NCBI GenBank assembly: GCA_032718475.1
Contig: JAUCBJ010009124.1
Coordinates: 1-64,000 of the forward strand
DNA: 64,000 bases
Source: Nemertoderma westbladi
Lineage: Eukaryota > Animalia > Xenacoelomorpha
Direction: 5' to 3'
Shown here in pieces: positions 1-64,000 of this stretch. Each line of letters opens with the position of its first letter. The stretch's first letter is position 1. Position numbers and translations under genes: made by a program. The notes beneath the pieces were generated by a model. That model was not told where the DNA came from. It saw only the letters and a program-made list of their open reading frames with translations, and searched no databases.

Positions 1-49
1 GTACTGTAAAGTGTTACTTTTCTGATGAGCGTACTGTAAAGTGTTACTT
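1..49. repeat. End of a ~30-bp tandem repeat at the window edge
   Basis: gtactgtaaagtgttactt occurs at 1 and again at 31; probably the tail of an intronic array continuing upstream. Confidence 0.5.
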
Positions 50-104
50 CACATACAAGTATGTAACTATTATAGTTATTAATTCATTGGATCGTGTTAC
101 TTAG

Positions 105-512
105 GTAACGAAGTCGGTGTACGTGATCTCTCAGTTCTCGGAACCGTTCCGTGTGGTCCCGTCTGACCCTCTCGCCGACACCAACCAGGTCGCCGCCACA
201 GACGCTCCCGACTCCAACCAACCCCATCTCTTCTGGATCGCCGGGGTAGCAGCCGGTGTCGTCTTCGTTATCGTCGCCGTCCTCGTTGTTATCTTCTGCT
301 TCCGTAAGCGCTCGCTACCCACCATGCCGGACCACAAGGCCTACACGCCGTTACCGCTGCAGCAGCACTCCAACGACCCGGTGGAACTACGGAGGATCAA
401 CTACCAGACGGCCGCTATGCTCGCCAACCCGCCGGTTTCCCTCCTCGAGTTCGGTAGCCATGTAAACCGATTGAAACACAACGAAAACGCAAAGTTTTCT
501 CAGGAATACGAG
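105..512 (+). CDS. Lar: LAR-family receptor PTP exon: juxtamembrane, TM helix and start of D1 wedge
   Basis: ttag|GTAACG...TACGAG|gtgag. Encodes the hydrophobic segment LFWIAGVAAGVVFVIVAVLVVIFCF, then DPVELRRINYQT and AKFSQEYE, both characteristic of LAR/PTPRD. Confidence 0.9.
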
Positions 513-1135
513 GTGAGGATTTCGGTTTTTAATATCTATAACAATATATGTTGATTCTCTTTATATCAACCGACCATAAACCGGATGTGTTAGTTGTATA
601 AAACCATTAATTTACCAGTTCGGAGGAGGAATTTATTCGCTATTATATTTAATACACCGTCGCTCCCCCCACCAAAAATGTATTTTTCTTTGTATTTAAT
701 ATGTTTAACCGAGTAACCGCGTATATTTGGTTTAATGTCGGAGGTTATGTATCACTTTATCTTTAGGGTGACAACTTTATACTTACGGTCAGACAGTAAA
801 TACCTTTAATCGTCTGATGTAGGTAGCTTACTCCCCGATGCAGTGCACTTAATATCATCAAGCAACCTGTTTAACCTTAGTAGTTCCCTTTTCTGCTATT
901 CTACCCTCCGAGCAGTTTCATTCTCTCAGTAAACTAAATCACAATCTCAGTGACTAATACAGTGGCCTTTATACGGTATTGGGACTACTGGATCGAGATG
1001 GGACACTAAGTTGGCTGCTGAATCCATGTGGCTATGTGGGGTGTCATTCTGATAATATCTTTAGCAAATATTTCCCTTGGTTAAATTGGAAATACAATAA
1101 ATAAATGAATTTTTATAAATTTCTATAATTTACAG

Positions 1136-1262
1136 TCGATTGACCCCGGCCAACAGTTTACTTGGGAACACAGCAACAAAGAAATAAACCGAGCGAGGAA
1201 TCGTTACGGCAATGTTATAGCATACGATCATTCCCGAGTCGTTCTACATGATAACGAAACAG
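1136..1262 (+). CDS. Lar: LAR-family PTP exon (D1)
   Basis: tacag|TCGATT...ACAG|gtggg; [14 protein letters not shown]...[14 protein letters not shown]. Confidence 0.93.
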
Positions 1263-1494
1263 GTGGGTTATAACCAAAACACTAAACTACTAGTAGCGTA
1301 AGTCCTATAAGTATATTTTAAAATTATTTTAAAGATTATTTTAAAGACAGTTATAGAGAAATTGTGAAATAAAACTGGTTGTAGAATTCGAGATAATTTA
1401 GAGAAACTCTGTTTACATCGTAACTTTTCTGTATGAAAAGTCCTGTCGTTGCCGTTCTTTGACTGGGACCGTATAACGATGAGTTTCTTCCCAG

Positions 1495-1658
1495 GAGATT
1501 ACATCAACGCGAATTATTTGGACGGCTATAAGAAACCCAACGCTTATATCGCAACCCAAGGTCCGTTGCCTGAGACATTCGGAGACTTCTGGGCGATGGT
1601 TTGGGAGCAGAAATCTCGAGTTATTGTAATGATGACTCGATTGGAGGAGAGGGGACGG
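1495..1658 (+). CDS. Lar: LAR-family PTP exon (D1)
   Basis: ccag|GAGAT...CGG|gttag; [11 protein letters not shown]...YIATQGP...FWAMVWEQ. Confidence 0.93.
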
Positions 1659-1991
1659 GTTAGTCGTTTATTTATCTTCTTTGATAAAGTTTAAAATAAA
1701 GTAGCTCTTAAACTCTGTAGTTCTGAGCGAAGTTCTTTAACAATATACTTTGCAGTAATAATTTATTCCGCTCTTCTGATATTAGAATATTTTATGTGAA
1801 TGTAATTCAACGCCGCAATTTTCGACTTTTTGACATTTTAGATATTTTTTATATTTTATTATTTGACTATTTAGATTTTCTGTCTGTTGATTGTTTATAT
1901 AACAATAATATAGTGTTTGTGAACAAAATAAAATAATACCGGTACTTACTCATGCAATTAATCCTTAAATTTCTTATTTTTAATGTTTCAG

Positions 1992-2135
1992 GTGAAATGC
2001 GACCATTATTGGCCGATGCGATTGGGTACCTGCCAAGTCTATGGCGGAGTTTCTGTAACCCTTATGGAAATTCTAGAATTATCGTCTTACACAATACGTG
2101 TATTATCTATTAGTAAGGACAATAGTAAGCGAGAG
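1992..2135 (+). CDS. Lar: LAR-family PTP exon (D1)
   Basis: ttcag|GTGAAATGC...GAG|gtgag; VKCDHYWP motif. Confidence 0.92.
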
Positions 2136-2300
2136 GTGAGCACACCTTCCCACCTAACTGAACTATAATTATAAATAGAATGATTTAAAGGTTACAAATC
2201 TCACAGTAACCTATAACTTTGAAACAATTAACTTGTTGAAGAGTTTTATTGTATTAATTACCCAAGACCATCTCAATAATAACCAACACCGTTTACATAG

Positions 2301-2431
2301 GTGAAACAGTTCCAGTTCACATCGTGGCCGGACCACGGGGTACCTGACTACCCGACCACAGTGTTGGCCTTCGCGAGACGCGTGCGGGGTTGTATACCGG
2401 TGGAAGATGGACCAATGGTAGTCCATTGTAG
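2301..2431 (+). CDS. Lar: LAR-family PTP exon (D1 WPD loop to VHC)
   Basis: atag|GTG...TGTAG|gttag; [13 protein letters not shown]...GPMVVHC(S). Confidence 0.93.
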
Positions 2432-2966
2432 GTTAGTGTTTATCTCGTTACCTAGCAACCTATTGTATACCGGTGGAAGATGGACCAATGGTAGTCCATT
2501 GTAGGTTAGTGTTTATCTCGTTACCTAGCAACCTATTGTATACCGGTGGAAGATGGACCAATGGTAGTCCATTGTAGGTTAGTGTTTATCTCGTTACCTA
2601 GCAACCTGTTGTATACCGGTGGAAGATGGACCAATGGTAGTCCATTGTAGGTTAGTGTTTATCTCGTTACCTAGCAAAGCAACCTATTGTATACCGGTGG
2701 AAGATGGACCAATGGTAGTCCATTGTAGGTTAGTGTTTATCTCGTTACCTAGCAACCTATTGTATACCGGTGGAAGATGGACCAATGGTAGTCCATTGTA
2801 GGTTAGTGTTTATCTCGTTACCTAGCAACCTATTGTATACCGGTGGAAGATGGACCAATGGTAGTCCATTGTAGGTTAGTGTTTATCTCGTTACCTAGCA
2901 ACCTATTGTATACCGGTGGAAGATGGACCAATGGTAGTCCATTGTAGGTTAGTGTTTATCTCGTTA
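2391..2966 (+). repeat. 73-bp minisatellite (~8 copies) made of the last 41 nt of the exon plus the splice donor
   Basis: Unit tgtataccggtggaagatggaccaatggtagtccattgtag|gttagtgtttatctcgttacctagcaacctat starts at 2391, 2464, 2537, 2610, 2688, 2761, 2834 and 2907. Confidence 0.95.
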
Positions 2967-3050
2967 GAAATTTTCTTAGTGGACTTTACTAATACGCCTT
3001 TTTATTTCATTAAATTTATGTAACTAAAGTTATACTTTATTTACTTTTAG

Positions 3051-3180
3051 CGCTGGCGTCGGCCGTACTGGTTGTTTTGTTGTCATCGACGCGATGTTGG
3101 AACGAATTAAACACGAGAAGACGGTCGACATTTACGGTCACGTGACCTGCCTTCGCGCGCGTAGGAACTACATGGTTCAG
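3051..3180 (+). CDS. Lar: LAR-family PTP exon (D1 P-loop)
   Basis: tttag|CGCTGGC...CAG|gttag. Completes [10 protein letters not shown] and ends at RNYMVQ. Confidence 0.93.
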
Positions 3181-3292
3181 GTTAGTTGGGTTCAAACAGC
3201 TGACAATCCCCGCCGACCAATAAAGCACCACAATAATCTCATTGACATTCTTGTTTATCATGTTAATTAATTTATTTGCACTGGTTGTACCC

Positions 3293-3503
3293 CCGATCCC
3301 CGCCTAGGGGCCAAGGCAGCCTTTAAAGGGACAACCAGGGCGCATCTCTGTCTTGCATCCTTAGCTAAATGAGTTCTGGAGTTTCTTATGGGGACTATAG
3401 TTCTAGGGGGGGGGGGGGGGGGGTGCTGGAAATAAGTCTTCAGACTTTGTGCGTAATCCGTGGCCTAACGGCTGAAGAAAACTTTACTTTATTTACTTTA
3501 CTT
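3293..3503 (+). mobile_element. Short 5'-truncated retroposon (SINE/LINE 3' end)
   Basis: Flanked by the direct repeat ttgtaccc (3285-3292 and 3504-3511); ends in an (ACTTT)n-like tail; internal poly-G run. Confidence 0.6.
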
Positions 3504-3768
3504 TTGTACCCATAAGCTGCACTAACCATTTACATCCAAAAGTGTTTTTTTGTGCACAAAATCTTTGCAGATTCTACCATAAGGGTCAATAAAGTAACGC
3601 TGTTTACGTTTACGGTTTTTTGCTTTAAAAATTTGTGAAAATTTCGAAAAATTCAAAATATTATTGTTACAAACCCGCTGATTGATATATTATATTGCCC
3701 CTCTTCGTATAAAAATACTACAGACTTTCGTGTTATACTTAATTCTGATTGGCTGATTTGTTCGGTAG

Positions 3769-4018
3769 ACCGAGGAGCAGTACGTGTTCATCCACGACGC
3801 GGTACTGGAGGCGGTTTACTGCGGCGTCACCGAAGTCCCAGCGCGGTCGCTCTACAACCATCTACAGCAGCTCAACATCGTCCCACCCGGGGATACAACC
3901 TCCCAACTCGAGTCAGAGTTTCGGAGACTCGCTAACTCGAAGGCTCTGCCCAGTCGGTTCGTGGGCGCTAATCTACCCGCAAACCGCTTCAAGAACAGAC
4001 TCGTTAATATTCTTCCAT
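3769..4018 (+). CDS. Lar: LAR-family PTP exon (D1 end, linker, D2 start)
   Basis: gtag|ACCGAG...CCAT|gtgag; [15 protein letters not shown]...TEVPAR...KNRLVNILP. Confidence 0.93.
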
Positions 4019-4396
4019 GTGAGTAACTCAGTTAGTAATAACGCACCTAAGGGAGGCTTTATCAGGGGGCCAACTTAAACATTCGACAGTTGCAGTAAAT
4101 TAATATGCAATGGGTTCTCTTTTCAGGTGAAGTTCTTTAGGGCTTTAGTTACTTTTCATCTTATTCACTAATATGTACAAATATTTTAAAAAAGATAATT
4201 TTGAAATTAATATCTTGGAATTTTTAAGGCAAATTTTGTTGAAAATTGTTGGAATTGTAATTAAGTTTCACTCCCGAGATTTTAAAACAAAATGTAAATT
4301 ATCTTTAGCAATAAAAAATTTTAGAATTTTATATAAAAAGTAAAACTTAAATTAAGTTTCGTAGTTAATTAACTCCAATTAATAATTGTTGTTTAG

Positions 4397-4608
4397 TTGA
4401 GTCGACTAGAGTTCTCCTCCAACCGATTCGGGGTTCCGATGGTTCGGATTACATCAACGCGAGTTACATCGACGGCTATCGACTCAAGAAGAACTTTATA
4501 GCGACGCAGGGGCCTCTAGCGGAGACTACTGACGATTACTGGAGGATGGTGTGGGAACACAACTCCAGTATCCTAGTGATGCTAACCAAACTGAGGGAGA
4601 TGGCTCGG
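4397..4608 (+). CDS. Lar: LAR-family PTP exon (D2)
   Basis: tttag|TTGAG...CGG|gtaag; ESTRV...[13 protein letters not shown]...IATQGP...WRMVWEHNS. Confidence 0.93.
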
Positions 4609-4735
4609 GTAAGTTCTACAGTTATTGGCGAAACAAGCTATTTTTGTGGCGGTGAACGTGAATTCCTTGTCTTAATGAGATTAAACGATTTTCTCATTCA
4701 TTATTACAGAATTTTAATGTTATTTTCTATTGTAG

Positions 4736-4861
4736 GAGAAATGTCACCAATATTGGCCAATGGAGAAAGCGACGCAGTGCCAATATATTGTGGTGGACCC
4801 GTTACATGAATACCAGATGCCGCAATACATAGTCAGGGAATTCAAGTTAACAGATACAAGA
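4736..4861 (+). CDS. Lar: LAR-family PTP exon (D2)
   Basis: gtag|GAGAAA...AGA|gtaag; EKCHQYWP...YIVVDP...[15 protein letters not shown]. Confidence 0.92.
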
Positions 4862-4943
4862 GTAAGTTAAAGTAAAGTTCACATACTGGCAAGAGTTGGC
4901 TGGTAGATTCTTTCATGTATTCTATTTGGTAAATTATAACCAA

Positions 4944-6543
4944 CGCAGTAACAATGAGTGACAACGTCGCAGTGACAATGAGTGACAACGTCGCAGTGAT
5001 AATGAGTGACAACGTCGCAGTGATAATGAGTGACAACGTCGCAGTGACAATGAGTGACAAAGTCGCAGTGACAATGAGTGACAACGTCGCAGTGATAATG
5101 AGTGACAACGTCGCAGTGACAATGAGTGATAACGTCGCAGTGACAATGAGTGACAACGTCGCAGTGACAATGAGTGACAACGTCGCAGTGATAATGAGTG
5201 ACAACGTCGCAGTGGTAATGAGTGACAACGTCGCAGTGGTAATGAGTGACAACTTCGCAGTGACAATGAGTGATAACGTCGCAGTGACAATGAGTGACAA
5301 CGTCGCAGTGACAATGAGTGACAACGTCGCAGTGATAATGAGTGATAACGTCGTAGTGACAATGAGTGACAACGTCGCAGTGACAATGAGTGATAACGTC
5401 GCAGTGACAATGAGTGACAACGTCGCAGTGACAATGAGTGACAACGTCGCAGTGATAATGAGTGATAACGTCGTAGTGACAATGAGTGACAACGTCGCAG
5501 TTACAATGAGTGACAACGTCGTAGTGACAATGAGTGATAACGTCGCAGTGACAATGAGTGATAACGTCGCAGTGACAATGAGTGACAACGTCGCAGTGAC
5601 AATGAGTGACAACGTCGCAGTGATAATGAGTGACAACGTCGCAGTGGTAATGAGTGACAACGTCGCAGTGGTAATGAGTGACAACTTCGCAGTGACAATG
5701 AGTGATAACGTCGCAGTGACAATGAGTGACAACGTCGCAGTGACAATGAGTGACAACGTCGCAGTGATAATGAGTGATAACGTCGTAGTGACAATGAGTG
5801 ACAACGTCGCAGTGACAATGAGTGATAACGTCGCAGTGACAATGAGTGACAACGTCGCAGTGACAATGAGTGACAACGTCGCAGTGATAATGAGTGATAA
5901 CGTCGTAGTGACAATGAGTGACAACGTCGCAGTGACAATGAGTGACAACGTCGTAGTGACAATGAGTGATAACGTCGCAGTGACAATGAGTGATAACGTC
6001 GCAGTGACAATGAGTGACAACGTCGCAGTGACAATGAGTGACAACGTCGCAGTGATAATGAGTGACAACGTCGCAGTGGTAATGAGTGACAACGTCGCAG
6101 TGGTAATGAGTGACAACTTCGCAGTGACAATGAGTGATAACGTCGCAGTGACAATGAGTGACAACGTCGCAGTGACAATGAGTGACAACGTCGCAGTGAT
6201 AATGAGTGATAACGTCGTAGTGACAATGAGTGACAACGTCGCAGTGACAATGAGTGACAACGTCGTAGTGACAATGAGTGACAACTTCGCAGTGACAATG
6301 AGTGATAACGTCGCAGTGACAATGAGTGACAACGTCGCAGTGACAATGAGTGACAACGTCGCAGTGACAATGAGTGACAACGTCGTAGTGACAATGAGTG
6401 ACAACTTCGCAGTGACAATGAGTGATAACGTCGCAGTGACAATGAGTGACAACGTCGCAGTGACAATGAGTGACAACGTCGCAGTGATAATGAGTGACAA
6501 CGTCGCAGTGGTAATGAGTGACAACGTCGCAGTGGTAATGAGT
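4944..6543. repeat. Intronic 24-bp minisatellite with a 432-bp higher-order repeat
   Basis: Unit gtgacaatgagtgacaacgtcgca, ~66 copies; the variant agtggt recurs at 5211, 5643, 6075 and 6507. Confidence 0.95.
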
Positions 6544-6765
6544 TCCGAAAAGCTAGAAGGACAATAGACCTCATTCTGACAGGATAATTGATAAGTTATT
6601 TACAAGGGAATAGAGTCGCTTGGCTCATCTTCTTTGTATTGTAGACTACTCCGAGCGCGTGTGTTAGAGGTGGTTGAGGTGCCCAACTCACTGCCTATTA
6701 CGTCACACATTATGTCTACATTTAACCACACAAACAGATTGGAGGAGATTGACATTAGTGCCAAT

Positions 6766-8285
6766 GAGACGTTAGTGCCGGCGAGACGTTGGTGCCCGCG
6801 AGACGTTAGTGTCCTCGAGACGTTAGTGCCCGCGAGACTTTAGTGCCCGCGAGACGTTTGTGGCCGCGAGACGTTTTGCCCGCGAGACGTTAGTGCCCGC
6901 GAGACGTTAGTGTCCGCGAGAAGTTAGTGCCCGCGAGACTTTAGTGCCCGCGAGACGTTAGTGCCCGCGAGACGTTTTGCCCGCGAGACGTTAGTGCCCG
7001 CGAGACGTTAGTGCCAGCGAGACGTTAGTGTCCGCGAGACGTTAGTGCCCGCGAGACGTAGTGCCCGCGAGACGTTAGTGTCCTCGAGACGTAGTGCCCG
7101 CGAGACGTTAGTGCCCGCGAGACGTTAGTGCCCGCGAGATGTTAGTGCCAGCGAGACGTTAGTGCCCGCGAGACGTTAGTGTCCTCGAGACGTAGTGCCC
7201 GCGAGACGTTAGTGCCAGCGAGACGTTAGTGTCCTCGAGACGTAGTGCCCGCGAGACGTTAGTGCCAGCGAGACGTTAGTGCCCGCGAGACGTTAGTGTC
7301 CTCGAGACGTAGTGCCCGCGAGACGTTAGTGTCCTCGAGACGTTAGTGCCCGCGAGACGTTAGTGCCCGCGAGACGTTAGTGTCCGCGAGACGTTAGTGT
7401 CCTCAAGACGTAGTGCCCGCGAGACGTTAGTGCCAGCGAGACGTTAGTGCCCGCGAGACGTTAGTGTCCTCGAGACGTAGTGCCCGCGAGACGTTAGTGT
7501 CCTCGAGACGTTAGTGCCTGCGAGACGTTAGTGCCCGCGAGACGTTAGTATCCTCGAGACGTAGTGCCAGCGAGACGTTAGTGCCAGCGAGACGTTAGTG
7601 TCCTCGAGACGTAGTGCCCGCGAGACGTTAGTGCCAGCGAGACGTTAGTGCCCGCGAGACGTTAGTGTCCTCGAGACGTAGTGCCCGCGAGACGTTAGTG
7701 TCCTCGAGACGTTAGTGCCCGCGAGACGTTAGTGCCCGCGAGACGTTAGTGTCCGCGAGACGTTAGTGTCCTCAAGACGTAGTGCCCGCGAGACGTTAGT
7801 GCCAGCGAGACGTTAGTGCCCGCGAGACGTTAGTGTCCTCGAGACGTTAGTGCCCGCGAGACGTTAGTGCCCGCGAGACGTTAGTATCCTCGAGACGTAG
7901 TGCCAGCGAGACGTTAGTGCCCGCGAGACGTTAGTGTCCTCGAGACGTAGTGCCCGCGAGACGTTAGTGTCCTCGAGACGTAGTGACCGCGAGACGTTAG
8001 TGTCCTCGAGACGTAGTGCCCGCGAGACGTTAGTGTCTTCGAGACGTTAGTGCCCGCGAGACGTTAGTGCCCGCGAGACGTTAGTGCCCGCGAGACGTTA
8101 GTGCCCGCGAGACGTTAGTGTCCTCGAGACGTAGTGCCAGCGAGACGTTAGTGCCCGCGAGACGTTAGTGTCCTCGAGACGTAGTGACCGCGAGACGTTA
8201 GTGTCCTCGAGACGTAGTACCCGCGAGACGTTAGTGCCCGCGAGACGTTAGTGCCCGCGAGACTTTAGTGCCCGCGAGACGTTAT
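6766..8285. repeat. Intronic 16-17-bp minisatellite
   Basis: Unit gttagtgcccgcgagac with gtcctcgagac and gccagcgagac variants; ends ~50 bp before the next acceptor. Confidence 0.95.
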
Positions 8286-8336
8286 GCCCCCCTCCCAAGA
8301 CCCACAAACACACGTTATTGTTTTTACGTGTTTCAG

Positions 8337-8491
8337 GATGGCCAAACTCGCACGGTTAGACAGTTCCATTATATCGACTGGCCGGAACAAGGGGTTCCGA
8401 AAGTGGTCGATCAGTTTCTAGATTTTATTAACCAAGTTCATAAAACCAAAGAACAGTTCGGTTGTGACGGTCCCATTACAGTTCATTGCAG
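8337..8491 (+). CDS. Lar: LAR-family PTP exon (D2 WPE loop to VHC)
   Basis: ttcag|GATGGC...GCAG|gttag; DWPEQGVP...[18 protein letters not shown](S), the LAR D2 signature. Confidence 0.94.
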
Positions 8492-8847
8492 GTTAGTGAA
8501 GGTTAAAAGTATAGAAATATTTCAATATTTTATTAAGTAATGTGTGTAAGTAAATGAGGAGGAATGATTGTTTGTAATTTCATGTTTTGAAGCATTTTAG
8601 AACCATAAAAATAGTTATTTTCAGAAGAATATATTTTAATAATAACAATATAATAAAACACAATACATTTCAATAATTATACATTTATTTTGGGAACTGA
8701 TATATAAAAATTACGCGATTCCTAAATTTATACACTAGTCGGTTAAAAAGTACGCATGTGATGGGATTAGTCCTACAATTGCGCCAATAAAAGATAAGTT
8801 ATTTTCGGTAAAATAAATTTATCATTCGAGGTAAAGTAATGAATGAA

Positions 8848-11489
8848 TGAATGAGGTTGGATGTCGGGTGGGGAGGTCTCGGAGACCAGCATCTAGAGAA
8901 TGAGGTTGGGTATCGGGTGGGGAGGTCTCGGAGACCAGCATCTAGAGAATGAGGTTGGATGTCGGGTGGGGAGGTCTCGGAGACCAGCATCTAGAGAATG
9001 AGGTTGGGTATCGGGTGGGGAGGTATCGGAGACCGGCATTTAGAGAATGAGGTTGGGTATCGGGTGGGGAGGTCTCGGAGACCAGCATCTAGAGAATGAG
9101 GTTGGGTATCGGGTGGGGAGGTCTCGGAGACCAGCATCTAGAGAATGAGGTTGGGTATCGGGTGGGGAGGTCTCGGAGACCAGCATCTAGAGAATGAGGT
9201 TGGGTGTCGGGTGGGGAGGTCTCGGAGACCAGCATCTAGAGAATGAGGTTGGGTATCGGGTGGGGAGGTCTCGGAGACCATCATCTAGAGAATGAGGTTG
9301 GGTATCGGGTGGGGAGGTCTCGGAGACCAGCATCTAGAGAATGAGGTTGGATGTCGGGTGGGGAGGTCTCGGAGACCAGCATCTAGAGAATGAGGTTGGG
9401 TATCGGGTGGGGAGGTCTCGGAGACCAGCATCTAGAGAATGAGGTTGGATGTCGGGTGGGGAGGTCTCGGAGACCAGCATCTAGAGAATGAGGTTGGGTA
9501 TCGGGTGGGGAGGTCTCGGAGACCAGCATCTGGAGAATGAGGTTGGATGTCGGGTGGGGAGGTCTCGGAGACCAGCATCTAGAGAATGAGGTTGGGTATC
9601 GGGTGGGGAGGTCTCGGAGACCAGCATCTAGAGAATGAGGTTGGATGTCGGGTGGGGAGGTCTCGGAGACCAGCATCTAGAGAATGAGGTTGGGTATCGG
9701 GTGGGGAGGTCTCGGAGACCAGCATCTAGAGAATGAGGTTGGATGTCGGGTGGGGAGGTCTCGGAGACCAGCATCTAGAGAATGAGGTTGGGTATCGGGT
9801 GGGGAGGTCTCGGAGACCAGCATCTAGAGAATGAGGTTGGGTGTCGGGTGGGGAGGTCTCGGAGAGCAGCATCTAGAGAATGAGGTTGGGTATCGGGTGG
9901 GGAGGTCTCGGAGACCAGCATCTAGAGAATGAGGTTGGGTATCGGGTGGGGAGGTCTCGGAGACCAGCATCTAGAGAATGAGGTTGGGTGTCGGGTGGGG
10001 AGGTCTCGGAGACCAGCATCTAGAGAATGAGGTTGGGTATCGGGTGGGGAGGTCTCGGAGACCAGCATCTAGAGAATGAGGTTGGGTATCGGGTGGGGAG
10101 GTCTCGGAGACCAGCATCTAGAGAATGAGGTTGGGTATCGGGTGGGGAGGTCTCGGAGACCAGCATCTAGAGAATGAGGTTGGGTGTCGGGTGGGGAGGT
10201 CTCGGAGACCAGCATCTAGAGAATGAGGTTGGATGTCGGGTGGGGAGGTCTCGGAGACCAGCATCTAGAGAATGAGGTTGGATGTCGGGTGGGGAGGTCT
10301 CGGAGACCAGCATCTAGAGAATGAGGTTGGGTATCGGGTGGGGAGGTCTCGGAGACCAGCATCTAGAGAATGAGGTTGGATGTCGGGTGGGGAGGTCTCG
10401 GAGACCAGCATCTAGAGAATGAGGTTGGGTATCGGGTGGGGAGGTCTCGGAGACCAGCATCTAGAGAATGAGGTTGGGTATCGGGTGGGGAGGTCTCGGA
10501 GACCAGCATCTAGAGAATGTGGTTGGGTATCGGGTGGGGAGGTCTCGGAGACCAGCATAGAGAGAATGAGGTTGGGCATCGGGTGGGGAGGTCTCGGAGA
10601 CCAGCATCTAGAGAATGAGGTTGGATGTCGGGTGGGGAGGTCTCGGAGACCAGCATCTAGAGAATGAGGTTGGGTATCGGGTGGGGAGGTCTCGGAGACC
10701 AGCATCTAGAGAATGAGGTTGGATGTCGGGTGGGGAGGTCTCGGAGACCAGCATCTAGAGAATGAGGTTGGGTATCGGGTGGGGAGGTCTCGGAGACCAG
10801 CATCTAGAGAATGAGGTTGGGTATCGGGTGGGGAGGTCTCGGAGACCAGCATCTAGAGAATGTGGTTGGGTATCGGGTGGGGAGGTCTCGGAGACCAGCA
10901 TCTAGAGAATGAGGTTGGATGTCGGGTGGGGAGGTCTCGGAGACCAGCATCTAGAGAATGAGGTTGGATATCGGGTGGGGAGGTCTCGGAGACCAGCATC
11001 TAGAGAATGAGGTTGGATATCGGGTGGGGAGGTCTCGGAGACCAGCATCTAGAGAATGAGGTTGGGTATCGGGTGGGGAGGTCTCGGAGACCAGCATCTA
11101 GAGAATGAGGTTGGATATCGGGTGGGGAGGTATCGGAGACCAGCATCTAGAGAATGAGGTTGGATATCGGGCGGGGAGGTCTCGGAGACCAGCATCTAGA
11201 GAATGAGGTTGGGTATCGGGTGGGGAGGTCTCGGAGACCAGCATCTAGAGAATGAGGTTGGATATCGGGTGGGGAGGTATCGGAGACCAGCATCTAGAGA
11301 ATGAGGTTGGATATCGGGCGGGGAGGTCTCGGAGACCAGCATCTAGAGAATGAGGTTGGGTATCGGGTGGGGAGGTCTCGGAGACCAGCATCTAGAGAAT
11401 GAGGTTGGGTATCGGGTGTGGAGGTCTCGGAGACCAGCATCTAGAGAATGAGGTTGGATATCGGGTGGGGAGGTATCGGAGACCAGCAT
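8848..11489. repeat. Intronic G-rich 49-bp minisatellite
   Basis: Unit gaatgaggttgggtatcgggtggggaggtctcggagaccagcatctaga, ~54 copies. Confidence 0.95.
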
Positions 11490-11987
11490 ACTGTTAAATT
11501 ATTAATTGGTTAAGGAGCAGGTAACATTTATTCTAACCAAAACAATAAACGAAAGTCAATAGTACAGGTTTTTTTGGGAGTAATCAGACTTGTGCCGTAC
11601 TGCCGCATAATTCAGAAAGTATGACATCCAGAAACTGAAACAATTTGTCATGTATACCGCACAACTGCAGCTGGGGAATTGAACTGATTGAAATATTACA
11701 CACAAGTAATATGTCACTTTCGTTTAAAAATAATAAATGCGTCATTATAAAAATAACATGTACTCCGGCAGGTATTGCATTATACCACGCATGGAAGTAT
11801 ATTATAGTAAATATATTCACTGAATTGAGTAGGTAATATTGTTGTCATGATTTTCCTAAAAGTGGCCAAATTCTACCGGTTCATATGCAAAATCGATACG
11901 ATTTTTTAACTTTTCCCTCACTATTATTCTAATGGGAACAGCCCCGGTTTCAAGTCGAAAAATAAAAATAAAACGACATATCATTCT

Positions 11988-12111
11988 ATTTAAATAAAGA
12001 TCCTGTGTTTCACTTTCAGGCTCTAGTTTCTTATTTTCCCTTCGCTACACTCGTTCATGGAAATATTCCCACTCGAGCCGGCGTGAAATACAGTGTTTCT
12101 TTATTTAAATC
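11988..12111. mobile_element. Small MITE-like element, copy 1
   Basis: Terminal inverted repeats atttaaataaaga...tctttatttaaat; its reverse complement aligns to 36844-36971. Confidence 0.55.
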
Positions 12112-12307
12112 TAATATAGTTAATATATATTCCACACAATTTGTGTGTTTTGATTTAATTTAACTGGTTTTATTGGCACTACTGTTAGAGAAAGAGGAAC
12201 TTTCTTCAGGATAAAGATTTGGAACTAATTTCTTTAATATAATTCATAACATCGTGGTAGGCCGTATCGAACGACTCACCAATATTTACTTTCATTTTAT
12301 ATTGCAG

Positions 12308-12443
12308 CGCCGGGGTTGGTCGAACTGGAGTTTTTATTGCATTGAGTATAATTATAGAGCGAATACAATTAGAAGGTCTAGTTGATATCTTCCAAGTTGT
12401 AAAACTTCTGAGAACACAGCGGCCAGCTATGGTACAAACCGAG
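12308..12443 (+). CDS. Lar: LAR-family PTP exon (D2 P-loop to MVQTE)
   Basis: tgcag|CGCCGGG...ACCGAG|gtagg; [46 protein letters not shown]. Confidence 0.94.
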
Positions 12444-15400
12444 GTAGGTTGGCCAAACTGGGGTAAGTTGGTACAAACTGGGGTAGGTTGGTACAAACTG
12501 AGGTAGGTTGGTACAAACCGAGGTAGGTTTGTACAAACCGAGGTAGGTTGGTACAAACCGAGGTAGGTTGTTACAAACTGAGGTAGGTTGGTACAAACCG
12601 TGTAGGTTGGTACAAACCGAGGTAAGTTGGTACAAACCGAGGTAGGTTTGTACAAACCGAGGTAGGTTGGTACAAACTGATTGTAGGTTAGTACAAACTG
12701 GGGTAGGTTGGTACAAACCGAGGTAGGTTGGTACAAACTGGGGTAGGTTGGTACAAACTGGGGTAGGTTGGTACAAACTGATTGTAGGTTAGTACAAACC
12801 GAGATAGGTTGTTACAAACCGAGGTAGGTTGGTACAAACTGGGGTAGGTTGGTACAAACCGAGGTAGGTTGGTACAAACCGAGGTAGGTTGTTACAAACC
12901 GAGTAGGTTGGTACAAACCGAGGTAGGTTGGTACAAACTGGGGTAGGTTGGTACAAACTGATTGTAGGTTAGTACAAACCGAGATAGGTTGTTACAAACC
13001 GAGGTAGGTTGGTACAAACTGGGGTAGGTTGGTACAAACCGAGGTAGGTTGGTACAAACCGAGGTAGGTTGGTACAAACCGAGGTAGGTTGGTACAAACC
13101 GAGGTAGGTTGGTACAAACCGAGGTAGGTTGGTACAAACCGAGGTAGGTTGGTACAAACCGTGTAGGTTGGTACAAACCGAGGTAGGTTGGTACAAACCG
13201 TGTAGGTTGGTACAAACCGAGGTAGGTTGGTACAAACTGAGGTAGGTTGGTACAAACCGAGGTAGGCTGGTACAAACCGAGGTAGGTTGGTATAAACCGA
13301 GGTAGGTTGGTACAAACCGAGGTAGGTTGGTACAAACTGGGGTAGGTTGGTACAAACCGAGGTAGGTTGGTACAAACCGTGTAGGTTGGTACAAACGGAG
13401 GTAGGTTGGTACAAACCGAGGTAGGTTGTTACTAACCGAGGTAGGTTGGTACACACCGAGGTACGTTGGTACAAACCGAGGTAGGTTGGTACAAACCGAG
13501 GTAGGTTGGTATAAACTGGGGTAGGTTGGTACAAACCGAGATAGGTTGGTACAAACCGAGGTAGGTTGTTACAAACTGAGGTAGGTTGGTACAAACCGAG
13601 GTAGGTTTGTACAAACCGAGGTAGGTTGGTACAAACCGAGGTAGGTTGTTACAAACTGAGGTAGGTTGGTACAAACCGTGTAGGTTGGTACAAACCGAGG
13701 TAGGTTGGTACAAACCGAGGTAGGTTGGTACAAACTGGGGTAGGTTGGTACAAACTGATTGTAGGTTGGTACAAACCGAGGTAGGTTGGTACAAACTGGG
13801 GTAGGTTTGTACAAACCGAGGTAGGTTGGTACAAACTGGGGTAGGTTGGTACAAACTGATTGTAGGTTGGTACAAACCGAGGTAGGTTGGTACAAACTGG
13901 GGTAGGTTTGTACAAACCGAGTAGGTTGGTACAAACCGAGGTAGGTTTGTACAAACCGAGGTAGGTTGGTACAAACTGGGGTAGGTTGGTACAAACTGAT
14001 TGTAGGTTGGTACAAACCGAGGTAGGTTGGTACAAACTGGGGTAGGTTTGTACAAACCGAGGTAGGTTGTTACAAACCGAGGTAGGTTGGTACAAACCGA
14101 GGTAGGTTGTTACAAACCGAGTAGGTTGGTAAAAACCGAGGTAGGTTGGTACAAACCGAGGTAGGTTGGTACAAACTGCGGTAGGTTGGTACAAACCGAG
14201 GTAGGTTGGTACAAACTGAGGTAGGTTGGTACAAACTGGGGTAGGTTGGTACAAACCGAGGTAGGTTGGTACAAACCGTGTAGGTTGGTACAAACCGAGG
14301 TAGGTTGGTACAAACTGATTGTAGGTTGGTACAAACTGGGGTAGGTTGGTACAAACCGAGGTAGGTTGGTACAAACCGAGGTAGGTTGGTACAAACTGGG
14401 GTAGGTTGGTACAAACTGATTGTAGGTTGGTACAAACCGAGGTAGGTTGGTACAAACTGGGGTAGGTTTGTACAAACCGAGGTAGGTTGGTACAAACTGG
14501 GGTAGGTTGGTACAAACCGAGGTAGGTTGGTACAAACCGTGTAGGTTGGTACAAACCGAGGTAGGTTGGTACAAACTGATTGTAGGTTGGTACAAACTGG
14601 GGTAGGTTGGTACAAACCGAGGTAGGTTTGTACAAACCGAGGTAGGTTGTTACAAACCGAGTAGGTTGGTACAAACCGAGGTAGGTTTGTACAAACCGAG
14701 GTAGGTTGGTACAAACCGAGGTAGGTTGTTACAAACCGAGTAGGTTGGTACAAACCGAGGTAGGTTGTTACAAACCGAGTAGGTTGGTACAAACCGAGGT
14801 AGGTTGTTACAAACCGAGTAGGTTGGTACAAACCGAGGTAGGTTGTTACAAACCGAGTAGGTTGGTATAAACCGAGGTAGGTTGGTACAAACTGGGGTAG
14901 GTTGGTACAAACCGAGGTAGGTTGGTACAAACCGTGTAGGTTGGTACAAACCGAGGTAGGTTGGTACAAACTGATTGTAGGTTGGTACAAACTGGGGTAG
15001 GTTGGTACAAACCGAGGTAGGTTGGTACAAACCGAGGTAGGTTGGTACAAACCGAGGTAGGTTGGTACAAACCGAGGTAGGTTGGTACAAACCGAGGTAG
15101 GTTGGTACAAACCGAGGTAGGTTGGTACAAACTGGGGTAGGTTGGTACAAACCGAGGTAGGTTGGTACAAACCGAGGTAGGTTGGTACAACCCGAGGTAG
15201 GTTAGTTCAAACCGAGGTAGGTTGGTACAAACCGAGGTAGGTTGGTACAAACCGAGGTAGGTTGTTACAAACCGAGGTAGGTTGGTACAAACTGGGGTAG
15301 GTTGGTACAAACCGAGGTAGGTTGGTACAAACCGAGTAGGTTGTTACAAACCGAGGTAGGTTGGTACAAACCGAGGTAGGTTGTTACAAACCGAGGTAGG

Positions 15401-18400
15401 TTGGTACAAACTGGGGTAGGTTGGTACAAACCGAGGTAGGTTGGTACAAACCGAGTAGGTTGTTACAAACCGAGGTAGGTTGGTACAATCTGGGGTAGGT
15501 TGGTACAAACCGAGGTAGGTTGGTACAAACCGAGGTAGGTTGGTACAAACCGAGGTAGGTTGGTACAAACCGAGGTAGGTTGGTACAAACTGGGGTAGGT
15601 TTGTACAAACCGAGTAGGTTGGTACAAACCGAGGTAGGTTTGTACAAACCGAGGTAGGTTGGTACAAACTGGGGTAGGTTGGTACAAACTGATTGTAGGT
15701 TGGTACAAACCGAGGTAGGTTGGTACAAACTGGGGTAGGTTTGTACAAACCGAGGTAGGTTGTTACAAACCGAGTAGGTTGGTACAAACCGAGGTAGGTT
15801 GTTACAAACCGAGTAGGTTGGTAAAAACCGAGGTAGGTTGGTACAAACCGAGGTAGGTTGGTACAAACTGCGGTAGGTTGGTACAAACCGAGGTAGGTTG
15901 GTACAAACTGAGGTAGGTTGGTACAAACTGGGGTAGGTTGGTACAAACCGAGGTAGGTTGGTACAAACCGAGGTAGGTTGGTACAAACTGATTGTAGGTT
16001 GGTACAAACTGGGGTAGGTTGGTACAAACCGAGGTAGGTTGGTACAAACCGAGGTAGGTTGGTACAAACCGAGGTAGGTTGGTACAAACCGAGGTAGGTT
16101 GGTACAAACCGAGGTAGGTTGGTACAAACCGAGGTAGGTTGGTACAAACTGGGGTAGGTTGGTACAAACCGAGGTAGGTTGGTACAAACCGAGGTAGGTT
16201 GGTACAACCCGAGGTAGGTTAGTTCAAACCGAGGTAGGTTGGTACAAACCGAGGTAGGTTGGTACAAACCGAGGTAGGTTGGTACAAACCGAGGTAGGTT
16301 GGTACAAACCGAGGTAGGTTGTTACAAACCGAGGTAGGTTGGTACAAACTGGGGTAGGTTGGTACAAACCGAGGTAGGTTGGTACAAACCGAGTAGGTTG
16401 TTACAAACCGAGGTAGGTTGGTACAAACCGAGGTAGGTTGTTACAAACCGAGGTAGGTTGGTACAAACTGGGGTAGGTTGGTACAAACCGAGGTAGGTTG
16501 GTACAAACCGAGTAGGTTGTTACAAACCGAGGTAGGTTGGTACAATCTGGGGTAGGTTGGTACAAACCGAGGTAGGTTGGTACAAACCGAGGTAGGTTGG
16601 TACAAACCGAGGTAGGTTGGTACAAACCGAGGTAGGTTGGTACAAACCGAGGTAGGTTGGTACAAACTGGGGTAGGTTGGTACAAACCGAGGTAGGTTGG
16701 TACAAACCGAGGTAGGTTGGTACAAACCGAGGTAGGTTGGTACAACCCGAGGTAGGTTAGTACAAACCGAGGTAGTTTGGTACAAACCGAGGTAGGTTGG
16801 TACAAACCGAGGTAGGTTGGTACAAACCGAGGTAGGTTGGTACAAACCGAGGTAGGTTGTTACAAACCGAGTAGGTTGGTACAAACCGAGGTAGGTTTGT
16901 ACAAACCGAGGTAGGTTGGTACAAACTGGGGTAGGTTGGTACAAACTGATTGTAGGTTGGTACAAACCGAGGTAGGTTGGTACAAACTGGGGTAGATTTG
17001 TACAAACCGAGGTAGGTTGTTACAAACCGAGTAGGTTGGTACAAACCGAGGTAGGTTGTTACAAACCGAGTAGGTTGTTACAAACCGAGTAGGTTAGTAC
17101 AAACCGAGGTAGGTTGGTACAAACCGAGGTAGGTTGGTATAAACCGAGGTAGGTTGGTACAAACCGAGGTAGGTTGGTACAAACTGGGGTAGGTTGGTAC
17201 AAACCGAGGTAGGTTGGTACAAACCGAGGTAGGTTGGTACAAACCGTGTAGGTTGGTACAAACCGAGGTAGGTTGGTACAAACCGTGTAGGTTGGTACAA
17301 ACCGAGGTAGGTTGGTACAAACTGAGGTAGGTTGGTACAAACCGAGGTAGGCTGGTACAAACCGAGGTAGGTTGGTATAAACCGAGGTAGGTTGGTACAA
17401 ACCGAGGTAGGTTGGTACAAACTGGGGTAGGTTGGTACAAACCGAGGTAGGTTGGTACAAACCGAGGTAGGTTGGTACAAACCGTGTAGGTTGGTACAAA
17501 CGGAGGTAGGTTGGTACAAACCGAGGTAGGTTGTTACTAACCGAGGTAGGTTGGTACACACCGAGGTACGTTGGTACAAACCGAGGTAGGTTGGTACAAA
17601 CCGAGGTAGGTTGGTATAAACTGGGGTAGGTTGGTACAAACCGAGGTAGGTTGGTATAAACTGGGGTAGGTTGGTACAAACCGAGGTAGGTTGTTACAAA
17701 CTGAGGTAGGTTGGTACAAACCGAGGTAGGTTGTTACAAACTGAGGTAGGTTGGTACAAACCGAGGTAGGTTTGTACAAACCGAGGTAGGTTGGTACAAA
17801 CCGAGGTAGGTTGTTACAAACCGAGGTAGGTTGGTACAAACCGTGTAGGTTGGTACAAACCGAGGTAGGTTGGTACAAACCGAGGTAGGTTGGTACAAAC
17901 TGGGATAGGTTGGTACAAACTGATTGTAGGTTGGTACAAACCGAGGTAGGTTGGTACAAACTGGGGTAGGTTTGTACAAACCGAGGTAGGTTGTTACAAA
18001 CCGAGTAGGTTGGTACAAACCGAGGTAGGTTTGTACAAACCGAGGTAGGTTGGTACAAACTGGGGTAGGTTGGTACAAACCGAGGTAGGTTGGTACAAAC
18101 CGTGTAGGTTGGTACAAACCGAGGTAGGTTGGTACAAACTGATTGTAGGTTGGTACAAACTGGGGTAGGTTGGTACAAACCGAGGTAGGTTGGTACAAAC
18201 CGAGGTAGGTTGGTACAAACCGAGGTAGGTTGGTACAAACCGAGGTAGGTTGGTACAAACCGAGGTAGGTTGGTACAAACCGAGGTAGGTTGGTACAAAC
18301 CGAGGTAGGTTGGTACAAACTGGGGTAGGTTGGTACAAACCGAGGTAGGTTGGTACAAACCGAGGTAGGTTGGTACAACCCGAGGTAGGTTAGTACAAAC

Positions 18401-21400
18401 CGAGGTAGGTTGGTACAAACCGAGGTAGGTTGGTACAAACCGAGGTAGGTTGGTACAAACTGGGGTAGGTTGGTTCAAACTGGGGTAGGTTGGTACAAAC
18501 CGAGGTAGGTTGGTACAAACCGAGTAGGTTGTTACAAACCGAGGTAGGTTGGTACAATCTGGGTTAGGTTGGTACAAACCGAGGTAGGTTGGTACAAACC
18601 GAGGTAGGTTGGTACAAACCGAGGTAGGTTGGTACAAACCGAGGTAGGTTGGTACAAACCGAGGTAGGTTGGTACAACCCGAGGTAGGTTAGTACAAACC
18701 GAGGTAGGTTGGTACAAACCGAGGTAGGTTGGTACAAACCGAGGTAGGTTGGTACAAACTGGGGTAGGTTGGTACAAACTGGGGTAGGTTGGTACAAACC
18801 GAGGTAGGTTGGTACAAACCGAGTAGGTTGTTACAAACCGAGGTAGGTTGGTACAATCTGGGGTAGGTTGGTACAAACCGAGGTAGGTTGGTACAAACCG
18901 AGGTAGGTTGGTACAAACCGAGGTAGGTTGGTACAAACCGAGGTAGGTTGGTACAAACCGAGGTAGGTTGGTACAAACTGGGGTAGGTTGGTACAAACCG
19001 AGGTAGGTTGGTACAAACCGAGGTAGGTTGGTACAAACCGAGGTAGGTTGGTACAACCCGAGGTAGGTTAGTACAAACCGAGGTAGTTTGGTACAAACCG
19101 AGGTAGGTTGGTACAAACCGAGGTAGGTTGGTACAAACCGAGGTAGGTTGGTACAAACCGAGGTAGGTTGTTACAAACCGAGTAGGTTGGTACAAACCGA
19201 GGTAGGTTTGTACAAACCGAGGTAGGTTGGTACAAACTGGTGTAGGTTGGTACAAACTGATTGTAGGTTGGTACAAACCGAGGTAGGTTGGTACAAACTG
19301 GGGTAGGTTTGTACAAACCGAGGTAGGTTGTTACAAACCGAGTAGGTTGGTACAAACCGAGGTAGGTTGGTACAAACTGAGGTAGGTTTGTACAAACCGA
19401 GGTAGGTTGGTACAAACCGAGGTAGGTTGGTACAAACCGTGTAGGTTGGTACAAACCGAGGTAGGTTGGTACAAACTGATTGTAGGTTGGTACAAACTGG
19501 GGTAGGTTGGTACAAACCGAGGTAGGTTGGTACAAACCGAGATAGGTTGGTACAAACTAAGGTAGGTTGGTACAAACCGAGGTAGGTTGGTACAAACCGA
19601 GTTAGGTTGTTACAAACCGAGTAGGTTGTTACAAACCGAGGTAGGTTGGTACAAACCGAGGTAGGTTGGTACAAACTGGGGTAGGTTGGTACAAACCGAG
19701 GTAGGTTGGTACAAACTGAGGTAGGTTGGTACAAACTGAGGTAGGTTTGTACAAACCGAGGTAGGTTGGTACAAACTGGGGTAGGTTGGTACAAACCGAG
19801 GTAGGTTGGTACAAACCGAGATAGGTTTGTACAAACTGAGGTAGGTTTGTACAAACCGAGGTAGGTTGGTACAAACCGAGGTAGGTTGGTACAAACCGTG
19901 TAGGTTGGTACAAACCGAGGTAGGTTGGTACAAACTGATTGTAGGTTGGTACAAACTGGGGTAGGTTGGTACAAACCGAGGTAGGTTGGTACAAACCGAG
20001 ATAGGTTGGTACAAACTAAGGTAGGTTGGTACAAACCGAGGTAGGTTGGTACAAACCGAGTTAGGTTGTTACAAACCGAGTAGGTTGTTACAAACCGAGG
20101 TAGGTTGGTACAAACCGAGGTAGGTTGGTACAAACTGGGGTAGGTTGGTACAAACCGAGGTAGGTTGGTACAAACTGAGGTAGGTTGGTACAAACTGAGG
20201 TAGGTTGGTATAAACCGAGGTAGGTTGATACAAACGGAGGTAGGTTGGTACAAACCGAGGTAGGCTGGTACAAACCGAGGTAGGTTGGTACAAACCGAGG
20301 TAGGTTGTTACAAACCGAGGTAGGTTGTTACAAACCGAGTAGGTTGTTACAAACCGAGTAGGTTGTTACAAACCGAGTAGGTTGGTATAAACCGAGGTAG
20401 GTTGGTACAAACCGAGGTAGGTTGGTACAAACTGGGGTAGGTTGGTACAAACCGAGGTAGGTTGGTACAAACCGAGGTAGGTTGGTACAAACCGTGTAGG
20501 TTGGTACAAACCGAGGTAGGTTGGTACAAACCGTGTAGGTTGGTACAAACCGAGGTAGGTTGGTACAAACTGAGGTAGGTTGGTACAAACCGAGGTAGGC
20601 TGGTACAAACCGAGGTAGGTTGGTATAAACCGAGGTAGGTTGGTACAAACCGAGGTAGGTTGGTACAAACTGGGGTAGGTTGGTATAAACCGAGGTAGGT
20701 TGGTACAAACCGAGGTAGGTTGGTACAAACCGTGTAGGTTGGTACAAACCGAGGTAGGTTGGTACAAACCGAGGTAGGTTGGTACAAACCGTGTAGGTTG
20801 GTACAAACCGTTTAGGTTGGTACAAACCGAGGTAGGTTGGTACAAACCGAGGTAGGTTTGTACAAACCGAGGTAGGTTGGTATAAACTGGGGTAGGTTGG
20901 TACAAACTGAGGTAGGTTGGTACAAACTGAGGTAGGTTGGTACAAACCGAGGTAGGTTGTTTCAAACTGAGGTAGGTTGGTACAAACCGTGTAGGTTGGT
21001 ACAAACTGAGGTAGGTTGTTACAAACCGAGGTAGGTTGGTACAAACCGAGGTAGGTTGTTACAAACCGAGGTAGGTTGGTACAAACCGAGGTAGGTTGGT
21101 ACAAACCGAGGTAGGCTGGTACAAACCGAGGTAGGTTGGTATAAACCGAGGTAGGTTGGTACAAACCGAGGTAGGTTGGTACAAACTGGGGTAGGTTGGT
21201 ATAAACCGAGGTAGGTTGGTACAAACCGAGGTAGGTTGGTACAAACCGTGTAGGTTGGTACAAACCGAGGTAGGTTGGTACAAACCGAGGTAGGTTGGTA
21301 CAAACCGTGTAGGTTGGTACAAACCGTTTAGGTTGGTACAAACCGAGGTAGGTTGGTACAAACCGAGGTAGGTTTGTACAAACCGAGGTAGGTTGGTATA

Positions 21401-22096
21401 AACTGGGGTAGGTTGGTACAAACTGAGGTAGGTTGGTACAAACCGAGGTAGGTTGGTATAAACCGAGGTAGGTTGGTACAAACCGAGGTAGGTTGGTACA
21501 AACTGGGGTAGGTTGGTATAAACCGAGGTAGGTTGGTACAAACCGAGGTAGGTTGGTACAAACCGTGTAGGTTGGTACAAACCGAGGTAGGTTGGTACAA
21601 ACCGAGGTAGGTTGGTACAAACCGTGTAGGTTGGTACAAACCGTTTAGGTTGGTACAAACCGAGGTAGGTTGGTACAAACCGAGGTAGGTTTGTACAAAC
21701 CGAGGTAGGTTGGTATAAACTGGGGTAGGTTGGTACAAACTGAGGTAGGTTGGTACAAACTGAGGTAGGTTGGTACAAACCGAGGTAGGTTGTTTCAAAC
21801 TGAGGTAGGTTGGTACAAACCGTGTAGGTTGGTACAAACTGAGGTAGGTTGTTACAAACCGAGGTAGGTTGGTACAAACCGAGGTAGGTTGTTACAAACT
21901 GAGGTAGGTTGGTACAAACTGAGGTAGGTTGGTACAAACCGAGGTAGGTTGGTACAAACCGTGTAGGTTGGTACAAACTGAGGTAGGTTGTTACAAACCG
22001 AGGTAGGTTGGTACAAACCGAGGTAGGTTGTTACAAACCGAGGTAGGTTGGTACAAACCGAGGTAGGTTGGTACAAACCGAGGGTAGGTTGGTATA
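12431..22096 (+). repeat. 20-bp minisatellite (~480 copies, 9.7 kb) made of the last 13 exon nt plus the splice donor
   Basis: Unit GGTACAAACCGAG|gtaggtt; the first copy is the real exon/intron junction at 12443/12444. Confidence 0.96.
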
Positions 22097-22180
22097 CTAA
22101 TTATAATACAAAATATACTTTGATAGTTTTTGTGTTTATAATCCTTTAATTATTAACCAGATATATTTGTAAATTTGCAG

Positions 22181-22249
22181 GACCAATACGCGTTGTGTTA
22201 TAAAGCGGCATTGGAATACGTTGGCAGTTACGATCAGTATTTATCCTAG
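22181..22249 (+). CDS. Lar: LAR-family PTP terminal exon
   Basis: tgcag|GACCAA...TAG; DQYALCYKAALEYVGSYDQYLS*, matching the LAR C-terminal pattern. AATAAA follows at ~22332. Confidence 0.93.
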   Translation, partial: DQYALCYKAALEYVGSYDQYLS

Positions 22250-23409
22250 CCGGTGCGAGCCGTGGTTGTTGCTATAGAAACAGGTCATCTTCCAGCTGTT
22301 TAACTGGTTGAGGAATGTGTTGGGTTTATAGAATAAAACCGTTTCCTCTTAGTAATTTAAATTGTTTCGAACATTATTTTGTTTTTCTTGCTTTTAAAGT
22401 TTCTTTTTGTATTGAATTCTGTTTTGTTTATAAAGTTATTAATTGATTTTAAGTGCTTATAAGTATAATAATTAATTATGTTAAATGTATATAAATTATT
22501 TGAATGTTTGTTAAAAAGTAATTATGTTAAGTAATTATTTGTTCGTTAAAAGTTGCACATTTTCTAAAGTTATATTGGGTGCAATGCCTAGTGCGTGCAA
22601 TTAAAGTAGTGCAATGAGTTTATCAAGTCAGTCTTCGAATTGATTGAAAATTAATGTTTTTTTTATACATTATTTACTATTATTGTTATTTTCTAAGCTA
22701 ATTAATTCTAACTTGTGTTGGGGGGTAACCCCTTTTGTTTAATTTATGTTCTGTAATCGTAAACATAATTTATTACAATTCGATCTCAAACACTCATTAT
22801 TATAATTATACCGCATACAAATACAGGCAATATAAAGGCAAATAAAGGGTCGTATGTGTATCAAGTAGAAAAACCGAAAACCGAAAAACTTACTAACTCA
22901 GCTAATTGAGAATTTTCATTTTCCATAAAAATCTGGCGCTATTTAATTATAAAAAAAAGTGAAACAAATCTTACCATGCGACTGCCATGTCAACTGACAG
23001 AGGCAGAAAGAATTTCACGGTTTCAGATGAGTTGGCCCGCTGTTTATTACCGTAACAATCGCTTTAATCTAAATGTAAGGCTATCGACCAACTGTATTCT
23101 ATGTAGAATTTTAATGCTACGGTACCGATATACCTAAAATAGATTATCATATCATTAAAATCAATAGAATACATTCGTCGTATTGATGATAATGTTTCCC
23201 ACCTGAACGAACAAGACTAACCATGTTTCCGTGAATTGGACGAGCGAATAATTATTTCTAACGCCGAAATAAACCTGATAATGTCATTTGTTTATCAGCG
23301 TAGCGATTAATGTCTGTTATTTGGGACATACATTTTTTCATAAATAAAAAATTGCTCAATTCCATTTTTATCTCATCTCATCTGATTTCATTAAATTAAA
23401 TTAAATGTA

Positions 23410-23489
23410 TTTTTTATTATTATTAAGGATGTATTACTGAATTAAATTAATTTTTTATTATTATTAAGGATGTATTACTGAATTAAATT
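23410..23489. repeat. Short AT-rich tandem duplication (~41 bp x2)
   Basis: ttttttattattattaaggatgtattactgaattaaatt occurs twice. Confidence 0.7.
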
Positions 23490-23686
23490 TGAATTAAAAA
23501 CTAAAATTACGAAATTTTAATGGACTTTGTTTTTTCGAAATCAGCGATATCGAGCGAGTGTCGTATTTTTCAAGCATTAATACCGTTATTTTACAAAATT
23601 AATTTCAGCACTGTCTGTTATTAATATGTAATAGAATGTCCGCTTTGATTTGATCCGATTTGATTTGGCTATTTGAATGCCTATTT

Positions 23687-26600
23687 GAATGCCTGTTCAC
23701 CACATGGGTGATCTTCCACAGTAAACTCTTCCACTCTGTTTCCTAAAGGAATGCCTGTTCACCACATGGGTGATCTTCCACAGTAAACCCTTCCGCTCTG
23801 TTTCCTAAAGGAATGCCTGTTCACCACCATGGGTGATCTTCCACAGTAAACCCTTCCACTCTCTTTTCCAAAGGAATGCCTGTTCACTACCATGGGTGAT
23901 CTTCCACAGTAAACCCTTCCGCTCTGTTTCCTAAAGGAATGCCTGTTCGCCACCACGAGTGATCTTCCATAGTAAACCCTTCCACTCTCTTTTCCAAAGG
24001 AATGCCTGTTCACTACCATGGGTGATCTTCCACAGTAAACCCTTCCACTCTGTTTCCTAAAGGAATCCCTGTTCACCACCATGGGTGATCTTCCACAGTA
24101 AACCCTTCCACTCTGTTTCCCAAAGGAATGCGTGTTCACCACCATGGGTCATCTTCCACAGTAAACCCTTCCACTCTGCTGTTTCATAAAGGAATGCCTG
24201 TTCACCACCATGGGTGATCTTCCATAGTAAACCCTTCCACTCTGTTTCCTAAAGGAATGCCTGTTCACCACCATGGATGATCTTCCATAGTAAACTCTTC
24301 CACTCTGTTTTCTAAAGGAATGCCTGTTCACCACCATGGGTGATCTTCCACAGTAAACCCTTCCACTCTGTTTCCTAGAGGAATGCCTGTTCAATACAAT
24401 GGGTGATCTTCCACAGTAAACCCTTCCACTCTGTTTCCCAAAGGAATGCCTGTTCACCACCATGGGTGATCTTCCACAGTAAACCCTTCCACTCTGTTTC
24501 CTAAAGGAATGCCTGTTCACTACCATGGGTGATCTTCCACAGTAAATCCTTCCATTATGTTTCCTAAAGGAATGCCTGTTCACCAACATGGGCGATCTTC
24601 CGCAGTAAACCCTTCCACTCTGTTTCCCAAAGGAATGCCTGTTCACCACCATGGGTGATCTTCCACAGTAAACCCTTCCACTCTGTTTCCCAAAGGAATG
24701 CCTGTCCACCACCATGGCTGATCTTCCACAGTAAATCCTTCCATTATGTTTCCTAAAGGAATGCCTGTTCACCACCATGGGTGATCTTCCACAGTAAACC
24801 CTTCCACTCTGTTTCCTAAAGGAATCCCTGTTCATTACCATGGGTGATCTTCCACGTAAACCCTTCCACTCTGTTTCCCAAAGGAATGCGTGTTAACCAC
24901 CATGGGTGATTTTCCACGTAAACCCTTCCACTCTGTTTCCTAGAGGAATGCCTGTTCAACACAATGGGTGATCTTCCACAGTAAACCCTTCCACTCTGTT
25001 TCCTAAAGGAATCCCTGTTCATTACCATGGGTGATCTTCCACGTAAACCCTTCCACTCTGTTTCCCAAAGGAATGCGTGTTAACCACCATGGGTGATTTT
25101 CCACGTAAACCCTTCCACTCTGTTTCCTAGAGGAATGCCTGTTCAACACAATGGGTGATTTTCCACGTAAACCCTTCCACTCTGTTTCCCAAAGGAATGC
25201 CTGTTAACCACCATGGGTGATTTTCCACGTAAACCCTTCCACTCTGTTTCCTAGAGGAATGCCTGTTCAACACAATGGGTGATCTTCCACAGTAAACCCT
25301 TCCACTCTGTTTCCCAAAGGAATGCCTGTTCACCACCATGGGTGATTTTCCACAGTAAACCCTTCCTTCCACTCTGTTTCGCAAAGGAATGCGTGTTAAC
25401 CACCATGGGTGATTTTCCACGTAAACCCTTCCACTCTGTTTCCCAAAGGAATGCCTGTTCACCACCATGGGTGATCTTCCACAGTAAACCCTTCCACTCT
25501 GTTTCCTAGAGGAATGCCTGTTCAACACAATGGGTGATCTTCCACAGTAAACCCTTCCACTCTGTTTCCCAAAGGAATGCCTGTTCACCACCATGGGTGA
25601 TTTTCCACAGTAAACCCTTCCTTCCACTCTGTTTCCCAAAGGAATGCCTGTTCACCACCATGGGTGATCTTCCACAGTAAACCCTTCCACTCTGTTTCCT
25701 AAAGGAATCCCTGTTCATTACCATGGGTGATCTTCCACGTAAACCCTTCCACTCTGTTTCCCAAAGGAATGCCTGTTCACCACCATGGGTGATCTTCCAC
25801 AGTAAACCCTTCCACTCTGTTTCCCAAAGGAATGCCTGTCCACCACCATGGCTGATCTTCCACAGTAAACCCTTCCACCCTGTTGCTTAAAGGAATGCCT
25901 GTTCACCACCATGGGTGATCTTCCACAGTAAACCCTTCCACTCTGTTTCCTAAAGGAATCCCTGTTCACTGCCATGGGTGATCTTCCACGTAAACCCTTC
26001 CACTCTGTTTCCCAAATGAATGCGTGTTAACCACCATGGGTGATTTTCCACGTAAACCCTTCCACTCTGTTTCCTAAAGGAATGCCTGTTCACCACCATG
26101 GGTGATCTTCCTCAGTAAACCCTTCCACTCTGTTTCCCAAAGGAATGCGTGTTCACCACCATGGGTCATCTTCCACATTAAACCCTTCCAATCTGCTGTT
26201 TCCTAAAGGAATGCCTGTTCACCACCATGGGTGATCTTCCACAGTAAACCCTTCCACTCTGTTTCCCAAAGGAATGCGTGTTCACCACCATGGGTCATCT
26301 TCCACATTAAACCCTTCCAATCTGCTGTTTCCTAAAGGAATGCCTGTTCACCACCATGGGTGATCTTCCACAGTAAACCCTTCCACTCTGTTTCCTAAAG
26401 GAATGCCTGTTCACCACCATGGGTGATTTTCCACAGTAAATCCTTCCATTATGTTTCCTAAAGGAATGCCTGTTCACCAACATGGGCGATCTTCCGCAGT
26501 AAACCCTTCCACTCTGTTTCCCAAAGGAATGCCTGTTCACCACCATGGGTGATCTTCCACAGTAAACCCTTCCACTCTGTTTCCCAAAGGAATGCCTGTC

Positions 26601-28965
26601 CACCACCATGGCTGATCTTCCACAGTAAATCCTTCCATTATGTTTCCTAAAGGAATGCCTGTTCACCAACATGGGCGATCTTCCGCAGTAAACCCTTCCA
26701 CTCTGTTTCCCAAAGGAATGCCTGTTCACCACCATGGGTGATCTTCCACAGTAAACCCTTCCACTCTGTTTCCCAAAGGAATGCCTGTCCACCACCATGG
26801 CTGATCTTCCACAGTAAATCCTTCCATTATGTTTCCTAAAGGAATGCCTGTTCACCAACATGGGCGATCTTCCGCAGTAAACCCTTCCACTCTGTTTCCC
26901 AAAGGAATGCCTGTTCACCACCATGGGTGATCTTCCACAGTAAACCCTTCCACTCTGTTTCCCAAAGGAATGCCTGTTCACCAACATGGGCGATCTTCCG
27001 CAGTAAACCCTTCCACTCTGTTTCCCAAAGGAATGCCTGTTCACCACCATGGGTGATTTTCCACAGTAAACCCTTCCACTCTATTTCCTAAAGGAATGCC
27101 TGTCCACCACCATGGCTGATCTTCCACAGTAAATCCTTCCATTATGTTTCCTAAAGGAATGCCTGTTCACCAACATGGGCGATCTTCCGCAGTAAACCCT
27201 TCCACTCTGTTTCCCAAAGGAATGCCTGTTCACCACCATGGGTGATCTTCCACAGTAAACCCTTCCACTCTGTTTCCCAAAGGAATGCCTGTTCACCACC
27301 ATGGGTGATCTTCCACAGTAAACCCTTCCACTCTGTTTCCTAAAGGAATGCCTGTTCACCACCTTGGGTGTCTTCCACAGTAAATCCTTCCATTATGTTT
27401 CCTAAAGGAATGCCTGTTCACCAACATGGGCGATCTTCCGCAGTAAACCCTTCCACTCTGTTTCCCAAAGGAATGCCTGTTCACCACCATGGGTGATCTT
27501 CCACAGTAAACCCTTCCACTCTGTTTCCCAAAGGAATGCCTGTCCACCACCATGGCTGATCTTCCACAGTAAATCCTTCCATTATGTTTCCTAAAGGAAT
27601 GCCTGTTCACCAACATGGGCGATCTTCCGCAGTAAACCCTTCCACTCTGTTTCCCAAAGGAATGCCTGTTCACCACCATGGGTGATCTTCCACAGTAAAC
27701 CCTTCCACTCTGTTTCCCAAAGGAATGCCTGTCCACCACCATGGCTGATCTTCCACAGTAAATCCTTCCATTATGTTTCCTAAAGGAATGCCTGTTCACC
27801 AACATGGGCGATCTTCCGCAGTAAACCCTTCCACTCTGTTTCCCAAAGGAATGCCTGTTCACCACCATGGGTGATCTTCCACAGTAAACCCTTCCACTCT
27901 GTTTCCCAAAGGAATGCCTGTTCACCAACATGGGCGATCTTCCGCAGTAAACCCTTCCACTCTGTTTCCCAAAGGAATGCCTGTTCACCACCATGGGTGA
28001 TTTTCCACAGTAAACCCTTCCACTCTATTTCCTAAAGGAATGCCTGTCCACCACCATGGCTGATCTTCCACAGTAAATCCTTCCATTATGTTTCCTAAAG
28101 GAATGCCTGTTCACCAACATGGGCGATCTTCCGCAGTAAACCCTTCCACTCTGTTTCCCAAAGGAATGCCTGTTCACCACCATGGGTGATCTTCCACAGT
28201 AAACCCTTCCACTCTGTTTCCCAAAGGAATGCCTGTTCACCACCATGGGTGATCTTCCACAGTAAACCCTTCCACTCTGTTTCCTAAAGGAATGCCTGTT
28301 CACCACCTTGGGTGTCTTCCACAGTAAACCCTTCCACTCTGTTTCCTAAAGGAATGCCTGTTCACCAACATGGGCGATCTTCCGCAGTAAACCCTTCCAC
28401 TCTGTTTCCCAAAGGAATGCCTGTTCACCACCATGGGTGATTTTCCACAGTAAACCCTTCCACTCTATTTCCTAAAGGAATGCCTGTCCACCACCATGGC
28501 TGATCTTCCACAGTAAATCCTTCCATTATGTTTCCTAAAGGAATGCCTGTTCACCAACATGGGCGATCTTCCGCAGTAAACCCTTCCACTCTGTTTCCCA
28601 AAGGAATGCCTGTTCACCACCATGGGTGATCTTCCACAGTAAACCCTTCCACTCTGTTTCCCAAAGGAATGCCTGTTCACCACCATGGGTGATCTTCCAC
28701 AGTAAACCCTTCCACTCTGTTTCCTAAAGGAATGCCTGTTCACCACCTTGGGTGTCTTCCACAGTAAACCCTTCCACTCTGTTTCCTAAAGGAATGCCTG
28801 TTCACCACCATGGGTGATCTTCCACAGTAAACCCTTCCACTCTGTTTCCTAAATGAATGCCTGTTCACCACCATGGGTGATCTTCCACGTAAACCCTTCC
28901 ATTATGTTTCCCAAAGGAATGCCTGTTCACCAACATGGGTGATCTTCCACAGTAAATCCTTCCAC
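23687..28965. repeat. Intergenic 63-bp minisatellite between the convergent genes
   Basis: Unit gaatgcctgttcaccaccatgggtgatcttccacagtaaacccttccactctgtttcctaaag, ~84 copies, with duplicated multi-unit blocks (offsets 944 and 440). Confidence 0.95.
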
Positions 28966-29018
28966 AAATATGTTGTGTGACCCCTAGATCCCTTCCTATA
29001 AATGTATAATCCCAAAGG

Positions 29019-29259
29019 CGCCCATGTGAAGAATACCAGGATTTCACTTTTCATTTCATTTTTTTAATTTATCTTTATTAAATATTTTTGGCGCTTATTT
29101 CTGTCTTATAACCTGTACATATACTAATTCGTTTATTGTTTTAGTTAAATTCAGCCCTTCTGTAACCTGTGTTTTTGGTGAAAACCTGGTATTCTTCACA
29201 TGGGGGTAACTGCAAAGTGAAATATAACTGCAGAGAGTCTGGTATTCTTCACATGGGCC
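29019..29259. mobile_element. MITE with ~20-bp TIRs and an 8-bp target-site duplication
   Basis: TIRs (c/g)gcccatgtgaagaatacca and tggtattcttcacatgggcc; flanked by cccaaagg at 29011-29018 and 29260-29267; an extra internal TIR copy at ~29185. Confidence 0.7.
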
Positions 29260-29549
29260 CCCAAAGGAATGCCTACTACATTATAGCCCATAAAGATATG
29301 TGGGCCCTACGCCTACAATAAAAAACGATACGGATTTTTATGCGAAGTTTAGACGAAAACGTAGATTATATTTATTCACAAAAATCAAATACAATAATTA
29401 AAACATAAACATTCAGAAATAACAGCGCAAGAAAGAAATCTCAATTTCATGTTGATATGATGTCAGTGTCAGTTTGTCTGCGGTTTCATAGGTTTGTAAG
29501 GTAATATTGACCGGGTTTGTTATATCTTTAGCACTCAGTTGGGTGTGTT

Positions 29550-29673
29550 TCAGTAGTGCGGGTGAATGTTGTTGTGGGTCACGGCGGATTTTGGATCCTC
29601 CACATCGAATTGGGATGGCGAGGGTACAGTGATGGTAAACTTATCTGATTGGTTACCCTGAACTCGTTCTATC
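29550..29673 (-). CDS. PKD1-like polycystin, probable terminal exon
   Basis: tacag|G ATA GAA...TAC TGA; phase matches the previous exon; minus-strand AATAAA at 29371-29376. Confidence 0.7.
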
Positions 29674-29687
29674 CTGTAATTAAAAAT

Positions 29688-29909
29688 TAATTTTATTTAT
29701 TTGTGGGGAATTAATTTCGCACTATCAAATCGCCAGGGCGCCATATTTTCCAGCTATATATCGCAGTGCGACATTATTTAACAGTATGACCCTACGCCAT
29801 ACATTTTACTATGTACAGTATTTCCAGTATGTCACCGCGTCATTATTAGGTTGTTCTAGAAAGTTTGACTGCATAACTACTAATAATTCCCCACAAATAA
29901 ATAAAATTA
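29688..29909. mobile_element. MITE-like element with 26-bp terminal inverted repeats
   Basis: taattttatttatttgtggggaatta ... taattccccacaaataaataaaatta. Confidence 0.6.
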
Positions 29910-30036
29910 GATTCGCCATTGTTCATAATTAGCATTTTAAAGCTTTTACGGCCCCCGTTTTATCATGCAGAACCCTATAAGGTGCTATTTTATGAACTAT
30001 GACGTAGGCGTTTTACCTAAATCATAAGTAACTCAC

Positions 30037-30212
30037 GCGTCGACTAGTTTCCCGACTTTATCCTCGAATTCCTCTAAACGTCTCGATAAATTTCGCTTTT
30101 TTCTGCTGCCCCTCGGCGCGGTTTTTGCGTTCCTTCGAGAAATCAAATACCCTAATTTTTCCATCATGAAATTCACAAACCCGAACTCATCTTCCCTTGG
30201 TGTTCCTTTTAT
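30037..30212 (-). CDS. PKD1-like polycystin exon (cytoplasmic tail, coiled-coil-like)
   Basis: ttcag|ATAAAA...GACGC|gtgag; IKGTPREDEFGFVNFMMEKL...LSRRLEEFEDKVGKLVD. Confidence 0.8.
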
Positions 30213-30450
30213 CTGAATAAACGTAAATAAATTCTTATGAATATGAAATACTTTTTTTAGTTACAATAACATTTCCAAATTATATAAATGAAAATAAAAT
30301 AATTAACATTAAGGATTCTTTCTAGAATGTATTTTGAATGTCTTTCAAAATTCAAATGATCTGGACTTTCATCTTTGTTAACTTTTTTCTACACAAACAA
30401 CCATTATAAATATTTGCAGTTCCTTCCTTCATGTGGCATCGCAGTGGGAC

Positions 30451-33400
30451 GCCGTTGGTTGATTACCTTCCGCCGACCTTGTCTGCAGGACTAGCCGTTG
30501 GTTGATTACCTTCCGCCGACCTTGTCTGCATGGCTAGCCGTTGGTTGATTACCTTCCGCCGACCTTGTCTGCAGGACTAGCCGTTGGTTGATTACCTTCC
30601 GCCAACATGGTCTGCAGGACTAGCCGTTGGTTGATTACCTTCCGCCGACCTTGTCTGCAGGACTAGCCGTTGGTTGATTACCTTCCGCCGACCTTGTCTG
30701 CATGGCTAGCCGTTGGTTGATTACCTTCCGCCAACCTTGTCTGCAGGACTAGCCGTTTGTTGATTACCTTCCGCCGACCTTGTCTGCAGGACTAGCCGTT
30801 GGTTGATTACCTTCCGCCGACCTTGTCTCCATGACTAACCGTTGGTTGATTACCTTCCGCCGACCTTGTCTGCAGGACTAGCCGTTGGTTGATTACCTTC
30901 CGCCGACCTTGTCTGCAGGACTAGCCGTTGGTTGATTACCTTCCGCCAACATGGTCTGCAGGACTAGCCGTTGGTTGATTACCTTCCGCCGACCTTGTCT
31001 GCAGGACTAGCCGTTGGTTGATTACCTTCCGCCGACCTTGTCTGCAGGACTAGCCGTTGGTTGATTACCTTCCGCCGACCTTGTCTGCAGGACTAGCCGT
31101 TGGTTGATTACCTTCCGCCGACCTTGTCTGCAGGACTAGCCGTTGGTTGATTACCTTCCGCCGACCTTGTCTGCAGGACTAGCCGTTGGTTGATTACCTT
31201 CCGCCAACCTTGTCTGCAGGACTAGCCGTTGGTTGATTACCTTCCGCCGACCTTGTCTGCAGGACTAACCGTTGGTTGATTACCTTCCGCCAACCTTGTC
31301 TGCAGGACTAGCCGTTGGTTGATTACCTTCCGCCAACATGGTCTGCAGGACTAGCCGTTGGTTGATTACCTTCCGCCGACCTTGTCTGCAGGACTAGCCG
31401 TTGGTTGATTACCTTCCGCCGACCTTGTCTGCAGGACTAGCCGTTGGTTGATTACCTTCCGCCAACCTTGTCTGCAGGACTAGCCGTTGGTTGATTACCT
31501 TCCGCCGACCTTGTCTGCAGGACTAACCGTTGGTTGATTACCTTCCGCCGACCTTGTTTGCAGGACTAGCCGTTGGTTGATTACCTTCCGCCGACCTTGT
31601 CTGCAGGACTAGCCGTTGGTTGATTACCTTCCGCCGACCTTGTCTGCAGGACTAGCCGTTGGTTGATTACCTTCCGCCGACCTTGTCTGCAGGACTAGCC
31701 GTTGGTTGATTACCTTCCGCCGACCTTGTCTGCAGGACTAGCCGTTGGTTGATTACCTTCCGCCGACCTTGTCTGCAGGACTAGCCGTTGGTTGATTACC
31801 TTCCGCCGACCTTGTCTGCAGGACTAGCCGTTGGTTGATTACCTTCCGCCGACCTTGTCTGCAGGACTAGCCGTTGGTTGATTACCTTCCGCCGACCTTG
31901 TCTGCAGGACTAGCCGTTGGTTGATTACCTTCCGCCGACCTTGTCTGCAGGACTAGCCGTTGGTTGATTACCTTCCGCCGACCTTGTCTGCAGGACTAGC
32001 CGTTGGTTGATTACCTTCCGCCGACCTTGTCTGCAGGACTAGCCGTTGGTTGATTACCTTCCGCCGACCTTGTCTGCAGGACTAGCCGTTGGTTGATTAC
32101 CTTCCGCCGACCTTGTCTGCAGGACTAGCCGTTGGTTGATTACCTTCCGCCGACCTTGTCTGCAGGACTAGCCGTTGGTTGATTACCTTCCGCCGACCTT
32201 GTCTGCAGGACTAGCCGTTGGTTGATTACCTTCCGCCGACCTTGTCTGCAGGACTAGCCGTTGGTTGATTACCTTCCGCCGACCTTGTCTGCAGGACTAG
32301 CCGTTGGTTGATTACCTTCCGCCGACCTTGTCTGCATGACTAGCCGTTGGTTGATTACCTTCCGCCGACCTTGTCTGCAGGACTAGCCGTTGGTTGATTA
32401 CCTTCCGCCGACCTTGTCTGTAGGACTAGCCGTTGGTTGATTACGTTCCGCCGACCTTGTCTGCAGGACTAGCCGTTGGTTGATTACCTTCCGCCGACCT
32501 TGTCTGAAGGACTAGCCGTTGGTTGATTACCTTCCGCCGACCTTGTCTGCAGGACTAGCCGTTGGTTTATTACCTTCCGCCGACCTTGTCTGCATGACAT
32601 GCCGTTTGTTGATTACCTTCCGCCGACCTTGTCTGCATGGCTAGCCGTTGGTTGATTACCTTCCACCAACCTTGTCTGCAGGACTAGCCGTTGGTTGATT
32701 ACCTTCCGCCGACCTTGTCTGCAGGACTAGCCGTTGGTTGATTACCTTACGCCGACCTTGTCTGTATGTCTAGCCGTTGGTTGATTACCTTCCGCCGACC
32801 TTGTCTGCAGGACTAGCCGTTGGTTGATTACCTTCCGCCGACCTTGTCTGCAGGACTAGCCGTTGGTTGATTACCTTCCGCCGACCTTGTCTGCAGGACT
32901 AGCCGTTGGTTGATTACCTTCGGCCGACCTTGTCTGCGGGACTAGCCGTTGGTTGATTACCTTCCGCCGACCTTGTCTGCAGGACTAGCCGTTGGTTGAT
33001 TACCTTCCGCCGACCTTGTCTGCAGGACTAGCCGTTGGTTGATTACCTTCCGCCAACCTTGTCTGCAGGACTAGCCGTTGGTTGATTACCTTCCGCCGAC
33101 CTTGTCTGCAGGACTAGCCGTTGGTTGATTACCTTCCGCCAACCTTGTCTGCAGGACTAGCCGTTGGTTGATTACCTTCCGCCAACCTTGTTTGCAGGAC
33201 TAGCCGTTGGTTGTTTACCTTCCACCGACCTTGTCTGCATGGCTAGCCGTTGGTTGATTACCTTCCGCCGACCTTGTCTGCAGGACTAGCCGTTGGTTGA
33301 TTACCTTCCGCCGACCTTGTCTGCAGGACTAGCCGTTGGTTGATTACCTTCCGCCAACCTTGTCTGCAGGACTAGCCGTTGGTTGATTACCTTCCGCCAA

Positions 33401-35396
33401 CCTTGTCTGCAGGACTAGCCGTTGGTTGATTACCTTCCGCCAACCTTGTTTGCAGGACTAGCCGTTGGTTGATTACCTTCCGCCAACCTTGTCTGCAGGA
33501 CTAGCCGTTGGTTGATTACCTTCTGCCGACCTTGTCTGCAGGACTAGCCGTTGGTTGATTACCTTCCGCCGACCTTGTCTGCAGGACTAGCCGTTGGTTG
33601 ATTACCTTCCGCCAACCTTGTTTGCAGGACTAGCCGTTGGTTGATTACCTTCCGCCAACCTTGTCTGCAGGACTAGCCGTTGGTTGATTACCTTCCGCCG
33701 ACCTTGTCTGCAGGACTAGCCGTTGGTTGATTACCTTCCGCCAACCTTGTCTGCAGGACTAGCCGTTGGTTGATTACCTTCCGCCAACCTTGTTTGCAGG
33801 ACTAGCCGTTGGTTGTTTACCATCCACCGACCTTGTCTGCATGGCTAGCCGTTGGTTGATTACCTTCCGCCGACCTTGTCTGCAGGACTAGCCGTTGGTT
33901 GATTACCTTCCGCCGACCTTGTCTGCAGGACTAGCCGTTGGTTGATTACCTTCCGCCAACCTTGTCTGCAGGACTAGCCGTTGGTTGATTATCTTCCGCC
34001 AACCTTGTCTGCAGGACTAGCCGTTGGTTGATTACCTTCCGCCAACCTTGTTTGCAGGACTAGCCGTTGGTTTATTACCTTCCGCCAACCTTGTCTGCAG
34101 GACTAGCCGTTGGTTGATTACCTTCCGCCGACCTTGTCTGCAGGACTAGCCGTTGGTTGATTACCTTCCGCCGACCTTGTCTGCAGGACTAGCCGTTGGT
34201 TGATTACCTTCCGCCAACCTTGTCTGCAGGACTAGCCGTTGGTTGATTACCTTCCGCCAACCTTGTCTGCAGGACTAGCCGTTGGTTGATTACCTTCCGC
34301 CAACCTTGTTTGCAGGACTAGCCGTTGGTTGATTACCTTCCGCCAACCTTGTCTGCAGGACTAGCCGTTGGTTGATTACCTTCCGCCGACCTTGTCTGCA
34401 GGACTAGCCGTTGGTTGATTACCTTCCGCCGACCTTGTCTGCAGGACTAGCCGTTGGTTGATTACCTTCCGCCGACCTTGTCTCCATGACTAACCGTTGG
34501 TTGATTACCTTCCGCCGACCTTGTCTGCAGGACTAGCCGTTGGTTGATTACCTTCCACCAACCTTGTCTGCAGGACTAGCCGTTGGTTGATTACCTTCCG
34601 CCGACCTTGTCTGCAGGACTAGCCGTTGGTTGATTACCTTCCGCCAACCTTGTCTGCAGGACTAGCCGTTGGTTGATTACCTTCCGCCAACCTTGTTTGC
34701 AGGACTAGCCGTTGGTTGATTACCTTCCGCCAACCTTGTCTGCAGGACTAGCCGTTGGTTGATTACCTTCCGCCAACCTTGTCTGCAGGACTAGCCGTTG
34801 GTTGATTACCTTCCGCCAACCTTGTCTGCAGGACTAGCCGTTGGTTGATTACCTTCCGCCAACCTTGTTTGCAGGACTAGCCGTTGGTTGATTACCTTCC
34901 GCCAACCTTGTCTGCAGGACTAGCCGTTGGTTGATTACCTTCCGCCGACCTTGTCTGCAGGACTAGCCGTTGGTTGATTACCTTCCGCCGACCTTGCCTG
35001 CAGGACTAGCCGTTGGTTGATTACCTTCCGCCGACCTTGTCTCCATGACTAACCGTTGGTTGATTACCTTCCGCCGACCTTGTCTGCAGGACTAGCCGTT
35101 GGTTGATTACCTTCCACCAACCTTGTCTGCAGGACTAGCCGTTGGTTGATTACCTTCCGCCGACCTTGTCTGCAGGACTAGCCGTTGGTTGATTACCTTC
35201 CGCCGACCTTGTCTGCAGGACTAGCCGTTGGTTGATTACCTTCCGCCGACCTTGTCTCCATGACTAACCGTTGGTTGATTACCTTCCGCCGACCTTGTCT
35301 GCAGGACTAGCCGTTGGTTGATTACCTTCCACCAACCTTGTCTGCAGGACTAGCCGTTGGTTGATTACCTTCCGCCGACCTTGTCTCCATGACTAA
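30451..35396. repeat. Intronic 43-bp minisatellite
   Basis: Unit gccgttggttgattaccttccgccgaccttgtctgcaggacta, ~115 copies. Confidence 0.95.
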
Positions 35397-35700
35397 TCAT
35401 GTATTGTACATTGCAAGCATACACAAACCATACCTAACACATTCATAGCGTCCCCAGTATCCATAGTAACATGTGATGATTTGTTTAGTTGACAAGGCGA
35501 TTCTTAATTAACTATTAATGATTAATTGACAACTAATTGGCTAAGAGCTACAGGAACTACATCATTGCTGCCATAGTGGTACGAGAACAATGAGTACCCT
35601 GACATCCCAAAAGTAACCCAGAATCCCATAACGTACCACTAAAATCAATATCATATAATAATAATAATATTATTACCCCACTAATAAATATTAGACTTAC

Positions 35701-35834
35701 AGCGCTGATGCTGTCGTTAAGAATGGCTATGAACAGATTGATAACAATAACGTTCATAAAGAATGTATAAACGGTAAAGAAGATCGCCCCAAGGATCGGA
35801 CTAATTGACATCATTTCTTCGTAATTGAATTTAC
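35701..35834 (-). CDS. PKD1-like polycystin exon (pore and last TM helix)
   Basis: ttcag|GTAAA...GCT|gtaag; GKFNYEEM..ISPILGAIFFTVYTFFMNVIVINLFIAILNDS, a polycystin channel motif. Confidence 0.9.
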
Positions 35835-36147
35835 CTGAAATCGTTACGTTTGTATTTAAGTAAGACAACATGCCTCCCGGAAAGATTACGATAAGGAGAT
35901 GATTTGAATGAATAAAGGAAATTATTTCCCGCTAAATTAAAATGTGTGGCAACCCGCATACATAACACATGTAATATACAGTCCCGAAACTTTATTTATC
36001 TTTAATAATACAAATCAAATTTACACAAACGATATGGCGAGTTTCTTTGCAAGACACCTCCGTGAAAAATCTATATCTAGATCTATTAAAATCTATATAT
36101 TATATTAAATCTACATCTATAAAAATCGAAAATGCATCTCTTAAAAC

Positions 36148-36528
36148 GGGTGAGTACAAAACAAAGACCCAAGACCCAATTAAACTGCATAATCTTGAAA
36201 CATGTGTTAACTTTCGTTTATTGTTTTGGTTCCCCAACACGTCTCTGTAACCTGCTTCTTTACCATTTAAATTTACCATTTAAAAACCTTTAAATGGCAA
36301 TGGGACCTAACGCTCTTTGGGACCTGTACAAAACAAGTCGCCGCTAGTTCCGAAATAGGGTTAGGTCCTAAAGAGCGTCAGTTCCTAAAGAGCGTTAAAT
36401 CCCTTTGCCATTTAAGGTTAGTAATGGAGCAGGTTACAGAGGCGTGTTTGGGGAACCAAAACAATAAACAAAAGACTAAAGACTTCTTTAGTCTTTGGGT
36501 CTTGGATATTTCTTTTTTACTCACCCCC
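36148..36528. mobile_element. Foldback/MITE with long imperfect inverted repeats
   Basis: gggtgagta...cccaagacccaa...ttattgttttggttccccaacacgtctctgtaacctgct is mirrored by agcaggttacagaggcgtgtttggggaaccaaaacaataa...ttgggtcttgg...tactcaccc. Confidence 0.7.
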
Positions 36529-36569
36529 TTATAACAAAATACAATATTTCTAGAAGACATTCCACCCAC

Positions 36570-36759
36570 CTAGTAGCGTGCTGATTAAACTCTGGGCGGC
36601 TGCGATGGGGCTGTGGTACCGGACCAGGTAAGGCATGAAAAGGAGATAGGCGACCCCCCAGAATCCGCTGAAGAAAAAGAAAAACCACATCGCGAATCCC
36701 CCCATCTCTTTACCGGCACGGGAAATTGTGGCAGACAGCATTGCAATACTGGTGGAAAA
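36570..36759 (-). CDS. PKD1-like polycystin exon (S4-S5 linker, S5, pore helix)
   Basis: atag|TTTTCC...CTAG|gtggg; FSTSIAMLSATISRAGKEMGGFAMWFFFFFSGFWGVAYLLF. Confidence 0.88.
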
Positions 36760-36843
36760 CTATTGGAAAATAACTAGAATATTGATAAGTACTGTATACC
36801 GGTAGAACTGCTGGTAAATCTATTGGAAATACTAACTATATTC

Positions 36844-36971
36844 GATTTAAATAAAGTAGCTCGTATTTCACGTCGGTTCGAGTGGGAATATTGCCATTAA
36901 TCGAGCGTAAGTGAGTGAGTTAAATATGAAACGAGAATCTGAAAGTGAAATAGGCCTACAGGGACTTTATT
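36844..36971. mobile_element. Small MITE-like element, copy 2 (inverted relative to 11988-12111)
   Basis: gatttaaataaag...gtatttcacg.cgg.tcgagtgggaatatt...ctgaaagtgaaa...cttt att aligns with the reverse complement of copy 1. Confidence 0.55.
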
Positions 36972-37186
36972 AGTTACTGTTAGGCTTACATCATCGTGAC
37001 CGTAGAATCTGGTACAATCATACTGAAATAATACTGTTACTTTATTTCACGTTGCGATATAGCACACCATAGCCCATTATTTCACGGCGTATTTCACGCC
37101 GACTTGAAAATTTAAATAGATTATTTATATTAATATATTATTATATAATATAGGGTTAGGTAAAGCAATAATGTGTTGCAACTAAC

Positions 37187-37368
37187 CCGCAATATGTAGA
37201 GAAACTTAAGGGTTGAGAAGAAAGCAATAAATCCCAGCATGTTGAGGAATGTTTCATGAACCGAAGCGATGTACATTAGGTTAATGGATTCCCTGCCTCC
37301 GGACTTGACTATTTTATCTAAACGTTGTTCCGTTACAGAATAGCGATAAAAGAACAACCCAATCGCGG
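37187..37368 (-). CDS. PKD1-like polycystin exon (S3-S4)
   Basis: tttag|CCGCG...CGG|gttag; AIGLFFYRY...INLMYIASVHETFLNMLGFIAFFSTLKFLYILR. Confidence 0.88.
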
Positions 37369-37614
37369 CTAAAATAAACAAACGATAATCCACCGTATTT
37401 TATCTGTAGGATTATTTAATTTATTAATCTGTGTGATTAATATGGACTACGTTAACACTTATTTACGTGTAATATGCCGTAAAAATATGGTAAATTCAAT
37501 GCTGGCTAACGGGTAATACTTAACAATGATAAGTTAAATAGTCGGTCTGTTACTTTCAGTATCAATGTATCCTTTTAAATAGGCTCATCCAGACTATCGG
37601 CAGCATAATATGTG

Positions 37615-38267
37615 TTATAACTTTTTGTTGGGCACAGCTTTTGCAAAGTCGGCAATGACGTCCAGGTGGGATCGAACTGGTGACCTCCGGGTTGGAAGTC
37701 TGATGCTCTAAGCATTCAGCTAGTGGCTCAGGCAAAATATAGACCTGAAAATACAATCTGATACCTTGTATGTCCGCAATTTACCTCCTCATGGCCTCCC
37801 ATCTGTCATACCATCATCTGCTGCCACTGTGCTCAACACTACAGTACTTGGCCGTCTATCAATAATAACACCAATAATAAATTATAAATATACCGGTCGC
37901 ATTTCTCTATGGGTGTAACTGTCCTACCTAAATTAGTAGCTAGAGTGTATGATTAATCATTGTGGCCGTGATGGTTCATGGTTAATATACACTACACTTT
38001 CATTGTAGCGAGTGGTTAAAGACGGCCAAGTACTACGGTAGGGTTGTGTACAGTGGCAGCAGATGATGGTATTGGACAGATGGAGGGCCATGATGAGGTA
38101 AATTGCGGACATACTAGCTATCAGATACTATTTCCACGTCTATCTTTTACCTGAGCCGCTAGCTGAATGGTTAGAGCGTCAGGCTTCCAACCCGGAGGTC
38201 ACCAGTTCGATCCCACCTGGACGTCATTGCCGACTTTGCAAAAGCTGTGCCCAACAAAAAGTTATAA
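37615..38267. mobile_element. Foldback element: two ~245-bp inverted arms, each containing a tRNA-like segment
   Basis: Arms 37615-37857 and 38020-38267 are reverse complements and both end in TTATAA. Each carries tagctgaatg(g/c)ttagagc (A-box-like) and gttcgatcc (B-box-like). Confidence 0.85.
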
Positions 38268-38380
38268 TACAGTAATATGAAACCACTCATTCACCCAAAA
38301 CACCAATAATAATATGTGTAATATGCATAATAATTTACTGTATGATTTAGACAATGTGTTTAGTTAACATATTGACTTAC

Positions 38381-38587
38381 ATACGGCTGTCAAAACAATA
38401 AGCATATCTAAATAGTTGATGAGTTTCCTAAAATATTCCTTCTGCTGTCGACAAATCTTGATAATTTCTCCGATGAAAAATATTAGTGTTATTAGAGCCA
38501 CTGCAATCAGAGAGACGGCCATCCACAAATCTTTATCAGCAAAGTCATATTTCATCTTCACGGGTTGTAGACGGTAGAATGGTAGAC
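38381..38587 (-). CDS. PKD1-like polycystin exon (end of TOP domain, S2)
   Basis: tttag|GTCTA...GTAT|gtaag; LPFYRLQPVKM...LIFFIGEIIKICRQQKEYFRKLINYLDMLIV. Confidence 0.88.
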
Positions 38588-38810
38588 CTAAAGGGTAGTG
38601 GTAGTAAAAATAGTAGAATTAGTAGAAATATATTCTGGTTAAAGGTAAATATATACGGTTTATTTTAATTTAAATGTAGATAATTTATTATTTATTATAT
38701 AATTTATTATTAAACTATTTTATATAATTATTAATAGGACATCAGTTAAATAGCGCATTTTTTATATTGAAATTAATTGTTGTAATTCTACATTAAGAGA
38801 TTACACATAC

Positions 38811-38999
38811 CCGAAGCTGTTGGGGGGAATTCAACCACGAATGTTGTCACAGCATAAACATTATTTGGGACATTGTAAACGGTGAACTCGACAAATATAG
38901 CACGAGTGCGTTCGTCTAGCCAAAGTTCAGATTCGAGTTTCTTAAGGTCTTCTAGTGTCTCAGCTGGAGTCGGTTTCATTTTGTAAATATAACCACCAC
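38811..38999 (-). CDS. PKD1-like polycystin exon (TOP domain)
   Basis: taaag|GTGGTGG...TCGG|gtatg; GGGY...WLDERTRAIFVEFTVYN...EFPP, the polycystin TOP-domain signature. Confidence 0.93.
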
Positions 39000-39250
39000 C
39001 TTTAAGAATTAATTAGTGATAATTAATTAATCAGCAGGGATTAAAGATTAAATAAAATAGTAGAATCCAGAATCTGGGACTACCAATGAATCTATATTAG
39101 GCCTATATATTATCCAACGGACTATACGGTACCAGTACAACAGAGTTACACGTTCGTGGGGCCTTCGCGCAGCACGAGAGCCTTTATTAGAAAGTACATT
39201 ATACTAATCTCTATTAGATATACGAAAACTGTCTTTGAACTTCAATTTCA

Positions 39251-42200
39251 CTTTCAACCGGGAGGTCACCATTTCGACCGTAATCAGTCAGACTTTCAAC
39301 CGGGAGGTCACCATTTCGACCGTAATCAGTCAGACTTTCAACCGGGAGGTCACCATTTCGACCGTAATCAGTCAGACTTTCAACCGGGAGGTCACCATTT
39401 CGACCGTAATCAGTCAGACTTTCAACCGGGAGGTCACCATTTCGACCGTAAACAGTCAGACTTTCAACCGGGAGGTCACCATTTCGACCGTAATCAGTCA
39501 GACTTTCAACCGGGAGGTCACCACTTCGACCGTAATCAGTCAGACTTTCAACCGGGAGGTCACCATTTCGACCGTAATCAGTCAGACTTTCAACCGGGAG
39601 GTCACCATTTCGACCGTAAACAGTCAGACTTTCAACCGGGAGGTCACCACTTCGACCGTAATCAGTCAGACTTTCAACCGGGAGGTCACCATTTCGACCG
39701 TAATCAGTCAGACTTTCAACCGGGAGGTCACCATTTCGACCGTAATCAGTCAGACTTTCAACCGGGAGGTCACCATTTCGACCGTAATCAGTCAGACTTT
39801 CAACCGGGAGGTCACCATTTCGACCGTAATCAGTCAGACTTTCAACCGGGAGGTCACCATTTCGATCGTAATCAGTCAGACTTTCAACCGGGAGGTCACC
39901 ATTTCGACCGTAATCAGTCAGACTTTCAACCGGGAGGTCACCATTTCGACCGTAATCAGTCAGACTTTCAACCGGGAGGTCACCATTTCGACCGTAATCA
40001 GTCAGACTTTCAACCGGGAGGTCACCATTTCGACCGTAATCAGTCAGACTTTCAACCGGGAGGTCACCATTTCGACCGTAATCAGTCAGACTTTCAACCG
40101 GGAGGTCACCATTTCGACCGTAATCAGTCAGACTTTCAACCGGGAGGTCACCATTTCGACCGTAATCAGTCAGACTTTCAACCGGGAGGTCACCATTTCG
40201 ACCGTAATCAGTCAGACTTTCAACCGGGAGGTCACCATTTCGACCGTAATCAGTCAGACTTTCATCCGGGAGGTCACCATTTCGACCGTAATCAGTCAGA
40301 CTTTCAACCGGGAGGTCACCATTTCGACCGTAATCAGACAGACTTTCAACCGGGAGGTCACCATTTCGACCGTAATCAGTCAGACTTTCAACCGGGAGGT
40401 CACCATTTCGACCGTAATCAGTCAGACTTTCAACCGGGAGGTCACCATTTCGACCGTAATCAGACAGACTTTCAACCGGGAGGTCACCATTTCGATCGTA
40501 ATCAGTCAGACTTTCAACCGGGAGGTCACCATTTCGACCGTAATCAGTCAGACTTTCAACCGGGAGGTCTCCATTTCGATCGTAATCAGACAGACTTTCA
40601 ACCGGGAGGTCACCATTTCGACCGTAATCAGTCAGACTTTCAACCGGGAGGTCACCACTTCGACCGTAATCAGACAGACTTTCAACCGGGAGGTCACCAT
40701 TTCGACCGTAATCAGTCAGACTTTCAACCGGGAGGTCACCATTTCGATCGTAATCAGTCAGACTTTCAACCGGGAGGTCACCACTTCGACCGTAATCAGA
40801 CAGACTTTCAACCGGGAGGTCACCATTTCGATCGTAATCAGTCAGACTTTCAACCGGGAGGTCACCATTTCGACCGTAATCAGTCAGACTTTCAACCGGG
40901 AGGTCTCCATTTCGATCGTAATCAGACAGACTTTCAACCGGGAGGTCACCATTTCGACCGTAATCAGTCAGACTTTCAACCGGGAGGTCACCACTTCGAC
41001 CGTAATCAGACAGACTTTCAACCGGGAGGTCACCATTTCGACCGTAATCAGTCAGACTTTCAACCGGGAGGTCACCATTTCGATCGTAATCAGTCAGACT
41101 TTCAACCGGGAGGTCACCATTTCGACCGTAATCAGACAGACTTTCAACCGGGAGGTCACCATTTCGACCGTAATCAGTCAGACTTTCAACCGGGAGGTCA
41201 CCATTTCGACCGTAATCAGTCAGACTTTCAACCGGGAGGTCACCATTTCGACCGTAATCAGTCAGACTTTCAACCGGGAGGTCACCATTTCGACCGTAAT
41301 CAGTCAGACTTTCAACCGGGAGGTCACCATTTCGACCGTAATCAGTCAGACTTTCAACCGGGAGGTCACCATTTCGACCGTAATCAGTCAGACTTTCAAC
41401 CGGGAGGTCACCATTTCGACCGTAATCAGTCAGACTTTCAACCGGGAGGTCACCATTTCGACCGTAATCAGTCAGACTTTCAACCGGGAGGTCACCATTT
41501 CGACCGTAATCAGTCAGACTTTCAACCGGGAGGTCACCATTTCGACCGTAATCAGTCAGACTTTCAACCGGGAGGTCACCATTTCGACCGTAATCAGTCA
41601 GACTTTCAACCGGGAGGTCACCATTTCGACCGTAATCAGTCAGACTTTCAACCGGGAGGTCACCATTTCGACCGTAATCAGTCAGACTTTCAACCGGGAT
41701 GTCACCATTTCGACCGTAATCAGTCAGACTTTCAACCGGGAGGTCACCATTTCGATCGTAATCAGTCAGACTTTCAACCGGGAGGTCACCACTTCGACCG
41801 TAATCAGTCAGACTTTCAACCGGGAGGTCACCATTTCGACCGTAATCAGTCAGACTTTCATCCGGGAGGTCACCATTTCGACCGTAATCAGTCAGACTTT
41901 CAACCGGGAGGTCACCATTTCGACCGTAATCAGTCAGACTTTCAACCGGGAGGTCACCATTTCGACCGTAATCAGTCAGACTTTCAACCGGGAGGTCACC
42001 ATTTCGACCGTAATCAGTCAGACTTTCAACCGGGAGGTCACCATTTCGACCGTAATCAGTCAGACTTTCAACCGGGAGGTCACCATTTCGACCGTAATCA
42101 GTCAGACTTTCAACCGGGAGGTCACCATTTCGACCGTAATCAGTCAGACTTTCAACCGGGAGGTCACCATTTCGACCGTAATCAGTCAGACTTTCAACCG

Positions 42201-45200
42201 GGAGGTCACCATTTCGACCGTAATCAGTCAGACTTTCAACCGGGAGGTCACCATTTCGACCGTAATCAGTCAGACTTTCAACCGGGAGGTCACCATTTCG
42301 ACCGTAATCAGTCAGACTTTCAACCGGGAGGTCACCACTTCGACCGTAATCAGTCAGACTTTCAACCGGGAGGTCACCATTTCGACCGTAATCAGTCAGA
42401 CTTTCAACCGGGAGGTCACCATTTCGACCGTAATCAGTCAGACTTTCAACCGGGAGGTCACCATTTCGACCGTAATCAGTCAGACTTTCAACCGGGAGGT
42501 CACCATTTCGACCGTAATCAGTCAGACTTTCAACCGGGAGGTCACCATTTCGACCGTAATCAGTCAGACTTTCAACCGGGAGGTCACCATTTCGACCGTA
42601 ATCAGTCAGACTTTCAACCGGGAGGTCACCATTTCGACCGTAATCAGTCAGACTTTCAACCGGGAGGTCACCATTTCGACCGTAATCAGTCAGACTTTCA
42701 ACCGGGAGGTCACCATTTCGACCGTAATCAGTCAGACTTTCAACCGGGAGGTCACCATTTCGACCGTAATCAGTCAGACTTTCAACCGGGAGGTCACCAT
42801 TTCGACCGTAATCAGTCAGACTTTCAACCGGGAGGTCACCATTTCGACCGTAATCAGTCAGACTTTCAACCGGGAGGTCACCATTTCGACCGTAATCAGT
42901 CAGACTTTCAACCGGGAGGTCACCATTTCGACCGTAATCAGTCAGACTTTCAACCGGGAGGTCACCATTTCGATCGTAATCAGTCAGACTTTCAACCGGG
43001 AGGTCACCATTTCGACCGTAATCAGTCAGACTTTCAACCGGGAGGTCACCATTTCGACCGTAATCAGTCAGACTTTCAACCGGGAGGTCACCATTTCGAT
43101 CGTAATCAGTCAGACTTTCAACCGGGAGGTCACCATTTCGACCGTAATCAGTCAGACTTTCAACCGGGAGGTCACCATTTCGACCGTAATCAGTCAGACT
43201 TTCAACCGGGAGGTCACCATTTCGACCGTAATCAGTCAGACTTTCAACCGGGAGGTCACCATTTCGACCGTAATCAGTCAGACTTTCAACCGGGAGGTCA
43301 CCATTTCGACCGTAATCAGTCAGACTTTCAACCGGGAGGTCACCATTTCGACCGTAATCAGTCAGACTTTCAACCGGGAGGTCACCATTTCGATCGTAAT
43401 CAGTCAGACTTTCAACCGGGAGGTCACCATTTCGACCGTAATCAGTCAGACTTTCAACCGGGAGGTCACCATTTCGACCGTAATCAGTCAGACTTTCAAC
43501 CGGGAGGTCACCATTTCGACCGTAATCAGTCAGACTTTCAACCGGGAGGTCACCATTTCGACCGTAATCAGTCAGACTTTCAACCGGGAGGTCACCATTT
43601 CGACCGTAATCAGTCAGACTTTCAACCGGGAGGTCACCATTTCGACCGTAATCAGTCAGACTTTCAACCGGGAGGTCACCATTTCGACCGTAATCAGTCA
43701 GACTTTCAACCGGGAGGTCACCATTTCGACCGTAATCAGTCAGACTTTCAACCGGGAGGTCACCATTTCGACCGTAATCAGTCAGACTTTCAACCGGGAG
43801 GTCACCATTTCGACCGTAATCAGTCAGACTTTCAACCGGGAGGTCACCATTTCGACCGTAATCAGTCAGACTTTCAACCGGGAGGTCACCATTTCGACCG
43901 TAATCAGTCAGACTTTCAACCGGGAGGTCACCATTTCGACCGTAATCAGTCAGACTTTCAACCGGGAGGTCACCATTTCGACCGTAATCAGTCAGACTTT
44001 CAACCGGGAGGTCACCATTTCGACCGTAATCAGTCAGACTTTCAACCGGGAGGTCACCATTTCGACCGTAATCAGTCAGACTTTCAACCGGGAGGTCACC
44101 ATTTCGACCGTAATCAGTCAGACTTTCAACCGGGAGGTCACCATTTCGACCGTAATCAGTCAGACTTTCAACCGGGAGGTCACCATTTCGACCGTAATCA
44201 GTCAGACTTTCAACCGGGAGGTCACCATTTCGACCGTAATCAGTCAGACTTTCAACCGGGAGGTCACCATTTCGACCGTAATCAGTCAGACTTTCAACCG
44301 GGAGGTCACCATTTCGACCGTAATCAGTCAGACTTTCAACCGGGAGGTCACCATTTCGACCGTAATCAGTCAGACTTTCAACCGGGAGGTCACCATTTCG
44401 ACCGTAATCAGTCAGACTTTCAACCGGGAGGTCACCATTTCGACCGTAATCAGTCAGACTTTCAACCGGGAGGTCACCATTTCGACCGTAATCAGTCAGA
44501 CTTTCAACCGGGAGGTCACCATTTCGACCGTAATCAGTCAGACTTTCAACCGGGAGGTCACCATTTCGACCGTAATCAGTCAGACTTTCAACCGGGAGGT
44601 CACCATTTCGACCGTAATCAGTCAGACTTTCAACCGGGAGGTCACCATTTCGACCGTAATCAGTCAGACTTTCAACCGGGAGGTCACCATTTCGACCGTA
44701 ATCAGTCAGACTTTCAACCGGGAGGTCACCATTTCGACCGTAATCAGTCAGACTTTCAACCGGGAGGTCACCATTTCGACCGTAATCAGTCAGACTTTCA
44801 ACCGGGAGGTCACCATTTCGACCGTAATCAGTCAGACTTTCAACCGGGAGGTCACCATTTCGACCGTAATCAGTCAGACTTTCAACCGGGAGGTCACCAT
44901 TTCGACCGTAATCAGTCAGACTTTCAACCGGGAGGTCACCATTTCGACCGTAATCAGTCAGACTTTCAACCGGGAGGTCACCATTTCGACCGTAATCAGT
45001 CAGACTTTCAACCGGGAGGTCACCATTTCGACCGTAATCAGTCAGACTTTCAACCGGGAGGTCACCATTTCGACCGTAATCAGTCAGACTTTCAACCGGG
45101 AGGTCACCATTTCGACCGTAATCAGTCAGACTTTCAACCGGGAGGTCACCATTTCGACCGTAATCAGTCAGACTTTCAACCGGGAGGTCACCATTTCGAC

Positions 45201-48200
45201 CGTAATCAGTCAGACTTTCAACCGGGAGGTCACCATTTCGACCGTAATCAGTCAGACTTTCAACCGGGAGGTCACCATTTCGACCGTAATCAGTCAGACT
45301 TTCAACCGGGAGGTCACCATTTCGACCGTAATCAGTCAGACTTTCAACCGGGAGGTCACCATTTCGACCGTAATCAGTCAGACTTTCAACCGGGAGGTCA
45401 CCATTTCGACCGTAATCAGTCAGACTTTCAACCGGGAGGTCACCATTTCGATCGTAATCAGTCAGACTTTCAACCGGGAGGTCACCATTTCGACCGTAAT
45501 CAGTCAGACTTTCAACCGGGAGGTCACCATTTCGACCGTAATCAGTCAGACTTTCAACCGGGAGGTCACCATTTCGACCGTAATCAGTCAGACTTTCAAC
45601 CGGGAGGTCACCATTTCGACCGTAATCAGTCAGACTTTCAACCGGGAGGTCACCATTTCGACCGTAATCAGTCAGACTTTCAACCGGGAGGTCACCATTT
45701 CGACCGTAATCAGTCAGACTTTCAACCGGGAGGTCACCATTTCGACCGTAATCAGTCAGACTTTCAACCGGGAGGTCACCATTTCGATCGTAATCAGTCA
45801 GACTTTCAACCGGGAGGTCACCATTTCGACCGTAATCAGTCAGACTTTCAACCGGGAGGTCACCATTTCGACCGTAATCAGTCAGACTTTCAACCGGGAG
45901 GTCACCATTTCGACCGTAATCAGTCAGACTTTCAACCGGGAGGTCACCATTTCGACCGTAATCAGTCAGACTTTCAACCGGGAGGTCACCATTTCGACCG
46001 TAATCAGTCAGACTTTCAACCGGGAGGTCACCATTTCGACCGTAATCAGTCAGACTTTCAACCGGGAGGTCACCATTTCGACCGTAATCAGTCAGACTTT
46101 CAACCGGGAGGTCACCATTTCGATCGTAATCAGTCAGACTTTCAACCGGGAGGTCACCATTTCGACCGTAATCAGTCAGACTTTCAACCGGGAGGTCACC
46201 ATTTCGACCGTAATCAGTCAGACTTTCAACCGGGAGGTCACCATTTCGACCGTAATCAGTCAGACTTTCAACCGGGAGGTCACCATTTCGATCCGTAATC
46301 AGNNNNNNNNNNNNNNNNNNNNNNNNNNNNNNNNNNNNNNNNNNNNNNNNNNNNNNNNNNNNNNNNNNNNNNNNNNNNNNNNNNNNNNNNNNNNNNNNNN
46401 NNTCACCATTTCGACCGTAATCAGTCAGACTTTCAACCGGGAGGTCACCATTTCGACCGTAATCAGTCAGACTTTCAACCGGGAGGTCACCATTTCGACC
46501 GTAATCAGTCAGACTTTCAACCGGGAGGTCACCATTTCGACCGTAATCAGTCAGACTTTCAACCGGGAGGTCACCATTTCGACCGTAATCAGTCAGACTT
46601 TCAACCGGGAGGTCACCATTTCGACCGTAATCAGTCAGACTTTCAACCGGGAGGTCACCATTTCGACCGTAATCAGTCAGACTTTCAACCGGGAGGTCAC
46701 CATTTCGACCGTAATCAGTCAGACTTTCAACCGGGAGGTCACCATTTCGACCGTAATCAGTCAGACTTTCAACCGGGAGGTCACCATTTCGACCGTAATC
46801 AGTCAGACTTTCAACCGGGAGGTCACCATTTCGACCGTAATCAGTCAGACTTTCAACCGGGAGGTCACCATTTCGACCGTAATCAGTCAGACTTTCAACC
46901 GGGAGGTCACCATTTCGACCGTAATCAGTCAGACTTTCAACCGGGAGGTCACCATTTCGACCGTAATCAGTCAGACTTTCAACCGGGAGGTCACCATTTC
47001 GACCGTAATCAGTCAGACTTTCAACCGGGAGGTCACCATTTCGACCGTAATCAGTCAGACTTTCAACCGGGAGGTCACCATTTCGACCGTAATCAGTCAG
47101 ACTTTCAACCGGGAGGTCACCATTTCGACCGTAATCAGTCAGACTTTCAACCGGGAGGTCACCATTTCGACCGTAATCAGTCAGACTTTCAACCGGGAGG
47201 TCACCATTTCGACCGTAATCAGTCAGACTTTCAACCGGGAGGTCACCATTTCGACCGTAATCAGTCAGACTTTCAACCGGGAGGTCACCATTTCGACCGT
47301 AATCAGTCAGACTTTCAACCGGGAGGTCACCATTTCGACCGTAATCAGTCAGACTTTCAACCGGGAGGTCACCATTTCGACCGTAATCAGTCAGACTTTC
47401 AACCGGGAGGTCACCATTTCGACCGTAATCAGTCAGACTTTCAACCGGGAGGTCACCATTTCGACCGTAATCAGTCAGACTTTCAACCGGGAGGTCACCA
47501 TTTCGACCGTAATCAGTCAGACTTTCAACCGGGAGGTCACCATTTCGACCGTAATCAGTCAGACTTTCAACCGGGAGGTCACCATTTCGACCGTAATCAG
47601 TCAGACTTTCAACCGGGAGGTCACCATTTCGACCGTAATCAGTCAGACTTTCAACCGGGAGGTCACCATTTCGACCGTAATCAGTCAGACTTTCAACCGG
47701 GAGGTCACCATTTCGACCGTAATCAGTCAGACTTTCAACCGGGAGGTCACCATTTCGACCGTAATCAGTCAGACTTTCAACCGGGAGGTCACCATTTCGA
47801 CCGTAATCAGTCAGACTTTCAACCGGGAGGTCACCATTTCGACCGTAATCAGTCAGACTTTCAACCGGGAGGTCACCATTTCGACCGTAATCAGTCAGAC
47901 TTTCAACCGGGAGGTCACCATTTCGACCGTAATCAGTCAGACTTTCAACCGGGAGGTCACCATTTCGACCGTAATCAGTCAGACTTTCAACCGGGAGGTC
48001 ACCATTTCGACCGTAATCAGTCAGACTTTCAACCGGGAGGTCACCATTTCGACCGTAATCAGTCAGACTTTCAACCGGGAGGTCACCATTTCGACCGTAA
48101 TCAGTCAGACTTTCAACCGGGAGGTCACCATTTCGACCGTAATCAGTCAGACTTTCAACCGGGAGGTCACCATTTCGACCGTAATCAGTCAGACTTTCAA

Positions 48201-51200
48201 CCGGGAGGTCACCATTTCGACCGTAATCAGTCAGACTTTCAACCGGGAGGTCACCATTTCGATCGTAATCAGTCAGACTTTCAACCGGGAGGTCACCATT
48301 TCGATCGTAATCAGTCAGACTTTCAACCGGGAGGTCACCATTTCGACCGTAATCAGTCAGACTTTCAACCGGGAGGTCACCATTTCGACCGTAATCAGTC
48401 AGACTTTCAACCGGGAGGTCACCATTTCGACCGTAATCAGTCAGACTTTCAACCGGGAGGTCACCATTTCGACCGTAATCAGTCAGACTTTCAACCGGGA
48501 GGTCACCATTTCGACCGTAATCAGTCAGACTTTCAACCGGGAGGTCACCATTTCGACCGTAATCAGTCAGACTTTCAACCGGGAGGTCACCATTTCGACC
48601 GTAATCAGTCAGACTTTCAACCGGGAGGTCACCATTTCGACCGTAATCAGTCAGACTTTCAACCGGGAGGTCACCATTTCGACCGTAATCAGTCAGACTT
48701 TCAACCGGGAGGTCACCATTTCGACCGTAATCAGTCAGACTTTCAACCGGGAGGTCACCATTTCGACCGTAATCAGTCAGACTTTCAACCGGGAGGTCAC
48801 CATTTCGACCGTAATCAGTCAGACTTTCAACCGGGAGGTCACCATTTCGACCGTAATCAGTCAGACTTTCAACCGGGAGGTCACCATTTCGACCGTAATC
48901 AGTCAGACTTTCAACCGGGAGGTCACCATTTCGACCGTAATCAGTCAGACTTTCAACCGGGAGGTCACCATTTCGACCGTAATCAGTCAGACTTTCAACC
49001 GGGAGGTCACCATTTCGACCGTAATCAGTCAGACTTTCAACCGGGAGGTCACCATTTCGACCGTAATCAGTCAGACTTTCAACCGGGAGGTCACCATTTC
49101 GACCGTAATCAGTCAGACTTTCAACCGGGAGGTCACCATTTCGACCGTAATCAGTCAGACTTTCAACCGGGAGGTCACCATTTCGACCGTAATCAGTCAG
49201 ACTTTCAACCGGGAGGTCACCATTTCGACCGTAATCAGTCAGACTTTCAACCGGGAGGTCACCATTTCGACCGTAATCAGTCAGACTTTCAACCGGGAGG
49301 TCACCATTTCGACCGTAATCAGTCAGACTTTCAACCGGGAGGTCACCATTTCGACCGTAATCAGTCAGACTTTCAACCGGGAGGTCACCATTTCGACCGT
49401 AATCAGTCAGACTTTCAACCGGGAGGTCACCATTTCGACCGTAATCAGTCAGACTTTCAACCGGGAGGTCACCATTTCGACCGTAATCAGTCAGACTTTC
49501 AACCGGGAGGTCACCATTTCGACCGTAATCAGTCAGACTTTCAACCGGGAGGTCACCATTTCGACCGTAATCAGTCAGACTTTCAACCGGGAGGTCACCA
49601 TTTCGACCGTAATCAGTCAGACTTTCAACCGGGAGGTCACCATTTCGACCGTAATCAGTCAGACTTTCAACCGGGAGGTCACCATTTCGACCGTAATCAG
49701 TCAGACTTTCAACCGGGAGGTCACCATTTCGACCGTAATCAGTCAGACTTTCAACCGGGAGGTCACCATTTCGACCGTAATCAGTCAGACTTTCAACCGG
49801 GAGGTCACCATTTCGACCGTAATCAGTCAGACTTTCAACCGGGAGGTCACCATTTCGACCGTAATCAGTCAGACTTTCAACCGGGAGGTCACCATTTCGA
49901 CCGTAATCAGTCAGACTTTCAACCGGGAGGTCACCATTTCGACCGTAATCAGTCAGACTTTCAACCGGGAGGTCACCATTTCGACCGTAATCAGTCAGAC
50001 TTTCAACCGGGAGGTCACCATTTCGACCGTAATCAGTCAGACTTTCAACCGGGAGGTCACCATTTCGACCGTAATCAGTCAGACTTTCAACCGGGAGGTC
50101 ACCATTTCGACCGTAATCAGTCAGACTTTCAACCGGGAGGTCACCATTTCGACCGTAATCAGTCAGACTTTCAACCGGGAGGTCACCATTTCGACCGTAA
50201 TCAGTCAGACTTTCAACCGGGAGGTCACCATTTCGACCGTAATCAGTCAGACTTTCAACCGGGAGGTCACCATTTCGACCGTAATCAGTCAGACTTTCAA
50301 CCGGGAGGTCACCATTTCGACCGTAATCAGTCAGACTTTCAACCGGGAGGTCACCATTTCGACCGTAATCAGTCAGACTTTCAACCGGGAGGTCACCATT
50401 TCGACCGTAATCAGTCAGACTTTCAACCGGGAGGTCACCATTTCGACCGTAATCAGTCAGACTTTCAACCGGGAGGTCACCATTTCGACCGTAATCAGTC
50501 AGACTTTCAACCGGGAGGTCACCATTTCGACCGTAATCAGTCAGACTTTCAACCGGGAGGTCACCATTTCGACCGTAATCAGTCAGACTTTCAACCGGGA
50601 GGTCACCATTTCGACCGTAATCAGTCAGACTTTCAACCGGGAGGTCACCATTTCGACCGTAATCAGTCAGACTTTCAACCGGGAGGTCACCATTTCGACC
50701 GTAATCAGTCAGACTTTCAACCGGGAGGTCACCATTTCGACCGTAATCAGTCAGACTTTCAACCGGGAGGTCACCATTTCGACCGTAATCAGTCAGACTT
50801 TCAACCGGGAGGTCACCATTTCGACCGTAATCAGTCAGACTTTCAACCGGGAGGTCACCATTTCGACCGTAATCAGTCAGACTTTCAACCGGGAGGTCAC
50901 CATTTCGACCGTAATCAGTCAGACTTTCAACCGGGAGGTCACCATTTCGACCGTAATCAGTCAGACTTTCAACCGGGAGGTCACCATTTCGACCGTAATC
51001 AGTCAGACTTTCAACCGGGAGGTCACCATTTCGACCGTAATCAGTCAGACTTTCAACCGGGAGGTCACCATTTCGACCGTAATCAGTCAGACTTTCAACC
51101 GGGAGGTCACCATTTCGACCGTAATCAGTCAGACTTTCAACCGGGAGGTCACCATTTCGACCGTAATCAGTCAGACTTTCAACCGGGAGGTCACCATTTC

Positions 51201-54200
51201 GACCGTAATCAGTCAGACTTTCAACCGGGAGGTCACCATTTCGACCGTAATCAGTCAGACTTTCAACCGGGAGGTCACCATTTCGACCGTAATCAGTCAG
51301 ACTTTCAACCGGGAGGTCACCATTTCGACCGTAATCAGTCAGACTTTCAACCGGGAGGTCACCATTTCGACCGTAATCAGTCAGACTTTCAACCGGGAGG
51401 TCACCATTTCGACCGTAATCAGTCAGACTTTCAACCGGGAGGTCACCATTTCGACCGTAATCAGTCAGACTTTCAACCGGGAGGTCACCATTTCGACCGT
51501 AATCAGTCAGACTTTCAACCGGGAGGTCACCATTTCGACCGTAATCAGTCAGACTTTCAACCGGGAGGTCACCATTTCGACCGTAATCAGTCAGACTTTC
51601 AACCGGGAGGTCACCATTTCGACCGTAATCAGTCAGACTTTCAACCGGGAGGTCACCATTTCGACCGTAATCAGTCAGACTTTCAACCGGGAGGTCACCA
51701 TTTCGACCGTAATCAGTCAGACTTTCAACCGGGAGGTCACCATTTCGACCGTAATCAGTCAGACTTTCAACCGGGAGGTCACCATTTCGACCGTAATCAG
51801 TCAGACTTTCAACCGGGAGGTCACCATTTCGACCGTAATCAGTCAGACTTTCAACCGGGAGGTCACCATTTCGACCGTAATCAGTCAGACTTTCAACCGG
51901 GAGGTCACCATTTCGACCGTAATCAGTCAGACTTTCAACCGGGAGGTCACCATTTCGACCGTAATCAGTCAGACTTTCAACCGGGAGGTCACCATTTCGA
52001 CCGTAATCAGTCAGACTTTCAACCGGGAGGTCACCATTTCGACCGTAATCAGTCAGACTTTCAACCGGGAGGTCACCATTTCGACCGTAATCAGTCAGAC
52101 TTTCAACCGGGAGGTCACCATTTCGACCGTAATCAGTCAGACTTTCAACCGGGAGGTCACCATTTCGACCGTAATCAGTCAGACTTTCAACCGGGAGGTC
52201 ACCATTTCGACCGTAATCAGTCAGACTTTCAACCGGGAGGTCACCATTTCGACCGTAATCAGTCAGACTTTCAACCGGGAGGTCACCATTTCGACCGTAA
52301 TCAGTCAGACTTTCAACCGGGAGGTCACCATTTCGACCGTAATCAGTCAGACTTTCAACCGGGAGGTCACCATTTCGACCGTAATCAGTCAGACTTTCAA
52401 CCGGGAGGTCACCATTTCGACCGTAATCAGTCAGACTTTCAACCGGGAGGTCACCATTTCGACCGTAATCAGTCAGACTTTCAACCGGGAGGTCACCATT
52501 TCGACCGTAATCAGTCAGACTTTCAACCGGGAGGTCACCATTTCGACCGTAATCAGTCAGACTTTCAACCGGGAGGTCACCATTTCGACCGTAATCAGTC
52601 AGACTTTCAACCGGGAGGTCACCATTTCGACCGTAATCAGTCAGACTTTCAACCGGGAGGTCACCATTTCGACCGTAATCAGTCAGACTTTCAACCGGGA
52701 GGTCACCATTTCGACCGTAATCAGTCAGACTTTCAACCGGGAGGTCACCATTTCGACCGTAATCAGTCAGACTTTCAACCGGGAGGTCACCATTTCGACC
52801 GTAATCAGTCAGACTTTCAACCGGGAGGTCACCATTTCGACCGTAATCAGTCAGACTTTCAACCGGGAGGTCACCATTTCGACCGTAATCAGTCAGACTT
52901 TCAACCGGGAGGTCACCATTTCGACCGTAATCAGTCAGACTTTCAACCGGGAGGTCACCATTTCGACCGTAATCAGTCAGACTTTCAACCGGGAGGTCAC
53001 CATTTCGACCGTAATCAGTCAGACTTTCAACCGGGAGGTCACCATTTCGACCGTAATCAGTCAGACTTTCAACCGGGAGGTCACCATTTCGACCGTAATC
53101 AGTCAGACTTTCAACCGGGAGGTCACCATTTCGACCGTAATCAGTCAGACTTTCAACCGGGAGGTCACCATTTCGACCGTAATCAGTCAGACTTTCAACC
53201 GGGAGGTCACCATTTCGACCGTAATCAGTCAGACTTTCAACCGGGAGGTCACCATTTCGACCGTAATCAGTCAGACTTTCAACCGGGAGGTCACCATTTC
53301 GACCGTAATCAGTCAGACTTTCAACCGGGAGGTCACCATTTCGACCGTAATCAGTCAGACTTTCAACCGGGAGGTCACCATTTCGACCGTAATCAGTCAG
53401 ACTTTCAACCGGGAGGTCACCATTTCGACCGTAATCAGTCAGACTTTCAACCGGGAGGTCACCATTTCGACCGTAATCAGTCAGACTTTCAACCGGGAGG
53501 TCACCATTTCGACCGTAATCAGTCAGACTTTCAACCGGGAGGTCACCATTTCGATCGTAATCAGTCAGACTTTCAACCGGGAGGTCACCATTTCGACCGT
53601 AATCAGTCAGACTTTCAACCGGGAGGTCACCATTTCGACCGTAATCAGTCAGACTTTCAACCGGGAGGTCACCATTTCGACCGTAATCAGTCAGACTTTC
53701 AACCGGGAGGTCACCATTTCGACCGTAATCAGTCAGACTTTCAACCGGGAGGTCACCATTTCTATCGTAATCAGTCAGACTTTCAACCGGGAGGTCACCA
53801 TTTCGACCGTAATCAGTCAGACTTTCAACCGGGAGGTCACCATTTCGACCGTAATCAGTCAGACTTTCAACCGGGAGGTCACCATTTCGACCGTAATCAG
53901 TCAGACTTTCAACCGGGAGGTCACCATTTCGACCGTAATCAGTCAGACTTTCAACCGGGAGGTCACCATTTCGACCGTAATCAGTCAGACTTTCAACCGG
54001 GAGGTCACCATTTCGACCGTAATCAGTCAGACTTTCAACCGGGAGGTCACCATTTCGACCGTAATCAGTCAGACTTTCAACCGGGAGGTCACCATTTCGA
54101 CCGTAATCAGTCAGACTTTCAACCGGGAGGTCACCATTTCGACTGTAATCAGTCAGACTTTCAACCGGGAGGTCACCATTTCGACCGTAATCAGTCAGAC

Positions 54201-54814
54201 TTTCAACCGGGAGGTCACCATTTCGACCGTAATCAGTCAGACTTTCAACCGGGAGGTCACCATTTCGACCGTAATCAGTCAGACTTTCAACCGGGAGGTC
54301 ACCATTTCGACCGTAATCAGTCAGACTTTCAACCGGGAGGTCACCATTTTGACCGTAATCAGTCAGACTTTCAACCGGGAGGTCACCATTTCGACCGTAA
54401 TCAGTCAGACTTTCAACCGGGAGGTCACCATTTCGACCGTAATCAGTCAGACTTTCAACCGGGAGGTCACCATTTCGACCGTAATCAGTCAGACTTTCAA
54501 CCGGGAGGTCACCATTTCGACCGTAATCAGTCAGACTTTCAACCGGGAGGTCACCATTTCGACCGTAATCAGTCAGACTTTCAACCGGGAGGTCACCATT
54601 TCGACCGTAATCAGTCAGACTTTCAACCGGGAGGTCACCATTTCGACCGTAATCAGTCAGACTTTCAACCGGGAGGTCACCATTTCGACCGTAATCAGTC
54701 AGACTTTCAACCGGGAGGTCACCATTTCGACCGTAATCAGTCAGACTTTCAACCGGGAGGTCACCATTTCGACCGTAATCAGTCAGACTTTCAACCGGGA
54801 GGTCACCATTTCGA
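39251..54814. repeat. Intronic 42-bp satellite, at least ~370 copies, with an assembly gap
   Basis: Unit ctttcaaccgggaggtcaccatttcgaccgtaatcagtcaga; near-identical copies; 100 Ns at 46303-46402. Confidence 0.97.
46303..46402. other. Assembly gap (100 N)
   Basis: Run of N inside the 42-bp array. Confidence 0.99.
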
Positions 54815-54869
54815 TCCCACCTGGACATCATTGCCGATTTTGCAATGCTGGCCACAATAAAAGTTATAT
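54782..54869 (+). mobile_element. 3' remnant of the tRNA-like element from which the 42-bp satellite arose
   Basis: The last unit runs directly into gatcccacctggacatcattgccgattttgcaatgctggccacaataaaagttata, matching 38209-38266. Confidence 0.85.
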
Positions 54870-54960
54870 ATGATCTTACAGCATAATATATTAAGATACG
54901 ATAATAACCTATTGCATGCCTGTTGATGAAAATGGAACGATATAAGTTCCATTTAGGAAG

Positions 54961-55210
54961 GCGGGGTAGCTCAGTTGGTTGAGCGCCGGGCCTGCTATCT
55001 ATTGGTTGTTGGTTCAGCTCCGCCAGGGTCCACTCAGCCTTTCATCCACTGGGGTCGATAAAATGAGTACCAGTTAAATAACTGGGAGCAAAACTTGGGA
55101 TAGTAGTAGCGCCCACCCCTACCCTCGGGTAGCAGCTATCGAAAGAGGAGCCTTCGGGGCGCCTCCGGCTTCGGCCGACTGTTTGCTTGCTTATTTAAGT
55201 TTAAGTTTTA
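54961..55210 (+). mobile_element. tRNA-derived SINE (second family)
   Basis: Head ggcggggtagctcagttggttgagcg (A box) and ggttca; central ctcagcctttcatcc...ggtcgataaaatgagtaccag resembles a conserved animal SINE central domain (recalled, not searched); simple-repeat tail. Confidence 0.7.
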
Positions 55211-55478
55211 TATATTTAATAATACGAATACGAGAATATATAGTGGAAAAATATGGCGGAGAATGATATATGTCATAATATTTTATAAGTTTTTTAAACT
55301 ATATTTCCTACATGAGATTTCCAGTTTAGTTGCCATGGTATATAAATTTAAATGTTATTTTATTCCATATTATCAAACATTTATAAACGGAGCAAAGCAA
55401 GGTGTAAGTTATACTCTATGCAATAAATAAGTATTTTATTATTTATTATAAGTATTTATTAATTTAATATATATGTAC

Positions 55479-55685
55479 CTCTGTAAGTATTCAAAAGAGC
55501 GGCAAAGTTAGACCCATCTATATCAGCAGGGGAAGTCCATGAGTACCAGGGCACGTTGATGTGGTCTGGGTTACTAAGATCCAACGGGGACCATTTGGTT
55601 CCGTATTGGCCTTGGTCTTCGTCCTTTACTGTATATCCCGGGGCGCAATCTTTACCAAGTTCTTTCAATAACGGTTCACAAAGCC
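55479..55685 (-). CDS. PKD1-like polycystin exon (TOP domain)
   Basis: tccag|GGCTT...AGAG|gtaca; LCEPL...CAPGYTVKDED...YGTKW...W...LNTYRG. Confidence 0.87.
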
Positions 55686-55895
55686 CTGGATTTTACACAA
55701 TTAATTATAATATTGATTGTCATATAAAGCGCCTGGAATGACTCTACTGTACTCTATGTCCTACTGTAACAGTCAGTCTGACATGCCATATCAGGTTGGT
55801 GACGCTGACGCTAAGCTAATGTACCTGAAGCACCATGTTGAGCTGACCATCACAGCTACTACTGTAGATGAAGTAAGCCTACTGTGCCACAAGTA

Positions 55896-56462
55896 CGGAT
55901 CCAAGTTGGATGTTGGACGGATCCAAGTTGGATGTTGGACGGATCCAAGTGGGATGTTGGACGGATCCAAGTTGGATGTTGGACGGATCCAAGTTGGATG
56001 TTGGACGGATCCAAGTTGGATGTTGGACGGATCCAAGTTGGATGTTGGACGGATCCAAGTTGGATGTTGGACGGATCCAAGTGGGATGTTGGACGGATCC
56101 AAGTTGGATGTTGGACGGATCCAAGTTGGATGTTGGACGGATCCAAGTTGGATGTTGGACGGATCCAAGTTGGATGTTGGACGGATCCAAGTTGGATGTT
56201 GGACGGATCCAAGTTGGATGTTGGACGGATCCAAGTTGGATGTTGGACGGATCCAAGTTGGATGTTGGACGGATCCAAGTGGGATGTTGGACGGATCCAA
56301 GTTGGATGTTGGACGGATCCAAGTGGGATGTTGGACGGATCCAAGTTGGATGTTGGACGGATCCAAGTTGGATGTTGGACGGATCCAAGTGGGATGTTGG
56401 ACGGATCCAAGTTGGATGTTGGACGGATCCAAGTTGGATGTGGGACGGATCCAAGTTGGATG
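55896..56462. repeat. Intronic 22-bp minisatellite
   Basis: Unit ggatccaagttggatgttggac, ~25 copies. Confidence 0.95.
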
Positions 56463-57109
56463 TCCTTATTTCTCACGTGTGTTTGTTTGTGTGTTTGTTT
56501 TTTTGGTTGTTTGTACACACAACTTCTTGCACGTAATGTTGATGGAATTGGATGAAACTTAGATGGTTCATTATCGGACCTAGTTGTGTATGCAAGGTTT
56601 TGGGTCGCAAGGGACCTGTTGGTTGCCTAGCAACAGTGAAATGAATTCTAGAATCACCGATCATAATCGTAGAATTCACTCAATCAAAATTCTGTCGACA
56701 CCCCATAAGGAGCATCTATTGAACATGCTTTATGCAAAATTTTGCTTTATTTCGATTAGAATTGTAGAAGATACATTTCCTACAAACAGTGTTTTTTAAC
56801 ATACAGTATATATAATATATATACTATTGTGTACTTTTCCCAATGTTTCGCTTTGCGTTTTTCGTTATTAGGCTTCCTGCCCTGCATAGGCACGTAAATT
56901 ATGACAACAATATTGATAGCAATGGATCCGTCCATTATTGCCAGCTCTCGGCTGGCAGGCTTGTCTTCTTACGTACCTCTGCCCCTCACCTTACAGCCTT
57001 TACTTCTGACGTTAGTAGTGTAACTGTAGTAACGTAGTAGTAACGTGGTAGTAGTAACTGTAGTAACGTAACACTACGGTACATAAATGCCGGACAATAA
57101 GGGACCTAC

Positions 57110-57287
57110 CCGGTTTCACTCTTATCTGTCGAACCATCGGCATGCCAACCATGAGATTAGCCTTGTCCCCCAAGTAGCCACGTAGACCCATGGGTTTCGG
57201 TTGTTCGCGAGGGTACCAAACATCCGCATACAGTCCTGGTATCAGCCGGTTTCTCATCCAATAGAACCATCCCTCATATGTAAAAGC
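57110..57287 (-). CDS. PKD1-like polycystin exon (start of TOP domain)
   Basis: tttag|GCTTTT...CCGG|gtagg; WFYWMRNRLIPGLY..WY...GDKANLMVGMPMVRQIRVKP. Confidence 0.9.
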
Positions 57288-57584
57288 CTAAAGGTAGAAT
57301 AAAAGTTAGTCCTACATTGTTTTACTTTAAAGGCATTACCCAAAGATAATATCTGCCTTGTACCTCTAAATGGTCGCTAAAAGAGTACCAGTTTCCTCTG
57401 GGAAGTAGTGTTTTGGTGATGATCGAACTGGGCATGACAAGATTGGCCTTCACTATGGTGCAATGTCGGTAGTCTCAGAAACAAGGCCGCCCCTAATCAC
57501 TGTCATTGGGTGAACCCCACCGAAAGGTTACAATAATACAAGCTGACTGTTTAAACCATAGCAGTAACTACTATTACGACAGTA

Positions 57585-59010
57585 CTAGGTCGAGCGAGCT
57601 CGGACGGTGGAAATTAGATCCTTCCAGGCTTCCCGATTCTCCATAGTTGTCGCAATTTCGTTTCTCCTAAGTTCAGTATCCCTTTCAAGTTAATCTATAT
57701 ATGTTATGGCCGGTCGTCCACGACTACGCTTTCCATGAGTTGGTTGCCAGAGAAGTAGATCTGGTATGACCTCGTCTTTACTTCGCCAGCAGCGCCCACT
57801 GAATCTTAATCTGCGTTCACGGAGGGTGGTTGATTCAGGTGGTATTGTACCATTAAGCTCGGCGTTTGTCATGTGTTGTCTCCAGCTGATGTTTAGGGCT
57901 GCCCTTAGTAGTCTTGTGTAGCAACCATCAATTCGTTGTTCAAGTGATTTCGTTCCTCTGTGGCTCGAAAGAACTTAGTCTCAATGTTCCTGGTGCATCT
58001 GCTAAGATATTAGAGAGCAGGGCGATGTCATCCGCAAAGTCGGTGTCTGTGACTGTAATTGCCGGATATCTACTTACTACTTCTGCGTTCTTGAGGTGTA
58101 AATCACAGATCTTCACCCTTTGTGGCCGTCCTCATCGCGTAATCCAATACAATTACAAATAGTAATGGTGCTAATGTGTCACCTTGCAATACGCCATCCA
58201 GGATTGAGAAATACTCAGTTTCACCATCTGGTGAGAGTACCTGAGTTTCTGTGTCAAAATATAACAACCCAATGCCAGTGACAGTTACTTCTGGTATTCC
58301 ATAAGCTCTTAGGATTTCAAGCATTTTACCTCTATGGATGGAGTCGAATGCCTTCTTGAAGCCCATAAAAGTCATGACTGCAGTGAGATTCTTTGACTTA
58401 ATTCCTTCAATCAGTCTCCGTAGTGCAAGTATCTGAGCTATTGTTGATCTACTTGGTCGAAATCCGTTTTGGCTCTTACGCAGTAGTTTCTCTATGTGAG
58501 GCCTAATGCTATATAGAATCATTTTATTGTATATTTTGGCAGCTACCACAAGCAGACAGATCCGGCAATAGTTTGTTGGTATACCGAAGTCTCCTTTCTT
58601 TTTGGGGAGAGGCTAGGCTTACTTTTAGTTCAAATATTTGATCCGACTTTTAGTCCAAATTGGTGATGGCTTTTTCCCCTTTCAGCATCCGGTTGCAAAC
58701 ATCCAATAATTGTCTGTTTAGCACTCCTGTTTTCCATACCTCTGCAGGAATTTCATCTAATCAACTCGCTTTATGATTGTACAGTACATGCTTTTATTTA
58801 ATGATTCTTTGGAGTTCGGCTGGTGTGAAGTCCCCTGTTTCTATAGGTGGTGTCTTGTCTTGTAATTGCTTCAATTTTATCCTGTATGTACTTTTCCTGG
58901 CTGATGTTGTAGGCCAATTTAAGATCTTCCTTAGCTTTCTCAACCTTGTTAATGTTTTCTGGTATTTGTTGTTAGAAGAAATATCTTTCGGGTGTTACAA
59001 GTAATCTCAG
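57585..59010 (-). mobile_element. Degraded non-LTR retrotransposon (RTE-like LINE), reverse transcriptase fragment
   Basis: QNGFRPSRST, FKKAFDSI, GVLQGDTLAPLLF, DFADDIAL, LRFSGRCWR, and LLWQPTHGKRSRGRP; frameshifts and an internal deletion. Confidence 0.9.
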
Positions 59011-59025
59011 AGTTCATACAGATGT

Positions 59026-59853
59026 ACTACTACTAGGATCGGCATGCTGCATTGCAGCTGCATTTTTAAGAATGCTGTGCCGGCTTATCGACAAAATTGC
59101 ACCGCCACAACTCCCTATCACCCATGACATTTGCTAGATCATCCGCATCTTCAAGGCCAGTGTCCTTTAAGATGCGTCTCAAGAAAGTCATGGGCTGTCC
59201 ACCATGCTTATTCACTCCATGAGGCTGCCAAAGTACAAGATTATGCACTGGTTGGTCCTCACGGCGAAAGCAATGTCCTGCAAAGCGGAGGCGATTTTGT
59301 TCTAGTGTCAAGCTTGGGGGAACCAATGAGACACCTACAATGTTATATAGTGTCTGGTTGGAGATATGTGCATTGTACTTGACACAATGAACCCGGCGTA
59401 GCATTCTTGGGAATGTGCCATCCAGAGATTTGGTGTCCTCAGTAGTTAGAGCCCAGCATGGACTCCCATAGAGGAGTACTGGAACTACTGCTGCTCTAAA
59501 TAATCGGACCTTAAGTTTCCGATTAATTCTCGGTGACTTCCAAATTCTGGAAAGCCCATTCAAGGCTGCCCATGCCTTTCCCTTACGTATTCGAAGGTCC
59601 TCACCTGACTTCCGGATCCATGATCCCAGGTAACAGAAGTCATCCACATGCTCAAGCATACCATCTTTTGAGCTTATGCTCATCCGATCAGAGACTTGCT
59701 GAGGACTTTTAAAGTTAACTGTCAAAATTTTGGTCTTTCTGGAGTTAATAAAAAGACCAACACGTTCTAATAAGCTGAGGAGCCGTTGGGCTCCCTCTAG
59801 TGATTCTGAGAGTACTCCTAAGTCATCAGCAAAGTCTAGAGATGTGGTAAATC
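59026..59853 (-). mobile_element. 5'-truncated RTE-like LINE (different family) with TSD
   Basis: DFADDLGVL, DFCYLGSWI, VLLYGS, RLRFAGHCFR; (TAG)n tail; flanked by acagatgt at 59018-59025 and 59854-59861. Confidence 0.9.
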
Positions 59854-59908
59854 ACAGATGTGGTAAATACCCTACAGTAGTGAAGGCACTGAATGAAATA
59901 TTACGTAC

Positions 59909-60153
59909 ATGTTCAAAAGTTGTCCTGTCTATTTCACGATCAATTTTATTCTTTACAAAAGTTTCTTCGATGTGACTAAATAACTGATACCCATAAATCT
60001 CTTGGTTGAAATTGCAGATAAGAAATAGAAACATACAGAAAGTTATGTAAATTATTAATTCCCATATAATATCCCATATCTTGGCTTCGACTTGTTTTTG
60101 TTTGCGAAGTTTGTTGTGGAGAGTAGGAACCTCACGTTGAAGGATATTCTCAC
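59909..60153 (-). CDS. PKD1-like polycystin exon (TM preceding the TOP domain); gene continues upstream
   Basis: tgcag|GTGAG...CAT|gtacg; LRKQKQVEAKIWDIIWELIIYITFCMFLFLICNFNQE, a PKD1L2-like arrangement. Confidence 0.85.
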
Positions 60154-61424
60154 CTGCAAATAATTACTAATTATTAATATTCATACGAAAAATTATATTA
60201 AGAGGACCATTACCCCCGAATCGAATTTTTTTATTTTAAAGCCACTATTCTGAAATTCTAACTCAATTATCTGTGAGCCTTTTACTATGAAAACTGGGTA
60301 TGGATAGCTACGTAAACCCTTTTTTTCAAAAAATATGGCACTTTTTGTGAAGTTCGGTTTATTTAAAAAATGTTGTTTATTTTCAGGCTTTTATATATCT
60401 CATCTAGAAGGACCAGTAATACTACCGTATATACCAGTACCAGTACCAGAGATATTTAGGGAATCTTTTATGAAGCATAAAATTATTATTTTTGAATAAT
60501 TTATTGGGGCTTTAGTATATGTTCGGACGATATTTTGAGGATCATATATTTTGAGAGACAAAGAGTAACAGTTACAAAATCGGTTCTAGAACATACAACT
60601 GGCCATGCTTTACAAAACGAATACTCACGATTGTAGCCCGGAAGCTGCTGAACAATTTGTTATATGTTTAATGAAAATTGAGTAAAAAATAAAAAAAGTA
60701 GTAGGGAATTTAGTGATGAAAAAAGTCAAAATCGACAAACTGATAAAAAGGTTGTTTTATACAGAGAGGCATAAATATCAGCAATATATTATGTTGTTGA
60801 AAAGAGCAGATTTGAGGTCAAAAAATAATTCAATGTTGAAAACAGATATCACCTTTTATGAAAGCCCTTCTATCAAACTACAAAAAAATTTGTAAATTTT
60901 CGAAAATTTCATTTCTGTGAGTGTTATAGTTAAGCCCCCTTAAGGCTGACTGGCCCCTGTAGGCATTTAGCAATTTTGATCGAATCGTGGGAGTATGTTA
61001 TTTATTTGCTGTAGGTTTTGCAGGGTACTTATCTTTACAGGACTTGCTGATAAATATAACACACCAAAAGTGTGGGCTTAGTGCAAATATATAATATTTC
61101 TGATCTAGATTTGGACTTGCTGAGAAAGTAATGTTCTTCGATAAGAGAACAGTCTCGGAAATAAGTCCTTTTTGTCAGTAATTTTAATTTACCCAAATTC
61201 AATTATGCTGTCCGACAGTTTTAGGTTTTGCCAGAATTGCACCTAAAATGCCATCGTATGCAAAATGCAATACACGAGGGCAGAACATCTGGATTTCGGT
61301 TAAATTAGGGGGAGATGGTACCCCAGTACTTTTCAAAAATATGAAAATTTTCGAAATTTTTTTTTATTAATTCTAAATCAGAATTTAACGTAGATTTCAG
61401 AAATCGAAATCCTAACATCACATC

Positions 61425-62640
61425 ATAAGCTTAAGTTGTCTGTTTTTCTTTTTGTCTGTCTATTGGTCTGTTTTTCTGTTTGTCAACAAATTATGGATAT
61501 AAAAATATACACCACCTAACTAAAATAATTGCTACATGGGTTTTCGTGGTCGCGGATTTCATTTCCAGGGTCAGTTTTCAAATTTGACGTAATCTAGTTT
61601 GTCTGTCCGTCTGTCGGTCTGTCTGTCAAAAACATAACGAATCACACTACGTAAGCTTTTAAGGTCGGTGATTTCATTTCTGGTGTTATCTTTCCTGTTT
61701 GGAGGAGTCTATTATGCCTTTATATTTGTCTGTCAGTCGATCTGTCTGTACATACAGACAGACTTAAACAGACAGTCTAGGTTCATGCAATTATTAAAAA
61801 TGACATCATGGGAAATGAAATCAGCAACTAGGAAAACCCCCATATCAGAAATTATAGTAAAGTGATGTGTTTACTTATATTTTATCTGTGACACCGACAG
61901 TAAGTCAGACAGACAGACAAACAGACAGACAGACCGAAAGACAGATAGACATACAGACAGTCCAGATGTCATCAAACATTAAAACATGTATTAGAAATGA
62001 AATCATAGACTAGGAAAACCCCCATATCTGAAATTTTATTCAGGTGACATGCCTCCTTATATTTTGACTGACAGACAGACAGACAAAAAAACAGACAAAC
62101 AGACATTCTAGGTTCAGTCAAATATTAAAATTCACATCGGAAATGGAATCAGACACTAGGAAAACCCCATATCATAAATTATAGTAAAGTGATGTGCTTA
62201 CTTATTTATTGTCTGTGAGATTGACAGTCAGACAGACAGAATGACATACAGACAGGCAGTTCAGATATCATCAAACATTAAAACATATATCAGAAATAAA
62301 TTCAGCGACTACGAAAAGCCCCATATCTGAAATTTTATTCAGGTGACATGCCTCCTTATATTTTGACTGACAGACAGACAGACAAAAAAACAGACAAACA
62401 GACATTCTAGGTTCAGTCAAATATTAAAATTCACATCGGAAATGGAATCAGACACTAGGAAAACCCCATATCATAAATTATAGTAAAGTGATGTGCTTAC
62501 TTATTTATTGTCTGTGAGATTGACAGTCAGACAGACAGAATGACAGACAGACAGGCAGTTCAGATATCATCAAACATTAAAACATATATCAGAAATAAAT
62601 TCAGCGACTACGAAAACCCCTAAATCGTAAATTTTGGTTC
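61425..62640. repeat. ~150/299-bp repeats with (GACA)n microsatellites, plus inverted copies; likely inside a non-autonomous DNA transposon
   Basis: 299-bp direct repeat (caggtgacatgcc at 62041 and 62340); the motif gaaatgaaatc...aggaaaacccc is repeated and appears inverted at ~61537-61567; gtct/agac tracts. Confidence 0.65.
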
Positions 62641-64000
62641 GTAAATTTTAGTTGGTAAATTTTCGCTGGAGTAGTTTATTATATTTTGGCTTATTTTTGA
62701 AATTTCCTGCGTTTTACATAAAATTAGCGGGAAGGTTTGAAAACTTAAAATGCGTTTTTCTCAGCATCTTATTTTTCGTGAAATTTCGAAATAAATGCAC
62801 CTTTTTCTCGAGAACGGCTTGATGGAATAGGCTGAAATTTTAGTGAATTTAGTGATATTAGTGCTGGAATTTAGTGATAAAAAATTTCGAAATCTACAAA
62901 CTGAGAAGAAGATTGTTTTATACAATACGCATGTCGCATTCAGAGCTTCATGAATATCAGCCATAAATACTGTTGTTCTTGTTTACGAAAATATTATATG
63001 TATTTTGGACAGTCTCCCTGGGGTACCTACAAAATTACCTCCTCGAGGTATTTTTTTTTCAATTTTCTTATTTCATCAATGAAAATTTCAAAAATATTTG
63101 AAGAAATTAAAAAAAAATTTATAAATTTTTTTTTAACAAATTTCAAATTTTTTAATTCAAGTTTCTGTTTGGTGATGAAAAAATCACTCTCCAGTGAAAA
63201 CCGATGTCACCACATGAAAGCCCTTCTATCAGACTAAAAAAATAGATAAAACAAACTTTGTGAATATTTTCTAAATTTTCTAAAATTACCCACACAAACA
63301 TTGCGGTCACGTTAAATAATTATGATCAAATTTGACCATGGTTCATCGTGTTACATAATATATAAATAAACTATATTAATAAATTAAATAAATAGAAATA
63401 GAAAAAATTTAATGAAAAATAAACAAAATAAAAGAAAAATTATTATATACCATTCTCCAGACTACAGACAGTAGATAGTCCTATAGTGTCGTAATTCAGT
63501 GACAACCCCCCCTCACCCCCCCCCCCCCCCCCACAAAAAAATTATACAAAAAAAAATCTTATAATACTAATATTATTATATAACTAACTACTTGAAATTG
63601 TTGTGCCGTTTCTATTTACCAATCATTTAGACCAAAATAATTAAGTGTGACGGGATCCAACGGAGTTGGCAGTATGGATCCCGACCGGTGTGTGTTATAC
63701 GCGTCACCGCGTTCGTAGGCTGCTAGAAGCTGTGGTCTGGATATATATAATAGGCCGAAAGCCGTTGAAATAACTGAGTTTTTACTCTACAGATACCAAC
63801 TGAATCATAACCCACAAGTACAACGGTTATATATTATTAACATATTAATCACTGCTACTGTATTGAGTGGCCTGGCCAGTAGATGAGTTCTAATCACTTC
63901 CAATCTGTTTTCCCCTCCCATCATTGGCCAACCTGATTAATTGTCACCTCGCCACTCCCTGTTGCCACTCTCCCTACGTGTTAACCTCTGCTAGCCCCTT

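What the first reader, a model, noticed from the sequence alone, without database searches (positions are those of the whole stretch)
12431..22096. A 9.7-kb intron built almost entirely from ~480 copies of its own 5' splice site
Seen in sequence: the 20-bp unit GGTACAAACCGAG|GTAGGTT is exactly the last 13 nt of the D2 exon (codons of MVQTE) plus the first 7 nt of the intron. The array starts inside the coding exon and fills the intron to within ~85 nt of the acceptor at 22180. The spliceosome therefore faces hundreds of identical donors, plus a GG|GTAAGT variant at 12463. Established knowledge: the MVQTE|DQY intron position is the usual one in LAR-type genes, so the intron is old and the array is derived from it. 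Inference: only the first donor, or an in-frame one at +39, gives an open frame, and a TAG follows soon after. The organism must either select the most 5' donor strictly, splice recursively through the AG|GT repeats, or discard products by NMD. The array could also load U1 snRNP along the intron.
Basis: partly seen in the sequence, partly recalled or inferred. Interest (0 to 1): 0.85.

Follow-up and report, generated by a model that had tools for sequence, protein, structure and literature searches.

The report
Giant splice-donor "mirage" repeat in LAR
The last 13 bases of one exon of an animal's LAR-type phosphatase gene, with its splice signal, are repeated about 485 times through a 9.7-kb intron, yet the one assembled transcript seen (from a run that is likely RNA) is spliced at the first copy, so this is likely a tolerated, oversized case of a repeat type already known from lancelets, chickens and human genes.

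Summary
A 20-bp unit (13 exon nt + 7 intron nt) is repeated 485 times (12430-22094) in the last, 9,737-nt intron of a LAR-type phosphatase gene; 316 sites, the real donor included, carry the identical 9-mer. DNA contigs from a second study cross both array edges; the full length is unverified. One 2,349-nt contig from a run that behaves as RNA joins 12443 directly to 22181, so the first donor is used. NMD cannot explain the silence of the nearest copies, and the AG|GT sites lack pyrimidine tracts, which argues against recursive splicing. A 5-nt repeat at both edges suggests slippage in a ~97-nt ancestral intron. Nine unrelated arrays fill 66% of the window; a second one also spans a donor, which local chance allows (P 0.22-0.25). 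The kind is known: human F7 VNTR, lancelet 'mirages', chicken 'exon stuttering' (1-44 copies). Only the scale is unusual. The scan has noted this before on other DNA, including larger cases in this genome (unchecked). New member of a known kind.

The parts
135..8491 (+). Ten upstream exons of a LAR-type receptor tyrosine phosphatase (transmembrane segment, D1, most of D2): 135-512, 1136-1262, 1495-1658, 1992-2135, 2301-2431, 3051-3180, 3769-4018, 4397-4608, 4736-4861, 8337-8491
   Evidence: The 12-exon model gives 673 aa with one terminal stop, 61-67% identical to PTPRF/D/S-type proteins in the rows printed; Pfam Y_phosphatase in 5 of 7 pieces scanned
2390..2966 (+). Second donor-spanning array in the same gene: 73-bp unit x 7.8, holding the last 41 nt of the D1 catalytic exon and 8 identical donors (2432 to 2948)
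   Evidence: which donor is used was not tested
12308..12443 (+). Penultimate exon (136 nt, D2 domain, ends in the codons for MVQTE)
   Evidence: X4 contig lies on 12301-12444 only
12444..12449 (+). Authentic 5' splice site, used in the one spliced contig
   Evidence: Record position 1756 = 12443 and 1757 = 22181
12430..22094 (+). 20-bp minisatellite, 485 units, 41 variant kinds interspersed, with duplicated blocks; 315 further copies of the exact donor 9-mer
12430..12434 (+). 5-nt direct repeat at the left edge (exonic); same letters at 22090-22094. Inferred seed of the first duplication
   Evidence: sequence; role inferred
12504..12506 (+). First in-frame stop on read-through into the array
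22084..22180 (+). Last donor copy plus the unique, AT-rich intron remainder and acceptor; 97 nt, the inferred size of the ancestral intron
   Evidence: size inferred
22181..22772 (+). Last exon (coding to 22249) and 3' UTR as far as the X4 contig reaches
   Evidence: 22179-22772, no further joint

Best explanation
The array is a locally grown minisatellite made of 485 copies of the gene's own exon end and donor, likely seeded by slippage between two 5-nt repeats in a formerly ~97-nt intron and likely tolerated because the spliceosome takes the first donor after the exon, as the one spliced contig shows. Shown: the anatomy, both DNA junctions, the intact reading frame and the 12443-to-22181 join. 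Inferred: (1) a first 20-nt duplication between the two 5-nt repeats; (2) growth by unequal exchange or conversion, which copied blocks of variant units; (3) donor choice by exon definition or 5'-to-3' co-transcriptional commitment, as shown for human F7; (4) NMD only as a back-up for distal errors; (5) no selected function. The genome appears to amplify arbitrary local sequence, and donor-spanning arrays persist because the exon copy stays first and intact.
For: The X4 contig (2,349 nt, depth 50.2) lies on 12301-12444 at record 1614-1757 and on 22179-22772 at record 1755-2349. Its loose end before 22179 is the exon sequence 12412-12441 with one synonymous change. X4 has no depth on unique intron 12146-12281 or on array units 12452-12500. 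Its word share of 0.32 matches the 0.325 expected for a spliced mRNA. The same 5 letters stand at both array edges, as in the flanking-repeat and incomplete-last-unit models of minisatellite origin (PMC3389668 passages). Substitution kinds are spread evenly: 17 over the 13 exon positions and 7 over the 7 intron positions, so there is no sign that donors are kept or purged. Nine unrelated arrays cover 42,380 of 64,000 bp, and 7 of 9 touch no donor. Precedent with use of the first donor: PMC1557585, PMC3087553, PMC3902484.
Against: The splicing evidence is one contig from one run that is labelled 'DNA?' and that I read as RNA; contigs drop rare forms, so minor use of 12463, 12483 or later donors is not excluded. 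That individual's array was not seen, and it may be shorter than the reference. In human 6-16 and CBS the next two copies are also used. Two of 9 arrays holding a whole donor has P = 0.025-0.032 before allowing for how the window was picked. The 73-bp array shows no such edge repeat. Array length is unverified.
Confidence: 0.8

Rival explanations
1. The array is real and harmless, but its seeding is biased to exon-intron borders by a transcription- or splicing-coupled mutational process in this genome, so junction arrays are more common than random placement predicts.
For: Two of 9 arrays in the window hold a whole donor (P 0.025-0.032 unconditioned). Earlier scan notes list many junction arrays in this genome, some with 3-4 per gene (unchecked and selected for this trait).
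Against: Given that the window was chosen for one such array, a second has P 0.22-0.25. The other 7 arrays have unrelated seeds, one from an interspersed repeat. Coding exons block expansion, so arrays will abut them anyway (PMC12954441).
Confidence: 0.2
2. The pseudo-donors are used at a meaningful rate and tune the gene: +39 inserts 13 residues in D2, +19 and +59 change the C-terminus, distal donors feed NMD, or bound U1 shields the long intron.
For: 333 sites match the consensus as well as the real donor and 3 match better. Human 6-16 and CBS use two extra copies.
Against: No X4 contig extends past 12444 or holds array units, and only one X4 contig enters 22181. Donor positions are no better conserved than exon positions in the unit.
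Confidence: 0.08
3. The intron is removed in steps through the AG|GT sites of the array (recursive splicing).
For: 800 AG|GT sites, 473 of them with TAG.
Against: Pyrimidines at -23..-4 are 6-10 of 20 (mode 7) against 10-15 for the 11 true acceptors as set in that call; only 3 of 800 reach 10, the longest pyrimidine run in the array is 4, and the strand is 63% purine. Mouse recursive sites have a pyrimidine tract and lie in introns over 51 kb (PMC8797253 passages).
Confidence: 0.04
4. A short array is real but the 9.7-kb length is inflated by assembly, or holds only for one haplotype.
For: No record spans the array. Run X2 has a contig with 125 non-array letters before the last unit and far less array depth (76-82, against 1,755-6,399 in X1 and X3).
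Against: 41 unit kinds in a non-periodic order, longest exact repeat 478 nt, no N. X3 depth on the first units is 4,871-6,399 against 23 on flanking DNA (a hint only, since the tool says depth is no copy number).
Confidence: 0.1

Closest known systems
Human F7 intron 7 37-bp VNTR, with 6-16, CBS, LAMIN B2 and PDGF minisatellites (Borensztajn et al. 2006, PMC1557585; abstract, Introduction and Discussion read)
   Same: First unit spans the exon-intron boundary, identical donors are reiterated in the intron, and the most upstream one is used.
   Different: 5-25 or so copies there, 485 here. Here the array fills 99% of the intron and the unit is 20 nt with 13 exonic nt. No minigene test here.
Lancelet 'mirage' minisatellites: Adh3, globins BflGb6/BflGb9, troponin C, PGBD5 (PMC3087553 passages; PMC3902484 one passage)
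   Same: [quoted passage not shown]
   Different: 3 and 6 units reported for BflGb6; here about 80 times more. Length instability is shown there and only hinted at here.
'Exon stuttering' on chicken dot chromosomes (Hron et al. 2026, PMC12954441; abstract, section 7 part 1 of 2 and passages read)
   Same: Introns filled by locally expanded, unrelated motifs; some copy the exon edge with its splice site; exons stay intact.
   Different: 1-44 copies (median 4), spans 112-23,555 bp, imperfect tandems. Here 485 well-ordered copies. Chromosomal context is unknown here.
Satellite-filled giant introns of Drosophila Y-linked genes (PMC6508621; search listing only)
   Same: Intron enlarged by tandem repeats.
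   Different: Megabase scale, against 9.7 kb here; the listing does not say the repeats derive from splice junctions.

Membership tests
Mirage / F7-type / exon-stuttering junction minisatellite | Tandem repeat whose terminal unit spans an exon-intron boundary | tested here: met
   Unit 1 = 12431-12450 across the 12443/12444 junction
Mirage / F7-type / exon-stuttering junction minisatellite | Copies reiterate the splice signal | tested here: met
   316 identical 9-mers, real donor included
Mirage / F7-type / exon-stuttering junction minisatellite | Coding exon left intact | tested here: met
   673-aa open model; 27-residue tail from MVQT as in homologs
Mirage / F7-type / exon-stuttering junction minisatellite | mRNA spliced at the authentic (exon-proximal) site | tested here: met
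   One contig of one run, 12443 joined to 22181; minor forms not visible in contigs
Mirage / F7-type / exon-stuttering junction minisatellite | Local origin, unit unique to the locus | tested here: inconclusive
   Absent elsewhere in the 64-kb window; no whole genome held
Mirage / F7-type / exon-stuttering junction minisatellite | Length polymorphism between alleles | tested here: inconclusive
   Last units differ between the window, X3 and X2; lengths cannot be read from contigs
Recursive-splice-site intron | AG|GT preceded by a polypyrimidine tract | tested here: not met
   3 of 800 sites reach 10 pyrimidines in 20
Recursive-splice-site intron | Saw-tooth cover and exon-to-site junction reads in nascent RNA | not testable with these tools
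   Only contigs were available
LAR-type (PTPRF/D/S) receptor phosphatase gene | Transmembrane segment followed by tandem D1 and D2 domains similar to PTPRF/D/S | tested here: met
   the ectodomain lies outside the window
LAR-type (PTPRF/D/S) receptor phosphatase gene | Conserved intron after MVQTE in D2 | not testable with these tools
   No eukaryotic gene structures on hand; recalled only

The most novel reading that the evidence does not exclude
This animal's genome has a mutational engine that preferentially seeds tandem arrays at exon-intron borders and grows them to hundreds or thousands of copies, 10-50 times the published range, while its spliceosome ignores hundreds of donors as good as the real one. 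That would be a genome-wide natural experiment on 5' splice-site choice and on intron growth from about 100 nt to 10 kb.
Probability: 0.2. Interest if true: 0.6.

Novelty: new member of a known kind. Interest (0 to 1): 0.28.

Why it matters
As a single locus it is an oversized example of a described repeat type. Its value is as a test case. 315 exact copies of the donor, and three better ones, are passed over in the one transcript seen, and the nearest competitors cannot be hidden by NMD because this is the last intron. Deep RNA data would therefore measure directly how strongly position outweighs sequence in 5' splice-site choice, a point tested in F7 with fewer than ten copies. It also shows how a ~100-nt intron can likely grow a hundredfold from its own border.

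Tried and rejected
No whole genome is held, so no genome-wide enrichment test was possible; the local test rests on 9 arrays and 20 donors, and the 9 donors of the minus-strand gene are approximate because none of 8 exon chains tried was stop-free. The run search listed no holder on record as RNA; that blank is no evidence on expression, and I read X4 as RNA from its exon-only cover. X2 gave no cover of 12282-12451, which proves nothing. The non-array letters of the X2 contig were not found in the window. My first exon models had boundary slips, fixed; one of the 11 acceptors was off by one base. Selection on the donor copies: no signal. The homolog search did not place the animal: fish, sea cucumber and priapulid hits were all 63-69% identical. 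Paper searches returned nothing.

Full report
1. Observation. The array is real sequence at the stated place. Tandem Repeats Finder reports 12430-22094, period 20, 485.2 copies, 91% matches. Splitting it unit by unit gives 485 units of 41 kinds (407 of 20 nt, 59 of 19, 19 of 21), and 211 are identical to the unit that straddles the exon end. The exact donor 9-mer occurs 316 times, the real donor included. 333 GT sites match the donor consensus at 7 or more of 9 positions, as the real one does, and three match at 8 (12622, 19562, 20021). So '480 copies of its own splice site' holds for units; about two thirds are exact donor copies. The array has no N, its longest exact internal repeat is 478 nt, variant units are interspersed in duplicated blocks, and the unit is found nowhere else in the window at up to 4 mismatches.

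2. Host gene. Twelve exons from 135 to 22249 give an open frame of 673 aa, 61-67% identical to PTPRF/D/S-type proteins in the rows printed (Pfam Y_phosphatase; homologs). Homologs have the same MVQTEDQY motif with a 27-residue tail, as the model does when 12443 is joined to 22181. Because the exon part of the unit encodes this conserved motif, the array came from the junction and not the reverse. The intron is 9,737 nt and is the last one. That its position is the usual one in LAR genes is recalled and was not tested. The animal was not placed.

3. Independent DNA. Four of six listed runs were laid on the two edges. X3, from another study than the likely source X1, has one contig over 12086-12496 (exon into the first units) and one over 22082-22819 whose loose letters are array units of slightly different kinds. 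Both junctions therefore exist in a second sample. Depth on the first units is 4,871-6,399 in X3 and 1,755-2,594 in X1 against 23-25 on flanks, which is a hint of high copy number only, since the tool says depth is no copy number. Against a uniform picture, X2 shows depth 76-82 there and a 213-nt contig in which 125 non-array letters precede the last partial unit and 50 nt of the intron are replaced by 5. Those letters were not found in the window. This may be another haplotype or a related piece elsewhere. No record spans the array, so its length is unverified.

4. Splicing. Run X4 is labelled 'DNA?' (a guess of the index) but behaves as RNA. It holds 0.32 of the words of 100-4900, where a spliced mRNA predicts 0.325. 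It has depth 50 on the exon and none on the unique intron at 12146-12281. One 2,349-nt contig lies on 12301-12444 (record 1614-1757) and on 22179-22772 (record 1755-2349). Position 12443 is record 1756 and 22181 is record 1757, and the loose end before 22179 is exon sequence 12412-12441 with one synonymous change at 12440. The first donor is used. X4 has no contig on array units (depth 0 at 12452-12500), and only 1 contig enters the last exon. Contigs drop rare forms, and the array of that individual was not seen.

5. How it likely works. Origin: the same five letters stand at 12430-12434 and 22090-22094. Removing all units but the last leaves a 97-nt intron, close to the gene's shorter array-free introns (127-623 nt). 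A first duplication between such short repeats, leaving an incomplete last unit, fits the models summarised in PMC3389668 (passages); growth by unequal exchange is inferred from the block structure. Donor choice: read-through meets a stop at 12504. The donor at +39 would insert 13 residues, those at +19 and +59 would shift the frame with the stop in the last exon, and those at 12523 and 12543 would leave the stop 16 and 36 nt before the last junction. By the 50-55-nt rule (recalled) these five escape NMD, whereas 328 of the 333 strong sites lie far enough downstream to trigger it. The dominance of the first donor over its nearest rivals therefore points to selection at splicing, by exon definition or 5'-to-3' commitment, as shown for F7. 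Recursive splicing is unlikely: the 800 AG|GT sites have 6-10 pyrimidines in 20 nt (3 reach 10) against 10-15 at true acceptors, while mouse recursive sites have a tract and lie in introns over 51 kb (PMC8797253 passages). Substitution kinds fall evenly on the exon and intron parts of the unit (17 over 13 positions, 7 over 7), so there is no sign of selection on the copies.

6. Context and chance. Nine arrays over 500 bp, with unrelated units of 17-73 nt, cover 42,380 of 64,000 bp. One grew from an interspersed repeat. A second array in this gene (2390-2966, 73 nt x 7.8) carries 8 identical donors with exact exon copies, and any of its 7 later donors would give a premature stop over 1,000 nt from the last junction. 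Random placement on the collapsed window gives P = 0.025-0.032 for 2 of 9 arrays holding a whole donor, but 0.22-0.25 for a second once the window is chosen for one. Enrichment is neither shown nor excluded.

7. What is known. Borensztajn et al. (PMC1557585; abstract, Introduction, Discussion) describe the F7 37-bp VNTR and list 6-16 (25 pseudo-sites), CBS (15-20), LAMIN B2 (10-15) and PDGF (16-18). Only the first donor is used in F7, LAMIN B2 and PDGF, and the next two as well in 6-16 and CBS. Lancelet 'mirages' are the same structure with normal mRNA (PMC3087553 passages; PMC3902484 passage). Chicken 'exon stuttering' covers 236 introns in 115 genes with 1-44 copies and spans up to 23.6 kb (PMC12954441; abstract, section 7 part 1, passages). 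The leads to the lancelet and chicken papers came from earlier scan notes, and I read the passages myself. Supplements were not read and may list larger arrays. Searches found no paper on a donor array of hundreds of copies, but the library lacks most subscription papers. Scan notes report 59 similar findings in at least 28 genomes and 17 of 19 notes in this genome fitting the words, with arrays of about 595 and 2,100 donor copies. These are unchecked and selected, and are not counted as evidence.

8. Verdict. The feature is real, its kind is known, and the first donor is used in the one transcript seen. The copy number is about tenfold above the published range I found. New member of a known kind, interest 0.28. 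The bolder reading, junction-biased seeding across this genome, has probability about 0.2 and would merit 0.6.

Noticed in passing
window 2390-2966: Second donor-spanning array in the same gene: 73-nt unit x 7.8 with the last 41 nt of the D1 catalytic exon copied without change and 8 identical donors; donor use not tested.
   Followed up: partly
window 12440: The X4 transcript has a synonymous C-to-T change in the exon that equals the commonest variant in the array (102 of 407 20-nt units). Either exchange between array and exon or a recurrent CpG transition.
   Followed up: no
window 22083-22215 (run X2 contig): Non-array sequence precedes the last partial unit and 50 intron nt are replaced by 5; array depth in X2 is low. 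Possibly a haplotype with a short or interrupted array.
   Followed up: partly
window 29549-60153, minus strand: Polycystin (PKD channel) type gene of about 10 exons, tail to tail with the phosphatase (Pfam hits in 6 of 9 pieces); three of its introns hold large arrays that touch no exon. Exon chain not closed.
   Followed up: partly
window 39250-54814: 15.6-kb array of a 42-nt unit derived from an interspersed repeat that looks tRNA-like by eye (related copies at about 37590-37750 and 38150-38270); contains the window's only N gap (46303-46402).
   Followed up: no
window 4944-6543, 6751-8289, 8849-11489, 23687-28965, 30451-35395, 55895-56463: Six more large arrays with unrelated units (24, 17, 49, 63, 43, 22 nt); tandem repeats make up 66% of the window, much like the 'intron stuttering' described in chicken.
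   Followed up: partly
window about 57570-59800: Degraded sequence that looks by eye like LINE-type reverse transcriptase fragments, inside an intron of the polycystin gene.
   Followed up: no
window 11500-11570 and 11900-12120: High-copy interspersed repeats in the preceding intron (very high contig depth in all four runs).
   Followed up: no
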